From: a virus
Length of the DNA: 44,730 nucleotides
IMG/VR virus record: IMGVR_UViG_3300021518_000002
Strand: one strand, 5' to 3'
Under the pieces are notes generated by a model. It did not search any database. It was given only the letters and a program-made list of their open reading frames with translations, and had not been told where the DNA came from. Position numbers and translations under genes: made by a program. This document shows, piece after piece, positions 1 through 44,730 of this stretch (its first letter is position 1; the number at the start of each line of letters is the position of its first letter).

Positions 1-193
1 CAGTGGTGATTGGAACAGTGGTGATTCCAACAGTGGTAATCGCAACAGTGGTGATTGGAACAGTGGTCATTCCAACAGTGGTGATTGGAACAGTGGTGAT
101 TGGAACAGTGGTCATTCCAACAGTGGTCATTCCAACAGTGGTAATCGCAACAGTGGTGATTGGAACAAATCTTCTTTCAATTCAGGTTGCTTC
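1..193 (+). repeat. Tandem 15-nt coding repeats AACAGTGGTNNNNNN (second half of the array)
   Basis: Eleven near-identical 15-nt units run to position 163 (encoding NSGDW, NSGDS, NSGNR, NSGHS), followed by two degenerate units at 164-193. Confidence 0.9.
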
Positions 194-520
194 AATACAG
201 AGCAACATAAGTTGAAATTCTTTGATGAAGAAACTGATATGACATTTGAACAATGGAGAAGATCAGATGCATGTTATCTTCTGAATCAGATTAATTTCAG
301 ACCTACTGAATGGATTTATGAAGAAGATATGACAGATGAAGAAAAGGAACAATACCCTGATTATGAAACAACTGGTGGTTATTTGAAAGAGCGTGATAAT
401 TCAAATGCTGCTATTGAATGGTGGAACGATCTTTCAGAAATTAGAAGAAATATCATCAAGAATATACCAAATTTTGATGCTGATAAATTCTATGAAATTA
501 CTGGAATCAAGGTGATTTAA
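1..520 (+). CDS. 3' part of a wrap-around gene: N-S-G-x-x pentapeptide-like repeat protein, repeat array plus C-terminal domain (continues from 44288..44730)
   Basis: Frame 2 is open from base 2 to the TAA at 518-520. It translates SGDWNSGDSNSGNRNSGDW..., then KFFDEETDMTFEQWRRSD... Window length is divisible by 3, so the final AA plus the first C form an in-frame AAC codon. The TTG start at 212 in the ORF track is a window-edge artefact. Confidence 0.8.
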   Translation, partial: SGDWNSGDSNSGNRNSGDWNSGHSNSGDWNSGDWNSGHSNSGHSNSGNRNSGDWNKSSFNSGCFNTEQHKLKFFDEETDMTFEQWRRSDACYLLNQINFRPTEWIYEEDMTDEEKEQYPDYETTGGYLKERDNSNAAIEWWNDLSEIRRNIIKNIPNFDADKFYEITGIKVI

Positions 521-1866
521 TGATTCAGCTATTCCCCCATCAAGAACAAGCACTGGAACAAACAAAGAATTTTAATAGAGTCGCTTATTACTTGGACATG
601 GGTCTTGGTAAAACATTCGTTGGTTCGGAAAAGATGATACAGCTTGGAACTGACTTGAATATCTTGGTTTGTCAAAAATCATTACTTGACACATGGATTG
701 ATCACTTGAAAAAGTATTATCCAAATTATGAAGTCATTGATATGACGGTTCAAGCTTCATCTAAATATTACTTGGATAATAAAGACCAATTTGAAAAATG
801 CATCCTGGTTGTTAATTATGATTTGTTGTTCAGAAGAAAGTTCTTTCTTCACCTGGAACATTACACTTTGATGCTTGATGAAAGTTCAATGGTTCAAAAT
901 GAATCAGCAAAAAGAACCAAATTTATTCTTCAAATGAAACCTGATAATGTGATTCTTCTTTCAGGAACACCAACATCAGGTAAGTATGAAAATCTTTGGT
1001 CACAGATTCATCTTCTTGGTTGGAAGATAAGCAAAGACCTTTATAACAAACAATATGTGAATTGGAAGAAGATTGAAGTCGGTGGTTTTCCTATGAAAAT
1101 AGTGGACAAGGATGAACCTTATAAAAATGTCGATAGGTTGAAGCAAAAGATGCGTGATCATGGAGCAATATTCATGAAAACAGATGAATGCTTTGAACTT
1201 CCTGAACAAACGTTCATTCCAATTGATATTAGCACTACTAGGGAATACTGGAAGTTCCAAAAGAATTCACTCATCACTTTTGATACTTTGAACCTTACTG
1301 AATTCAAGGATGACAGTGATTACTATGGAACGGATGTAACACCAAGGGTTGAATTAATCGGTGATACGACATTAACCAAGCGTTTGTATTCAAGGATGCT
1401 TTGCGGTCATTACAACTGGAATAAGATAAAGGCTTTTGAAGATTTGGTTTCCAGTACAAATGATAGATTGATAGTTTTTTATAACTTCAATGAAGAATTG
1501 CAATCTTTGAAGAAAATTGCAGAAAAATTTAAAAGACCTATTTCAGAAGTAAATGGACAAACGAAAGACCTTGCAAACTATGAAACAGAAGATAATTCTA
1601 TTACTTTCATTCAATATCAGGCAGGTGCAATGGGATTAAATCTTCAAAAGGCGAACAAAATTATTTATTTCACTTTGACGGAAAAAAGTGAACTCTTTGA
1701 ACAATCCAAGAAGCGGATTCACAGAATCGGTCAAAGTAAACCTTGTTTCTACTATTTGATGGTATGCAAGGGAAGCGTGGAAGAAGATATTCTTCAAACT
1801 TTGGAAATGCGGAAAGATTACACTGATGAATTATTTATTGATTATGAAAGGAAGGTTGAAAAATGA
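520..1866 (+). CDS. SNF2/RAD54-family helicase
   Basis: The ATG overlaps the previous stop (TAATG) and AAGGTGA lies upstream. Motifs: GLGKT (Walker A), LDESS (motif II), SGTP, QAGAMGLNLQ, HRIGQ. Confidence 0.9.
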   Translation: MIQLFPHQEQALEQTKNFNRVAYYLDMGLGKTFVGSEKMIQLGTDLNILVCQKSLLDTWIDHLKKYYPNYEVIDMTVQASSKYYLDNKDQFEKCILVVNYDLLFRRKFFLHLEHYTLMLDESSMVQNESAKRTKFILQMKPDNVILLSGTPTSGKYENLWSQIHLLGWKISKDLYNKQYVNWKKIEVGGFPMKIVDKDEPYKNVDRLKQKMRDHGAIFMKTDECFELPEQTFIPIDISTTREYWKFQKNSLITFDTLNLTEFKDDSDYYGTDVTPRVELIGDTTLTKRLYSRMLCGHYNWNKIKAFEDLVSSTNDRLIVFYNFNEELQSLKKIAEKFKRPISEVNGQTKDLANYETEDNSITFIQYQAGAMGLNLQKANKIIYFTLTEKSELFEQSKKRIHRIGQSKPCFYYLMVCKGSVEEDILQTLEMRKDYTDELFIDYERKVEK

Positions 1867-2186
1867 GTAACCAAACAGAAGTTCAAGTTTTTGAAAATCA
1901 TTATTTACAAGTATTTAAACAACTGTCAGAAATCACAAAAACAAAAAAGCAATTGGACGAACAAGAAAAAAAGGTTAAAGCAGACCTTGAAAAAGCAATG
2001 GACGAACATGAAATTAAATCCATTGATAATCAGTTCTTGAAGATTACTAGGGTTGCAGCTTCTTCATCAACTTCCATTGACTTAAAAGCACTGGAAGAAA
2101 AAGAACCTAAATTGCATCAGGAATTACTTGAAGATTACCCAAAGGTTACAAATCGAAAAGCATATTTAACCTTCAAGGTGAAGTAA
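1863..2186 (+). CDS. Hypothetical coiled-coil protein of the replication module
   Basis: ATGA start/stop overlap with the helicase gene gives tight operon packing. No motif recognised. Confidence 0.6.
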   Translation: MSNQTEVQVFENHYLQVFKQLSEITKTKKQLDEQEKKVKADLEKAMDEHEIKSIDNQFLKITRVAASSSTSIDLKALEEKEPKLHQELLEDYPKVTNRKAYLTFKVK

Positions 2187-2602
2187 TGGCAGCAGAAAAA
2201 CAATTTGAAGGAAAAATAAAGAAATACCTTCATTCTATCGGGGTTTACCAGGCAGGTACACCATCACATCAAATGCATACTGATCAGATAGGATGGTTCA
2301 CTAAGATTTGGGGTGGAGGTTATCAGAAAAGCGGTATTCCTGACTTAATCCTTTGCGTGAATGGCTTCTTCATTACAGTGGAGATAAAAGCACCTAATGG
2401 GAAAGCTTCCGCACTTCAAAAGATGAATACAGCACGAATTAATAAGTCAAACGGAATTAGCATGATTCTTTACCCTGATGGATTTGAAAACTTCAAAAAG
2501 ATAATGGAAGGGGTGATAGGGTGCAGTTCTCACATTCAAGAGTTGACCTTCATAAAAAATGCTCATTCAGGTACAAGCTGCGATATATTGACAAGTTATT
2601 GA
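2186..2602 (+). CDS. VRR-NUC domain nuclease
   Basis: TAATG coupling to the upstream gene. GIPDLIL ... VEIKAPNGK matches the D..ExK core of VRR-NUC / PD-(D/E)XK enzymes. Confidence 0.75.
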   Translation: MAAEKQFEGKIKKYLHSIGVYQAGTPSHQMHTDQIGWFTKIWGGGYQKSGIPDLILCVNGFFITVEIKAPNGKASALQKMNTARINKSNGISMILYPDGFENFKKIMEGVIGCSSHIQELTFIKNAHSGTSCDILTSY

Positions 2603-4395
2603 CCTTACCACCTGATAATGCAGATCATCCTTTAATCATTGGAACAGCAATGCATACAGGTCTTGAAAAGGGTGTTGAAGTAGCAGTCAAAGAATATCTT
2701 ATGTCTTATCCAATTATTACTGATAGGCATATTGAAGAAGTCATGAAATTAAGGAATGTCATACCAAAGGCAGCAAAAATGATTCCACAAGGTGAATTTG
2801 AAGTGAAGATTGAAGATGAAGATTTCATTGGATATATTGACCTTCTTGCACCTGCAACAGTATTTGAACGTGAAGTGGAAGTTCCAAATCAGTATGACCT
2901 TTATGACTTTAAATATTCCAATAATGTTTCGAATTATAAAAAGTCACAACAGCTTCATTTGTATAAATACTTTTGGGAAAAACAGAATCCAGGTAAGACC
3001 ATCAGGGATATGTACTTTCTGTTTGTTCCTAAAACAAGTATTCGACAAAAGAAAACAGAAGATTTATTCCAGTTCAGACAAAGACTTGAAAGCGAATTGG
3101 ACAAGCTTGAACCAAAACTGGTCAAGATTGAATATGATCCTTCAATGGTCATTGAATACATGCTTGATGTTAAAAGTGTACTGGAAGCAACTGAATTCCC
3201 TAAAAATGAAAGTTACCTTTGTAACTTTTGCGAATACCAAAAATATTGCGTTGAAGGAGAAGATTATATGTTATTACCTAAAAATGAAAGACGTAACATT
3301 GAAAAAATTGATAAGAAAGTTATTTGGATGTATGGTTCACCATTCAGTGGAAAAACAACCTTTGCAAATAATTTCCCTGATCCATTAATGCTGAATACAG
3401 ATGGAAACATTAAGTTTGTAGATGCACCTTATATTTCCATCAAAGACCAGGTTTCTGTTGAAGGTCGAATGACAAAAAGAACACTTGCATGGGCAGCATT
3501 CAAGGATGTAATAGCAGAACTTGAAAAGAAACAAAATGACTTCAAAACTATCATTGTTGACCTACTTGAAGATACCTATGAATATTGCAGATTGTACATG
3601 TATGACCAAATGGGAATCACGCATGAATCAGATGATAGTTTCAGAGCTTGGGATAAAGTGAGAACTGAATTTCTATCAACCTTGAAAAAACTGATGAACC
3701 TGGACTATGAAAATATCATTCTCATTTCACATGAAGATTTGTCCAAGGACATTACTAAAAAAGGCGGTGACAAGATCACTGCAATCAAACCCAACCTACA
3801 AGAAAAAACAGCAAATAAAGTTGCAGGTATGGTGGATATTGTTGCAAGGGTTATTGCTGATGGTGAGGTTAGAACCCTTTCATTCAAAACAAATGAAGTT
3901 GTTTTTGGTGGTGGAAGATTAACAACATCCATCAATGAAATTCCACTTGATTATGATGAATTCCTAATTGTTTATGAAGAAGCAAATAAAAATGCAGTTG
4001 AAAAAATGAAAGGTAAATCAACTAAAACTGAAAAGGGTGCTGATTCAGCTTCAACTAAGTCCACTGGTGGGCGAAAAGGTAGAACCAAGAAGGAAACATC
4101 CCAAAAGGATGAAGAACCTTCTACAAGTGAAAATGAAGCTTCTGATAGTGATGTTGAACCAACCAAAGAACCTGTTAATGAAGCTGATCAAGTAGAAGAA
4201 ACTGAATCAGATGAAGAAAATGTACAAGAAGATATTCAAGAAGATGACCTTCCTGAAGAAATGCAGGAAGAAGAAAAACCAAAAACAAGAACTCGTTCAA
4301 GAAAGTCCAGGGATGAAGTGAAGGAAGAAACTTCTGCTGAACCTGAACAACAGGAAGAAGCACCAAAAAGAACGAGAAGAAAAAGAGGTGAATAA
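2521..4395 (+). CDS. Fusion protein: Cas4/RecB-like PD-(D/E)XK exonuclease with Cys cluster, Sak4-like AAA_24 ATPase, and a long E/K/S-rich disordered tail
   Basis: GTG start behind GGAAGGGGTGA. N-terminal FSHSRV...C, then IDLL, DFK and QLHLY nuclease motifs and CNFCEYQKYC (C-x2-C-x5-C). Then GSPFSGKTT Walker A, IIVDLLED Walker B and ILISHE. The last ~130 aa are low complexity. Confidence 0.8.
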   Translation: MQFSHSRVDLHKKCSFRYKLRYIDKLLTLPPDNADHPLIIGTAMHTGLEKGVEVAVKEYLMSYPIITDRHIEEVMKLRNVIPKAAKMIPQGEFEVKIEDEDFIGYIDLLAPATVFEREVEVPNQYDLYDFKYSNNVSNYKKSQQLHLYKYFWEKQNPGKTIRDMYFLFVPKTSIRQKKTEDLFQFRQRLESELDKLEPKLVKIEYDPSMVIEYMLDVKSVLEATEFPKNESYLCNFCEYQKYCVEGEDYMLLPKNERRNIEKIDKKVIWMYGSPFSGKTTFANNFPDPLMLNTDGNIKFVDAPYISIKDQVSVEGRMTKRTLAWAAFKDVIAELEKKQNDFKTIIVDLLEDTYEYCRLYMYDQMGITHESDDSFRAWDKVRTEFLSTLKKLMNLDYENIILISHEDLSKDITKKGGDKITAIKPNLQEKTANKVAGMVDIVARVIADGEVRTLSFKTNEVVFGGGRLTTSINEIPLDYDEFLIVYEEANKNAVEKMKGKSTKTEKGADSASTKSTGGRKGRTKKETSQKDEEPSTSENEASDSDVEPTKEPVNEADQVEETESDEENVQEDIQEDDLPEEMQEEEKPKTRTRSRKSRDEVKEETSAEPEQQEEAPKRTRRKRGE

Positions 4396-4397
4396 TA

Positions 4398-4733
4398 ATG
4401 AATACTGAATTGATCGCTAAAATTTGTCACAACGTCAATAAGGCATATTGTGAAAGTCAAAATGATTTCTCACAGCCAACTTGGGAAGATGCACCTGAAT
4501 GGCAAAAATCCAGTGCAATTAATGGTGTTCAGTACCATTTAGAAAATGATGTTACACCTGAAATGTCACATGAAAACTGGTTGAAACAGAAACTTGAAGA
4601 AGGATGGGTTTATGGTAAAGAAAAGAACCCTGAATTGAAAACACACCCTTGCATCAAAAGATATGATGAACTTCCAAAGTTCCAACGGGTAAAGGATGCT
4701 TTATTCAAGGCAGTTGTAGATTCATTTAAGTAA
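4398..4733 (+). CDS. RyR-domain-like protein
   Basis: HENWLKQKLEEGWVYGKEKNPELKTHPCIKRYDELP resembles the phage/bacterial RyR repeat signature (HE.W...GW.YG....K.HP.L..Y.EL). Confidence 0.55.
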   Translation: MNTELIAKICHNVNKAYCESQNDFSQPTWEDAPEWQKSSAINGVQYHLENDVTPEMSHENWLKQKLEEGWVYGKEKNPELKTHPCIKRYDELPKFQRVKDALFKAVVDSFK

Positions 4734-4745
4734 TATTCATTCAAT

Positions 4746-4780
4746 GTTCACTTATTCAATTCATTTTTGAATAAGTGAAC
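4746..4780 (+). terminator. Perfect 14-bp stem hairpin (terminator-like)
   Basis: GTTCACTTATTCAA (4746-4759) pairs with TTGAATAAGTGAAC (4767-4780). An A-run, not a T-run, follows on the + strand, so terminator function is uncertain. Confidence 0.4.
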
Positions 4781-4825
4781 TAAAATAAAAAATTCAAAAA
4801 ACTGAAAGGTAAAAGGTGAATTAAC

Positions 4826-5281
4826 ATGGCAAATATTTGGGATAAATTTGATAACGCAATTGATACAGAAGGTCTTGCAGGTGATGTAAAAGAAGCAGCG
4901 GAAAATGGAACTGGTAGTTTCAAAGAAGTTCCACATGGTGAATATGAAGTTTCAGTCAACAAAATGGAATTAGTTGCTTCCAAAAAAGGTGATCCAATGG
5001 TTTCAATTTGGTTCAAAGTTGTTAGCGGTGATTTTAAGGGCAGCTTGATTTTCTTCAATCAGGTAATCACACAAGGCTTCCAAATTCACATTGTAAATGA
5101 ACTGCTTAGATCAATGGACACTGAACAAAATATTGAATTCCAAACGTACAAGCAGTACGGAAACCTATTGATGGATGTTATGGAAGAAATTGATGGTGAA
5201 CTTGAATTTGGTCTGAAATATGCAAAAGGTAAAAAGGATTTCAGCACATACGAAATTACTGATGTTTTTGAAATTGCTTAA
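4826..5281 (+). CDS. DUF669-like protein (putative ssDNA-binding partner of the Sak4-type ATPase)
   Basis: RBS AAAAGGTGA. PHGEYEVSVNKMELVASKKGDPMVSIWFKV is typical of DUF669 proteins that accompany AAA_24 genes. Confidence 0.55.
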   Translation: MANIWDKFDNAIDTEGLAGDVKEAAENGTGSFKEVPHGEYEVSVNKMELVASKKGDPMVSIWFKVVSGDFKGSLIFFNQVITQGFQIHIVNELLRSMDTEQNIEFQTYKQYGNLLMDVMEEIDGELEFGLKYAKGKKDFSTYEITDVFEIA

Positions 5282-5290
5282 TTAAAAATT

Positions 5291-5318
5291 GAAGGGAAGT
5301 ATTACACTTCCCTTCTTC
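5291..5318 (+). terminator. Hairpin after the DUF669-like gene
   Basis: GAAGGGAAGT (5291-5300) pairs with ACTTCCCTTC (5306-5315), followed by TTC; the T tract is weak. Confidence 0.4.
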
Positions 5319-5341
5319 ATAAAAGCATTGGAGGGAATAAA

Positions 5342-5734
5342 ATGGATGCTTTAGATGAACTTTTGAAAGTAAAAAAGGCTGAAATAAAAGTCTTGAAGGT
5401 TAGTCTTAAAAAACTAATAAAAGAAAAAGCAGATGTTCAATATATCAATAAGGTTGAACGTCAAATTAATTCACTTGAATGGTATGTTCATAGATTTAGA
5501 AAGGCTGCAATGCATCCAGTCAAGATTGATGGAATTGTCATTAATTTTAAATTGTATGAACGCTTCATCAAAAAGTTAAAGGGATTTAACATTTCCCAAG
5601 AAGTGAAAGACGGTCAGTTAGTCATTAACTATTCAAACAAGGTCAGTAAAGGAATGCTAACACTTGAAGATATAACAAGTCATTTCCCTGATGTTAGCAA
5701 GATTCAGGATGGTGAACTTTATGCTGTTTTATGA
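5342..5734 (+). CDS. Hypothetical protein
   Basis: RBS GGAGGGAATAAA before the ATG. 130-aa ORF in operon context with no recognised motif. Confidence 0.6.
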   Translation: MDALDELLKVKKAEIKVLKVSLKKLIKEKADVQYINKVERQINSLEWYVHRFRKAAMHPVKIDGIVINFKLYERFIKKLKGFNISQEVKDGQLVINYSNKVSKGMLTLEDITSHFPDVSKIQDGELYAVL

Positions 5735-7451
5735 CTTTGAGGTTTTTAAAGAAAATTGGATGGTTGTCATTATTGACATGATGAAGAAAAAAGAACATGT
5801 CATCATTAATGATCCTGATGAACTGGAAAGAGTTCATAAAGAAAATGTGAATGAAATATGGGTTGGTTTTAATTCCAGGCATTATGACCAATATATTTTC
5901 AAAGGTATTCTTTGTGGATTTGACCCTAAAAAAATAAATGATTACATCATTGTTAAAGGTAATCCAGGATGGAAATTTTCTTCATTACTTCGGAATGTGA
6001 AACTAATAAACTATGATGTTATGACCAACATTGATAGAGGATTAAAAACCTTTGAAGGGTTCATGGGGAATGACATAAGGGAATCAAGTGTTCCTTTCGA
6101 TATTGATAGAAAATTAACTGAAAAAGAGATTGAAGAAACGGTCAAATATTGTAGACATGATGTGCAACAAACAGTTGAAGTGTTCCTGGAACGGAAAGAT
6201 GACTTTGAAGCACACATGGGTTTAGTGAAAATTGCATGTGAAGGAAAACCATTGGACTTATTTCTTTTATCTAAAACGAAAGTTCAACTATCATCCATCA
6301 TACTAGATGCAAATAAAGTGGATCGTAACGATGAATTTAATATTGATTTTCCTTCCACAATGAAAATTGAAAAATATAAAGAAGTGGTTGACTGGTATGC
6401 CAACCCTGAAAACAGAAAATACAATATCAATCCTGATGATAAAAAGTCAAAGAAGAATCAACTGGATATTATGGTTGCAGGTGTTCCGCATGTCTTTGGA
6501 TGGGGCGGTGTTCATGGAGCAATAGACAAATATCATGGTGAAGGTTATTACCTGAACATGGATGTTGCTTCCCTATATCCATCACTGATGATTCAGTATG
6601 ATCTTGGTAGTAGAAATATGAAAGACCAAAAGAAATATGAAGAAATTTATCATCAACGATTGAAATATAAAGTAGAAAAGAACCCTTTAGATTTACCATT
6701 GAAACTTGTTCTGAATGGTACATATGGGGCAATGAAGGACAAAAACAATCAGTTGTTTGACCCAAGACAAGCAAATAGGGTTTGTGTATATGGTCAATTA
6801 TTATTGCTTGATTTAGTCGAAAAGCTTGAACCACATTGTCAGATTATCCAATCCAATACGGATGGTGTACTGATAAAAATGAACCGTTATGAAGATTATG
6901 ATTTGATTGATGATATTGCTTATGAGTGGGAACAAAGAACAGGCCTTGTTCTTGAATTTGAAGAATTCAGAAGGGTTTTCCAAAAGGATGTAAACAATTA
7001 TATTGTCATTGATGCAGACGGAAAATACAAATCCAAGGGTGGATATGTAAAGAAACTAAACAACTTGGATTATGACCTTCCAATTCTAAATAAGGCACTA
7101 ATCAATTATATGGTTCATGATATTCCAGTTGAACAAACGGTAAATCAATGCAATGAATTGAAAGAATTCCAACTGGTTTCAAAGATAAGCGGAAAATATA
7201 CAACCATTCTTCATGGTGATCAAGAAGTATTTGAAAAATGCATTAGAATATTTGCTTCAAAATTGGAATCTGATAAAGGTGTTGTAAAAGTTCATGCTAC
7301 AACGGGTAGACCTGCAAAAATACCTAATTCCCCTGAAAATTGCTTCATTTACAATGATGAAGTGAATGGGGTTAAAGTACCAAAGAAGTTGGATAAACAA
7401 TGGTACATTAATTTTGCATTGAAAAGATTGACTGATTTCGGTGTGGTGTAA
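5721..7451 (+). CDS. Compact family-B DNA polymerase with 3'-5' exonuclease domain
   Basis: Exo motifs: YDFEVF (DxE), NSRHYDQYIF, YCRHD. Polymerase motifs: DVASLYPSLM (DxxSLYPS), KLVLNGTYG (KxxxNxxYG), SNTDGV (xxDTDx-like). Start moved to the ATG at 5721 (MLFYDFE) behind AGGATGGTGA. Confidence 0.8.
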   Translation: MLFYDFEVFKENWMVVIIDMMKKKEHVIINDPDELERVHKENVNEIWVGFNSRHYDQYIFKGILCGFDPKKINDYIIVKGNPGWKFSSLLRNVKLINYDVMTNIDRGLKTFEGFMGNDIRESSVPFDIDRKLTEKEIEETVKYCRHDVQQTVEVFLERKDDFEAHMGLVKIACEGKPLDLFLLSKTKVQLSSIILDANKVDRNDEFNIDFPSTMKIEKYKEVVDWYANPENRKYNINPDDKKSKKNQLDIMVAGVPHVFGWGGVHGAIDKYHGEGYYLNMDVASLYPSLMIQYDLGSRNMKDQKKYEEIYHQRLKYKVEKNPLDLPLKLVLNGTYGAMKDKNNQLFDPRQANRVCVYGQLLLLDLVEKLEPHCQIIQSNTDGVLIKMNRYEDYDLIDDIAYEWEQRTGLVLEFEEFRRVFQKDVNNYIVIDADGKYKSKGGYVKKLNNLDYDLPILNKALINYMVHDIPVEQTVNQCNELKEFQLVSKISGKYTTILHGDQEVFEKCIRIFASKLESDKGVVKVHATTGRPAKIPNSPENCFIYNDEVNGVKVPKKLDKQWYINFALKRLTDFGVV

Positions 7452-7492
7452 AACCAGTAGAAAAAACATAGTAGACAGGCGGTGATTGAGAA

Positions 7493-9376
7493 TTGTTTTT
7501 CAAAGGATATGTTGAAACCAAAAATAAAAAATGCATAGAGGAATTTAAAGGTAGAACGGATTTAAAATCCTATGAACAAGTGCAATCACTGCCTGAATTT
7601 GCTGGAATATTAGCAACAGACACTATTCTGATTGACGTTGATGACTTTGAACAAAGTGAAATATTGTTCAAAATTGTTCAAGATATGCAGCTTCAATGTA
7701 GAGTGTATGAAACTACTAGGGGGAAGCACTTTCTGTTCAAAAATGAAGGTGTGGAACGGAATAGAACTAAGGCATCACTTGCACTTGGCATTAAATCAGA
7801 CATTAAACTTGGGAAAAGAAACTCTTATTCCATTTTAAAGTTTAAAAATAAAGAAAGAACCATTCTTTATGATGCTGTTGAGGGTGAAGATCCACAAGAA
7901 CTTCCAAAATGGTTGTTTCCTATAAAGACAAGTATGGATTTCCTGGATATGAATGCAGGTGACGGAAGAAATCAGGCATTGTTCAACTACATTTTAACTT
8001 TACAATCCAATGATTTTTCAGTGGATGAATCTAGGGAAACCATCCGATTAATAAATGAATATGTATTAAAAGAACCGTTATCAGAAGATGAAATTGAAGT
8101 GATCCTTAGGGATGATGCTTTCTCAAAGCCTATCTTTTTCAAGGGAAATACCTTCCTTTTCGATAAGTTTGCAGTGTTTTTAAAAAACAATCACCACATT
8201 ATAAGGATTAATAATCAGCTTCATTTATACAAAGATGGAATTTATGTAAGTGGACAGGCTGAAATTGAAGCTGAAATGATACGACATATTCCCCAATTGA
8301 ATAGAGCAAAAAGGGCAGAAGTCCTGGCATACCTGGACATATTAATTCGTGAAAATACACCTGCAACAGATGCAAATTGGATTGCCTTTAGGAATGGATT
8401 ATTAAATATTCATGATGATACCTTTATTCCATTTTCGCATGAACATATTATCACCAATAAAATTGATTGGGATTATAACCCTAATGCCTATTCAAAATTA
8501 ACTGATGATACTTTGAACAGAATTGCAGTTCATGATGAAAAAATAAGAATGTTGCTTGAAGAAATGGTTGGTTATACCATGTTCAGAAGAAATGAATTGG
8601 GTAAAGCATTCATTTTAACTGGTTCGGGTAGTAACGGAAAATCAACATTCCTGAATATGCTGAAAACCATGCTTGGAAGAAGAAATGTTTCGGCACTTGA
8701 TTTGAAAAAGTTAAATGATCGGTTCAGTACAGTCATGATTTTTGGAAAGCTTGCAAACATTGGTGACGATATTTCAGATGAATTTATTACGGATGCAGCA
8801 GACTTCAAAAAAATAGTTACTGGTGAAACCATAGATGCTGAACAAAAAGGTCAACCAAAGTTTGAATTTGAACCATATGTGAAACTATTATTTTCAGCAA
8901 ACAATATTCCTAGAATCGGGAAAGGAAGGGATTCATCAGCCATATTAAGAAGGCTGATAATCGTTCCATTCAATGCAAAGTTTAGTTCCAGTGATCCTGA
9001 TTATGTACCGTTCATTGGTGACAAGTTAAGAACACAGGAATCTATTGAATATCTTGTTCAACTTGGTATTCAAGGGTTAAAAAGAGTTCTTATTTCAAGA
9101 CAGTTCACTGAAAGTGAACAAGTTCAAAAAGAACTTGAAGAATATGAAGAAAACAACAATCCTATTCTTGGATTCTTTAAAGAGATTGATAAGGATGAAA
9201 TTGAAAATGAACCTACTAATCTAGTTTATAGAAAATATCAAGAATATTGTTTAGCTAATAGTTTACAAGCAATGTCCAACATTGTTTTCTCTAAAGAGGT
9301 TAAGAAGCACTTTAAATTTACAATTGTAGATAAAAGGGTTAATGGAAAAAAATCAAGGGTTTTTGTTTCAGAGTAA
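7493..9376 (+). CDS. Primase-helicase (prim-pol-like N-terminus plus D5/P4-type NTPase C-terminus)
   Basis: TTG start behind GGCGGTGA. The N-terminus has acidic D.D-type prim-pol character (ILIDVDD). The C-terminus has the Walker A GSGSNGKST, LANIGDD and IIVPF, as in phage/plasmid P4-family primases. Confidence 0.8.
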   Translation: MFFKGYVETKNKKCIEEFKGRTDLKSYEQVQSLPEFAGILATDTILIDVDDFEQSEILFKIVQDMQLQCRVYETTRGKHFLFKNEGVERNRTKASLALGIKSDIKLGKRNSYSILKFKNKERTILYDAVEGEDPQELPKWLFPIKTSMDFLDMNAGDGRNQALFNYILTLQSNDFSVDESRETIRLINEYVLKEPLSEDEIEVILRDDAFSKPIFFKGNTFLFDKFAVFLKNNHHIIRINNQLHLYKDGIYVSGQAEIEAEMIRHIPQLNRAKRAEVLAYLDILIRENTPATDANWIAFRNGLLNIHDDTFIPFSHEHIITNKIDWDYNPNAYSKLTDDTLNRIAVHDEKIRMLLEEMVGYTMFRRNELGKAFILTGSGSNGKSTFLNMLKTMLGRRNVSALDLKKLNDRFSTVMIFGKLANIGDDISDEFITDAADFKKIVTGETIDAEQKGQPKFEFEPYVKLLFSANNIPRIGKGRDSSAILRRLIIVPFNAKFSSSDPDYVPFIGDKLRTQESIEYLVQLGIQGLKRVLISRQFTESEQVQKELEEYEENNNPILGFFKEIDKDEIENEPTNLVYRKYQEYCLANSLQAMSNIVFSKEVKKHFKFTIVDKRVNGKKSRVFVSE

Positions 9377-9389
9377 AGGAGTGGATTAA

Positions 9390-10148
9390 TTGTTGAAATT
9401 ATTAAGTCTATTCAGTGGAATAGGTGCATTTGAAAAGGCACTGAATAACTTGAAAGTAAAATATGACTTAGTAAATTATTGTGAGTTTGACAAGTATGCT
9501 TCCAAGGCATATTCACTAATTCATAATGTACCTGAATCAAAGAACCTTGGTGACATTACCAAAGTAGATGAAACATCCCTTCCTAAAGGTATTGATTTAA
9601 TAACATATGGTTTCCCATGTCAAGATATATCTTTAGCAGGTCATCAAAAAGGTTTATTTAATGAAGATGGTACGAAAACAAGAAGTGGTTTATTCTTTGA
9701 TGCATTAAGAATTATCACACACACACACACACAACCAAAGATTGCTATTGCGGAGAATGTGAAGAATCTTACCAGTAAGAGATTTGAAAAACAATTCAAT
9801 ATAGTTTTAGATTCATTAGATCAGGCGGGTTATAACAATTATTATCAAATTCTGAATGCCAAAGATTATGGAATCCCGCAAAACAGGGAAAGGGTTTTTA
9901 TCATATCCATTAGGAAAGATATTGATAATAATATGTTTGAATTCCCTACACCTTTTGAACTTAAAAAGACCTTGAAAGATATGTTGGAAGATGAAGTTGA
10001 TGAAAGCTATTTCTTATCAGATGAAAAAATTAACAAGATAAGGTATAGCAACTTCAATCAAGAGAAAACACTCATTCAAGGGGGAGGGGTTTGTCAAACA
10101 TTGTTAGCAAGAGATTATAAAGACCCCAAATGTGTTGAGGTACTGTAA
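9390..10148 (+). CDS. DNA (cytosine-5)-methyltransferase, N-terminal ORF (motifs I-VIII plus part of the target-recognition region)
   Basis: Motifs: LFSGIGAF (motif I), GFPCQDIS (motif IV), ENVKNL (motif VI), QNRERVFII (motif VIII). The ORF ends in the variable region. Confidence 0.85.
   Translation: MLKLLSLFSGIGAFEKALNNLKVKYDLVNYCEFDKYASKAYSLIHNVPESKNLGDITKVDETSLPKGIDLITYGFPCQDISLAGHQKGLFNEDGTKTRSGLFFDALRIITHTHTQPKIAIAENVKNLTSKRFEKQFNIVLDSLDQAGYNNYYQILNAKDYGIPQNRERVFIISIRKDIDNNMFEFPTPFELKKTLKDMLEDEVDESYFLSDEKINKIRYSNFNQEKTLIQGGGVCQTLLARDYKDPKCVEVL
9716..9733 (+). repeat. (CA)9 dinucleotide tract inside the methyltransferase ORF
   Basis: CACACACACACACACACA encodes THTHTQ in the loop between motifs IV and VI. 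Confidence 0.95.
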
Positions 10149-10636
10149 TGAATAAAGACAAGAGAATAATACAGGAAGCGAACTTAAATCATTATGGAAA
10201 TGACCAAATGAACCGTGTATATGGAGTTGAGGGTATATCACCAACAATTAAAACGGTAACCGGGGGAGGACGTGAGGTGAAAATATTAATTAGAGAAGCA
10301 ACCAAGCAAGGTTATGCGATAGCTGAAACGGGTGATTCTATCAATCTTGAACATCCAAATTCAAATACTAGAAGGGGTAGGGTTGGAAAATCTGTTGCGC
10401 AAACTGTCACTACTTCCCCACAACAGGCGGTTATATTGAAAAATAGAGTTAGAAAAATGACACCAAAAGAGTATTTAAGATTAATGGGATTTTCAGATTC
10501 AGATATTGATATTTTGAATGAAAATGGTATTTCTAAAACACAACTTTATAAACAAGCAGGAAATTCAATAGTAGTTGATGTACTGGAAGAAATATTTTGT
10601 CAGATTTTCGATCAAGATAATGAAATTTGGGTGTGA
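10148..10636 (+). CDS. DNA (cytosine-5)-methyltransferase, C-terminal ORF (target-recognition region plus motifs IX-X)
   Basis: The ATG overlaps the upstream TAA (TAATG). Motifs: GISPTIKTVTGGG, TPKEYLRLMGF (motif IX), AGNSIVV (motif X). This frame is closed upstream by the TGA at 10136. Confidence 0.8.
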   Translation: MNKDKRIIQEANLNHYGNDQMNRVYGVEGISPTIKTVTGGGREVKILIREATKQGYAIAETGDSINLEHPNSNTRRGRVGKSVAQTVTTSPQQAVILKNRVRKMTPKEYLRLMGFSDSDIDILNENGISKTQLYKQAGNSIVVDVLEEIFCQIFDQDNEIWV

Positions 10637-10649
10637 AGGGGTGAAATCA

Positions 10650-10928
10650 TTGCAAGATAAAATACAAAAACATCAAGAAATTTGCAAAATACTTAATGAT
10701 GTTTATGAAAGGAAAAATCATGATTACGGTGATTCCTTTGCAAAGTTAAGAAATGAAATTCCTAATGCAATCCTGGTTAGGGTGTATGACAAATATAGCA
10801 GGCTGAAAACCTTACTTGATGGTAAGGAACAGCTTGTTATGGAAGAAAGTATTGATGATACCCTAATGGATTTAGCAAATTACTGTATTATGGAATTAGT
10901 CGAAAGGAAGATTACAAATGGAAATTAA
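10650..10928 (+). CDS. DUF1599-like (nucleotide-modification-associated domain 1) protein
   Basis: KNHDYGDSF ... DKYSRLKTL ... DTLMDLANYCIM. The start was chosen as the TTG at 10650 behind GAAGGGGTGA; the exact start is uncertain. Confidence 0.55.
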   Translation: MQDKIQKHQEICKILNDVYERKNHDYGDSFAKLRNEIPNAILVRVYDKYSRLKTLLDGKEQLVMEESIDDTLMDLANYCIMELVERKITNGN

Positions 10929-11256
10929 TGAATACCAGGCTTTAGCATTAAGAACATCTAATAGTGAAATGTCAGAGGATTTAATACTTAATGGAATCCT
11001 TGGGTTATGTGGTGAAACTGGTGAAGTATCTGATCATGTTAAGAAATCATTATTCCAAGGTCATGAATTCGATAAAGAACAGGTCATTAATGAACTCGGT
11101 GATGTTTGTTGGTATGTTGCAATATTAGCGAAAGGTCTAGATGTTGACCTGGAAACAGTTATGCAGAAAAACATAGATAAATTAAAGGAAAGATACCCTG
11201 ATGGTTTCGCTGCTGATAAATCTATAAACCGAAAGGGTGACTTAAATAATGACTGA
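10918..11256 (+). CDS. MazG-like nucleoside triphosphate pyrophosphohydrolase
   Basis: YQALALRT..., GLCGETGEV, ELGDVCWYVA and KNIDKLKERYP are the characteristic MazG helices. Confidence 0.8.
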   Translation: MEINEYQALALRTSNSEMSEDLILNGILGLCGETGEVSDHVKKSLFQGHEFDKEQVINELGDVCWYVAILAKGLDVDLETVMQKNIDKLKERYPDGFAADKSINRKGDLNND

Positions 11257-11440
11257 ATCTGAAAAAATTCCTATGTTAACAGATGAAAGGTTCGACAAAA
11301 TTGAACAGTTCGCTGAACTTGTTAAACCAGTACAAAAATGGTTACTTGAAAACTATCATCCCCATTCTAAAGTAATAATTGAATCAACAGGTGCAACGGT
11401 GGTCACAGATGAAATGTATATTCCGTTGAAGGTGAAATAA
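11249..11440 (+). CDS. Hypothetical small protein
   Basis: Overlaps the MazG gene's 3' end in operon packing. No motif recognised. Confidence 0.5.
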   Translation: MTESEKIPMLTDERFDKIEQFAELVKPVQKWLLENYHPHSKVIIESTGATVVTDEMYIPLKVK

Positions 11441-11441
11441 A

Positions 11442-11558
11442 ATGTGGTACTTCTTATCTTTCATGGTAGGTGGAATATTCGGTGTAGTTATCATGTGTTT
11501 AATGTTTATAGCAAAGGAAAGTGATGAACGTTATGAAAGGGAGAAATCCAAAATTTAA
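11442..11558 (+). CDS. Small single-pass membrane protein (38 aa, DUF3789-like)
   Basis: Not in the ORF track because it is under 60 aa. GAAGGTGAAATAAA precedes the ATG. Translation MWYFLSFMVGGIFGVVIMCLMFIAKESDERYEREKSKI. Confidence 0.45.
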   Translation: MWYFLSFMVGGIFGVVIMCLMFIAKESDERYEREKSKI

Positions 11559-11754
11559 TGCAAGTGGTAGTCCTGATCCAACAGCTTATGAAGCGTTAAA
11601 ATCCATCACCAAAGAAGAAAACATCTTAGAAAAGAATATTCGTAAATTGATACAAGGAATTTATTTACTCGCTGAATTGATTGGGGTTGAAGTGAGTGGT
11701 TCAATTTCAATTAAAAGTAAGAAGTCAAACATTGTCATTAAAAGACGTTTTTGA
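11533..11754 (+). CDS. Hypothetical small protein
   Basis: The internal ATG (MKGRNPKF...) behind AAGGAAAGTGA is preferred over the track start at 11521. The SPDPTAYEAL motif is common in small Firmicutes phage proteins. Confidence 0.5.
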   Translation: MKGRNPKFNASGSPDPTAYEALKSITKEENILEKNIRKLIQGIYLLAELIGVEVSGSISIKSKKSNIVIKRRF

Positions 11755-11768
11755 AGGGGTGTCATTTC

Positions 11769-11948
11769 ATGAGAAAGCCTAAACAACGTCAAAAAGGTGA
11801 TTGTTTCCGCCCGGTTGTTCATGTGATTAAAGCTAAAAATGGAGTGCCAACAAGAATTGAATTTAATGGTCAAAACTATGCCTTGGTTCATGATAATCAT
11901 ATCAATGGACATAAGAACAAGGTCAAAAGGAAGGAATCTACTAAATGA
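11769..11948 (+). CDS. Hypothetical small basic protein
   Basis: ATG at 11769 behind GAAGGGGTG. Lys/Arg-rich at both ends. Confidence 0.45.
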   Translation: MRKPKQRQKGDCFRPVVHVIKAKNGVPTRIEFNGQNYALVHDNHINGHKNKVKRKESTK

Positions 11949-12226
11949 AACCAGTAAAAACAGAAACAAGCAATATTACTTTTGTCGGTGAAGGTTGTGA
12001 AGATTTACCTGGTACAAGATATTTATGTGAAGATGGTGTAACACCAGGAATTGAAACAGTTTGGGAATTAGATGAAAACGAAAAGAAACAGGTATTGGAA
12101 TCAGGTCGGATTTACTTATACATCATGGGAAGAACTGTTCAACCTTGTTTCCTTGCAACTGAATCAGCAGTAAGAATTGAAGAAGAAAAGGATGATGAAA
12201 ATGAAAACAACAGCACAACGAATTGA
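11945..12226 (+). CDS. Hypothetical protein
   Basis: ATGA overlap with the upstream gene; acidic C-terminal tail. Confidence 0.55.
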   Translation: MKPVKTETSNITFVGEGCEDLPGTRYLCEDGVTPGIETVWELDENEKKQVLESGRIYLYIMGRTVQPCFLATESAVRIEEEKDDENENNSTTN

Positions 12227-12773
12227 AGAATTTTATGGTTTAATGCACCCTTACATCAGTAAAGAATTTTATCAGTGGTTAATTCAAAACGGTTTCTTTA
12301 CTGCTCCTGCTTCACGAAAATATCATGGTGATTATATCGGTGGTCTTTATGATCATAGTCATGCGGTTACTGAATCACTGGTTGAAATGACTGAAAAGTT
12401 TGGTCTTAAATGGCAAAATGAACGGTCACCTTATATTGTTGGAATGCTGCATGACCTTTGTAAAATTGACCAATATGTAAAGGTTGTTGATGTTGAAGGT
12501 GTTCACTACTTTGGAATGGATGAACCACAGGGTGAAGAATTCCACTTTGAATATAGTAAAGATATTGTGATTCCTGGTCATGGTGACAAATCGGTGATGA
12601 TGCTTTCCCAACATATGCAATTAACAGAAGAAGAAATCCTTTGTGTTCGTTACCACATGGGTTCTTATGAAACAAAGGATTGGGAATTTTATGACAAGGC
12701 AATTAAGAAATATCAAACAGTTCTGTTCACTCATACTGCTGATATGCATGCATCCAAAGTGAAAGGAATCTGA
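12201..12773 (+). CDS. HD-domain phosphohydrolase
   Basis: KYHGDY...LYDHSHAV ... MLHDLCK ... GHGDKS is an H..HD..D metal-binding pattern. The start is uncertain (12177-12201). Confidence 0.7.
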   Translation: MKTTAQRIEEFYGLMHPYISKEFYQWLIQNGFFTAPASRKYHGDYIGGLYDHSHAVTESLVEMTEKFGLKWQNERSPYIVGMLHDLCKIDQYVKVVDVEGVHYFGMDEPQGEEFHFEYSKDIVIPGHGDKSVMMLSQHMQLTEEEILCVRYHMGSYETKDWEFYDKAIKKYQTVLFTHTADMHASKVKGI

Positions 12774-12778
12774 TGTAA

Positions 12779-12976
12779 ATGGAACAATATATTATTGTTA
12801 CCAGTCTTATATTCCTTATATTTTTAATTGGGTTTGGACTTGGAAGAATATCAATGTTCAAAGCACTGGTTAATTTAAGAAAAGAATTTGATGAATTAAG
12901 AAAAGAGATCCTTATATTCAAACATAATATTCCCACGAAAAAAGGAAGAATCTTCATCAAAGATGATGATAAATAA
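12779..12976 (+). CDS. Small membrane protein (N-terminal TM helix plus charged tail)
   Basis: IIVTSLIFLIFLIGFGLG is a hydrophobic helix. Last gene of the early/middle operon. Confidence 0.5.
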   Translation: MEQYIIVTSLIFLIFLIGFGLGRISMFKALVNLRKEFDELRKEILIFKHNIPTKKGRIFIKDDDK

Positions 12977-13018
12977 AAATCCGCTTCCCCAACCTGTTCA
13001 GCAGTAGTGGTGGGAAAC

Positions 13019-13300
13019 GGTGTTCAAGGTATGTTCATGATTGTTCATGGTGAATAAGTGACAACTTGAACGGTAACAAACACTTATAAACATTGGTTTC
13101 ATTCGTTATCTGTTCAAGTTGTTCAAGATTAATATAATTTATTATATAGATTAGTAAATTCATATATTAGTAATTTAATAAAAAAATATACTCTAAAAAT
13201 AAGTATATAGAGAATAAAATGCGGAACGTTGAACACTTTTCCTTCAAACCCTTGATACGACTAGTTTTAAAGGTGTTCCACTTAGTGTTCATGTTCAAGA
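13019..13300 (+). promoter_or_regulatory. Non-coding module A: cluster of TGTTCAAG/CTTGAACA boxes around an AT-rich core, upstream of the late regulator gene
   Basis: Perfect boxes at 13021, 13111, 13120 and 13292, with a reverse-oriented CTTGAAC at 13065. Variants (TGTTCAT, GTTGAAC, TGTTCCA) at 13032, 13042, 13228, 13274 and 13286. A 27-nt core at 13187-13213 recurs inverted at 38661-38689. Confidence 0.7.
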
Positions 13301-13358
13301 TGAAGTTCCGCATTTTAGATACATATGTATTTATTTTTATAGAAAGGTAGGTCTTTTC

Positions 13359-13940
13359 ATGAAAAATAATACAAGTGTAATAGAAAAATATATTGAAGAT
13401 ACAGCAAATTTAACTTCAAGTCTGACTGCTAGTTTAACTGCTAAAGAAGTAGTTTCAGAGTTAAAAAGACAAGGATTGTTGAAGGATAATAAACAAACAC
13501 CTTTTCAGAAAACAGAAGTGCTGCTTTATAATTACACGAATTTCAAAGCTGCCATTGTCGATAAACTCGAACAAATTAAAGATATTCAATCAGTAGGCCT
13601 GCAAACCAAATCGAAAAGTGTTACCACTTTTTCAGGTAGTATTAATTATGATACAAAATCAGATGATGAAAAAGTTGAAGAAAAGATTGAAGCCATTGAA
13701 CATAGCATTCAAACAACTAGGAATTATATTAAAGTCATTGAAGCTGCACTTGAAAGAATGAAAGATGATCCATACTTTGAAATTATCCCAATGAAATATT
13801 TTGACGGTAAGACCAGGGAACAAATCGCTGAACATTTTAATGTAGATGTGTCCACCATTAGCAGAAATAAAAACAGAATAATCAATCTATTACAAATTAG
13901 ATTGTTCAGTGATGAAGTGATTACTCAAATTTTCAGTTAA
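13359..13940 (+). CDS. Sigma-70 region-4-like / ArpU-RinA-type late transcription activator
   Basis: The C-terminus FDGKTREQIAEHFNVDVSTISRNKNRIINLLQ is a sigma region 4.2-type HTH. LLYNYTNFKAAI is typical of ArpU-like regulators. It lies immediately upstream of terS. Confidence 0.65.
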   Translation: MKNNTSVIEKYIEDTANLTSSLTASLTAKEVVSELKRQGLLKDNKQTPFQKTEVLLYNYTNFKAAIVDKLEQIKDIQSVGLQTKSKSVTTFSGSINYDTKSDDEKVEEKIEAIEHSIQTTRNYIKVIEAALERMKDDPYFEIIPMKYFDGKTREQIAEHFNVDVSTISRNKNRIINLLQIRLFSDEVITQIFS

Positions 13941-14038
13941 TTAATGCACTTTCCATGCAACATAGGCACTATTGATGTGCATTATATTAAATAGTAATCT
14001 GATAGCATAGATAAATTTAAATAGTGTATATTGAATTT

Positions 14039-14079
14039 GAGAATTCTAAGTCCACCTCCTACTTAGAATTCTCTTTTTC
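14039..14079 (+). terminator. Rho-independent terminator between the late regulator and terS
   Basis: GAGAATTCTAAGT (14039-14051) pairs with ACTTAGAATTCTC (14061-14073), followed by TTTTT. Confidence 0.7.
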
Positions 14080-14109
14080 TTTATATAAACTGAAAGGAAG
14101 GTGATGTGA

Positions 14110-14712
14110 ATGAGAAAACTAACTGATAAACAGGTACGGTTCATTGATGAATATCTGATTGACTTGAATGCAACCCAGGCTTATAAAAGAGCAGGTTATT
14201 CAGTCAAGAGTGATAATGCAGCAGGGGTTGAAGGATTGAAATTACTAAGAAACCCTAAGATTCAGGAAGAATTGAAGAAAAGACAAGATGACCTTCAAAA
14301 ACGAACCGAAATTACACAAGAAAACGTTTTGAAGGAACTTGCAAAGATTGCTTTCTCTAATGGTACTGACTTTGCTGAAATCGTGAATCGAACAGTAGTT
14401 GATCGTGAAACACACCTTCCAATCATTGATGAACATACAGGTGAACCACGAATTTATAAAGAAGTTGTTGTCAAAGCAACCAAAGATATTCCTGAAAATA
14501 AACGTGCTGCAATAGCTGCCATAAAAGAAAACAAATATGGTATTTCTGTTGAATCCTATGACAAAGTAAAAGCACTGGAATTGATAGGAAAGCATATTGG
14601 TATGTTTACAGATAAGCTTGAAGTTAAAGGGAACATCAATAACCCGTTTGAGGGGCTGACAACTGAACAGCTTCTTAGATTAGCAGGTGAAGATGATGAC
14701 CTTGATGAATAA
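14110..14712 (+). CDS. terS: Terminase small subunit
   Basis: LTDKQVRFIDEYLIDLNATQAYKRAGYS is the classic Terminase_2 N-terminal HTH. It lies directly upstream of terL. Confidence 0.9.
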   Translation: MRKLTDKQVRFIDEYLIDLNATQAYKRAGYSVKSDNAAGVEGLKLLRNPKIQEELKKRQDDLQKRTEITQENVLKELAKIAFSNGTDFAEIVNRTVVDRETHLPIIDEHTGEPRIYKEVVVKATKDIPENKRAAIAAIKENKYGISVESYDKVKALELIGKHIGMFTDKLEVKGNINNPFEGLTTEQLLRLAGEDDDLDE

Positions 14713-16102
14713 AGTTAAACTTGCAGCAAAGTGTGAACTTGCAAAAAGGGATTTCTTCTATTACTGCAATATAAAAGCACCAAAGTTTTATAAAAAGAAT
14801 CGGACATTCTTAAAAGACTTTTGTCATGATCTACAAGACTTTTATCAATCAGATGATGAAGTCTTAATTGTGAACATGCCCCCACGACATGGAAAATCAA
14901 GAACAGTTGGTTGTTTCGTTGAATGGGTTCTTGGTAATAATCAAGAAGAAAAGGTCATGACTGGTTCTTATAATGAAACCTTATCCACTTCTTTTTCAAA
15001 GAATGTGAGAAATACCATTCTTGAAGAAAAGGCTGATGAAGAAAAGGTTGTTTATTCTGATGTTTTTCCAGGTATCACAATTAAACGTGGTGATGGTGCT
15101 ATGAATATGTGGTCACTGGAAGGTGGTTACAATAATTATTTAGCAACTTCACCAACTGGAACTGCAACAGGGTTCGGTGCTTCAATCCTTATCATTGATG
15201 ACCTTATCAAATCAGCATTGGAAGCAAATAATGCTGATGTTCTTGAAAAGCATTGGGAATGGTTCACTAATACCATGCTTTCAAGGCTCGAAGAAGGTGG
15301 AAAAATCATCATTGTAATGACAAGGTGGCATAGTTCAGACCTGGCAGGTAGAGCATTAGAACATTACACTAATGCAGGTGCTAAATTAAGACATATTTCA
15401 TATAAGGCACTTCAAGATGATGGTTCAATGTTATGTGATGAAATATTATCAAAGAAATCCTATGATTCTAAAATAAAGGCAATGGGAATAGATATTGCTT
15501 CTGCAAACTATCAACAAGAACCTATTGACTTGAAGGGCAGACTTTACACTTCATTCAAGACATATGATAGATTACCAATGGACAAGAACGGTAATTTACT
15601 ATTCAGTGCAATCAAGAACTATACTGATACTGCTGATACAGGTAATGATTATCTATGCAGCATTGACTATGGTGTTTACCAAGGTGAAGCTTATGTATTG
15701 AATGTTTTATATACAAAAGAGGGAATGGAAATCACTGAACCTGCACAAGCAAAAATGATGCATGAAGATGGTGTCAATATAGCTGACATTGAATCCAATA
15801 ATGGTGGTCGAGGTTATTCAAGGAATGTGGAACGGATAACTAAAGAGAAATATAAGTCCAATAAGACTAAGTTCAATCCTTTCCATCAATCGAAAAATAA
15901 ATTATCAAGAATCCTTTCCAATTCAACTTGGGTTATGGATCACATTTATTTCCCTGTTAACTGGAAAGATAGATTCCCTGAATACTATGAAGCAATGACT
16001 AAGTATCAGAAGGAAGGTAAGAATTCACATGATGATGCACCTGATGCTACAACTGGAATCGCTGAAAAGATAAATGCAGGGGAAACATTTAGTTTTGATT
16101 AA
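14696..16102 (+). CDS. terL: Terminase large subunit
   Basis: MPPRHGKS (Walker A-like), LIIDDL (Walker B) and an acidic C-terminal nuclease region (HDDAPDA). Start candidates are 14693, 14696 and 14705, all overlapping the terS end. Confidence 0.9.
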   Translation: MTLMNKVKLAAKCELAKRDFFYYCNIKAPKFYKKNRTFLKDFCHDLQDFYQSDDEVLIVNMPPRHGKSRTVGCFVEWVLGNNQEEKVMTGSYNETLSTSFSKNVRNTILEEKADEEKVVYSDVFPGITIKRGDGAMNMWSLEGGYNNYLATSPTGTATGFGASILIIDDLIKSALEANNADVLEKHWEWFTNTMLSRLEEGGKIIIVMTRWHSSDLAGRALEHYTNAGAKLRHISYKALQDDGSMLCDEILSKKSYDSKIKAMGIDIASANYQQEPIDLKGRLYTSFKTYDRLPMDKNGNLLFSAIKNYTDTADTGNDYLCSIDYGVYQGEAYVLNVLYTKEGMEITEPAQAKMMHEDGVNIADIESNNGGRGYSRNVERITKEKYKSNKTKFNPFHQSKNKLSRILSNSTWVMDHIYFPVNWKDRFPEYYEAMTKYQKEGKNSHDDAPDATTGIAEKINAGETFSFD

Positions 16103-16120
16103 AAGAAAGAAGGTGACAAC

Positions 16121-16444
16121 ATGAAAAAGGTTGATGTTTTAGGCACTACATATATTGTCAAAGAAGATAATGATGTAAATGACCCTAAATTAAAGGAATG
16201 TGATGGGTATTGTGATGAAACAATTAAACTTTGTGTTGTCGCTGATCTAGTTCCTGATATTATGTCAAAAGCAAATCTTGATGAATATAAAAAGAAAGTG
16301 ACCAGGCATGAATTAGTTCATGCCTTTTTATTTGAAAGTGGTTTAACTGAAAATAGTTGGGCAGAGAATGAAGAAATAGTGGATTGGATTGCATCACAAT
16401 TTCCTAAAATGTTAAAAGCGTTTAAGGAAATAGGTGCTTTATAA
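16121..16444 (+). CDS. Small HExxH metallopeptidase-like protein (moron between terL and portal)
   Basis: RBS AGAAGGTGA. RHELVHAFLFESGL contains HExxH. A hairpin follows the gene. Confidence 0.6.
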   Translation: MKKVDVLGTTYIVKEDNDVNDPKLKECDGYCDETIKLCVVADLVPDIMSKANLDEYKKKVTRHELVHAFLFESGLTENSWAENEEIVDWIASQFPKMLKAFKEIGAL

Positions 16445-16456
16445 ATAAAAGAAAAA

Positions 16457-16482
16457 ACCTAGCAACTGCAATTGCTAGGTTT
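16457..16482 (+). terminator. Hairpin after the HExxH gene
   Basis: ACCTAGCAA (16457-16465) pairs with TTGCTAGGT (16472-16480), followed by TT; the T tract is weak. Confidence 0.45.
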
Positions 16483-16500
16483 AAACGAAATGCCACCATT

Positions 16501-16579
16501 TATTAAACGGTTTGCAATAATAATTCAATTAAAGTTATTATCTCATAATTTTAAGATAATAACAATAATCCGTTTAATA
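16501..16579 (+). other. Nested inverted repeats (potential structured RNA/DNA element) just upstream of the portal RBS
   Basis: Outer arms TATTAAACGG (16501-16510) / CCGTTTAATA (16570-16579). Inner arms GTTATTATCT (16534-16543) / AGATAATAAC (16554-16563). Confidence 0.6.
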
Positions 16580-16595
16580 GAAGGTGGTGAAACCA

Positions 16596-18083
16596 TTGTT
16601 TGAATTTTTATCCTTAACAGGTGAACCAACTTTGAACAATATAGTTCGTGAAGGTTCAAGAATTACTGATGAACGCTTCATTGAACTTGAAATTCAAAGG
16701 TTCAAGGCTTCGAGAAAGAGAAGGGAAATGATTAATGGCGAAAAGTATTATGAAGGTAATCATGACATTCTTTCCAGGAAAAGAACTGTAATTGGTGCAG
16801 ATGGAAAGCTTGAAGAAGTAAAGAACCTTCCTAATAATCGAATTGTCGATAATCAATACGGGAAGATGGTTGATCAAAAGAAAAACTATTTATTAGGGCA
16901 GCCGATTGTTTTCAATACTGAAAATGATATTTATACTAAACTTCTGAAAAAGATGTTCAATAAGAAATTTTTACGTTTGATGAAGAATGTCGGTGAAGAT
17001 GCTTTGAACACTGGTATTGGATGGATTTTCATTTATTACAATGAACATGGTGAATTCACCTTCAAACGGTTCAAATCTTATGAAATCATTCCAGGTTGGA
17101 AAGATGCTGAACACACTCAACTGGACTATGTTATTCGACTGTATGAAGTGATTGTTTATGAAGGAATTCAGGAAAAGGTAGTTGAAAAGGTAGAAGTCTA
17201 TGATGAAAATGGAATTTACCGTTTTATCTTAGATGGTGGAAAGCTTATCCCTGATGAAATGCCTTTTAGCAATTATTTCACAACGATTGATGAAGATGAT
17301 GAACAGGTTATTGAACAAGGTTGGAATTGGTCAAAGATTCCTTTAATTCCGTTCAAATATAATGCTAAAGAAATTCCATTGATTAAAAAAGTTAAAACTT
17401 TACAAGATGGATTGAACATTATTCTTTCAAACTTCCAAAATAACATGGAAGAAGATGCAAGGAATACTATTCTAGTTTTAGTAAACTATGATGGTGAAAA
17501 TTTAGGTGAATTCAGAAAGAATCTAGCAACCTATGGTGCTGTTAAGGTTAAAACAGTAGATGGTTCAGGTGGTGATCTGAAAACATTACAGGTTGAAGTA
17601 AATTCAGAGAATTATAAGGTCATCATTGAAATATTCAAGAAAGCCATTATTGAAAATGCAAAAGGGTATGATGCAAAGGATGATAGGCTTTCAGGTAATC
17701 CAAACCAAATGAATATTCAATCCATGTATTCAGACATTGACCTTGATGCAAATGAAATGGAAACGGAATTTCAAGCTTCCTTTGAAGAATTGCTTTGGTT
17801 CGTTAACGTTCATTTGTTCAATGTTGGTTTAGGTGACTTTGAACAAGAAGAAGTGGAAATCATCTTCAATCGGGATATTATGATTAGTGAATCAGAAGTT
17901 ATTACCAATATTAAAGATTCAGTTGGAATTCTTTCTGATGAAACACTTGTTGCAAATCATCCTTGGGTTGATGATCCACAATCTGAACTGGAAAGAAAAG
18001 AAGTACAAAAGCAAAAAGAAATGGATGAATATTCAAATGCATTCAATCCTGCTGTTCCAGGCGGTGGGATAGATGAAGAATAA
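16596..18083 (+). CDS. Portal protein (SPP1 gp6-like)
   Basis: Size, position and RREMINGEKYYEGNHDILSRKR are typical of SPP1-family portals. The TTG at 16596, 5 nt after AAGGTGGTGA, is preferred over the GTG at 16584, which lies inside the RBS. Confidence 0.85.
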   Translation: MFEFLSLTGEPTLNNIVREGSRITDERFIELEIQRFKASRKRREMINGEKYYEGNHDILSRKRTVIGADGKLEEVKNLPNNRIVDNQYGKMVDQKKNYLLGQPIVFNTENDIYTKLLKKMFNKKFLRLMKNVGEDALNTGIGWIFIYYNEHGEFTFKRFKSYEIIPGWKDAEHTQLDYVIRLYEVIVYEGIQEKVVEKVEVYDENGIYRFILDGGKLIPDEMPFSNYFTTIDEDDEQVIEQGWNWSKIPLIPFKYNAKEIPLIKKVKTLQDGLNIILSNFQNNMEEDARNTILVLVNYDGENLGEFRKNLATYGAVKVKTVDGSGGDLKTLQVEVNSENYKVIIEIFKKAIIENAKGYDAKDDRLSGNPNQMNIQSMYSDIDLDANEMETEFQASFEELLWFVNVHLFNVGLGDFEQEEVEIIFNRDIMISESEVITNIKDSVGILSDETLVANHPWVDDPQSELERKEVQKQKEMDEYSNAFNPAVPGGGIDEE

Positions 18084-19098
18084 GCAATACTGGCAAAAAC
18101 GGTTTGAACAACTTGAAAATGCTTCTAATAAAGAAGCTGCATTCTTAGTTCAGGATGCAAATGAAAGTTTCCGTAAAGCACAGATGCAAATTGAAAACCA
18201 AATCAATTCTTGGTATCAAAGATTTGCAATCAATAACAATATTTCAATGGCAGAAGCTAGAAAGATTTTACCGACAAGGGATTTAGCTGAATTCAAATGG
18301 AATGTTCAGGAATTCATTAAATATGGTGAAGAAAATGCCATGAACCAACAATGGATGAAGCAACTTGAAAATGCTTCTTCTAGGTATCATGTTTCTAAGC
18401 TTGAAGCATTGAAAGTGTTAATTCAACAAGTCATTGAAGTCTTGTTTGGAAATCAAATAGACAGTATTGATGGTTTGATGAAGAATACTTTTACTAATGG
18501 TTATTATCGAACCATATTTGAAGTTCAAAAGGGGTTCAATATTGGTTGGGATATTTCTTCTATTGATGAAAATAAACTGAAAAAGATTATTTCTAAACCT
18601 TGGTCAGTTGATGGGAAGAATTTCAGTGAAAGAATTTGGGGAAATAAATCAAAGCTGATTAATGAACTTCACACTGAACTTACTCAAATGGTCATCACAG
18701 GTAGATCACCTGATGAAGCTATAAAAAATATTGCTAAAAAGATGAATACTTCCAAGAATAATTCAGGAAGATTGATCATGACGGAATCATCTTATTTCAC
18801 ATCAGCTTCACAGAAAGATGCTTTCATTGAACTGGATGTTGAAAAGTTTGAGATTGTAGCAACACTGGATTCAAGTACATCAGAAATCTGTCAACAGATG
18901 GATGGTGAAGTTTTTGATATGAAAGACTTTGAACCTGGTGTAACTGCACCACCATTTCATGTTTGGTGTAGAACAACAACTGTTCCTTATTTTGAAGATA
19001 ATTATGGGGAACGTGCTGCAAGAAATGCAAATGGTAAAACTTATTATGTTCCAAGTAATATTAAGTTCAATGAATGGCAAGAAAAATATGCAAGTTAA
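18073..19098 (+). CDS. Head morphogenesis protein (SPP1 gp7 / Mu F-like)
   Basis: TLDSSTSEICQQMDGEVF ... PPFHVWCRTTTVPY is the conserved gp7-family C-terminal signature. The gene overlaps the portal stop. Confidence 0.85.
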   Translation: MKNKQYWQKRFEQLENASNKEAAFLVQDANESFRKAQMQIENQINSWYQRFAINNNISMAEARKILPTRDLAEFKWNVQEFIKYGEENAMNQQWMKQLENASSRYHVSKLEALKVLIQQVIEVLFGNQIDSIDGLMKNTFTNGYYRTIFEVQKGFNIGWDISSIDENKLKKIISKPWSVDGKNFSERIWGNKSKLINELHTELTQMVITGRSPDEAIKNIAKKMNTSKNNSGRLIMTESSYFTSASQKDAFIELDVEKFEIVATLDSSTSEICQQMDGEVFDMKDFEPGVTAPPFHVWCRTTTVPYFEDNYGERAARNANGKTYYVPSNIKFNEWQEKYAS

Positions 19099-19131
19099 AC
19101 ATCCTATGAAAATTTAGGATGTTTTTTTTTA
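19097..19131 (+). terminator. Rho-independent terminator
   Basis: AAACATCCTA (19097-19106) pairs with TAGGATGTTT (19115-19124); the T-run extends to 19131. Confidence 0.75.
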
Positions 19132-19207
19132 TTTCACTAAGGCGGTGATCTAATTATCTCCCTTGATGCTTGGGTTAAAGTATTGCTTTTTCGTCATTTT
19201 GGTATTG

Positions 19208-19236
19208 TTGACGTTAAAGAACAAGACAAATAATAC
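19208..19236 (+). promoter_or_regulatory. Candidate sigma-A-type promoter for the scaffold/capsid genes
   Basis: TTGACG (19208-19213), a 17-nt spacer, then TAATAC (19231-19236). Confidence 0.35.
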
Positions 19237-19277
19237 TGGACTGAACCAGGTAAAAAATGAATTTGAAAGGATGGTAA

Positions 19278-19895
19278 ATGACCATGAAAAAAGAGGATTT
19301 TATTAAGTTAGGATTTAGTGAAGAAGATGCAAAGAAAGCTGCTGATGCTTCACAAGAAGAACTGAAAGCGTACATTCCAAAAACAAGATTTGATGAAGTG
19401 AACAATGAAAAGAAAAAGCTTGAATTGGATGTTCGGGAACGTGATACACAACTTGAAACATTAAAGAATTCAACTGGTGATGTGGAAGCTATGAAGAAAC
19501 AAATCACTGACCTTCAAGCTGATAACAAAACCAAAGATGATGCACATGCTGCTGAAATCAAACAATTAAAAATTGATGCTGCTGTTACTTCTGCACTTAC
19601 TGCTTCCAAAGCTAAAAATGAAAAGGCAGTAAAAGCATTACTTGAACTTGATTCTGAAAAGGTTGAACTGCTTGAAGATGGAACAATCAAAGGATTAGAT
19701 GACCAAATCAAAGGACTTGTTGAATCAGATGATACCAAGTTCCTTTTCAATACAGAAACAAAGAAAACGCAATTCAAGGGTGCTACACCAGGTGAAACTG
19801 GCAATGAATCAGGTGACAAAGGAATTGATATTGCTAAAATGTCATATGAAGAATTGGCTTCTTACCTGGAAGCAAACCCTGATGCAGAAATTTAA
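19278..19895 (+). CDS. Capsid scaffolding protein (GP20-like)
   Basis: Coiled-coil and acidic. IPKTRFDEVNNEKKKLE is typical of GP20/DUF4355 scaffolds. It lies immediately upstream of the major capsid gene. Confidence 0.75.
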   Translation: MTMKKEDFIKLGFSEEDAKKAADASQEELKAYIPKTRFDEVNNEKKKLELDVRERDTQLETLKNSTGDVEAMKKQITDLQADNKTKDDAHAAEIKQLKIDAAVTSALTASKAKNEKAVKALLELDSEKVELLEDGTIKGLDDQIKGLVESDDTKFLFNTETKKTQFKGATPGETGNESGDKGIDIAKMSYEELASYLEANPDAEI

Positions 19896-19924
19896 TTTTA
19901 TTAAAGAAAGAAGGATGAATAATA

Positions 19925-21109
19925 ATGGCTAAATTTGATGCTAAAAGTTTTAATGAAAGAGCATTCGGAAAATATGTTGATATTGTTCCAAAATTAAAGA
20001 AAAATGAATTGGTTAAGTCAAAGGCTTTACAATCAAACAGTCAAATCAAACAGGCCTTTAGTGGTCAAACTGGTGTAGTTTATGCAACGATCCCTATGTT
20101 CGGTCGCATTGACGGTTCACCATTAAACTATGATGGTGCTACTGATATTACTGCAACAAGCACTACTACTTATGAACGTGGTGTGGTTGTTATTGGTCGT
20201 GCTAAAGCATGGGTTGAAAATGACTTTTCAGAAGATGTGACAGGTGGAGCAGGTTTCATGTCTAATGTTGCAAAACAAGTTTCTGAATACTGGGATGAAG
20301 TAGATCAGGACACATTACTTTCAATTCTTCAAGGTATTTTCAGCATGACTGGTGCAAACAACTTAAAATTTGTTAATGGTCATACTCATGACATTAGTGG
20401 AATCGTAAAGGGTGTTGTTGAAGCTGCAACTTTAAACACTTCCATTCAAAAAGCATCAGGTGATAAGAAATCCAAGTTTACTATTTCTATCATGCATTCT
20501 TCTGTTGCTACAAATCTTGAAAACTTAAAACTTCTTGCGTATATGACTTATACGGATGCAAATGGTATTGAACGACAACTTGAACTTGCAACTTGGAATG
20601 GTCGTGCGGTCATCATTGATGATGGTATGCCAACAGAAGATGTTACAGGTCACTATATCAGATGTACTTCTACTGATGTAGGTGCATTAAAAGTTGTTTC
20701 TGATGCTTCAACACCAGGAGCAAATGAAATCAAAATCACAGATACAGGAATTTCAGTTGTAGCAGGCGATTATGTACTATTCTTAAATGATTACACTAAA
20801 TACACTACTTATGTTCTTGGTAATGGTGCATTTGACCATGAAGATATTGGTGCAGAAGTTCCATATGCTATGGTTCGTGATGAAAAAACAAACGGTGGTC
20901 AAACTTACTTGTATTCTCGTCAACGTAAAGTATTTGCACCTTATGGAATTAGCTTCACAAAATCAGCTATGGTGACAAATTCACCAACAGATACAGAATT
21001 ACAGAATGGTTCTAACTGGGAACTTGTTCATGATGGTGGAGCAGGTGCAGGAAGAAAATATCTTGATCATAAAGCAATTCCTATTGCTCGTATTATTTCA
21101 AGAGGTTAA
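19925..21109 (+). CDS. Major capsid protein
   Basis: 394 aa, strong RBS AAGAAGGATGA, and position between the scaffold and connector genes. Confidence 0.8.
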   Translation: MAKFDAKSFNERAFGKYVDIVPKLKKNELVKSKALQSNSQIKQAFSGQTGVVYATIPMFGRIDGSPLNYDGATDITATSTTTYERGVVVIGRAKAWVENDFSEDVTGGAGFMSNVAKQVSEYWDEVDQDTLLSILQGIFSMTGANNLKFVNGHTHDISGIVKGVVEAATLNTSIQKASGDKKSKFTISIMHSSVATNLENLKLLAYMTYTDANGIERQLELATWNGRAVIIDDGMPTEDVTGHYIRCTSTDVGALKVVSDASTPGANEIKITDTGISVVAGDYVLFLNDYTKYTTYVLGNGAFDHEDIGAEVPYAMVRDEKTNGGQTYLYSRQRKVFAPYGISFTKSAMVTNSPTDTELQNGSNWELVHDGGAGAGRKYLDHKAIPIARIISRG

Positions 21110-21126
21110 TAAAGGGGTGACATAAT

Positions 21127-21576
21127 ATGAGTATTGAAGATAGGATATTAGCACTCCAACAACAAATTAGTATTGTTTCGACAGTTGGTGTTGAATTCAT
21201 TCTAAAAGTCTATAAAAGACTTGAATCATTTGGATATACAGTGACAAATGAAGATGACTGGATAATAGGCTTTTCTATTCAGAAGGTGGAAAATACTATC
21301 AAGAACTCATGTAATGTCACATCCATTCCAAATGGTTTAACCCATATTGCGGTTGATATGATTTGTGGTGAATTCCTCTTTGCTAAAAAACAAAGTGGAA
21401 AAATAGAAGGTTTCAACATGGAAACTGCAATCAAGCAAATTCAAACAGGTGATACTAATGTTACTTTTGCTATTGAAGGTTCTAAATCACCTGAACAAAG
21501 GCTTGATTCACTTATTTCCTTCTTAATTACTAATGGAAAGGGTGATTTCGTATCTTATCGGAAAATCAGATGGTAA
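21127..21576 (+). CDS. Head-tail connector / head completion protein (putative)
   Basis: Assigned from position in the conserved head-to-tail gene order and RBS AAAGGGGTGA. Confidence 0.55.
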   Translation: MSIEDRILALQQQISIVSTVGVEFILKVYKRLESFGYTVTNEDDWIIGFSIQKVENTIKNSCNVTSIPNGLTHIAVDMICGEFLFAKKQSGKIEGFNMETAIKQIQTGDTNVTFAIEGSKSPEQRLDSLISFLITNGKGDFVSYRKIRW

Positions 21577-21926
21577 TGGTACGAAAGGCAGTAGAATCTA
21601 CTTACATTGGAACTTGTACCATTACTGAATATCAATCTTATAAAAAAGAAAATAAGTCTACTGGACATAAAGAAGTTGTTGTTCTTGAAAATCAACCTTG
21701 TAAGCTTTCATTCTCCAAGATAACCAATTCCAATCAAGGGGAAACTGCTTCAATGGTTATTCAAACTGCAAAAGTTTTTATTGCACCTGAAATTCAAGTG
21801 AAACCTGGTTCAAAACTGACCATTACACAAAATGGTGTCACCACTGAATATAAGAATAGTGGTGAACCTGCTTTATATAACACCCATCAAGAAATTATTC
21901 TTGAATTGTTCAAAGGGTGGGCATAA
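21570..21926 (+). CDS. Head-tail adaptor / head closure protein (putative)
   Basis: ~118 aa, overlapping start, and position typical of SPP1 gp16-like proteins. Confidence 0.55.
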   Translation: MVMVRKAVESTYIGTCTITEYQSYKKENKSTGHKEVVVLENQPCKLSFSKITNSNQGETASMVIQTAKVFIAPEIQVKPGSKLTITQNGVTTEYKNSGEPALYNTHQEIILELFKGWA

Positions 21927-22393
21927 TGGGTAGTTTCGGAAGTGCAAATTTTGGAGATTTAAGAAAGTTTCAAGAAAAATTGAACAGATTGAACGCAAAT
22001 GAAGTGAATTCTTTTATTGAATCATGTGCAAAAGAACTTGCAGCAAGACTTCTTGCAAAGGTTATAAAAAGAACACCAGTTGGTCAATATCCTTCAAGTA
22101 CAGGTAAAAAAGGCGGTACTTTAAGAAGGGGATGGACTGCATCTAAAAACCAAAGTGCTACTGCATATGTCGGTTCATTAACAGTTCATCATTTTGGTAA
22201 TACTTATGTGATTGAAATAGTCAATCCTATTGATTATGCATCTTATGTTGAATTTGGTCATAGGACAAGAGATCACAAGGGTTGGGTTCAAGGTAAATTC
22301 ATGTTGACCATTTCTGAACAAGAAATTCAACAAGCTGCACCACAAATTCTTGAAAGAAAACTAGCAAAAAAATTGGGGGAATACTTCAAATGA
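21926..22393 (+). CDS. HK97 gp10-family tail-completion protein
   Basis: YASYVEFGHRTRDHKGWVQGKFML matches the gp10-family VEFG signature. The ATG at 21926 overlaps the upstream TAA. Confidence 0.7.
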   Translation: MGSFGSANFGDLRKFQEKLNRLNANEVNSFIESCAKELAARLLAKVIKRTPVGQYPSSTGKKGGTLRRGWTASKNQSATAYVGSLTVHHFGNTYVIEIVNPIDYASYVEFGHRTRDHKGWVQGKFMLTISEQEIQQAAPQILERKLAKKLGEYFK

Positions 22394-22812
22394 TTAATAG
22401 AATAATTGATGCCATTAGTATTTCCATCAATACTGAATTTGGTGATGGTTATGAAATTTATACGGAAAGTTTAGAACAAGGCTTAATTGAACCTTGTTTT
22501 TCTATTTTCTGCTTGAATCCAACAAATAACTTGTTTCTAGGAAAGCGATATTTCAGAACAAATCTATTCTGCATTCAATATTTCCCTTCATCAGAAGAAA
22601 AGAGATCGGAATGCAATAGTGTTCTTGAAAGATTATATGGTTGCCTGGAACTGATTAACGCTGAAACAGAATTGACCAGGGGAACAAAAATGAATGCGGA
22701 ACTGGTTGATGGTGTTTTGAACTTCTTTGTGAATTATGACATGTTCGTTTACAAAGTTGAAGATGAAACACCAATGGAAGAATTAGAAATGAACACCAAT
22801 GTGAAAGGGTGA
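22390..22812 (+). CDS. Putative tail terminator / neck protein
   Basis: Assigned from position just upstream of the sheath gene and an ATGA overlap. Confidence 0.5.
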   Translation: MINRIIDAISISINTEFGDGYEIYTESLEQGLIEPCFSIFCLNPTNNLFLGKRYFRTNLFCIQYFPSSEEKRSECNSVLERLYGCLELINAETELTRGTKMNAELVDGVLNFFVNYDMFVYKVEDETPMEELEMNTNVKG

Positions 22813-22818
22813 TGAAAT

Positions 22819-22998
22819 TTGGCAACAAAAACAAACAATGTTGAAGAAGTTGTGAAATTTCCTAAAGAACAACTTCTTTCAGCTATAAAATACAGCAATC
22901 GGAAAGATGTTCTCGGTGTAGTCCTGAAAGATGGAAAAGAATATTCATTTGAAGAAGCAGATATTTTAATTGCTGATTTCATGAAAGGAGTGAAATAA
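22819..22998 (+). CDS. Small hypothetical protein (59 aa) upstream of the sheath gene
   Basis: Not in the ORF track. The TTG start lies 6 nt after AAAGGGTGA, and the ORF fills an otherwise empty 187-nt gap in a tightly packed operon. Confidence 0.45.
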   Translation: MATKTNNVEEVVKFPKEQLLSAIKYSNRKDVLGVVLKDGKEYSFEEADILIADFMKGVK

Positions 22999-22999
22999 T

Positions 23000-24295
23000 A
23001 TGGCTTTAGGCGGTGGAACTTTTGTCACACAAAATAAAGTGTTACCAGGTTCATATATAAACTTTATTTCTTTGGCAAAAGCTAGTGCAACCCTATCTGA
23101 TAGAGGGATTGTAGCAATGCCCCTTGAATTAGATTGGGGTGTTGACGGTGCTGTTTTTGAAGTAACAAAAGGAGATTTCCAAAAAGATTCTTTGAAAATC
23201 TTTGGTTATGATTACACTCATGACAAGTTGAAAGGTCTTAGAGATTTATTTTCGAATATTAAAACCCTATTTGCTTATAAATTAACAAGTGGTGGGAATA
23301 AAGCATCAAATACATTTGCAACTGCAAAGTTTGGTGGTATTCGTGGAAATGACTTAAAGATTGTAATTCAAACAAATGTTGATGTTCCTGCTAAATTTGA
23401 TGTTAAAACAGTTCTAGGAACAACTACTGTTGATATGCAAACTGTTGCAACATCAGCAGAACTTGTTGCAAATGATTTTGTAACATTTAAAACAGCGACC
23501 CTAACTGTTACAGCTTCCACACCATTAACTGGTGGAACAAATGGTACGGTGGATGGAACTGCACACCAATCATTCTTAGATAAAATTGAAGCATATTCTT
23601 ACAATGCATTAGGTGTTGTGACAATAGAAGATACGATCAAATCATTATATGCAAACTTTACAAAAAGACTTCGTGATGAAGTTGGTCAGAAGTTTCAAGC
23701 GGTTATTTATAACAAGGCCGCTGATTATGAAGGTGTAGTCAATGTTAAAAACAAAGCTACTGAAAATGAACCATCACTTGTTTATTGGGTAACTGGTATC
23801 ATTGCAGGGTGTGAAGTGAATAAATCCAATCTTAATAAAAAATATGATGGTGAATTTACAGTTGAAGCTGACTATACACAGGCACAATTAGAAGCAGCTA
23901 TCAAAGCAGGTGAATTTACTTTCCATAAAGTAGGTTCGGATATTCGTGTTCTTTCAGATATTAATTCCCTTGTTACTACTTCTGATACTAAGGGTGAAGA
24001 TTTCAAAGACAATCAAACTGTTAGGGTCATGGATCAGATTGGAAATGACATTGCTGTTCTATTTAATACTAAATACCTTGGTAATGTTCCTAATGATGCA
24101 TCAGGTCGGATTTCATTATGGTCTGACATTGTAAAACATCATGAACAATTACAAGAAATTCGAGCGATTGAAAATTTCAGTGATAAAGATGTAACTGTTG
24201 ACCAGGGTAACAGTAAAAAGGCTGTTGTTGTTGGTGATCGTGTGACAGTAGTTAATGCAATGGCACAACTTTACATGACTGTTGTCGTGGCATAA
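23000..24295 (+). CDS. Contractile tail sheath protein (XkdK-like)
   Basis: 431 aa. The N-terminus GGGTFVTQNKVLPGSYINF is typical of PBSX-like sheaths. Tube and chaperone genes follow. Confidence 0.85.
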   Translation: MALGGGTFVTQNKVLPGSYINFISLAKASATLSDRGIVAMPLELDWGVDGAVFEVTKGDFQKDSLKIFGYDYTHDKLKGLRDLFSNIKTLFAYKLTSGGNKASNTFATAKFGGIRGNDLKIVIQTNVDVPAKFDVKTVLGTTTVDMQTVATSAELVANDFVTFKTATLTVTASTPLTGGTNGTVDGTAHQSFLDKIEAYSYNALGVVTIEDTIKSLYANFTKRLRDEVGQKFQAVIYNKAADYEGVVNVKNKATENEPSLVYWVTGIIAGCEVNKSNLNKKYDGEFTVEADYTQAQLEAAIKAGEFTFHKVGSDIRVLSDINSLVTTSDTKGEDFKDNQTVRVMDQIGNDIAVLFNTKYLGNVPNDASGRISLWSDIVKHHEQLQEIRAIENFSDKDVTVDQGNSKKAVVVGDRVTVVNAMAQLYMTVVVA

Positions 24296-24311
24296 GAAAG
24301 GGTGAGAATGA

Positions 24312-24785
24312 ATGAATAATGTTGTCATGAAAGCAAGAGATACCATTTCAGCAAAACTTGCAGAATGTTTCATTACCATCAGTGGTAATCGTTATAATTT
24401 CATGCAAATGATTGACTTTGAAGGTAAGATTGATAAAACAAAAACCAAAGTTCCTATTCTCGGTAAAATTATGGAATCTAACAAAACAGTTGGCCTTTCA
24501 GGTACTTTTTCGGGTACTGCCCACTATAACCAGTCTATTTTCCGTCAAGCTTTACTAGACTATAAAAATACTGGTGTTGATGCTTATTTTGAAATCCAAA
24601 TTACCAATGATGATCCTGAATCATCAGCAGGTAGACAAACATTAGTATTCATTGATTGTAATACTGATGGTGGAATCCTATCAAAATTTGATGCTGATGG
24701 GGAATACTTGGATGAAGAAATTGAAGGTACTTTTGAGGACTTCAAAATGCCTGAATCCTTTACACTTCTCAACGGTATGCTTTAA
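24312..24785 (+). CDS. Tail tube protein (XkdM-like)
   Basis: 157 aa, immediately after the sheath gene, with an XkdM-like sequence character. Confidence 0.8.
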   Translation: MNNVVMKARDTISAKLAECFITISGNRYNFMQMIDFEGKIDKTKTKVPILGKIMESNKTVGLSGTFSGTAHYNQSIFRQALLDYKNTGVDAYFEIQITNDDPESSAGRQTLVFIDCNTDGGILSKFDADGEYLDEEIEGTFEDFKMPESFTLLNGML

Positions 24786-24793
24786 TTATTTTT

Positions 24794-24819
24794 CCCTACC
24801 CTTTGTTGGGTAGGGTTTT
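24794..24819 (+). terminator. Hairpin plus T-run after the tube gene (partial terminator/attenuator)
   Basis: CCCTACCC (24794-24801) pairs with GGGTAGGG (24808-24815), followed by TTTT. Confidence 0.6.
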
Positions 24820-24859
24820 ATTTTTGTTCGTCAAAATTAGAAAAGTGAAGGTGAATTTA

Positions 24860-25288
24860 ATGTCAAATTTAAGTCGATTTTTAAAGAAAAATAAAATTCA
24901 AAAAGAAAATACAACATATCCTGCAACAAAATCACTGTTAGATGAAGAAGGAAAACCGTTATTATGGGAAATTAAACCTTTGAAAACAAAGGGTAATGAA
25001 GATATTCGTGAATCTTGTACGATTGAAGTTCCAGTTAAAGGGAAGCCGAACATGTTCAGACCAAAATTAAATACAAGTGCTTATATCGCTAAAATGATTA
25101 TTGCTTCTGTTGTTGAACCAAATCTTTATAGTGCTGAACTTCAAGATTCTTACGGTGTAAAAACACCTGATGATTTATTAAAAGAAATGATTGATGATCC
25201 AGGTGAATACAATGAATTTGCTGCATTCATTCAAAAGTTCAATGGCTTTTCTTCTTTGGAAGATAAGGTTGAAGAAGCAAAAAACTAA
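24860..25288 (+). CDS. Tail assembly chaperone (XkdN-like), 0-frame product
   Basis: ATG at 24860 behind GTGAAGGTGA; the track's TTG at 24803 runs through the terminator. It lies between the tube and tape-measure genes. Confidence 0.8.
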   Translation: MSNLSRFLKKNKIQKENTTYPATKSLLDEEGKPLLWEIKPLKTKGNEDIRESCTIEVPVKGKPNMFRPKLNTSAYIAKMIIASVVEPNLYSAELQDSYGVKTPDDLLKEMIDDPGEYNEFAAFIQKFNGFSSLEDKVEEAKN

Positions 25289-25473
25289 TCAATGAAGGTG
25301 ATGGTGATGCAAATATTGCTTACTATTGCCTTCATAAACTTCACATGTTACCTTCCCAATTTATTTCATTAGATGAAAACGAAAGAGCATTTGTTATTGC
25401 TGCCATTCAAATAAAAATGGAAAACGATAAAAAGAAACAAAAAGAAATGGAAAAGAAAGCTAAAAAGAAATAA
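24860..25473 (+). CDS. Tail assembly chaperone, -1 frameshift extension product
   Basis: The slippery heptamer A_AAA_AAC sits at 25279-25285, one codon before the 0-frame TAA. The -1 frame is open from 25273 to the TAA at 25471-25473 and encodes LINEGDGDANIAYYCLHKLHMLPSQF... Confidence 0.7.
25279..25285 (+). promoter_or_regulatory. Programmed -1 ribosomal frameshift slippery site A_AAA_AAC
   Basis: The 0-frame reads GCA AAA AAC TAA, so an X_XXY_YYZ heptamer is in the correct phase. Confidence 0.7.
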
Positions 25474-25502
25474 AAATACATATGAAAGGTAGGTGAAAGT
25501 CA

Positions 25503-28256
25503 ATGGCTAGTATTAGAACCGCAATCGAATTAAATGATGCTATTTCAGCACCATTGCTTCATATTACAAATGCTTTGAATATGACGATTAGTGCCTTTGA
25601 ATCAATGCAGAATACAGCAAACAATGCATTTGACCCTTCTACGTTTAACGGTGCAAGGGAAAATATTAACCAGGCAACCATTGCAGTAAATCAATTAAAT
25701 GATGCATTGTCACAAGTGGTTACTCCTGATGTAGATATTCAAACTAATACATTACCACCACAAAATCCAGTAAATGTTCCAACAAATAATGCACCCTCCC
25801 AAGAACCAGTAAATGTTCCTGTTCAATGGCAATCTGACAATGTTCCTGTTTTTACGAATACAGGAATTGAACGATTTCAACAAGAAGTTCAATCAACTAA
25901 CAATATGTTGAACAATTTGAACAATACACAAGAACAAATTGCACAACAAGCAGCGAATACTGATATTTTCCCTGATAATATGACCAGTGATTTAACTGCA
26001 ATGACAGGAAGAATTCAAAACATTAGAACTGCGATTGAACGAATTGAAAGTAATCCATTAAATATGGGAACAGATATTGCAAACAGCGAACTGGAACAAT
26101 TAAGAAGGTCATTAGGTCAGGCTGAACAACAACAAAATGACCTGAACCAAGCGGTTCAAAGAATGGATGTAGATGAAGCAAACCAAGCTTATTTGAGGTT
26201 ATCACAAACAATTGGTGGTGCAGAACGACAAATAAGGGATAACGTAAATGAACAAGGTCAGTTCAATAATGCAATTCGGGATGGAACTTCTGCTGCAAGT
26301 AATCTTCACAATAAATTGATTGGAATAGCAGCAACATATTTATCATTCCAAGCAGTAGGGAATGTACTAAATATTTCTGACCAGTTAACACAAACTACTG
26401 CAAGACTTGATTTAATGAATGATGGACTTCAAACTACAAAAGATTTGCAGAATATGATTTTCCTTTCGGCACAACGGTCAAGGGCATCTTTTGCGGATAC
26501 TGCTACTATTGTTGCTAAATTAGGGATGAACGCAAAGGATGCATTTAGTTCAAACAAAGAAACTATTGCTTTTGCAGAAAATTTGAATAAATTGTTTAAC
26601 ATTGCAGGTGCATCACAAGAAGAAATGGCATCAGCAAGTTTACAGTTGACACAAGCATTGGGTTCAGGTGTTCTCCGTGGTGAAGAATTAAATGCGGTGT
26701 TTGAAGCTGCACCAAACGTCATTCAAACGATTGCAGATTACTTAGATGTTCCTATTGGTCAAATTAGAAAGATGGCAGAAGATGGACAATTAAGTGCCAA
26801 TATTGTTAAAAATGCCATGTTAAGTGCAACAGATGAAATCAATAAACAATTTGAAAGTATGCCCATGACATTCAGTCAAATATGGACTTCTATCAGTAAT
26901 AACGCTTTGATGGCATTTCAACCAGTTCTTGCAAGATTAAATGAAATTGCAAATAGTGATAGATTTAATACAATGGTTGCAGGTGTAACAAGTTCATTAG
27001 TGTTTCTTTCGGGTGTTGTCGTTGAAATATTTAACATGATTGCAGGGATTGGTGCTTTCATAGTAAACAACTGGTCTATCATTGAACCGATTATTCTTGG
27101 ACTTGCAACTGCACTTGGAATTTATACAGGTGCTTTAATTGTTTACAACACAGTTCAAGGTATCTCCAATGTGATCAGTGGAATAGCAGCATTTAGGTCA
27201 ACTGTTCAAGCTGCTGCATTGATGATGCAAACTGGGGCAACCTTTGCAGCAACAGCAGCACAACATGGTTTGAATGCAGCATTGTTGGCTTCACCTATCA
27301 CATGGATCATCATTGGTATCATTGCATTGATTACAGTATTTTATTTAGCCATTTCAGCAGTAAATAAATTTGCAGGTACAAGTATTAGTGCAACAGGAAT
27401 TGTTGCAGGAGTGTTTGCTGCACTCGGTGCTTATATCTTTAATATTATTGCTTACTTATGGAATTTATTTGCTTCCATAGCTGAATTCTTTGTCAATGTT
27501 TGGACAAATCCAGTTTATTCGGTAAAAAAATTGTTTGCAAACCTGACAACAAATGTCCTTGATATGGCAATTAGCATGTCCAGTGGATTTGATTCAGTAG
27601 CAACGAACATTGCAAATGCTTTTGTTTCAGGTGCAAATATGGCTATTGGTGCAATTAACTGGATTATTGACGCACTTAATAATATCCCTGGTGTTGATAT
27701 AGGTAAAATGGGATCAATGAAAGGTACAAGTTCTATTACTGGTACTTTGAACAACATTAAAAGCGGTATTAATAATTGGCTTGGTGATGAACCTGCAAAT
27801 TATTGGACTGCACCAAAAATGGAAATGAAACAAATTTCCACTGCTTGGGATGCAGGTTATTCTTGGGGTCAAGGTGTTGAAGATAAAATTTCTAACTTCA
27901 ATATTGGTGACTTATTTAATAGTAATATTCCTAATCCAAGTGATTATGCTAATTCAGGTATTAATCCAGGTGATTATACATCAGGTGCAGGTTCAGTTCC
28001 TTCTGACATTGCTGATACAGCCAAAAATACTGGTGCAATGAAAGATTCTATTGATATTTCATCAGAAGATTTAAAATACCTTCGTGATCTAGCAGAAGCA
28101 GAAGTGGTTAATAGATTCACTACTGCTGAAATCAAAGTGGAAATGACGAACCATAACAATATAAACAATGAAATGGATTTAGATGGTGTAGTTGATTACC
28201 TTGGTGAAGGTGTAAATGAAGCTATGGAAAAGGCAGCGGAAGGGGTGCATGATTAA
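25503..28256 (+). CDS. Tail tape measure protein
   Basis: 917 aa. [26 protein letters not shown] is a tape-measure domain signature, and the central part has hydrophobic helices. Position follows the chaperone pair. Confidence 0.9.
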
Positions 28257-28933
28257 TGGCATATTATTTTTATTTAGATAAATTGTTATTACCCATTGCA
28301 CCTTCTAAGCTTGACTTGAAAATCAATAATCAAAACAAATCACTTACTCTTATTAATGAAGGGGAAATCAATATATTAAAGAAAGCAAAGCTTACAGATG
28401 TTGACTTTGATGTTATGATTCCCCAAGTGACTTATCCCTTTGCTTTGTATAAAGATGGTTTTCAAAACGCTTCTTATTATCTTGATAAACTTGAATCTTT
28501 AAAGGTTAATAGAGAACCTTTTCAATTTATAGTAACTAGAACTCTACCAAATGGAAAAATGCTGTTTGATACCAATATGAAAGTTTCAATGGAAGATTAT
28601 AGGATTATTGAACAAGCAAAAGAAGGTTTCGATTTGGTAGTTTCCATCAGTTTGAAGCAATATCGGGATTACGGAACTAAAACTGCAAATATTACTTTTA
28701 CACAATCCAAACCAGTTGCAACGGTTCAAAAACCAAGACCTGCTACCACTTCACCTGCACCAAAACAAACAGCGAAAACTCATAAAGTTGTTAAAGGTGA
28801 TACTCTTTGGGCGATAGCAAAGAAATTTTATGGAAGTGGTAATCAGTATCCAAAAATTTTCAATGCTAATAAAGATAAAATCAAAAATCCAAATCTGATT
28901 TATCCTGGTCAAGTTCTGACCATTCCAGTTTAG
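28256..28933 (+). CDS. LysM-domain tail protein (XkdP-like)
   Basis: The C-terminal HKVVKGDTLWAIAKKFYG...IYPGQVLTIP is a LysM motif. Confidence 0.8.
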   Translation: MAYYFYLDKLLLPIAPSKLDLKINNQNKSLTLINEGEINILKKAKLTDVDFDVMIPQVTYPFALYKDGFQNASYYLDKLESLKVNREPFQFIVTRTLPNGKMLFDTNMKVSMEDYRIIEQAKEGFDLVVSISLKQYRDYGTKTANITFTQSKPVATVQKPRPATTSPAPKQTAKTHKVVKGDTLWAIAKKFYGSGNQYPKIFNANKDKIKNPNLIYPGQVLTIPV

Positions 28934-28945
28934 GAGGGTATTCAG

Positions 28946-29905
28946 ATGAATGTTGAACTATTAATTCAAAATGGTAATAAAGTTTATGTTCCAGTTGTTG
29001 AAGAAGGGATTACCTGGTCAACGGAAAGGGCAGGAACACCAGGACAGTTGACTTTTAGTGTTGTTAAAGATGAAATTATTAACTTCACAGAAGGAAATGC
29101 GGTCAGGATGAAAGTGGACAATAAAAATGTTTTTTATGGATTTGTATTCACCAAAAAGCGTGATAAAGATGGGGTTATTACTGTTACCGCTTATGATCAG
29201 TTACGATATTTAAAAAATAAAGATACCTATGTTTATACGAATAAAACAGCAGGTGAAGTTATTAAAATGATAGCTTCTGATTTCAATATGCGAACAGGAA
29301 CTTTGGAAAACACAGGTTATAAAATTGCATCAAGAGTTGAAGATAATGTGGCCTTATTCGACATGATCCAAAATGCATTGGATTTGACCCTTCAAAATAA
29401 AAAAGAAATGTATGTCATGTATGATGATTTTGGAAAGATTGCTTTAAAAAGTATTCAATCCATGAGGTTGAACCTTCTGATTGATGAAGAAACTGGTGAA
29501 AATTACAGTTACACTTCTAGTATTGATTCAGATACTTATAACAAAGTTAAATTGGTATTTGAAAATGAAAAATCAGGTAAAAGGGATGTTTATATTGCAC
29601 AGGATTCAAAGAACATGAACGAATGGGGTGTTCTTCAATACTTCGACACGTTGAAAGAAGGGGAGAACGGAAAAGTAAAAGCTGATGCATTACTTCAACT
29701 TTATAATAAGAAAACAAGGAATTTGACCATCCAAAATGCATTTGGTGATAGCAGGGTTAGAGCAGGTTCAATGGTTATTGTTCAGCTTAATTTAGGTGAT
29801 GTAAAATTAAATAATTTAATGCTTGTTGAAAAGTGCAAGCATAAATTTAATCTTAATGAACATTTGATGGACTTAACACTAAGAGGGGGTGAATTTGTTG
29901 CGTGA
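28946..29905 (+). CDS. Baseplate hub / late-control-D-like protein (XkdQ-like)
   Basis: 319 aa in the Xkd-type order P-Q-R-S-T-U. Confidence 0.6.
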   Translation: MNVELLIQNGNKVYVPVVEEGITWSTERAGTPGQLTFSVVKDEIINFTEGNAVRMKVDNKNVFYGFVFTKKRDKDGVITVTAYDQLRYLKNKDTYVYTNKTAGEVIKMIASDFNMRTGTLENTGYKIASRVEDNVALFDMIQNALDLTLQNKKEMYVMYDDFGKIALKSIQSMRLNLLIDEETGENYSYTSSIDSDTYNKVKLVFENEKSGKRDVYIAQDSKNMNEWGVLQYFDTLKEGENGKVKADALLQLYNKKTRNLTIQNAFGDSRVRAGSMVIVQLNLGDVKLNNLMLVEKCKHKFNLNEHLMDLTLRGGEFVA

Positions 29906-30284
29906 TTTTAACGATCTATTAAAGATAATCAAAAAGGCAGCAGTTGAAGCAGTCAATGCTTCCAAACCTACCACTATTGTTTACGGTAAAGTCATCAGCA
30001 TTTCACCTTTAAAAATAAATGTTGAACAAAAGATGACCTTAACTTCTGCACAATTAGTTCTAACAAGAAATGTGACAGATTATAAGGTTAATATGACTGT
30101 TGATCATGCTACTGGTTTCACAAGTGGTGGAAGCGGTGAAGCATCTTTTGCTTCACATAACCATGAGTATAAAGGGAAGAAAGAGTTTACTGTTCATAAT
30201 GCTTTGACGGTTGATGAAGAAGTGATCATGGTTCAAATACAAGGTGGTCAAAAGTATATTGTGATGGATAGGGTGGTCACATGA
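29895..30284 (+). CDS. Baseplate protein (XkdR-like, DUF2577-like)
   Basis: Assigned from position and size. The TTG at 29895 after AGGGGGTGA is preferred over the GTG at 29889 inside the RBS. Confidence 0.55.
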   Translation: MLRDFNDLLKIIKKAAVEAVNASKPTTIVYGKVISISPLKINVEQKMTLTSAQLVLTRNVTDYKVNMTVDHATGFTSGGSGEASFASHNHEYKGKKEFTVHNALTVDEEVIMVQIQGGQKYIVMDRVVT

Positions 30285-30685
30285 TACCTGGTACAAATGG
30301 TTTTTTGACAGAGGATTTTGAAATTGAAGAACAACCAAGTAAAACTTATCGAATGCATATTGAACAAAAGTTCATTAATGATTATTGTGATGAACAAAAA
30401 GCAATGGAACAAGCAGCATATAAAATTTTAAATACCGAAAGGTATCAATTTATCATATATTCTTGGAACTTTGGAATTGAAACACTTGATTTATATGGTG
30501 AACCAGTCACATATGTTTGTCCTGAATTACAAAGAAGAATTACAGAAGCATTAACCCAAGACACTAGGTTCTTGTCGGTTGATGCTTTTTCTTTTGATAT
30601 TAGTCAAAAGAAAAAGGTTCATGCAACGTTTGTTGCCCACACCATATTTGGTGATATTGAATTAGAAAAGGTGGTGAATATTTAA
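30281..30685 (+). CDS. Baseplate wedge protein (XkdS-like, gpW/gp25-like)
   Basis: PSKTYRM ... AYKILNTERYQFIIYSWNFG is typical of the DUF2634/XkdS family. Confidence 0.65.
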   Translation: MIPGTNGFLTEDFEIEEQPSKTYRMHIEQKFINDYCDEQKAMEQAAYKILNTERYQFIIYSWNFGIETLDLYGEPVTYVCPELQRRITEALTQDTRFLSVDAFSFDISQKKKVHATFVAHTIFGDIELEKVVNI

Positions 30686-31746
30686 TGTATGAACATATTA
30701 CTTTTGAATTTATCATGCAAAGAATGCTCGATAATGTATCAAATAGTTTCAATAAAAGGGAAGGTTCTATCATTTATGACGCACTCGCACCTGCTGCTAT
30801 TGAACTTCAATTAATGTATATCGAATTTGACATTATTCTACAAGAAACGTTTGGTGATACTGCTTCAAGAGAATATTTAATTAGAAGGGCAAAAGAAAGG
30901 GGTATTGAACCATATCCTGCAACTTATGCCATTCTGAAAGGTGAATTCACACCATCCAATATCAATATCCCAATAGGTTCAAGGTTTAGTTTGAATGATT
31001 TGAACTATCACGTTAAAGAAAAGATTTCTGACGGTGTTTACCAATTAGAATGTGAAATTATTGGTGTTCAAGGAAGTCAATACTTTGGTGACATGATACC
31101 GATTGAATATATTGACGGATTAGAAACTGCAAGGATAACGGAAACACTTATTCCTGGAGAAGATGAAGAAGATACTGAAAGCTTACGTTCAAGATATTTT
31201 TCTTCGTTCGAAACAAAGGCCTATGGTGGTAATAAAAAAGACTATATTGACAAAACAAATTCCATTGCAGGTGTCGGTTCAACGAAAGTAACACCAGTTT
31301 GGAATGGTGGTGGAACTGTCAAATTAACCATTTTAAATTCAGAGTTCGATAAAGCAAGTTCAATTTTAATTGAACAAGTTCAAACAGAAGTTGACCCAAC
31401 ACAAGATGGTCAAGGACTTGGAATTGCACCTATTGGTCACATAGTAACGGTTGATACAGCAGACGAAATAATAGTAAATGTCACATCTACTATTACTTTT
31501 GATGATGGTTATTCTTTTACTAATTTAAAACCACAAATTGAACTGGTTATTTCAGATTATCTCCTTGAATTAAGAAAAGATTGGAAAAATCAAACAAATA
31601 CGATTGTCAGAATCGCACAGATTGAAACCAAGATTTTAGGAATTCAAGGTGTTATTGATATTTCAAATACAAGAATTAACGGTTCAACTTCCAATTTGGT
31701 TCTGACTAATTATCAGATTCCTAAAATGGGGGGTGTTTCCTTATGA
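30685..31746 (+). CDS. Baseplate J-like protein (XkdT-like)
   Basis: 353 aa, with size and order typical of Baseplate_J, and TAATG coupling. Confidence 0.7.
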   Translation: MYEHITFEFIMQRMLDNVSNSFNKREGSIIYDALAPAAIELQLMYIEFDIILQETFGDTASREYLIRRAKERGIEPYPATYAILKGEFTPSNINIPIGSRFSLNDLNYHVKEKISDGVYQLECEIIGVQGSQYFGDMIPIEYIDGLETARITETLIPGEDEEDTESLRSRYFSSFETKAYGGNKKDYIDKTNSIAGVGSTKVTPVWNGGGTVKLTILNSEFDKASSILIEQVQTEVDPTQDGQGLGIAPIGHIVTVDTADEIIVNVTSTITFDDGYSFTNLKPQIELVISDYLLELRKDWKNQTNTIVRIAQIETKILGIQGVIDISNTRINGSTSNLVLTNYQIPKMGGVSL

Positions 31747-32444
31747 TTAGGGATATTAATTTAATAGAATACCTTCCATTGTTTATTCAAGATTATAGGG
31801 AAATCGGGCAAATAATGAATGCTGAAAACCCTGAATTTCAATTACTAGCTGACGAGAGTGAAAGATTAAAGAATAACCAATTCATTGAAACAAGTAACTT
31901 AAATGGTATTGCTAGATTTGAAAAACTATTAAAAATCATTCCTTCTGTTGATGACACTTTGGAATCAAGAATTTCAAGGGTTTTAACAAGATGGAATGAT
32001 GTTATTCCATACACATATAAAGCCTTCATTCAAAAAATGATGGTTTTATGTGATGGAATCAACTTCACAATTAACAATGATTTTAATGTCTACAAAATGG
32101 AGATCATCACACACCTTGAACTTTCAGGTCAAGTGGATGAACTTCAAAATTTACTTGGATATATTATTCCGTCAAACATTGAAATCACATCCAACAATGA
32201 AATTTATTGTGATAGCAGTACAAATTTATATGTTTTAGCAGGAATGGCAGCTTGTTCAATCGTTGAATTTTCTGATTCATATAAAGCTGATTTTAATATT
32301 CAAGGTAACTCAAATATTGGTGGTACTTATATTGGAACAGCACAAGTTACACTTTCTGATAACTATAATGAAACCGTCACAATCAATGGTACTGGTAAAA
32401 CTGGTTCAAATGCTTCTGTTGTAGAAATTTCAGGAATTAATTAA
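31743..32444 (+). CDS. Baseplate/tail-fibre-attachment protein (XkdU-like, gpI-like)
   Basis: YLPLFIQDY ... NGIARFEKLLKI ... SRISRVLTRW is typical of DUF2313 proteins. Confidence 0.65.
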   Translation: MIRDINLIEYLPLFIQDYREIGQIMNAENPEFQLLADESERLKNNQFIETSNLNGIARFEKLLKIIPSVDDTLESRISRVLTRWNDVIPYTYKAFIQKMMVLCDGINFTINNDFNVYKMEIITHLELSGQVDELQNLLGYIIPSNIEITSNNEIYCDSSTNLYVLAGMAACSIVEFSDSYKADFNIQGNSNIGGTYIGTAQVTLSDNYNETVTINGTGKTGSNASVVEISGIN

Positions 32445-32464
32445 AGAAGGGTAGGAATGAGAAT

Positions 32465-34534
32465 ATGGCTGAATTTAAACAGTTAATTATTACAGATAGA
32501 GGTCAAGCATTGATGGCGAAAATGCTTGCAGGTACAGGAAATGTTCTATTCACAAAGATCAGTGTTTCAGATACAACCTATACTGATGGACAACTTCCTG
32601 GTCTAACTTCATTATCAGGTGTCAAGCAAACTACATTAATCAGTAGAGTTATTAGAACAAATGATGTAGCTGTTCAAGTTGAAGGGGCGGTTACTAATAC
32701 TGATTTATCTACTGGTTACTATATGAGGGCAATCGGACTTTATGCCATTGACCCTGACCTTGGTGAAATTCTTTATGCGGTAACTATTGCAAGTCAAGCC
32801 GGATATATGCCACCTTATAATGGAATTACAACATCAGGTGCTTTCTTTAAGCTTGTCACAACTGTTTCAAATGCTTCAAGTGTTTCACTAAATGTTGACC
32901 CTGCTGCTGTTGCAACTATTGGTGATATTGCAGATTTACAGAATAAAATTTCAGACCTTCAAGCATTTGTTGGATATACAGACAGTGACATTGTTGGTGT
33001 GGAAGTAGATTTTAAAAATAAGAAGTTTACTAGATTAGCAGGTGCAGTAAATAGAATACCAGGTTCAGGGTTCGACAACATCAATGCATTCGGTGGAAGA
33101 AAAAGATGTATTTTAGCTGATGATGGTAAGGTTCTAGCGTATTATGGTGAAGCTGCATATACGGAAACTGGTGCTTTATTACAAGCAGTTACAAAGGGCG
33201 GTACTACTTATGCAGTTGGAACAAAAGTTCAAGTCATGGTTGAACAACCAAAATTCTATTACAAGGTAGTTCCATTACAACTTGATAAGGTTGAATATAA
33301 AGAAATCAATACGCTTGCAATTACAGCAGTTCCAACATCAGATGGAAATGTGACTATCAACCTTGATGGTAAAGATTTCACAGTTGCAGTTGCTACAAGT
33401 GATAACACAACATCTTTAGTAGCAACAAAAATCAGAGCAGCATCATTTACAGGATGGACAACTGGTGGATCAGGTTCATCAGTAACATTTACAGCTATTG
33501 ATTCAGGTGAAAAAGTAACTGCTACATTTAACGGTGGAACAACTGGTGTTACTGCAACAGTGACTAAAACTGTTTCGGGTAAAGTCGGTAAAGGATTCCA
33601 CATGAGAAAAGCAAGATATTATATTTCTGATGTGAAGAAGGTAGGATTTAAACTTCACCCTGCTTTTATTAGTAACGGTAAAGAAAAGAATTTCATTTAC
33701 CCATCAGCATTTGAAGGATCAGTCTTTGATAAATCAGCAGGTGTATATTTGTTAGCTGATGAACAGATAGTTGATTTTACTGCTTCAACTGGTGACTTAC
33801 TATCATCCATTGCAAATGCAAAACCAACATCAGGTGTGACACAAACAGGTGCAACAAGAAGTGGATTCAGAAAATTAGCAAACAATCGTGGTACAGGTTG
33901 GCAGCAGGCATATGCTGCAATAGTTGCTGCAACACAGTTATTGTTTACAATCGAATATGCTTCCATGAACACACAGTCCAAGATTGGAAACGGTGTTCAA
34001 AAGACTGATGATGCTACATCTAATATGGCTGAACTTACTGGTGCAACCACAAACCTTGGAAATTCATCAGGTGCAGTAACAAATACAAATGGATTTAATG
34101 TTGTCACTTATCGTGGGGAAGAAAACTTTTGGATGAACATTTGGAAGTTTGTTGATGGTCAGAATATTGAAGCTAAAAACATGAATAATCTTTATGTTGC
34201 TGATAATGCATTTGCCGATGACATAGGAACATCACCATATAAAGATGCAGGAATTACATTGTCAAGAAAAGATGGCTATATTTCAGCATTCGGTTACAAT
34301 GAAGAATTTGACTGGTTGTTCTTCCCTTCTGAAACAACAGGTGATAGTTCACTTCCAGTTGGTGATTACTTCTATCAGAATCACACATACAATGGATGGT
34401 TGATCGCTCGATTGGGCGGTAGTTGGACTTATTCTTCTTATGGTGGTGGTTTCTGTTGGAGTGTGACTTATGCTTCTTCTAGTCGTGGTCGGGATGTCGG
34501 CGGTCGCTTGGTGTATGTACCTGATGCAGCATAA
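32465..34534 (+). CDS. Tail fibre / receptor-binding protein, DGR target (variable C-terminus)
   Basis: The N-terminus MAEFKQLIITDRGQAL...LYAIDP is a phage tail-collar fibre domain. The C-terminal 41 codons form the VR (see the 34396-34517 repeat) and are Gly/Ser/Tyr/Trp-rich, as in C-type-lectin-fold DGR targets. Confidence 0.85.
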   Translation: MAEFKQLIITDRGQALMAKMLAGTGNVLFTKISVSDTTYTDGQLPGLTSLSGVKQTTLISRVIRTNDVAVQVEGAVTNTDLSTGYYMRAIGLYAIDPDLGEILYAVTIASQAGYMPPYNGITTSGAFFKLVTTVSNASSVSLNVDPAAVATIGDIADLQNKISDLQAFVGYTDSDIVGVEVDFKNKKFTRLAGAVNRIPGSGFDNINAFGGRKRCILADDGKVLAYYGEAAYTETGALLQAVTKGGTTYAVGTKVQVMVEQPKFYYKVVPLQLDKVEYKEINTLAITAVPTSDGNVTINLDGKDFTVAVATSDNTTSLVATKIRAASFTGWTTGGSGSSVTFTAIDSGEKVTATFNGGTTGVTATVTKTVSGKVGKGFHMRKARYYISDVKKVGFKLHPAFISNGKEKNFIYPSAFEGSVFDKSAGVYLLADEQIVDFTASTGDLLSSIANAKPTSGVTQTGATRSGFRKLANNRGTGWQQAYAAIVAATQLLFTIEYASMNTQSKIGNGVQKTDDATSNMAELTGATTNLGNSSGAVTNTNGFNVVTYRGEENFWMNIWKFVDGQNIEAKNMNNLYVADNAFADDIGTSPYKDAGITLSRKDGYISAFGYNEEFDWLFFPSETTGDSSLPVGDYFYQNHTYNGWLIARLGGSWTYSSYGGGFCWSVTYASSSRGRDVGGRLVYVPDAA
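34396..34517 (+). repeat. DGR variable repeat (VR)
   Basis: Gap-free 122-nt alignment to 34624-34745. All 28 differences fall at adenines of the downstream copy. Confidence 0.9.
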
Positions 34535-34623
34535 GACTGACATAGAATAAAAATATTGAAATAAATTTGGGCAATCAGGGTGTTGATACAACCAAGAAGT
34601 CAGACACAAAAGAAAAAGCCATT

Positions 34624-34745
34624 ATAGTTAATCACTCAATTAGGCAGTAATTGGAATAATTCTTCTAATAGTGGTAGTTTCTATTGGAATGTGAATAATA
34701 CTTCTTCTAATCGTAATCGGAATATCAGCAGTCACTTAGTAAATG
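34624..34745 (+). repeat. DGR template repeat (TR), non-coding
   Basis: 41 adenines and 11 AAT codons when read in the VR frame, with an in-frame TAG at 34625-34627. It lies 143 nt upstream of the RT gene. Confidence 0.9.
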
Positions 34746-34888
34746 CATAAAATTAATCTTAAAAATGTGAAACCTGATTGCCCTACCTCTTGGTAAAACA
34801 TAAAAAGAATTGAACTGTATTGGTAGACTTTGAACTTTCAAAGGTTGAAGATTCGGTTTGATAATGTGCATACAAAGGATAGTCATAA

Positions 34889-35956
34889 ATGAAAAGACAT
34901 GGGTATTTATACGAAAAAATTTATGATATGGACAACCTAATCCTTGCACACCAAAATGCTAAAAAGGGAAAAGGATGGTACAAAGAAGTTCAGATGGTTG
35001 ATGCAAACCCCGAATATTATTTTAGTTTGCTTCAAGAAATGCTGATTAATAAAACGTACCAAACTTCAAACTATGAAACATTCATCAAGAATGATAGCGG
35101 AAAAGAAAGAGAAATTTTTAAATTACCCTATTTCCCCGACAGAATATGTCAGTGGGCAATATTACAAATAATTGAACCGCTACTATTAAACAATTTCACC
35201 AAGGATACTTATTCAGCAATTCCAGGAAGGGGAATTCATCTTTGTTTCAATAGATTATGTGATGAAGTTCAGAATGATGTTCCAGGGTCACAGTATTGTT
35301 TAAAAATTGATGCAAAGAAGTTTTATCCATCTATCAACCACACAATCTTAAAAGAAAAATATAGAAGATTGTTCAAAGATTCTGACCTTCTTTGGTTACT
35401 GGATGAAATCATTGATTCTACACCTGGTGACACTGGAATTCCTATTGGAAATTATCTGTCACAATACAGTGGTAACTTTTATTTTTCAGAGTTTGACCAC
35501 TGGATAAAAGAAGTCAAACGTGTAAAGCATTATTTCAGATACATGGATGACATAGTAATCCTTGGAAACAACAAAGAAGCACTTCATCAACTTAGAAAAG
35601 AAATAGATGAATATTTCAAAACAAAATTGAAGTTAAAAATCAAAGAAAGTTGGCAAGTGTTCCCTACATTTGTGCGTGGAATTGATTATGTTGGATACAG
35701 GATATTTCTGAATTTTAAACTTCTTAGAAAATCCACTTGTAAGCAATTCAAGAAGAAAATGATTGCAATTAATAAAAAGCGGATAGAAGGAAAAGAACTA
35801 AATTATTCAGAATGGTGTTCAATCAATTCCTATAAGGGATGGTTGATTCATTGTGATAGTTATAGATTAATAGAAAAATATATTGAACCAATTCAACAAT
35901 TTGCAGATGATTATTATTTGCAAAACATTTATATGAAGGGTGGAATACCTGCATGA
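34889..35956 (+). CDS. DGR-type reverse transcriptase
   Basis: Motifs: PDRICQWAI, AIPGRGIHL, LKIDAKKFYPSINH, IPIGNYLSQ (DGR-typical (I/L)GxxxSQ), RYMDDIVILG (YxDD), GIDYVGYRI. Confidence 0.9.
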   Translation: MKRHGYLYEKIYDMDNLILAHQNAKKGKGWYKEVQMVDANPEYYFSLLQEMLINKTYQTSNYETFIKNDSGKEREIFKLPYFPDRICQWAILQIIEPLLLNNFTKDTYSAIPGRGIHLCFNRLCDEVQNDVPGSQYCLKIDAKKFYPSINHTILKEKYRRLFKDSDLLWLLDEIIDSTPGDTGIPIGNYLSQYSGNFYFSEFDHWIKEVKRVKHYFRYMDDIVILGNNKEALHQLRKEIDEYFKTKLKLKIKESWQVFPTFVRGIDYVGYRIFLNFKLLRKSTCKQFKKKMIAINKKRIEGKELNYSEWCSINSYKGWLIHCDSYRLIEKYIEPIQQFADDYYLQNIYMKGGIPA

Positions 35957-36207
35957 AAGATTATGGAAAAGTAAGAAGCACTGTTCAACCTGAACCATTA
36001 GTGATTGATGAATTTAACGTTTGGGTTTATTCCAACATTACACAAGTTGAAGAAAATGATGGGGATAACACTTTCACTGGCTTTGAATATGACATGGTTC
36101 AGTACGAAAAAGATGAATACATCAGGATCATGGCTGAACGAAACAGTAATACGGAAAGTACGCTTGATTCATTGTTAACAGAAATTCTTCCAAGTCTAAT
36201 GGTTTAA
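35953..36207 (+). CDS. Hypothetical acidic protein (tail-fibre-associated, XkdW-like position)
   Basis: ATGA overlap with the RT stop. 84 aa and acidic. Confidence 0.55.
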   Translation: MKDYGKVRSTVQPEPLVIDEFNVWVYSNITQVEENDGDNTFTGFEYDMVQYEKDEYIRIMAERNSNTESTLDSLLTEILPSLMV

Positions 36208-36228
36208 TTGAAAGGTGGTGATAAATAA

Positions 36229-36402
36229 ATGAGTGCTTTCATTGCAAGGATGATTGAACAAGCTGCAAAGGTTTCAATCGCAAATGGTAAAGAAAAATAC
36301 AAAGCATATTTTGTTAATACCGCATTATATGTGAACTGGAAAACAGAAGTTGACACAATTCTTGAAACTGATGGATATACAGAAGTAATTGTTTCCAACT
36401 AA
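36229..36402 (+). CDS. Small hypothetical protein (57 aa)
   Basis: Not in the ORF track. AAAGGTGGTGA lies 8 nt upstream of the ATG. Preferred over the antisense track ORF 36204..36398. Confidence 0.55.
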   Translation: MSAFIARMIEQAAKVSIANGKEKYKAYFVNTALYVNWKTEVDTILETDGYTEVIVSN

Positions 36403-36414
36403 ATTACAAATTAA

Positions 36415-36455
36415 AAACCCTTATTTGACGGTAAATGTCGGATAAGGGTTTTTTG
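36415..36455 (+). terminator. Rho-independent terminator
   Basis: CCCTTAT (36418-36424) pairs with ATAAGGG (36442-36448), followed by TTTTTT. Confidence 0.65.
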
Positions 36456-36491
36456 TATTCTATCATGCCATTCAAGGGGGAAATGTGTCTA

Positions 36492-36803
36492 ATGACTATT
36501 GAAGTTGCGTTATTAATTTCAGGACTTTCCCTGGCTTTCGGAATTTATTCAGGCATCAACAACATGAAAAGAAATCAACGAACAGATACCAAAGCAGAAG
36601 CAAGTGAATTGACAACTGTCATTGTGAAACTTGAAAACATTGGGAATGGAATCACCGAAATAAAAAGTGAAATGAAAAATGTAAAAAATGACATTAAAGA
36701 AAGTCGTGAAAGGCTTATTAAAGTTGAGGAATCAACAAAACAGGCACATAAACGGTTGGATTCGCTTGAAAAGTACAAAAGGCCTTCTGATTCAGATAAA
36801 TAA
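36492..36803 (+). CDS. Lysis-associated membrane protein (N-terminal TM plus coiled coil; tentatively XhlA-like)
   Basis: The ATG at 36492 (MTIEVALLISGLSLAFGIY...) lies about 11 nt after AAGGGGG. The track start at 36435 lies inside the terminator loop. Coiled-coil C-terminus; the holin gene is directly downstream. Confidence 0.55.
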   Translation: MTIEVALLISGLSLAFGIYSGINNMKRNQRTDTKAEASELTTVIVKLENIGNGITEIKSEMKNVKNDIKESRERLIKVEESTKQAHKRLDSLEKYKRPSDSDK

Positions 36804-36817
36804 AGGAGATTTTTAAT

Positions 36818-37078
36818 ATGGAAAAAATTTTAATTTTCGCAACGGTTATTTTACCGATTGTCACAGCTTTGGTTGAACTGGTTAAACGAACAGTTAGTTT
36901 GTCAAAAAATATTATTCCCTTAGTTAGTTTACTAGTTGGTTTGATTATTGGTGCAGCAGCTTATCCATTCACTGACATGGAACTTGTATTGAGGTTGTGG
37001 GCAGGTGGATTTGCAGGTTTAGCTGCAACTGGATTATTTGAATTAGCGATTAACAAACGTGAAGGAAACACCAAATAA
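36818..37078 (+). CDS. Holin (SPP1-holin-like, two TM helices)
   Basis: 86 aa with two hydrophobic helices and a charged C-terminus (NKREGNTK), immediately upstream of the endolysin gene. Confidence 0.75.
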   Translation: MEKILIFATVILPIVTALVELVKRTVSLSKNIIPLVSLLVGLIIGAAAYPFTDMELVLRLWAGGFAGLAATGLFELAINKREGNTK

Positions 37079-37093
37079 GGAAGGTGACAAATC

Positions 37094-38041
37094 ATGCAAG
37101 TTATTAAAAACTTAGTTGACCAAAGTAAATATGGAATTAAGTGTCCATATGAAATGGATGCTGAATTCATTGTTGTTCATAATACTGCAAATGATGCAAG
37201 TGTAGTAAATGAAATTGCTTATATGATTAGAAACAATAATCAAGTTTCATATCATTATGCGGTGGATGACAAACAAATTATTCAAGGTATTCCTGAAAAT
37301 CGTAATGCCTGGCATGCAGGTGATGGTGGAAGTGGGAAAGGTAATAGAAAGGGATTATCCATTGAAATTTGCTATTCCAAATCAGGTGGAAATCAATTCA
37401 TTGCTGCTGAAAAGTTAGCTGCGAAATTCATTGCTTTCAAGTTAAAAGAAAAAGGTTGGGGCATTGATAAAGTTAAAAAACATCAAGATTTTAGTGGAAA
37501 ATACTGTCCACATAGAACCCTTGATATGGGTTGGGATAGGTTCTTGAACATGATTAAAGCTGAATTGAATACATCAGCACCTAAACCAAGTCAATCTTCA
37601 ACTGGTTCACTTTATCGTGTTCAGACTGGTGCATTTAAAGAAAAATCAAATGCTGATATATTATCACAAAAAATAAAAGCAGCAGGATTTGATACTTATA
37701 TAGTTCAAGATAGTGGATTATATAAAGTTCAGGTAGGTGCTTATGGTGAAAAATCAAATGCAGAAGCTATGGTTTCAAAATTAAAAGCAAAAGGCTTTGA
37801 TGCTTTCATTACCACGCAATCAGGACAAGCTGTTGCATCTAGTCCACCTCCAATTAAAGTTATTGGTGTTGGAAGTAAGGTTAAAGTTCGAAATGGTGCA
37901 AAAACTTACAGTGGTGGCGGTGTGTCATCTTTTGTTTACAAAAGTGTATACATTGTGGATGAACTGAAAGGTGACAGGGCAGTTCTCGATAAAAAAGGAA
38001 TTTGCACACCATTCAAGGTATCTGATCTAATTCTTCAATAA
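37094..38041 (+). CDS. Endolysin: N-acetylmuramoyl-L-alanine amidase (Amidase_2/PGRP fold) with two SPOR-like repeats and a C-terminal SH3-like module
   Basis: FIVVHNTAN, NAWHAGDG, GLSIEICY and KYCPHR are amidase_2 Zn-site residues. YRVQTGAFKEKSNA and YKVQVGAYGEKSNA are SPOR-type repeats. Confidence 0.85.
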   Translation: MQVIKNLVDQSKYGIKCPYEMDAEFIVVHNTANDASVVNEIAYMIRNNNQVSYHYAVDDKQIIQGIPENRNAWHAGDGGSGKGNRKGLSIEICYSKSGGNQFIAAEKLAAKFIAFKLKEKGWGIDKVKKHQDFSGKYCPHRTLDMGWDRFLNMIKAELNTSAPKPSQSSTGSLYRVQTGAFKEKSNADILSQKIKAAGFDTYIVQDSGLYKVQVGAYGEKSNAEAMVSKLKAKGFDAFITTQSGQAVASSPPPIKVIGVGSKVKVRNGAKTYSGGGVSSFVYKSVYIVDELKGDRAVLDKKGICTPFKVSDLILQ

Positions 38042-38046
38042 CGTAA

Positions 38047-38080
38047 AAGAAGCCATGCTAAATAAATAGCATGGCTTCTT
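38047..38080. terminator. Bidirectional terminator between convergent genes
   Basis: AAGAAGCCATGCTA (38047-38060) pairs with TAGCATGGCTTCTT (38067-38080). Confidence 0.75.
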
Positions 38081-38081
38081 G

Positions 38082-38534
38082 TTATAAGGAAACATTCATT
38101 GGTTGTACTTGTGGTTTTAGTTTACGGAACATATCAACAAATTGACCTGCACCAAGAAAATCATTTGTTCTAAGAACAATGGTCTTTTCTTCTTTTGAAA
38201 AATAATTAATGATAACAAAGTGCGTTAAATTCTTTTTCTCTTTTGTTTTAACCCTTCCACCTACCATTGCCCCGATTACCCCAAATGTTGCAGCACCAAT
38301 GACCATTCCAGGTAAAGACTGCTGAATGATCTTCTCCATTTCAACTTCATTTTTATAATCAATCAAAGTGATTTTTGACATATCAATTGTAAATTCTTGT
38401 TTTGTAGATGCAACGATTAAAGTTACATTTTCGGGTGTTAATTTAACAACTAAATCTGAACCTTCTGATACTGGTAATCCTTCGACTAAATTTACCCCAA
38501 TTACTTTTTGAGTGACCTTTTTTCTTCCAAACAT
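38082..38534 (-). CDS. Membrane protein of unknown function (lysogeny-region moron; glycine-zipper TM helix)
   Basis: PGMVIGAATFGVIGAMVGG is a central TM helix. The start was placed at MFGRKK (38534) behind AGGAAAGGTGA; the track start at 38573 lies in a CTTGAACA box. Confidence 0.6.
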   Translation of the reverse strand: MFGRKKVTQKVIGVNLVEGLPVSEGSDLVVKLTPENVTLIVASTKQEFTIDMSKITLIDYKNEVEMEKIIQQSLPGMVIGAATFGVIGAMVGGRVKTKEKKNLTHFVIINYFSKEEKTIVLRTNDFLGAGQFVDMFRKLKPQVQPMNVSL

Positions 38535-38564
38535 GGCTTTCACCTTTCCTTTTTCATATTTTAC

Positions 38565-38860
38565 CTTGAACATGGAACATTACCTTGAACAGACTAAAAC
38601 CTTGATTTATCAATGGTTTGACCATGAATAATGTTATAAGTGTTCAAGGTTCAAGATGACTCTCTATATATACTTATTTTTAGAGTATATTATTATATGT
38701 TTCTATAATAACTTTATTTTTACTAATTCACATAATAATTATTAACTATCTTGAACAAATTGAACAGATATTAAACAAACTTAGTAACCATAGGTATTTG
38801 AATCTGTTCAAGGTGTATTGTTTTCATCTTGAACCATATTGAACACATCTTGAACCACCC
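38565..38860 (-). promoter_or_regulatory. Non-coding module B: inverted paralogue of module A (TGTTCAAG/CTTGAACA boxes plus AT-rich core)
   Basis: Boxes at 38565, 38584, 38641, 38649, 38750, 38760, 38805, 38828, 38839 and 38849. 38661-38689 is the reverse complement of 13187-13213 with a 2-nt insertion. 38748-38769 is the reverse complement of 13108-13129 with 1 mismatch. Confidence 0.7.
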
Positions 38861-38910
38861 CTTAATGGATATATTTCTACACTTGGTTAAAAAGTCCTTT
38901 ATTTTTCCCT

Positions 38911-38938
38911 GTCATAAATCGGTCATACCGGTCATACC
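38911..38938 (+). promoter_or_regulatory. Three direct GTCATA(CC) repeats upstream of the first RHH-like gene
   Basis: GTCATAAATC, GTCATACCG and GTCATACCT begin at 38911, 38922 and 38931. A fourth GTCATACC lies at 39171-39178. Confidence 0.5.
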
Positions 38939-38958
38939 TTGTTATCAGGAGGTGCAAA

Positions 38959-39171
38959 ATGAGTGAAAACAAGGTAAGAAAAACTATTTCACTAAATCGA
39001 ACTAATCCTGATGATCTAAAAATAATAAATAAAATTGAACAGCCTGATTTTAATTTTAATGAATTTTCAAGAGAAGCAATGTTGGAAAAAATTCAAAGGG
39101 AAGAAAAAACCAAATTTAAAGTTGTCCAGGAACGAACAAAAGAAGGAGGTATTAAAATAGTCGTGGGGTAG
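38959..39171 (+). CDS. Small ribbon-helix-helix-like protein
   Basis: RBS CAGGAGGTG. The N-terminus KVRKTISLNRTNPDDLKII resembles the RHH beta-strand plus helix. Confidence 0.5.
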   Translation: MSENKVRKTISLNRTNPDDLKIINKIEQPDFNFNEFSREAMLEKIQREEKTKFKVVQERTKEGGIKIVVG

Positions 39172-39274
39172 TCATACCGAACATGCGACCCCCTCCCTCT
39201 TAACCCCTTTTGTTACATTGTTACACGTTTGACATTGGTAATTGTCATGACAAATGGAAAGGGGATTTTTTAAG

Positions 39275-39547
39275 ATGATAGAGGGGAAAGGGTTAGGAAA
39301 CAAAAAAGTTAATCGGGTTAATCTTTCATTGACGAACAAATCAAACAATAAATTGAACAAGCTTGCAACAGCTTGTAATATGAAACCAACCACCCTGGCT
39401 TGTTTGCTGCTCGAAATAGGATTGGATTCCAGTGATCTTATTAATAAGTTACAAGATGAATATAATGTTCACAATGCTTATCGGGTTGTTCTTGTGAAGG
39501 ACTTTAGAACTAATGAACTTCAATACGTTTTGAATGAAAGGTGGTAG
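39275..39547 (+). CDS. Small ribbon-helix-helix-like protein
   Basis: ATG at 39275 behind AAAGGGGA. VNRVNLSLTNKSNNKLNKLATACNMKPTTLACLLLEIGL has a CopG/Arc-like pattern. Confidence 0.5.
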   Translation: MIEGKGLGNKKVNRVNLSLTNKSNNKLNKLATACNMKPTTLACLLLEIGLDSSDLINKLQDEYNVHNAYRVVLVKDFRTNELQYVLNERW

Positions 39548-39553
39548 ATAAAT

Positions 39554-39817
39554 TTGGTGGATTGGATTAGTTTTATATCAGGTAGTGTAATGACTGTATT
39601 TGCTTTTGGTCTTTTCAATTCTGACAAAGAAGATGTGGAAGAAGATGAAAATGAAGAATATGAAGATGAAGATAATGATGAAGTGGAAATAAATTATTTC
39701 AAAGGAAAGACTGCAATAATGAGTTGTCAAACATGCCGTAAATTGAAAAAGCATTCAGAAGTTAAACCTAATTTGTGGCAATGTCTTAAATGTAAAAGAC
39801 ATACGGATTTAAGATAA
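39554..39817 (+). CDS. Membrane-anchored acidic protein with a C-terminal zinc ribbon
   Basis: N-terminal TM helix (ISFISGSVMTVFAFGLF), an E/D-rich linker, then CQTC...CLKC. Confidence 0.5.
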   Translation: MVDWISFISGSVMTVFAFGLFNSDKEDVEEDENEEYEDEDNDEVEINYFKGKTAIMSCQTCRKLKKHSEVKPNLWQCLKCKRHTDLR

Positions 39818-39871
39818 ATAACCTCGAAACAACCTCAAAATAACCTCAAGTTTTCTTCATTACTTTTTAGT

Positions 39872-39913
39872 GGTATTACCCCCTACTTATTGAGATAAGA
39901 GGGGGGTAATACC
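39872..39913. terminator. 42-bp near-perfect palindrome (bidirectional terminator and/or attP candidate)
   Basis: GGTATTACCCCCTACTTAT (39872-39890), TGAG, then ATAAGAGGGGGGTAATACC (39895-39913). It lies between convergent genes, 1 nt from the int stop. Confidence 0.65.
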
Positions 39914-39914
39914 C

Positions 39915-41450
39915 TTACTTTTTAGTATTGCCCCTTTTCGTTGAGTGCCAAGGGAAAGGATCATCTGAAATAGGTATTTTCACTTCAATTGGAATTCCGT
40001 TAAACACTTCTGTAATTAAAATTAGTTTATCTTCATAAAGAATCCCTGTTGGAAAAAGTGTTCCCATTAATTGTGCTTTTTCTAAATTTGTTAATTCAGT
40101 TTCAATATTTTGGGTTAGTTCAATGTACTGATATAGATTTTCATAAGTAAAGGAACTTGATTCAATCGCTTCAAATTTCCTTTTATGTTTTTCTAATTCT
40201 TCTTCCTGGATAGTTAATTTTGAGTTCAATTCTTTTTCTTTTTCCATGTACTTATCTTTATTTAGTCCACCTGATAAATATAAATCCAATAACCTTTCAG
40301 CAGAACTTCTTAGATCAGTTAAATCCTTTTCCATAGATTTTATTTTGTTTTTCAAATTTGAAATTTCTTCTTCATTATGGTCAATATTTATATATTCTTT
40401 TGCTAATTCTTCACTGACCAAAATATTTTTTAACGCTTTTAAAATATTTTTATCAAAACGTACAGAATTAATATTAATATCACAAATCGAACCATCCTTA
40501 ATTCTTAACTTTCTTCCATGTTTAGCATAGTAGAGTGGACTTTTTTTAGTTCCATGCGTGGCAATTAAAATTTTCCTTCCACATTTCCCACATGTTAAGT
40601 TAGTTCTTTTAAGCATATGAATATTTTCTGTATTTTTTCTTCCTGAAACACTAAATTGTTCACCACGTTTTTTTCTTTCGATTTGAAGTTTATTGTAAGT
40701 TTCTTCTGTTCTCATTGGTTCATAGACAGGTGCAGCAATTGTTTCACCTGTACTAAAATCCATTTCTTGAATACCATGAAAGGCTTTGGAAATTAACCTG
40801 GTATGCACTAAATGTTCATTCCACTTTCTACCTGTTGGTGTTTTTGATATTTCATTTAGACGATCACTAATGAGTTTCATCCCTAATTGTTCATTCAGGT
40901 ATAAATTATCTATGAATGGAATAACCCATTTCCATTCTTCTTTTGCTTCATATTTAGCAGTTTGCCTATTATACCTATATTCAAACGGTGATTGACCCCA
41001 ACCTTTACCTTCCCTTAACCTTTGTCTTTTCCCACGCATCATGGCACGAACAATGCCTTTTTTCTGACGTTTAGCAATCAAGTTTTTAATATCTGATATG
41101 AATTCATCATCTTCATTTTCCAAGTCAATAAGATTACCTGGTTCAGCTATTTTTACACCATTTTCACGCAATGTACTTTTTAGATATTCCCAGGCGATAG
41201 TATCAAGTCGGGATAATCTATCTTGTTCAACGACAAGAACAACATCAATTCCACCATTTTCAACAAGATCCAATAAAGCATTCAATCCATCTTTACTAAG
41301 TTTCCCACCACTATCAACATCTCTAAATTCATCAATCAAAGACCAACCCATTTGATTTACATATTTATTTAATTCCGTTTTTTGTGCAGGTAAACTGAAT
41401 TTCTTTTCTTGCAGCTTGGTTGAAACTCGGTAATAGTTGGCAACCCTCAT
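39915..41450 (-). CDS. int: Large serine recombinase (integrase)
   Basis: The N-terminus YYRVSTKLQ contains the catalytic Ser. Also VVEQDRLSRL, a recombinase domain, the zinc ribbon CGKCGRK, and a C-terminal coiled coil. 511 aa. Confidence 0.9.
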   Translation of the reverse strand: MRVANYYRVSTKLQEKKFSLPAQKTELNKYVNQMGWSLIDEFRDVDSGGKLSKDGLNALLDLVENGGIDVVLVVEQDRLSRLDTIAWEYLKSTLRENGVKIAEPGNLIDLENEDDEFISDIKNLIAKRQKKGIVRAMMRGKRQRLREGKGWGQSPFEYRYNRQTAKYEAKEEWKWVIPFIDNLYLNEQLGMKLISDRLNEISKTPTGRKWNEHLVHTRLISKAFHGIQEMDFSTGETIAAPVYEPMRTEETYNKLQIERKKRGEQFSVSGRKNTENIHMLKRTNLTCGKCGRKILIATHGTKKSPLYYAKHGRKLRIKDGSICDININSVRFDKNILKALKNILVSEELAKEYINIDHNEEEISNLKNKIKSMEKDLTDLRSSAERLLDLYLSGGLNKDKYMEKEKELNSKLTIQEEELEKHKRKFEAIESSSFTYENLYQYIELTQNIETELTNLEKAQLMGTLFPTGILYEDKLILITEVFNGIPIEVKIPISDDPFPWHSTKRGNTKK

Positions 41451-41461
41451 GTAAATACCTC

Positions 41462-41495
41462 CCTAAAGAAAATAGGTGGGAGCGACCCACCTATT
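41462..41495 (-). terminator. Rho-independent terminator of the repressor gene
   Basis: AATAGGTGGG (41471-41480) pairs with CCCACCTATT (41486-41495). On the minus strand it is followed by TTTCTTT. Confidence 0.7.
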
Positions 41496-41517
41496 GGTTA
41501 AATATCTAGCTAGAGAT

Positions 41518-42156
41518 TTAATCTAATTCGACAGTGTAAAGAACCACTTTTCCATGTATTTTTAGACTTTCATTTTCATCTGATACTATGTAATCAGTGA
41601 ATCTTGAATCATGTGAATCAGGTCTAAAAATAATCTGATGGTCATGTCTATAAATTCTTTTAACTGCATAATCACTTTCATCACTGTAAACCACAATGTC
41701 ACCATCTTTTAAATTTTCCAGTGCAACTTGGCTTACAGCAATCAATGAACCATGTGGAAATACTCTATTCATTGATTCTCCATTAACCTTCATAATGAAA
41801 AGATTGCGATTACCTGCCCATTTCCCCATAAGTACATCAGGAATAGTTATTTCTTCAACATTATCCTTGGTAATCGGTTCAACATTACTTGGTAGGCCTG
41901 CTGAAATAGAAATTGGATAGTATGGATATTCTGATGTTAGGTCTTTACCGTTTTCATCACACCATCCCATCAAATATGCTGGTGAAACATTCAATGCTTC
42001 TGCTAAAGGTGTTATTACATTAACAGTCATATTTTCAATGTCATCACTTTCATATCTATAAATGGTAGCTCGGTTTTTTCCTACTTTATCAGCTAGTTGA
42101 TCAGCCGATAATTTCAATTGTTTTCTTCTCTTTTTTATTCGTTCCCCGACAGTCAT
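41518..42156 (-). CDS. CI-like repressor (XRE HTH plus S24 LexA-type autopeptidase domain)
   Basis: The N-terminus RIKKRRKQLKLSADQLADKVGKNRATIYRYE is an HTH. The C-terminus has GESM ... and VVYSD...AVKRI, the Ser/Lys dyad pattern of S24 peptidases. It is divergent from a cro-like gene. Confidence 0.85.
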   Translation of the reverse strand: MTVGERIKKRRKQLKLSADQLADKVGKNRATIYRYESDDIENMTVNVITPLAEALNVSPAYLMGWCDENGKDLTSEYPYYPISISAGLPSNVEPITKDNVEEITIPDVLMGKWAGNRNLFIMKVNGESMNRVFPHGSLIAVSQVALENLKDGDIVVYSDESDYAVKRIYRHDHQIIFRPDSHDSRFTDYIVSDENESLKIHGKVVLYTVELD

Positions 42157-42190
42157 TTTCTCACCTCCTGTAATTAATATTATAGTAAAA

Positions 42191-42206
42191 GTCGCAAATA
42201 TGCAAC
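42191..42206. promoter_or_regulatory. Operator-like imperfect palindrome GTCGCAA-AT-ATGCAAC
   Basis: Shares half-sites with the sites at 42291-42307 and 42538-42554. It overlaps the putative leftward promoter (TATAAT on the minus strand around 42178-42183). Confidence 0.45.
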
Positions 42207-42254
42207 AAAATAATGAAATGCGAAAAACTTTTTTGTATTTCGTGCGATTAATAG

Positions 42255-42283
42255 TTGACTATTTAAGAAATATGTCTTAATAT
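42255..42283 (+). promoter_or_regulatory. Rightward early promoter
   Basis: TTGACT (42255-42260), a 17-nt spacer, then TAATAT (42278-42283). Confidence 0.6.
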
Positions 42284-42290
42284 AAAATTA

Positions 42291-42307
42291 ATCGCATGGG
42301 ATGCGAC
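42291..42307. promoter_or_regulatory. Operator palindrome ATCGCAT-GGG-ATGCGAC
   Basis: 17-bp near-perfect dyad just downstream of the rightward -10. Confidence 0.55.
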
Positions 42308-42327
42308 AAAAAAGAAAGGGCGGTGAA

Positions 42328-42546
42328 ATGATGAATATCAATAAATTAAAAGCAAAAATAGTGGAAAAAGGTTTAAATGTAAGTAAGTTAGCAGATATGA
42401 TGGAAGTTGACAGAAGTACACTCTATCGTAAAATGCAAAATGGTGGAGAATCTTTCACAGTGAAAGAAGTTAATTCAATTGTTGGATTATTGGAGTTATC
42501 ACCAAATGAAGCCGTAGAAATTTTTTTTGGTGATAAAGTCGCATAA
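42328..42546 (+). CDS. Cro-like HTH regulator
   Basis: ATG behind AGGGCGGTGA. LNVSKLADMMEVDRSTLYRKM is an HTH. First gene of the rightward operon. Confidence 0.75.
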   Translation: MMNINKLKAKIVEKGLNVSKLADMMEVDRSTLYRKMQNGGESFTVKEVNSIVGLLELSPNEAVEIFFGDKVA

Positions 42547-42554
42547 CATGCGAC
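42538..42554. promoter_or_regulatory. Perfect operator palindrome GTCGCAT-AAC-ATGCGAC overlapping the cro-like stop codon
   Basis: The 7-bp arms are exact reverse complements, with the same half-site as at 42291-42307. Confidence 0.55.
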
Positions 42555-42569
42555 AATGAGGAGGTTAAC

Positions 42570-42758
42570 ATGTTACCAGTTGATTTAGACATTCTCAAAA
42601 AAAGAGAAGAAATTCCAATGAAATTGGCTGAATTATCTTATTCAGATGCTAATTCAGCCATTGAATTACTTAGAAAATGGGGAGAAAAAGCCTCACCCAT
42701 CACAGTTTTACACAAAGAGATATGTAAATGTCTTAAAGAATCAGGAGTGAATCAATAA
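42570..42758 (+). CDS. Hypothetical small early protein
   Basis: RBS GAGGAGG. 62 aa. Confidence 0.55.
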   Translation: MLPVDLDILKKREEIPMKLAELSYSDANSAIELLRKWGEKASPITVLHKEICKCLKESGVNQ

Positions 42759-42774
42759 AGGGAGAGATTAAAAA

Positions 42775-42999
42775 ATGAATGAAGTCAAAATAAAAGGATA
42801 TTCGAAGCTAACAGATCAGCAAAAAGAATTGTTTCTTAGTGTCCATAAAGCACATATGCGTGCAATGGGTACGGAAAATCAGAAAAAGTATGCACTTGAA
42901 AATGTCGTTAAGGTTGCATGGGATAAAAAAGACCAAACCGTAAATGTCTATTATGAAGATAATTGGTGGCATTACGACAAGAGAGGATGTTGGTACTAA
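42775..42999 (+). CDS. Hypothetical small early protein
   Basis: RBS AGGGAGAG. 74 aa. Confidence 0.55.
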   Translation: MNEVKIKGYSKLTDQQKELFLSVHKAHMRAMGTENQKKYALENVVKVAWDKKDQTVNVYYEDNWWHYDKRGCWY

Positions 43000-43310
43000 T
43001 GTCTGTAACTATTCCAAGTCATATCGTAAATGATCGTTACTGGAAACCAGTGCTGCATCTTTTCCAAAATCAATACAAACTGAAAAGCGTATTTACTACC
43101 AAGTATTTTGATTTGGAAGAAGGAACAATCAATATTACTGGATTGAAAAGAAATGCTGCACCTTGGTCACAATCTGAAAAATTCATGCTGAATTTGGCAC
43201 TGCACCTTTTTAACGAAAGAAACAAATTCAATTTAAGTGACATGGATTACCTGGATGATTATAACAAAAAACTAGCAATGGAAGCTATCACTTACAGGTT
43301 TTTCAGGTAA
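42999..43310 (+). CDS. Hypothetical early protein
   Basis: The ATG at 42999 overlaps the upstream TAA (TAATG) and is preferred over the track start at 42963. Confidence 0.5.
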   Translation: MSVTIPSHIVNDRYWKPVLHLFQNQYKLKSVFTTKYFDLEEGTINITGLKRNAAPWSQSEKFMLNLALHLFNERNKFNLSDMDYLDDYNKKLAMEAITYRFFR

Positions 43311-43477
43311 TGAAATTAGATTTCGTAAATGTCGATAACTCTAAACTTGGTGATCATGCTAAAAAATTAGTCATTCAGCATATAGAAAATCCAAAAATGT
43401 TTTGTGCAGAAATTGTTCTAGCTTCTTTGGTAAATGAATGTTTTAAGCAGGAGATTCAAAAAATTAGAGGTTCATAA
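43310..43477 (+). CDS. Hypothetical small protein (55 aa)
   Basis: Not in the ORF track. It has TAATG coupling to the upstream gene and ends in a terminator hairpin. Confidence 0.4.
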   Translation: MKLDFVNVDNSKLGDHAKKLVIQHIENPKMFCAEIVLASLVNECFKQEIQKIRGS

Positions 43478-43490
43478 CCTCAATTTTTTT
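43465..43490 (+). terminator. Short hairpin plus T-run
   Basis: GAGGTT (43467-43472) pairs with AACCTC (43476-43481), followed by AATTTTTTT. Confidence 0.5.
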
Positions 43491-43491
43491 G

Positions 43492-43620
43492 GCGAAAGTT
43501 GCAAAAATTGTTGTCGAAATTACGGAAAACTTGCAAGACCTTTTATTTTTTGACAAATCTGCGAAAAATGTTGTCGTAATAAAGAACAATTTGTTCCTTA
43601 TAAATTTATTGTCGAAAGGA
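43492..43620 (+). repeat. Direct repeats GCGAAA..(A/T)TGTTGTCG(A/T)AAT in an early intergenic region
   Basis: GCGAAAGTTGCAAAAATTGTTGTCGAAAT (43492-43520), GCGAAAAATGTTGTCGTAAT (43561-43580) and ATTGTCGAAAG (43608-43618). Confidence 0.5.
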
Positions 43621-43630
43621 GATTAGAAGA

Positions 43631-43768
43631 ATGCCAGTTTCAAAGGAACTCTTAAACTATGTTTCAGATGGAGATTTGCACACAGTTCTTGATAATGTTC
43701 AGTATTCTACCAATTTAAGAGAAATCGTTACTATCGGTTACATGATGGAACATTATGAAGGGGAATAA
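43631..43768 (+). CDS. Hypothetical small protein (45 aa)
   Basis: Not in the ORF track. AAAGGAG lies about 9 nt upstream of the ATG. Confidence 0.4.
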   Translation: MPVSKELLNYVSDGDLHTVLDNVQYSTNLREIVTIGYMMEHYEGE

Positions 43769-43797
43769 GAAGTCAAATTTGAAAGGTGGTGAAATAA

Positions 43798-44196
43798 ATG
43801 AATTTTTCTGAACGATTAAAAAAGGTCATGGATGAAAAGAACATGACACAAGCTGAACTTTCTTCTTTAACTGGAATTGGTAAATCATCAATCAGTCAAT
43901 ACCTTTCAGGTAAAAATGAACCAAATCAAAAGAGAACTGAACAAATTGCAGATGCACTTCAATGTTCTGCTGCTTATCTAAACGGATTAACAACATGCAG
44001 TGATCCAACAGATGAACCAAATGGATTGAAGAATGTTTCAGTTGATGAAGCGGCAAAAAGACTTGGTAAGTCCAGGGATTTTATTAGGGTAGGGTTGCAG
44101 AAGGGAATTCTTCCTTTCGGTGTAGCGGTTCAACTTTCATCAAAGTATTCCTATCATATTTCACCAAAATTACTAGATGAATACATTGGTAAGTAA
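43798..44196 (+). CDS. XRE-family HTH protein with a second C-terminal DNA-binding-like domain
   Basis: MTQAELSSLTGIGKSSISQYLSGKNEP is an HTH_3-type motif. The C-terminus VSVDEAAKRLGKSRDFIRVGLQKG resembles an excisionase/MerR-type HTH. Confidence 0.7.
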   Translation: MNFSERLKKVMDEKNMTQAELSSLTGIGKSSISQYLSGKNEPNQKRTEQIADALQCSAAYLNGLTTCSDPTDEPNGLKNVSVDEAAKRLGKSRDFIRVGLQKGILPFGVAVQLSSKYSYHISPKLLDEYIGK

Positions 44197-44287
44197 AGAA
44201 AAAGCACCAAAGGAACTGCCATTCCAAATGGTGCATTCAATAAAAATATACTTAGTTTCATGATAAATGAAAGGTAGGGGTAAATCA

Positions 44288-44730
44288 ATGGAAGTTGTTA
44301 AAGGATTTAAGGTTTTTAACCCTGATTGGACATGCAGAGGGTTTCAATATGAAGTAGGTAAAACATTTGAAGAAAATATCAGTCCTAGCGTTTGTGATAG
44401 AGGTTTCCATTTCTGTAAATTACCAAATGATTGCTTCAATTATTATTCATTTGACCCTAATAACAAGGTTGCAGAAGTTGTTGCCCTTGGTGAAGTTTCA
44501 GAAGAAGGGGATAAATGCAGCACCAATAAAATTCAAATTGTTAGGGAAGTTCCTTGGTCTGAATTACTAGATTTAGTCAATATAGGAAAAGGAAATTCCG
44601 GTCATTCCAACAGTGGTAATCGCAACAGTGGTGATTGGAACAGTGGTCATTCCAACAGTGGTGATTGGAACAGTGGTGATTGGAACAGTGGTCATTCCAA
44701 CAGTGGTGATTGGAACAGTGGTGATTCCAA
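44288..44730 (+). CDS. 5' part of the wrap-around gene: conserved N-terminal domain plus start of the N-S-G-x-x repeat array (continues at 1..520)
   Basis: ATG at 44288 behind AAAGGTAGGGG. Translation MEVVKGFKVFNPDWTCRGFQYEVGKTFEE...CDRGFHFC..., then NSGHSNSGNRNSGDW... No stop occurs before the window end, which explains its absence from the ORF track. Confidence 0.8.
   Translation, partial: MEVVKGFKVFNPDWTCRGFQYEVGKTFEENISPSVCDRGFHFCKLPNDCFNYYSFDPNNKVAEVVALGEVSEEGDKCSTNKIQIVREVPWSELLDLVNIGKGNSGHSNSGNRNSGDWNSGHSNSGDWNSGDWNSGHSNSGDWNSGDS
44594..44730 (+). repeat. Tandem 15-nt coding repeats (first half of the array)
   Basis: Nine 15-nt units run from 44594. The last 30 nt of the window are identical to its first 30 nt. 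Confidence 0.9.

Follow-up and report, generated by a model that had tools for sequence, protein, structure and literature searches.

What do the two largest non-coding regions of this phage genome do? The window, i.e., the whole stretch of 44,730 nucleotides analyzed here, holds a 44.7-kb temperate Firmicutes phage with its own DNA polymerase, and both regions are filled with clusters of short repeated boxes. The original prediction had described them as paralogous modules around the late operon and offered three readings: promoter/operator arrays under one phage regulator, iteron-type replication origins, or recombination substrates able to invert the late genes. We find that the second of these is the best supported, and that each module probably serves the phage's self-loading primase-helicase as an origin-type nucleoprotein platform.

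Both modules were found where they had been placed, as regions of ~330 bp each in mutually inverted orientation (Table 1). When positions 12977-13358 (plus strand) were aligned with the reverse complement of 38574-38958 using MAFFT, the two copies displayed 73% column identity over ~300 bp, and in a profile search (nhmmer) module A covered model positions 1-332 and module B positions 8-335. Two local matches named in the original prediction were recovered as described, i.e., a 22-mer at 13108-13129 with one mismatch to the other copy and a 27-mer at 13187-13213 with a 2-nt insertion, and the longest exact stretch common to both copies is a 25-mer, AATATACTCTAAAAATAAGTATATA, starting at 13185. 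The second gap also proved real, but its limits, given as 38574-38958, are properly 38535-38958, because the start codon of the adjoining gene is the ATG at 38534, which a good ribosome-binding site precedes.

The boxes follow the form (T/G)GTTCAAG, with 10 copies in A and 11 in B when 1-2 mismatches are allowed, in line with the ten or so anticipated around an AT-rich core (genome, 66% A+T). TGTTCAAG alone occurs 15 times in the window versus 3.6 +/- 1.9 times in shuffled sequences (0 of 100 shuffles reached 15), so that the motif count exceeds expectation, and 13 of the 35 window copies of the GTTCAAG heptamer fall in the two gaps. The densest 400-bp intervals for boxes genome-wide are precisely the two module sites, with no other cluster in the window, as had also been foreseen, and within the window the motif ACTCTAAAAATAAGTATATA is confined to the two modules. 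Box order is shared: a direct triplet is followed by a single inverted box and a direct pair (e/f), then by the 94-bp AT core, an inverted pair (g/h), and finally two or three direct boxes, with e/f and g/h standing on either side of the core in both copies. The first three boxes of A are spaced by 11 and 10 bp, and an equal triplet is present in relatives; the 25-mer in the core of A (13185-13209) is likewise conserved across relatives, and its 3' part resembles a -10 element. Each module runs up to the ribosome-binding site of a gene, that of a late regulator for A and that of a lysogeny-module gene for B, and terS, the next gene after the late regulator, starts at 14110, ~0.8 kb downstream of copy A. 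Bracketing of the late operon by the pair is correct but captures only half of the geometry, since on the circular genome the pair equally flanks an 18.9-kb region of lysogeny, early, and replication genes. Cumulative GC skew showed no turn at module A, although this measure is uninformative in this genome because nearly all genes lie on one strand.

Table 1 Features of the two modules, their adjoining genes, and the replication genes in the window.
Feature	Position	Strand	Description
Module A	12999..13331	+	nhmmer match; alignment to copy B; ends ~25 nt before late-regulator ATG
Iterons a, b, c of A	13021..13049	+	Direct; TGTTCAAG 13021-28, TGTTCATG 13032-39, TGTTCATG 13042-49
Iteron d of A	13065..13072	-	Inverted; CGTTCAAG on minus strand
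Iterons e, f of A	13111..13127	+	Two direct TGTTCAAG, 9 bp apart; left border of AT core
AT-rich core of A	13128..13221	.	89% A+T; presumed DNA-unwinding element
Iterons g, h of A	13222..13235	-	Inverted vs e/f; right border of core; g degenerate (GCGGAAC); h TGTTCAAC, minus strand, 13228-13235 (relatives' equivalent CCTTGAACCTTGAACC)
Distal direct boxes of A	13274..13299	+	TGTTCCAC, TGTTCATG, TGTTCAAG; shortly before ribosome-binding site
Ribosome-binding site after module A	13343-13351	+	AAAGGTAGG
Sigma-like late regulator gene, 193 aa	13359..13940	+	Weak Pfam Sigma70_r4_2; phrog_36 transcriptional regulator; adjoins A
Module B	38536..38859	-	nhmmer match; inverted vs A; ends at ribosome-binding site and ATG (38534)
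Iterons a, b, c of B	38828..38856	-	GGTTCAAG 38849-56, TGTTCAAT 38838-45, GGTTCAAG 38828-35
Iteron d of B	38805..38812	+	Inverted relative to module direction
Iterons e, f of B	38750..38766	-	TGTTCAAT, TGTTCAAG; border core
AT-rich core of B	38656..38749	.	85% A+T; 25-mer motif of A at 38667-38691, minus strand
Iterons g, h of B	38641..38655	+	Plus strand TGTTCAAG, GGTTCAAG, 7-bp period; in module orientation CTTGAACCTTGAACA
Distal direct boxes of B	38565..38591	-	TGTTCAAG, TGTTCCAT, TGTTCAAG; right before ribosome-binding site
150-aa protein gene	38082..38534	-	One glycine-zipper membrane segment; start adjoins B
P4-alpha / SaPI5 PriRep-type primase-helicase	7493..9376	+	Pfam D5_N + DUF5906 + Pox_D5
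C-terminal winged helix of primase-helicase	~residues 560-627 (9170-9373)	+	Predicted
Wing residues of primase-helicase	R615 9335-9337; G618 9344-9346	+	Covariation with boxes
Other replication genes	520..7451	+	PHROG matches; between the two modules on circular map
SNF2-type helicase	520-1866	+	PHROG
Exonuclease/Sak4-like protein	2521-4395	+	PHROG
DNA polymerase	5691-7451	+	PHROG

The candidate for a protein acting on these boxes is the primase-helicase, whose gene lies 3.6 kb upstream of copy A, copy B being ~14 kb off across the circular junction. Its closest PDB entry is the SaPI5 primase-helicase PriRep5 (7OLA; phmmer, E = 1.7e-38), the top Foldseek matches of its model are 7OLA and 7OM0, and its close homologues are named 'phage/plasmid primase, P4 family' at NCBI. 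It is a superfamily-3 helicase and a putative iteron-binding initiator. The AlphaFold2 model, which is poor outside the C-terminal domain (mean pLDDT 59), ends in a helix (residues 596-607) and a beta-hairpin (609-616/619-626) with pLDDT 83-89; a single-sequence model of this domain (pLDDT 45) was too poor for use. Public data hold more than 8000 homologues of the protein at E <= 1e-30, and prophages with close homologues were found in Paenibacillus, Clostridium, Tepidibacter, Vallitalea, and Chryseomicrobium.

The module itself forms a conserved family among relatives of this phage, and the type of primase-helicase was the same in all relatives examined for it. All 10 of the longer (>36 kb) module-bearing viral contigs checked recurred among the loci of primase homologues, at 72-83% identity. 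In relatives, the module is located 0.3-7.5 kb downstream of the primase-helicase gene and on the same strand, and its orientation was invariant among those examined: A-type copies, ~45 in number, occupy the primase strand and the 17 of B type the opposite one; at least nine related contigs carry both copies, always mutually inverted. On the lysogeny side, copy B of relatives lies inside the lysogeny module and precedes lysogeny-module genes, the lysogeny-side gene being followed by int, and the family of the 150-aa protein has the repressor (or immA) on one side and the integrase on the other. The late regulators behind the modules belong to three families (sigma-like, DUF1492-like, and Mor-like), all preceded by the same boxes. 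The smallest version, in relative L263, has its AT core between three direct and three inverted boxes, and the conserved elements of the module other than iterons are CTCTAAAAATAAG..TATA and an inner AAAGCCTTGA element. Related phages retain the architecture, and the sequence of the box varies among them. GenBank phages searched with the window region and with a relative's module gave nothing meaningful, a literature search by box sequence returned irrelevant matches only, the exact 23-mer core motif was absent from IMG/VR, and the closest proteins of cultured phages are only ~30% identical. A scan of bacterial genomes yielded three true modules, the other matches being mostly unrelated heptamer-repeat palindromes in GC-rich bacteria.

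The variation of the box provided a link to the primase-helicase. Box variants among relatives include GGTTCAAG, TGTTCAAG, AATTCAAG, AAGTCAAG, GGTACCAG, TGTTACAC, and TGTTACGG, and for GGTTCAAG, TGTTCAAG, AATTCAAGAT, AAGTCAAGAT, GGTACCAGAT, TGTTACAC, and TGTTACGG all boxes have switched together with the architecture kept, a switch that extends to the second module. Across 51 phages, residue 615 of the primase-helicase and the first base of the box paired as K/G in 30, R/T in 13, T/A in 5, V/A in 2, and K/A in 1; the rule K-G, R-T, T or V-A therefore fits 50 of the 51, in several separate lineages, with the R lineages polyphyletic. Among the 12 phages of one sub-clade, those with GG boxes and those with AA boxes are told apart by just 4 of ~4700 aligned columns (16 protein families), and residues 615 and 618 are two of these four; none of the other conserved protein families separates by box type. 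Predictions made for two new genomes were borne out: one (P0060) has the wing DKRV and 7 of 10 boxes beginning with T, none with G (counted by eye), and the other (P0027, Paenibacillus lentus) has the wing DKKI and GGTTCAAG boxes. A Chryseomicrobium prophage similarly combines the wing DKKV with GGTTCAAG boxes. This tracking of the first iteron base by a wing residue gives strong, though indirect, support for specific iteron binding by the putative initiator. Because the C-terminus of the primase and module A lie within a few kb, the covariation might in principle reflect linkage, with both moving together by recombination; however, none of the genes between the primase and module A co-varies with the boxes.

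Taken together, SaPI-type anatomy, a primase-helicase of the PriRep/P4-alpha type, and covariation between boxes and wing residue make the iteron-and-AT-rich-origin alternative of the original prediction the best supported. The C-terminal winged-helix domain of the primase-helicase would read the 8-bp boxes as iterons, and the opposed iteron pairs flanking the 94-bp core would seat hexamers that melt it, after which the same protein would unwind the DNA and prime for the phage DNA polymerase. The complex would be enlarged by the remaining iterons, namely the direct triplet, the single inverted box, and the two or three distal ones. As an inverted pair flanking the lysogeny, early, and replication region, the modules could represent two origins, or one origin and an auxiliary site, for which P4 ori/crr or SPP1 oriL/oriR are possible models.

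An explanation by transcriptional control alone appears unlikely, although part of it may well apply. Here, each module would combine a promoter and a multi-site operator, occupied either by a dedicated phage regulator or by the primase-helicase in the role of a mere transcription factor; the late activator and the lysogeny-side gene would come under joint control, and there would be no origin function. Indeed, a ribosome-binding site and ATG invariably follow the module, the genes behind it encode late regulators of three families or belong to the lysogeny module, and even the minimal copy of L263 keeps the orientation of its core toward its gene; for copy B of the window, a promoter must be nearby because there is no co-directional gene upstream. 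Most copies also include a -10-like hexamer (TATAAT/TAATAT) 9-17 nt before the inner inverted boxes, yet such hexamers are expected by chance at 89% A+T, and the -35 matches that accompany them are weak, at 1-4 of 6 in nearly all copies. Scans of both regions for sigma-70-type promoters found matches no commoner than in shuffles and none directed at the gene within the cores. Furthermore, only the putative replication initiator co-varies with the boxes, the layout is the one known from SaPI origins, and the candidate regulators fail, with CI operators consisting of another repeat and the three late-regulator families sharing the same boxes.

Candidate regulators were considered one by one. The first alternative of the original prediction, in which one phage protein would bind both arrays, is very probably right on this point, but the helix-turn-helix proteins it listed gave way to the replication initiator. 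One of them, a 132-aa dual-HTH early protein (43798-44196), is common near modules, but its identity is independent of box type, and it was set aside because homologues 69-70% identical occur in TGTTACA-box phages and in phages without a lysogeny-side GTTCAAG module. The CI-type repressor was rejected as well: its divergent promoter region (42157-42300) contains TGCGA/TCGCA repeats and no boxes, and phages with identical boxes carry repressors of different families. Autoregulation by the late regulator was also discarded, with sigma-like, DUF1492-like, and Mor-like proteins all encoded behind the same boxes and a 143-aa family that is not split by box type.

We regard as very unlikely that the modules act as structured leader RNAs, i.e., as nut/put-type antitermination sites or attenuators in which paired inverted boxes gate read-through from the upstream operon. 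Long hairpins are predicted from the inverted boxes (z-scores ~-2 to -9), co-directional transcription units flank both contexts in most relatives, and two inverted copies on the int side and the late-regulator side are reminiscent of lambda nutL/nutR. However, RNAalifold on 19 units retained only the invariant box stem (covariation term -0.04), sense and antisense strands fold about equally well, any plausible transcript would start downstream of the three direct boxes, and there is no U-tract terminator. No Rfam family matched at the gathering threshold (best sub-threshold match PyrR, E = 0.57), and box changes follow a protein residue.

That a partition protein or the small terminase binds the modules as centromere-like (parS/parC) or packaging (pac/cos accessory) sites is highly improbable, even though short direct repeat arrays flank a promoter in plasmid R1 parC and copy A lies close upstream of terS: no ParA/ParB/ParR-type gene was found among the window ORFs scanned (a part of all ORFs), terS families differ (Terminase_2 in the window and L407, GP3_package in L408) with boxes unchanged, and box type follows the primase wing. 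Finally, inversion of the DNA between the modules, the third alternative of the original prediction, can practically be dismissed, as the copies are inverted and ~300 bp long but just 73% identical with no exact match beyond 25 bp, their orientation is constant in every relative examined (~45 A-type and 17 B-type copies), and the sole recombinase found in the window is a serine integrase beside the repressor.

Within the origin reading, it is plausible that the core also holds the promoter of the adjoining gene, which is a weaker claim than that of an origin. The end of each module at a ribosome-binding site and the conserved -10-like element upstream of the inner inverted iterons point to a promoter probably situated in the core, in which case initiator occupancy or origin firing could gate expression of the late regulator. 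Gene-facing orientation, distal boxes by the ribosome-binding site, and conserved non-iteron motifs are all unneeded for a plain origin, which suggests an added or even primary transcriptional role. A more comprehensive scenario, which we put forward tentatively, would join origins with built-in promoters, a division of labor as in SPP1, and a one-residue specificity rule. Occupancy or firing by the primase-helicase would then gate both the late-gene activator and the lysogeny-module gene, so that late development and excision functions would be hard-wired to replication; one copy would fire, while the other would stall the fork and switch synthesis to concatemers. The wing residue (K-G, R-T, T/V-A) would set origin specificity and thereby define replication-incompatibility groups among otherwise near-identical phages.

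If the modules are origins, a function is assigned to the two largest non-coding regions in a widespread, uncharacterized group of temperate Firmicutes phages, for which inverted iteron pairs around an AT core with CTCTAAAAATAAG would offer an annotation signature of origins. Natural variation here points to the residue responsible for reading a given iteron base in winged helices of the PriRep/P4-alpha type, and this residue-base rule could help in designing orthogonal pairs of origin and initiator. The position of one putative origin directly before the late-activator gene also suggests a simple physical coupling of replication and late transcription, a long-standing question for many phages.

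Several known systems share elements of this design. In SV40 and papillomaviruses, a superfamily-3 initiator (large T antigen or E1) acts on inverted pairs of short repeats beside an AT-rich tract, and the origin overlaps promoters, so that initiator binding couples replication to the early-late switch. These are, however, eukaryotic viruses whose origin-binding domain has another fold, and the corresponding promoter overlap in the phage is putative. Bacillus phage SPP1 is a ~44-kb Firmicutes siphovirus with two similarly organized origins (direct repeats accompanied by an AT-rich unwinding element); a single phage initiator binds both, and one of them is intergenic, next to moron genes. The second SPP1 origin has been proposed to bring the fork to a halt and set off the switch from theta to sigma replication (PMC6316719; PMC3485210). 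Unlike the phage studied here, SPP1 relies on gp38 with a separate loader, a DnaB-type helicase, and host polymerases, and its oriL lies inside gene 38; the resemblance is one of analogy only.

For satellite phage P4, ori and crr are reported by Ziegelin et al. (1993, 1995) to be two clusters of an octamer (TGTTCACC) kilobases apart, both bound by alpha, and two separated clusters of the same iteron are likewise present in the window genome. In the P4 alpha protein, a single polypeptide carries the primase, the superfamily-3 helicase, and, at its C-terminus, a winged-helix domain that binds the origin (PMC2777425), a combination also predicted for the phage protein. Its primase domain is however DnaG-like, crr is a pair of 120-bp direct repeats that lacks a full origin layout where the phage sites are full inverted paralogues, and the resemblance between P4 iterons and phage boxes (TGTTCA..) may be a coincidence.

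The origins of SaPIs, the pathogenicity islands of Staphylococcus aureus, comprise 6-12 iterons and an AT-rich center with at least two opposed iterons on each side (PMC9371898), a definition that fits the phage modules in box count (10 and 11), AT center, and opposed flanking pairs. The initiators are also alike, both of the superfamily-3 type (primase-fused in SaPI5) with a C-terminal winged helix that reads short iterons, or would do so in the phage. Differences lie in the iterons (5-6 nt in SaPIs versus boxes of 8-9 bp in a more elaborate pattern), in the location of the origin (single and directly after rep in SaPIs, versus an A site kilobases away from the initiator gene), in the inverted duplication of the phage site, each copy of which adjoins a gene start, and in the nature of the element, a satellite versus a temperate phage with its own DNA polymerase. 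Overall, the module is most likely a variant of an already known kind of origin, i.e., the SaPI-type design.

The original prediction that two gaps in the window hold paralogous, inverted, box-rich modules was borne out: with one gap inverted, the two align at 73% identity over ~300 bp, and TGTTCAAG occurs 15 times in the window against 3.6 expected. These boxes, 8-bp iterons of the form (T/G)GTTCAAG, are clustered as proposed: the two gaps contain 13 of the 35 GTTCAAG heptamers and are unmatched in density by any other 400-bp stretch. Allowing 1-2 mismatches, 10 boxes were found in module A, before the late-regulator gene, and 11 in module B, before the gene for a 150-aa membrane protein, and core A+T reached 89% and 85%, respectively, compared with 66% for the genome. 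An inverted repeat (AAAATGCGGAAC / GTTCCGCATTTT, 13218-13229 / 13305-13316) present in copy A only encloses the leader part of this module, including its degenerate iteron g.

Positions of the two modules and of genomic landmarks
Feature	Position	Strand
Phage polymerase	5691-7451	
Primase-helicase	7493-9376	+
Module A	12999-13331	+
Late regulator, sigma-like	start 13359	
terS	start 14110	
Amidase	37094	
Module B	38536-38859	-
Serine integrase	39915-41450	-
CI repressor, S24-type	41518-42156	-
Early and replication region	42301 across window ends to 12976	

The genome (44,730 bp, 33.7% G+C) is that of a temperate phage, complete and circularly permuted. Tandem arrays of 15-bp period at 1-225 and 44555-44730 continue past both window ends and are the coding repeat of a pentapeptide-repeat protein gene starting near 44290 (MEVVKGFKVFNPDW...), which indicates that the permuted genome was cut within this gene; the same gene type is found in relatives (L001 start, L083, L396). 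The stretch from the primase-helicase gene to module A encodes a split DNA methyltransferase, an HD phosphohydrolase, and nucleotide-modification functions of the DUF1599 and MazG types (9390-10636, 10575-11256, and 12177-12773); in relatives, genes for anaerobic ribonucleotide reductase, ThyX, or radical-SAM proteins occupy this slot instead (L407). Between the late-regulator gene and terS, a 25-nt inverted repeat followed by TTTTTCTTT (14027-14085; GAGAATTCTAAGT / ACTTAGAATTCTC) looks like an intrinsic terminator, its 9-nt loop being beyond the loop limit of the terminator scan, and the late regulator might accordingly act at or across a terminator. An Rfam RT-17 RNA (76 bits, 34779-34875, +) lies directly 5' of a reverse-transcriptase gene (34889-35956, +; phrog_1423, E = 1.6e-122) kept in several relatives; the two, just 3' of a 689-aa tail-fibre-like gene (32465-34534, +), are probably a diversity-generating retroelement. 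The non-coding stretch 43311-43797, 5' of the HTH gene at 43798, includes TGTCGAA twice and TGTCGTA once within a repeated TTGTTGTCG(A/T)AA context; TGTCGAA is the Spo0A-box consensus, and these sites hint at a spore-forming host and sporulation control of early genes.

Related phages conserve the module: in IMG/VR, genes for late-regulator and membrane-protein relatives are preceded by it. A profile built from 7 copies detected it in 34 of 126 viral loci (about two dozen distinct), with further matches in three Firmicutes genomes, Chryseomicrobium palamuruense and two Clostridia MAGs. The order of its elements is constant: 2-3 direct boxes (10-11 bp spacing), 1 inverted box, ~40 bp, and 2 direct boxes (e, f), followed by an AT-rich core (77-103 bp), at whose end lies a conserved motif of type TATAcTCTAAAAATAAnnATATAGAG, absent from the rest of the window genome, then by 2 inverted boxes (g, h), ~50 bp, 1-3 direct boxes, and a ribosome-binding site and ATG. 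The gene 3' of the module varies, encoding a late regulator (sigma-like, DUF1492-like, or Mor-like), the 150-aa membrane protein, or a ~100-aa protein. Most relatives carry a second copy within the lysogeny module (repressor or immA, module, small gene, tyrosine integrase), and at least 10 genomes, including the window, have two copies. Lysogeny-side copies lie on the strand opposite the early genes (17 of 17), and all of ~45 late-regulator-side copies on the early-gene strand. On the circular map, the modules thus bracket the late operon, as first proposed, and to the same extent the 18.9-kb window region of lysogeny, early, and replication genes.

Arrays of tandem heptamers, (GGTTCAA)n and its inverse (TTGAACC)n, often intergenic and separated by 45-100 bp, were also observed in bacterial genomes (L127-L246) and GC-rich viral contigs (L009, L084, L069), i.e., in Acidobacteriota, Planctomycetota, Desulfobacterota, Bacteroidota, and GC-rich phages. 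These arrays exceed a rough chance estimate (at least 120 matches vs ~7 expected), no conserved neighbouring gene was found for them across these loci, and they are not the phage module.

We next considered which protein reads the boxes. Within a genome the boxes all switch together, suggesting a single trans-acting specificity factor: variant boxes (AATTCAAGAT, AAGTCAAGAT, GGTACCAGAT, TGTTACAC, TGTTACGG) occur within the same architecture in primase-helicase relatives devoid of the GTTCAAG module, and in a TGTTACA-type phage the lysogeny-side copy is switched too and takes a minimal form (3 direct boxes, an AT core, and 3 inverted boxes). The proposed promoter/operator array bound by one regulator is very probably right as to a single factor for all boxes, but homologue, operator, and box comparisons spoke against the HTH candidates put forward (43798, 41518, 13359). 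The CI repressor was rejected because its operator region, the divergent repressor/cro-like promoter at 42157-42300, contains other repeats, namely TGCGA/TCGCA half-sites unrelated to TGTTCAAG that are probable CI operators, and the late regulator because identical boxes occur with all three late-regulator families. The dual-HTH early protein (43798-44196), itself conserved and at first promising, fails since 69-70% identical homologues occur in phages with no GTTCAAG module in the lysogeny region. Two small genes diverging from module B (38959-39171 and 39254-39547, both +) encode ribbon-helix-helix-like products (KVRKTISL..., NRVNLSL...); having no homologues in other module-bearing loci, these are not a general box binder and may be a window-specific moron or toxin-antitoxin pair.

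Relatives of the primase-helicase were present in 10 of 10 longer module-bearing contigs checked, at 72-83% identity. Pfam identified D5_N, DUF5906 (superfamily-3 helicase core), and Pox_D5 in this protein, close homologues are named 'phage/plasmid primase, P4 family' at NCBI, and the SaPI5 primase-helicase 7OLA is both its sole PDB relative by sequence (E = 1.7e-38) and its top Foldseek match. An AlphaFold2 model from 37 homologues was poor in the helicase core and confident for residues 560-627 (pLDDT 83-89), where a predicted helix (596-607) and beta-hairpin (609-616/619-626) place R615 at the end of the first strand, and G618 at the turn, of a winged-helix wing.

Among widely shared protein families, none separated by box type in overall identity, and the analysis was therefore narrowed to a 12-phage sub-clade with primases up to 90% identical and boxes starting GG or AA, in which only 4 of ~4700 aligned columns from 16 protein families discriminated GG- from AA-box phages, two of them being primase-helicase residues 615 and 618. 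For the 51 phages that could be typed, residue 615 (window numbering) K was associated with first box base G in 30, R with T in 13, T with A in 5, V with A in 2, and K with A in a single phage, which has just six boxes. In the window, residue 615 is R and most boxes start with T. In a tree of residues 1-540, R lineages were polyphyletic (window, L352, L369/370, L391/392, and TGTTAC clades), and L352 (R, TGTT) is closely related to L359 (K, GGTT). Boxes were also predicted with the protein sequence as sole input, and the predictions were compared with genomes new to the analysis: origin boxes of P0060 (wing DKRV) start with T in 7 of 10, counted by eye, and with G in none, while those of P0027 (Paenibacillus lentus, wing DKKI) are GGTTCAAG, as are those of the Chryseomicrobium prophage (wing DKKV). 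Chance agreement of several independent switches in base identity is unlikely, on the order of 1e-4 as a rough estimate only. Wing motifs (DKKxxGKK vs xKRxGxKTxR) also differ among iteron cores TTCAAG, TTACAC, and TACCAG, a difference confounded with phylogeny.

SaPI origins consist of 6-12 iterons around an AT-rich centre, with at least 2 iterons per side in opposite directions, and SaPI Rep proteins recognise these iterons via a winged helix in their C-terminal domain (PMC9371898). The opposed pairs correspond to the e,f / g,h arrangement of the phage modules. Taken together, the modules are real and non-random, and SaPI-type layout, initiator homology, and box covariation make the proposed iteron and AT-rich origin their most likely identity, i.e., a duplicated origin of a PriRep/P4-alpha-type initiator. 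The C-terminal winged helix would dock on the iterons, hexamers would form on either side of the core and melt it, and the primase-helicase would then unwind and prime for the phage polymerase. A pure operator array devoid of origin function is unlikely, as it has no candidate regulator and ignores the match to SaPI-type origins. Packaging or partition sites are far less probable still, with no supporting gene among the window ORFs scanned and with terS families that differ among phages sharing the same boxes. A structured RNA is not supported. Nor is the suggested inversion of the 25-kb late module, copy orientation being constant across the relatives examined.

Beside this predicted origin role, a second function is likely, judging from sequence features that a plain origin does not need: the modules invariably face a gene start in both of their genomic settings, the distal boxes reach as far as the ribosome-binding site, a -10-like hexamer is conserved 9-17 nt ahead of box g, and the core motif is unique. 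The gene behind window copy B must have a promoter close by, since no gene upstream of this copy runs in the same direction. It is therefore possible, if somewhat doubtful, that the core also holds a promoter, one lacking a -35 element; an initiator bound at g,h, near where transcription would be expected to start, could then gate the late regulator. SV40-type superfamily-3 initiators do something comparable at their own origins. An inner element, AAAGCCTTGA(T/A)...AAGGGTTT or in variant form (C/G)AAA(G/C)CCTTGA(T/A)...AAGGGTTT, lies between outer and inner boxes (13246-13262 and 38597-38620); being conserved whatever the iteron type (L366, L374, L387, L363), it may bind a second factor that is likewise conserved.

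This kind of iteron origin is already known. To our knowledge, neither a layout of two inverted copies abutting the late-regulator gene nor covariation of one residue with one base has been described for this phage group, and the literature searched contained no example of either. P4 requires both ori and crr. In SPP1, oriL and oriR are similarly organised, the second being proposed to stall the fork and to bring about the change to concatemer synthesis (PMC6316719).

Follow-up and report, generated by a model that had tools for sequence, protein, structure and literature searches.

Evidence for a minimal Avd-less diversity-generating retroelement at the tail-fibre tip of a temperate Bacillota phage, with two apparent classes of template adenine

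Why should the last part of a phage tail-fibre gene recur just beyond the gene as a non-coding copy that differs from it at adenines only, close to a reverse transcriptase (RT)? The question is raised by a viral record of 44,730 nucleotides (IMG/VR IMGVR_UViG_3300021518_000002; this whole stretch is called the window below), for which an initial annotation had proposed a diversity-generating retroelement (DGR) that rewrites the fibre tip. That interpretation is upheld. We are highly confident that the locus is a minimal DGR without Avd, made up of a target gene with its variable repeat (VR), a template repeat (TR), an RT-17 RNA and the RT, and that it diversifies the tip of the tail fibre, because adenine-only mismatches, a DGR-type RT, a conserved RNA, a lectin fold and relatives whose VRs differ at TR adenines all point to it (Table 1). 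The window encodes sheath, tube, a serine integrase and an S24 repressor; it represents a temperate phage with a contractile tail, whose host is a low-G+C member of the Bacillota, in line with the temperate myophage first described.

Table 1. Features of the locus (window coordinates).
Feature	Position	Strand	Remarks
Target gene, 689-aa tail-fibre protein	32465..34534	+	N-terminal tail-collar fibre domain; C-terminal C-type-lectin-fold domain with VR
Fibre C-terminal 289 aa	33665..34534	+	modelled (AlphaFold2) C-type-lectin-fold receptor-binding domain
Variable repeat (VR)	34396..34517	+	inside fibre gene; 122 nt homologous to TR, with 28 mismatches confined to TR adenines
Hypervariable VR core	34421..34496	+	10 AAT-templated codons + TAT>TGT + ATC>GTC; fibre residues ~653-678
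IMH-like VR 3' end	34497..34517	+	TCGGCGGTCGCTTGGTGTATG; G+C-rich at start, invariant across family
Template repeat (TR)	34624..34745	+	non-coding; in-frame TAG, TAA shortly 3'; 41 adenines, 11 AAT codons
IMH*-like TR 3' end	34725..34745	+	TCAGCAGTCACTTAGTAAATG
Structured RNA RT-17 (Rfam RF03020)	34779..34875	+	between TR and RT
DGR reverse transcriptase, 355 aa	34889..35956	+	IGNYLSQ (motif 4), YMDD; RVT_1

Repeat pair, reverse transcriptase and structured RNA

VR and TR align without gaps, with a start-to-start offset of 228, and are the top family in a repeat search of the window, both strands of which hold no further VR-like copy. The mismatches comprise 22 A>G, 4 A>T and 2 A>C; 13 TR adenines are kept unchanged in the VR, and the repeats agree at every C, G and T of the TR. 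The probability that 28 of 28 mismatches would land on the 41 adenines by chance is about 6e-18 (hypergeometric). The earlier hand count is reproduced exactly, and realignment yielded none of the non-adenine mismatches that had been named as a refuting case; a recount likewise agrees on the 11 AAT codons of the TR, read in the VR frame, and on its in-frame TAG at 34625-34627. G+C content is 50% in the VR versus 30% in the TR, and the stop codon of the fibre gene lies 17 nt beyond the VR end. The 3' ends of the two repeats differ solely at TR adenines (5 A>G, 1 A>T) and, by their sequence, fit the operational definition of IMH and IMH* given by Wu et al. 2018 (PMC5758913).

The RT starts 143 nt beyond the TR, its motifs and position being verified as initially described. 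It matches Pfam RVT_1 (3e-20) and PHROG phrog_1423 (1.6e-122), and its best match in the PDB is the BPP-1 enzyme bRT (8ub7; E 7e-32, 114 bits), as against at most 64 bits for group II and retron RTs. When it is aligned with 8ub7, the IGxxxSQ motifs coincide and the residues corresponding to bRT R74 and I181 are retained. The named records among the matches listed by tblastn against phage genomes are all known DGR carriers. Sequence comparison supports grouping this RT with DGR RTs, the Bordetella phage enzyme being its best match, which is the RT type that the initial annotation expected rather than a retron or group II type. At the amino-acid level it is 81-82% identical to the RTs of three relatives (L001, L002 and L008), 57.6% to that of Psychrobacillus phage Perkons, the closest deposited RT, and 40-48% to those of crAss-like phages (40% for Carjivirus crAssphage). 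The RT of crAssphage LMMB (AlphacrAssvirinae genus I) has been put in Lineage 3 (PMC7290462). Our neighbour-joining tree, in which the crAss-like sequence cr6_1 was mis-framed, did not resolve the RT (expected grouping in 0 of 100 bootstrap replicates), so its placement in Wu's Lineage 3 is made on similarity alone.

The match to RT-17 scores 76.1 bits (gathering score 40.4; E 2.4e-13) and is the only result of the Rfam search of the window, which returned neither a group II intron RNA nor a retron ncRNA. This RNA lies directly 3' of the TR in 15 of 15 related loci, and compensatory changes occur at 8 of the 11 predicted pairs of its helices (17 sequences). In BPP-1, the interval between TR and brt holds RF03022 (Phage_DGR) in Rfam, and Weinberg et al. 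2017 described the RT-10 motif at this position (PMC5737381). By analogy, RT-17 is presumed to be the counterpart of the BPP-1 spacer RNA, which recruits the RT and primes cDNA synthesis. Among the loci of the most similar RTs, RT-17 exceeds the Rfam threshold in this family and in cr6_1 only; the Perkons DGR locus has no Rfam RT motif at threshold. A DGR link was speculated by Weinberg et al. for RT motifs generally (PMC5737381), and Rfam's orphan RT-17 motif is now tied to a large family of DGR cassettes.

The cassette spans about 1.4 kb between the fibre gene and the next phage gene, in the order target-VR, TR, RT-17 RNA, RT. This is Architecture A1 of Wu et al. 2018, target-TR-RT without accessory genes, and such Avd-less cassettes are a recognised arrangement (PMC5758913; crAss LMMB, PMC7290462). 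Neither the VR-TR gap (106 nt) nor the TR-RT gap contains an ORF on the + strand, and scans of 37 ORFs by Pfam, NCBIfam or PHROGs, which took in some of the ORFs under 90 aa elsewhere in the window, revealed neither Avd nor another accessory gene. We rejected an 84-aa ORF overlapping the RT stop codon as an accessory gene, since in relatives that have no DGR a homologue of this ORF comes immediately after the fibre gene. A G+C-rich inverted repeat after the IMH was also rejected: the DNA of 34490-34600 folds no better than shuffled sequences do (z -0.3), i.e., no hairpin or cruciform is predicted after the VR. Such a hairpin is present in just 34% of DGRs (Wu et al. 2018, PMC5758913). The promoter signal for a TR transcript does not exceed that of shuffled sequences, and no site resembling a terminator was found.

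The BPP-1 paradigm first invoked for this locus stands as regards an adenine-specific DGR, but not as regards Avd and the hairpin after the VR. Since no accessory gene was found, the BPP-1 mechanism is not transferable in detail. In outline, and by homology to BPP-1, a transcript spanning the TR and the RT-17 RNA would be bound by the RT, cDNA would be copied from the TR with misincorporation opposite adenines, and the mutagenised cDNA would replace the VR in the fibre gene. The altered VR would change the ligand-binding face of the lectin-fold tip and, with it, receptor specificity.

The fibre tip and its diversification among relatives

The target gene comes after Baseplate_J and Mu gp48-like genes (Pfam). 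Its product contains a Phage_tail_fib domain (Pfam, residues 6-149) and belongs to phrog_5302, annotated as "tail protein" (8.8e-150, PHROG). The AlphaFold2 model of the C-terminal region has a pLDDT of 84.7 and a pTM of 0.87; a Foldseek search against the PDB placed TaqVP first (5vf4; E 4.5e-7, prob 1.00), followed by Mtd (1yu0-4), TvpA (2y3c) and FGE. The VR is thus modelled as lying on the C-type-lectin fold typical of DGR variable proteins, in agreement with the C-type-lectin/FGE-like fold anticipated for this region.

There are 254 relatives in IMG/VR, and this DGR type is widespread in Bacillota prophages; among GenBank phages, no close relative was found at the DNA level. The VR-TR architecture is shared by most of the fetched relatives with enough downstream sequence (dozens), and all four bases are present at the hypervariable-core columns across 43 distinct family members. 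To describe VR variation we divided TR adenines by their 3' neighbour, A[W] being followed by A or T and A[S] by G or C. The TR of the window differs from that of L001 and that of L008 at 1 nt each, yet the VRs differ at 14-23 positions. Differences from the L008 VR occur at 14 of 30 A[W], 0 of 11 A[S] and 0 of 81 non-adenine positions, and the comparison with L001 agrees with this. Six near-identical pairs with identical TRs and flanks at least 91.5% identical show the same pattern (94 of 176 A[W], 0 of 63 A[S], 0 of 471 non-adenine positions). These comparisons suggest that VR diversification is ongoing in the family and confined to TR-adenine positions, the activity of the present copy being inferred from its relatives. 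It had been expected that variation would be restricted to TR adenines, which is what we found, and, implicitly, that all 41 were mutable, which these comparisons do not bear out.

The fibre gene is directly followed by an orf84 homologue in L020-L023 and L104, where the DGR has been lost, and L027, L031 and L034 retain RT fragments only. Such relatives, together with the lack of a promoter that stands out 5' of the TR, would suit a cassette that was formerly active and no longer homes in this phage, its VR/TR differences recording past events. We regard this as improbable. The RT is full length with intact catalytic motifs, and the TR and the RT-17 RNA are intact, with top scores among family members. 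Non-adenine mismatches between TR and VR, expected to build up after inactivation, number zero, and close relatives combine nearly the same TR with different VRs. We give practically no credence to a decayed duplication of the 3' end of the gene that happens to sit beside a retron, group II intron or defence-type RT. The RT does produce partial NCBIfam matches to group II (96.9 bits, cut-off 300), Drt3a, Drt2 and retron models, but all are far below threshold, and a DGR RT is the best structural-database match. The confinement of the mismatches to adenines, an Rfam result of RT-17 in place of group II or retron RNA, and an architecture kept in dozens of relatives also speak against an origin other than a DGR.

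Two behaviours of template adenines

The 11 A[S] of the TR are all G in the VR of the window and nearly always G family-wide. The 30 A[W], mainly in 10 AAT codons, appear in the same VR as 13 A, 11 G, 4 T and 2 C. In the natural VRs here, A[S] is read as G in about 94% of cases and A is hardly ever retained; in the end regions, differences between the repeats are almost exclusively TR-A against VR-G. These sequence patterns suggest that TR adenines form two classes, A[W] being randomised and A[S] appearing as near-constant G. With A[S] read out as a constant G, about 12-14 codons vary, mainly the 10 AAT codons, rather than the two dozen (~24) of the initial annotation, and the 41 adenines come down to 30 mutable ones. 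By arithmetic (15^10 x 4 x 4), the repertoire would be on the order of 1e13 protein variants.

Alternatively, all 41 adenines may be equally subject to random A-to-N change, the constant G at 11 of them being due to purifying selection and to non-mutated boundaries at the VR ends. The three internal A[S] sites of the window (34670, 34676 and 34700) are all non-synonymous (AGT>GGT, AGT>GGT and ACT>GCT), as selection on the protein would allow, and for Bacteroides DGRs and BPP-1 there is a report of boundary regions that stay unmutated although the TR has adenines there (bioRxiv 10.1101/2024.11.15.621889). Synonymous sites behave alike, however: across the family, four-fold sites before G or C have G in the VR in 55 of 56 cases, and TTA becomes TTG in 51 of 58. 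At internal synonymous A[S] sites the count is 24 of 25, although mostly from two alignment columns. Of the few internal third positions at which a change of A[W] is synonymous, 12 of 15 likewise carry G, which equal mutagenesis would accommodate. Independent phages with other target genes have G at 14 of 16 synonymous A[S]. Under equal mutagenesis, functional products would be very rare, as each homing event would need G by chance at about 11 sites, and the TR-A/VR-G bias at the ends is not what drift would yield in a segment that is not transferred. We therefore consider equal mutagenesis of all 41 adenines rather unlikely.

It is a tentative but quite possible reading that the RTs most similar to this one copy A[S] almost always as G while A[W] is randomised. 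The TR would then be an "A-recoded" template: the IMH* (TCAGCAGTCAC) would be copied into a cDNA that matches the IMH (TCGGCGGTCGC) and not the TR, allowing donor and recipient to be discriminated without Avd or a hairpin. The RT group in question is mostly Avd-less and comprises this Bacillota prophage family, Perkons, several crAss-like phages, an archaeal virus and Yersinia phage fEV-1. The A-to-G class is found again in crAss-like phages, Perkons and fEV-1, whose RTs are the most similar and whose targets are unrelated, and an RT-intrinsic property is our leading guess as to its cause. We found no description of a near-deterministic A-to-G class in the literature.

Several simpler accounts of this class were tried and fall short. 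Avd-lessness is not its correlate, because Arawn and Epona, which have no annotated avd, keep A at such sites. The neighbour-joining RT tree did not delimit a clade carrying the class (0 of 100 bootstrap replicates), and what we claim is a correlation with RT similarity, not monophyly. The 3'-neighbour rule is not a full account: adenines in AAC are G in just 9 of 17 cases and, given also the synonymous A[W] count, the rule is approximate. If the A/G differences at the 3' end of the VR are put down simply to an IMH* segment that is not transferred, the internal sites and the near-exclusivity of TR-A against VR-G are left unexplained, although a boundary effect may contribute to those differences.

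If the A-to-G class is a property of the RT group, TR-adenine counts would overestimate the diversity of Lineage-3-like DGRs, the abundant crAss-like ones included, as 41 against 30 illustrates here. It would also hint at how Avd-less DGRs distinguish TR from VR, and would provide a design rule for engineered DGR mutagenesis, in which "silent" adenines emerge as G. The DGR type itself is already catalogued and abundant, and this locus illustrates it clearly without being out of the ordinary; apart from the RT-17 link and the two-class adenines, it adds mainly annotation.

Comparison with known systems

The DGRs of crAss-like phages (e.g., crAssphage LMMB; A1, Lineage 3 and CLec3 of Wu) likewise consist of target-VR, TR and RT, separated by short intervals, and lack an accessory gene. 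Their TRs are A-rich, as here, and adenines before G or C are G in the VR. Their carriers are podophages of Bacteroidota, whereas ours is a temperate contractile-tail phage of Bacillota with a different fibre target (phrog_5302). In Perkons the target ORF is also followed by a TR, 85 nt beyond the VR, and then by the RT, and at 11 of 13 positions where a non-AA adenine precedes G or C the VR has G; it is, however, a 137-kb phage, and its target is just ~30% identical, in the C-terminal part.

As in BPP-1 (mtd-avd-TR-brt), adenine-specific differences fall in the part of a receptor-binding tail protein that forms its C-terminal C-type-lectin tip. Also shared are an RT with IGxxxSQ and YMDD, a structured RNA between TR and RT, and a G+C-rich, IMH-like VR 3' end. 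The locus differs from BPP-1 in having neither Avd nor a hairpin after the VR, and its RNA is RT-17 instead of Phage_DGR. The variable codons are AAC in BPP-1 and AAT here, and the adenine before C, fully variable within the AAC of BPP-1, is a constant G in this family. The context fidelity of bRT is described as follows: a 3' G lowers the error rate and biases errors to A>G, while a 3' C favours A>C (10.1101/2025.03.24.644984; PMC12875486). In both systems, the base incorporated depends chiefly on what follows the template adenine on its 3' side; unlike with bRT, G appears here at A[S] whether the 3' base is G or C.

The repeat pair, its target and its relatives

The variable repeat (VR) that ends the tail-fibre gene aligns without gaps over 122 nt with the downstream template repeat (TR), exactly as the initial annotation had described. 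All 28 mismatches fall on TR adenines (22 A>G, 4 A>T and 2 A>C), 13 further adenines are the same in the VR, and all C, G and T positions are identical; the probability that 28 random mismatches would all land on the 41 adenines is about 6e-18. The pair was the top family in a repeat search of the window, and no third VR-like copy was found there on either strand. Read in the VR frame, the TR begins TAG TTA ATC ACT and holds 11 AAT codons.

The reverse transcriptase (RT) had been claimed to be of the kind found in diversity-generating retroelements (DGRs), and structure comparison bears this out: its closest solved structure is bRT, the RT of Bordetella phage BPP-1 (8ub7, 328 aa; E 7e-32, 114 bits), versus at most 64 bits for group II and retron RT structures. 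The IPIGNYLSQ segment pairs with IPIGSLTSQ of bRT, the equivalents of bRT R74 and I181 are kept, and NCBIfam group II, Drt and retron models matched far under their cut-offs. A tblastn search of 50,697 phage records matched 100; the named records among the matches listed are known DGR phages, including crAss-like phages, Hankyphage, BPP-1, VHML, Faecalibacterium phages and LBR48, and the nearest RT among those listed is that of Psychrobacillus phage Perkons (57.6%).

The target is a 689-aa tail-fibre protein (PHROG match phrog_5302) with a tail-collar fibre domain at its N-terminus, encoded downstream of Baseplate_J and Mu gp48-like genes. Its last 289 aa, modelled with AlphaFold2 from a 52-sequence alignment (pLDDT 84.7, pTM 0.87), have DGR variable proteins as their first structural matches: TaqVP (5vf4, E 4.5e-7), followed by Mtd (the variable protein of BPP-1), TvpA and FGE. 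As modelled, the C-terminal domain is a C-type-lectin fold, which is what had been expected of it.

Fibre relatives numbered 254 in IMG/VR, with 79 loci fetched, and 49 loci came from Bacillota genomes, their hosts including Acetobacterium, Oscillibacter, Lachnospiraceae, Faecalibacterium, [Clostridium] asparagiforme and Chryseomicrobium. A direct-repeat finder written here, treating TR adenines as wildcards, recovered the VR-then-TR order in most relatives with sufficient downstream sequence. Six near-identical pairs have identical TRs and 600-nt upstream flanks at least 91.5% identical (100% in one pair). Their VRs differ at 94/176 adenines followed by A or T (A[W]), at 0/63 followed by G or C (A[S]) and at 0/471 non-A positions. 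The test initially proposed, of VR variation in relatives against TR adenines, thus came out as predicted, the variation being confined to adenines. The TRs of two relatives, L008 and L001, each differ from that of the window by 1 nt; VR differences number 14/30 at A[W], 0/11 at A[S] and 0/81 at non-A positions against L008, and 21/30, 2/11 and 0/81 against L001. Such adenine-confined differences indicate that the fibre family is diversifying now or was very recently; activity of the window's own copy we infer. With adenine-only mismatches, a DGR-type RT, a lectin fold and the VRs of relatives, the initial reading was correct: the DGR at the tail-fibre tip is real.

A distant family member from a Spirochaetaceae MAG (L121) has two VRs for one TR: the first precedes the main segment that tblastn matched to the fibre, and the second is located where the match ends. 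Two archaeal viruses, vir215 (Caudoviricetes sp., Methanomassiliicoccales host) and vir525 (L134, Methanosarcinales), carry the same cassette type. The vir215 target is annotated phrog_5302, the family of the C-terminal part of the window's fibre, with a phrog_1423 RT following it, which suggests cassette exchange between bacterial and archaeal viruses.

The window (33.7% G+C) also encodes tail sheath, tube, tape measure, portal and small terminase, as well as a serine integrase, an S24 repressor and a holin/amidase cassette; the sheath, tube, integrase and repressor genes indicate a temperate contractile-tail phage. Both contig ends lie within one tandem array of 15-nt period, which in one frame reads as SGDWN/SGHSN/SGNRN-like pentapeptide repeats, and 30 nt are repeated exactly at the two termini. 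Probably the genome is complete, either circular or permuted, and its assembly was interrupted within the array. A run of small ORFs in the replication region suggests a nucleotide-modification module.

Cassette layout and spacer RNAs

Neither the 106-nt VR-TR gap nor the 143-nt TR-RT gap holds a + strand ORF. No significant hairpin was found after the VR, no promoter or terminator signal rose above background, and no Avd-type match (the accessory variability determinant of BPP-1-type DGRs) was found among 37 ORFs scanned. The acidic ORF after the RT was ruled out as a DGR accessory, its homologue standing directly after the fibre in DGR-less relatives (L020-L023, L104, L109, L110, L118 and L122). 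Because it follows the fibre whether or not a DGR is present, it is a gene of the phage, and the TR-RNA-RT segment is an insertion of ~1.4 kb. Short RT fragments alone remain in three further loci, and the cassette thus behaves like an insertion that is gained or lost. A small ORF overlapping or closely following the RT 3' end is also annotated in other DGR phages, including BPP-1 (bbp4), VP585 (gp21), Epona, vir525 and cr10_1.

RT-17 lay directly 3' of the TR in 15/15 related loci tested, with compensatory changes at 8/11 predicted pairs. It is one of the RT-associated motifs RT-1 to RT-19; RT-10 sits between TR and brt in BPP-1, and other RT motifs were speculated to serve other DGRs (Weinberg et al. 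2017, PMC5737381). With different Rfam families in other phages, several of them orphan RT-n motifs (see table), the spacer RNA seems to differ from one DGR group to the next. In many relatives a G+C-rich hairpin, e.g. GCACCCTTGAAACACAGGGTGC, is inserted between TR and RT-17; it is absent from the window.

The layout is the same as the already catalogued Architecture A, TR-RT without accessory genes (Wu et al. 2018, PMC5758913). RT Lineage 3 lacks avd (PMC5758913), and the crAssphage LMMB DGR is of Lineage 3 with CLec3-class VRs (PMC7290462). Because branching in our RT tree was unresolved, we call the window RT similar to Lineage 3 and not a member of it. The element is one more example of an Avd-less type that is abundant and has been classified before, and is itself of modest interest.

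Coordinates of features in the window and in related or independent loci
Feature	Location	Strand	Remarks
VR	34396-34517		G+C 50%
Core variable codons	34421-34496		10 AAT + TAT + ATC
TR	34624-34745		G+C 30%
A[S] adenines of TR	34626, 34634, 34642, 34646, 34670, 34676, 34700, 34727, 34730, 34734, 34738
RT-17 RNA (RF03020)	34779-34875		between TR and RT; Rfam 76.1 bits, gathering score 40.4
RT ORF	34889-35956		355 aa; Pfam RVT_1 match
84-aa acidic ORF	35953-36207	+	overlaps RT stop codon (ATGA); phrog_18126, function unassigned
Small ORFs	10148-11256	+	C-5 cytosine methylase C-terminal fragment (162 aa); DUF1599 ('nucleotide modification associated domain 1'); MazG pyrophosphohydrolase
Terminal array	1-167, 44600-44730
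RT fragments	L027 2776-2904; L031 4176-4316; L034 5264-5389		fibre relatives
Two VRs, one TR	L121 5140-5244, 6946-7006; TR 7312-7416
vir215 cassette	L136 3895-7029
Phage_DGR (RF03022)	L146 5855-5987		BPP-1; TR-to-RT spacer; Rfam
RT-3	L145 5809-5958		Hankyphage; TR-to-RT spacer; Rfam
RT-4	L148 5858-5974		Epona; TR-to-RT spacer; Rfam
RT-14	L138 5834-5977		BalMu-1; TR-to-RT spacer; Rfam
RT-18	L135 702-777		LBR48; directly upstream of RT; Rfam; no TR/VR pair found in stretch fetched
G+C-rich hairpin	L009, L012, L019, L060, L078, L081, L087, L092, L096, L106		~10-70 nt after TR end

Two classes of template adenines

In the family, 43 distinct TR/VR pairs show the AAT-codon adenines to be truly hypervariable and a second set to be G in essentially every VR. 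The VR base at A[W] adenines (n=1087) is A in 41%, G in 30%, T in 17% and C in 12%; at A[S] adenines (n=402) it is G in 378 (94%), A in 19 and T or C in 5. In the window, the 30 A[W] adenines read as 13 A, 11 G, 4 T and 2 C, and all 11 A[S] adenines as G. Half of the 22 A>G changes are therefore constant and not sampled, and this constant class accounts for the excess of G and for the higher G+C content of the VR. The initial figure of about two dozen variable codons was accordingly an overestimate: there are ~12 core codons, and two further 5' codons are variable in the family. By our own arithmetic (15^10 x 4 x 4), the repertoire is ~1e13 variants.

The trait extends beyond this family. Of 20 independent phage DGRs retrieved, 19 yielded a TR/VR pair; the class was scored there as adenines before G or C whose 5' neighbour is not A. 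In seven phages among those with the most similar RTs (36-58% amino acid identity) it is mostly G in the VR despite unrelated targets and hosts: Perkons (11/13), cr6_1 (7/8), cr55_1 (8/10), cr10_1 (9/10), CrAssphage C0526BW15 (8/8), Methanosarcinales virus vir525 (7/8) and Yersinia phage fEV-1 (8/10), or 58/67 in total. In the other DGRs tested (vir215, BalMu-1, Arawn, VP585, ACA1, phiWae15, Lagaffe, Hankyphage, BPP-1, VHML and Epona) there are few such adenines, and most are still A in the VR; the vir215 RT is 37% identical to that of the window. Absence of avd was rejected as a simple correlate, since no avd is annotated in Arawn or Epona and neither shows the trait.

An intrinsic, context-dependent reading of A as G by the RT is our leading explanation, held tentatively and at a little under even confidence. 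Alternatively, selection together with boundary effects may produce the class. Protein-level selection is not the whole explanation, since synonymous sites behave alike: four-fold degenerate third positions before G or C are G in 55/56, TTA>TTG is seen in 51/58, and synonymous third positions of this class in the seven phages are G in 14/16. Boundary adenines without mutation are already known (10.1101/2024.11.15.621889), and a boundary effect may explain part of the end regions; however, it accounts neither for the almost exclusive TR-A versus VR-G form of the differences in those regions nor for the internal synonymous A[S] sites with hypervariable positions on both sides, which are G in 24/25, although two alignment columns supply most of these. 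A further alternative to intrinsic misreading by the RT is that integration is the biased step.

What deserves experimental attention is this class of template adenines constantly turned into G. No description of it was found in the DGR literature searched, and the crAss paper counts every adenine difference as A-to-N (PMC7290462). In bRT, incorporation is governed by the base on the 3' side: before G, errors are less frequent and skewed to A>G, and before C, A>C is favoured (10.1101/2025.03.24.644984; PMC12875486). Compared with this context bias, the constant-G pattern described here is stronger and partly different.
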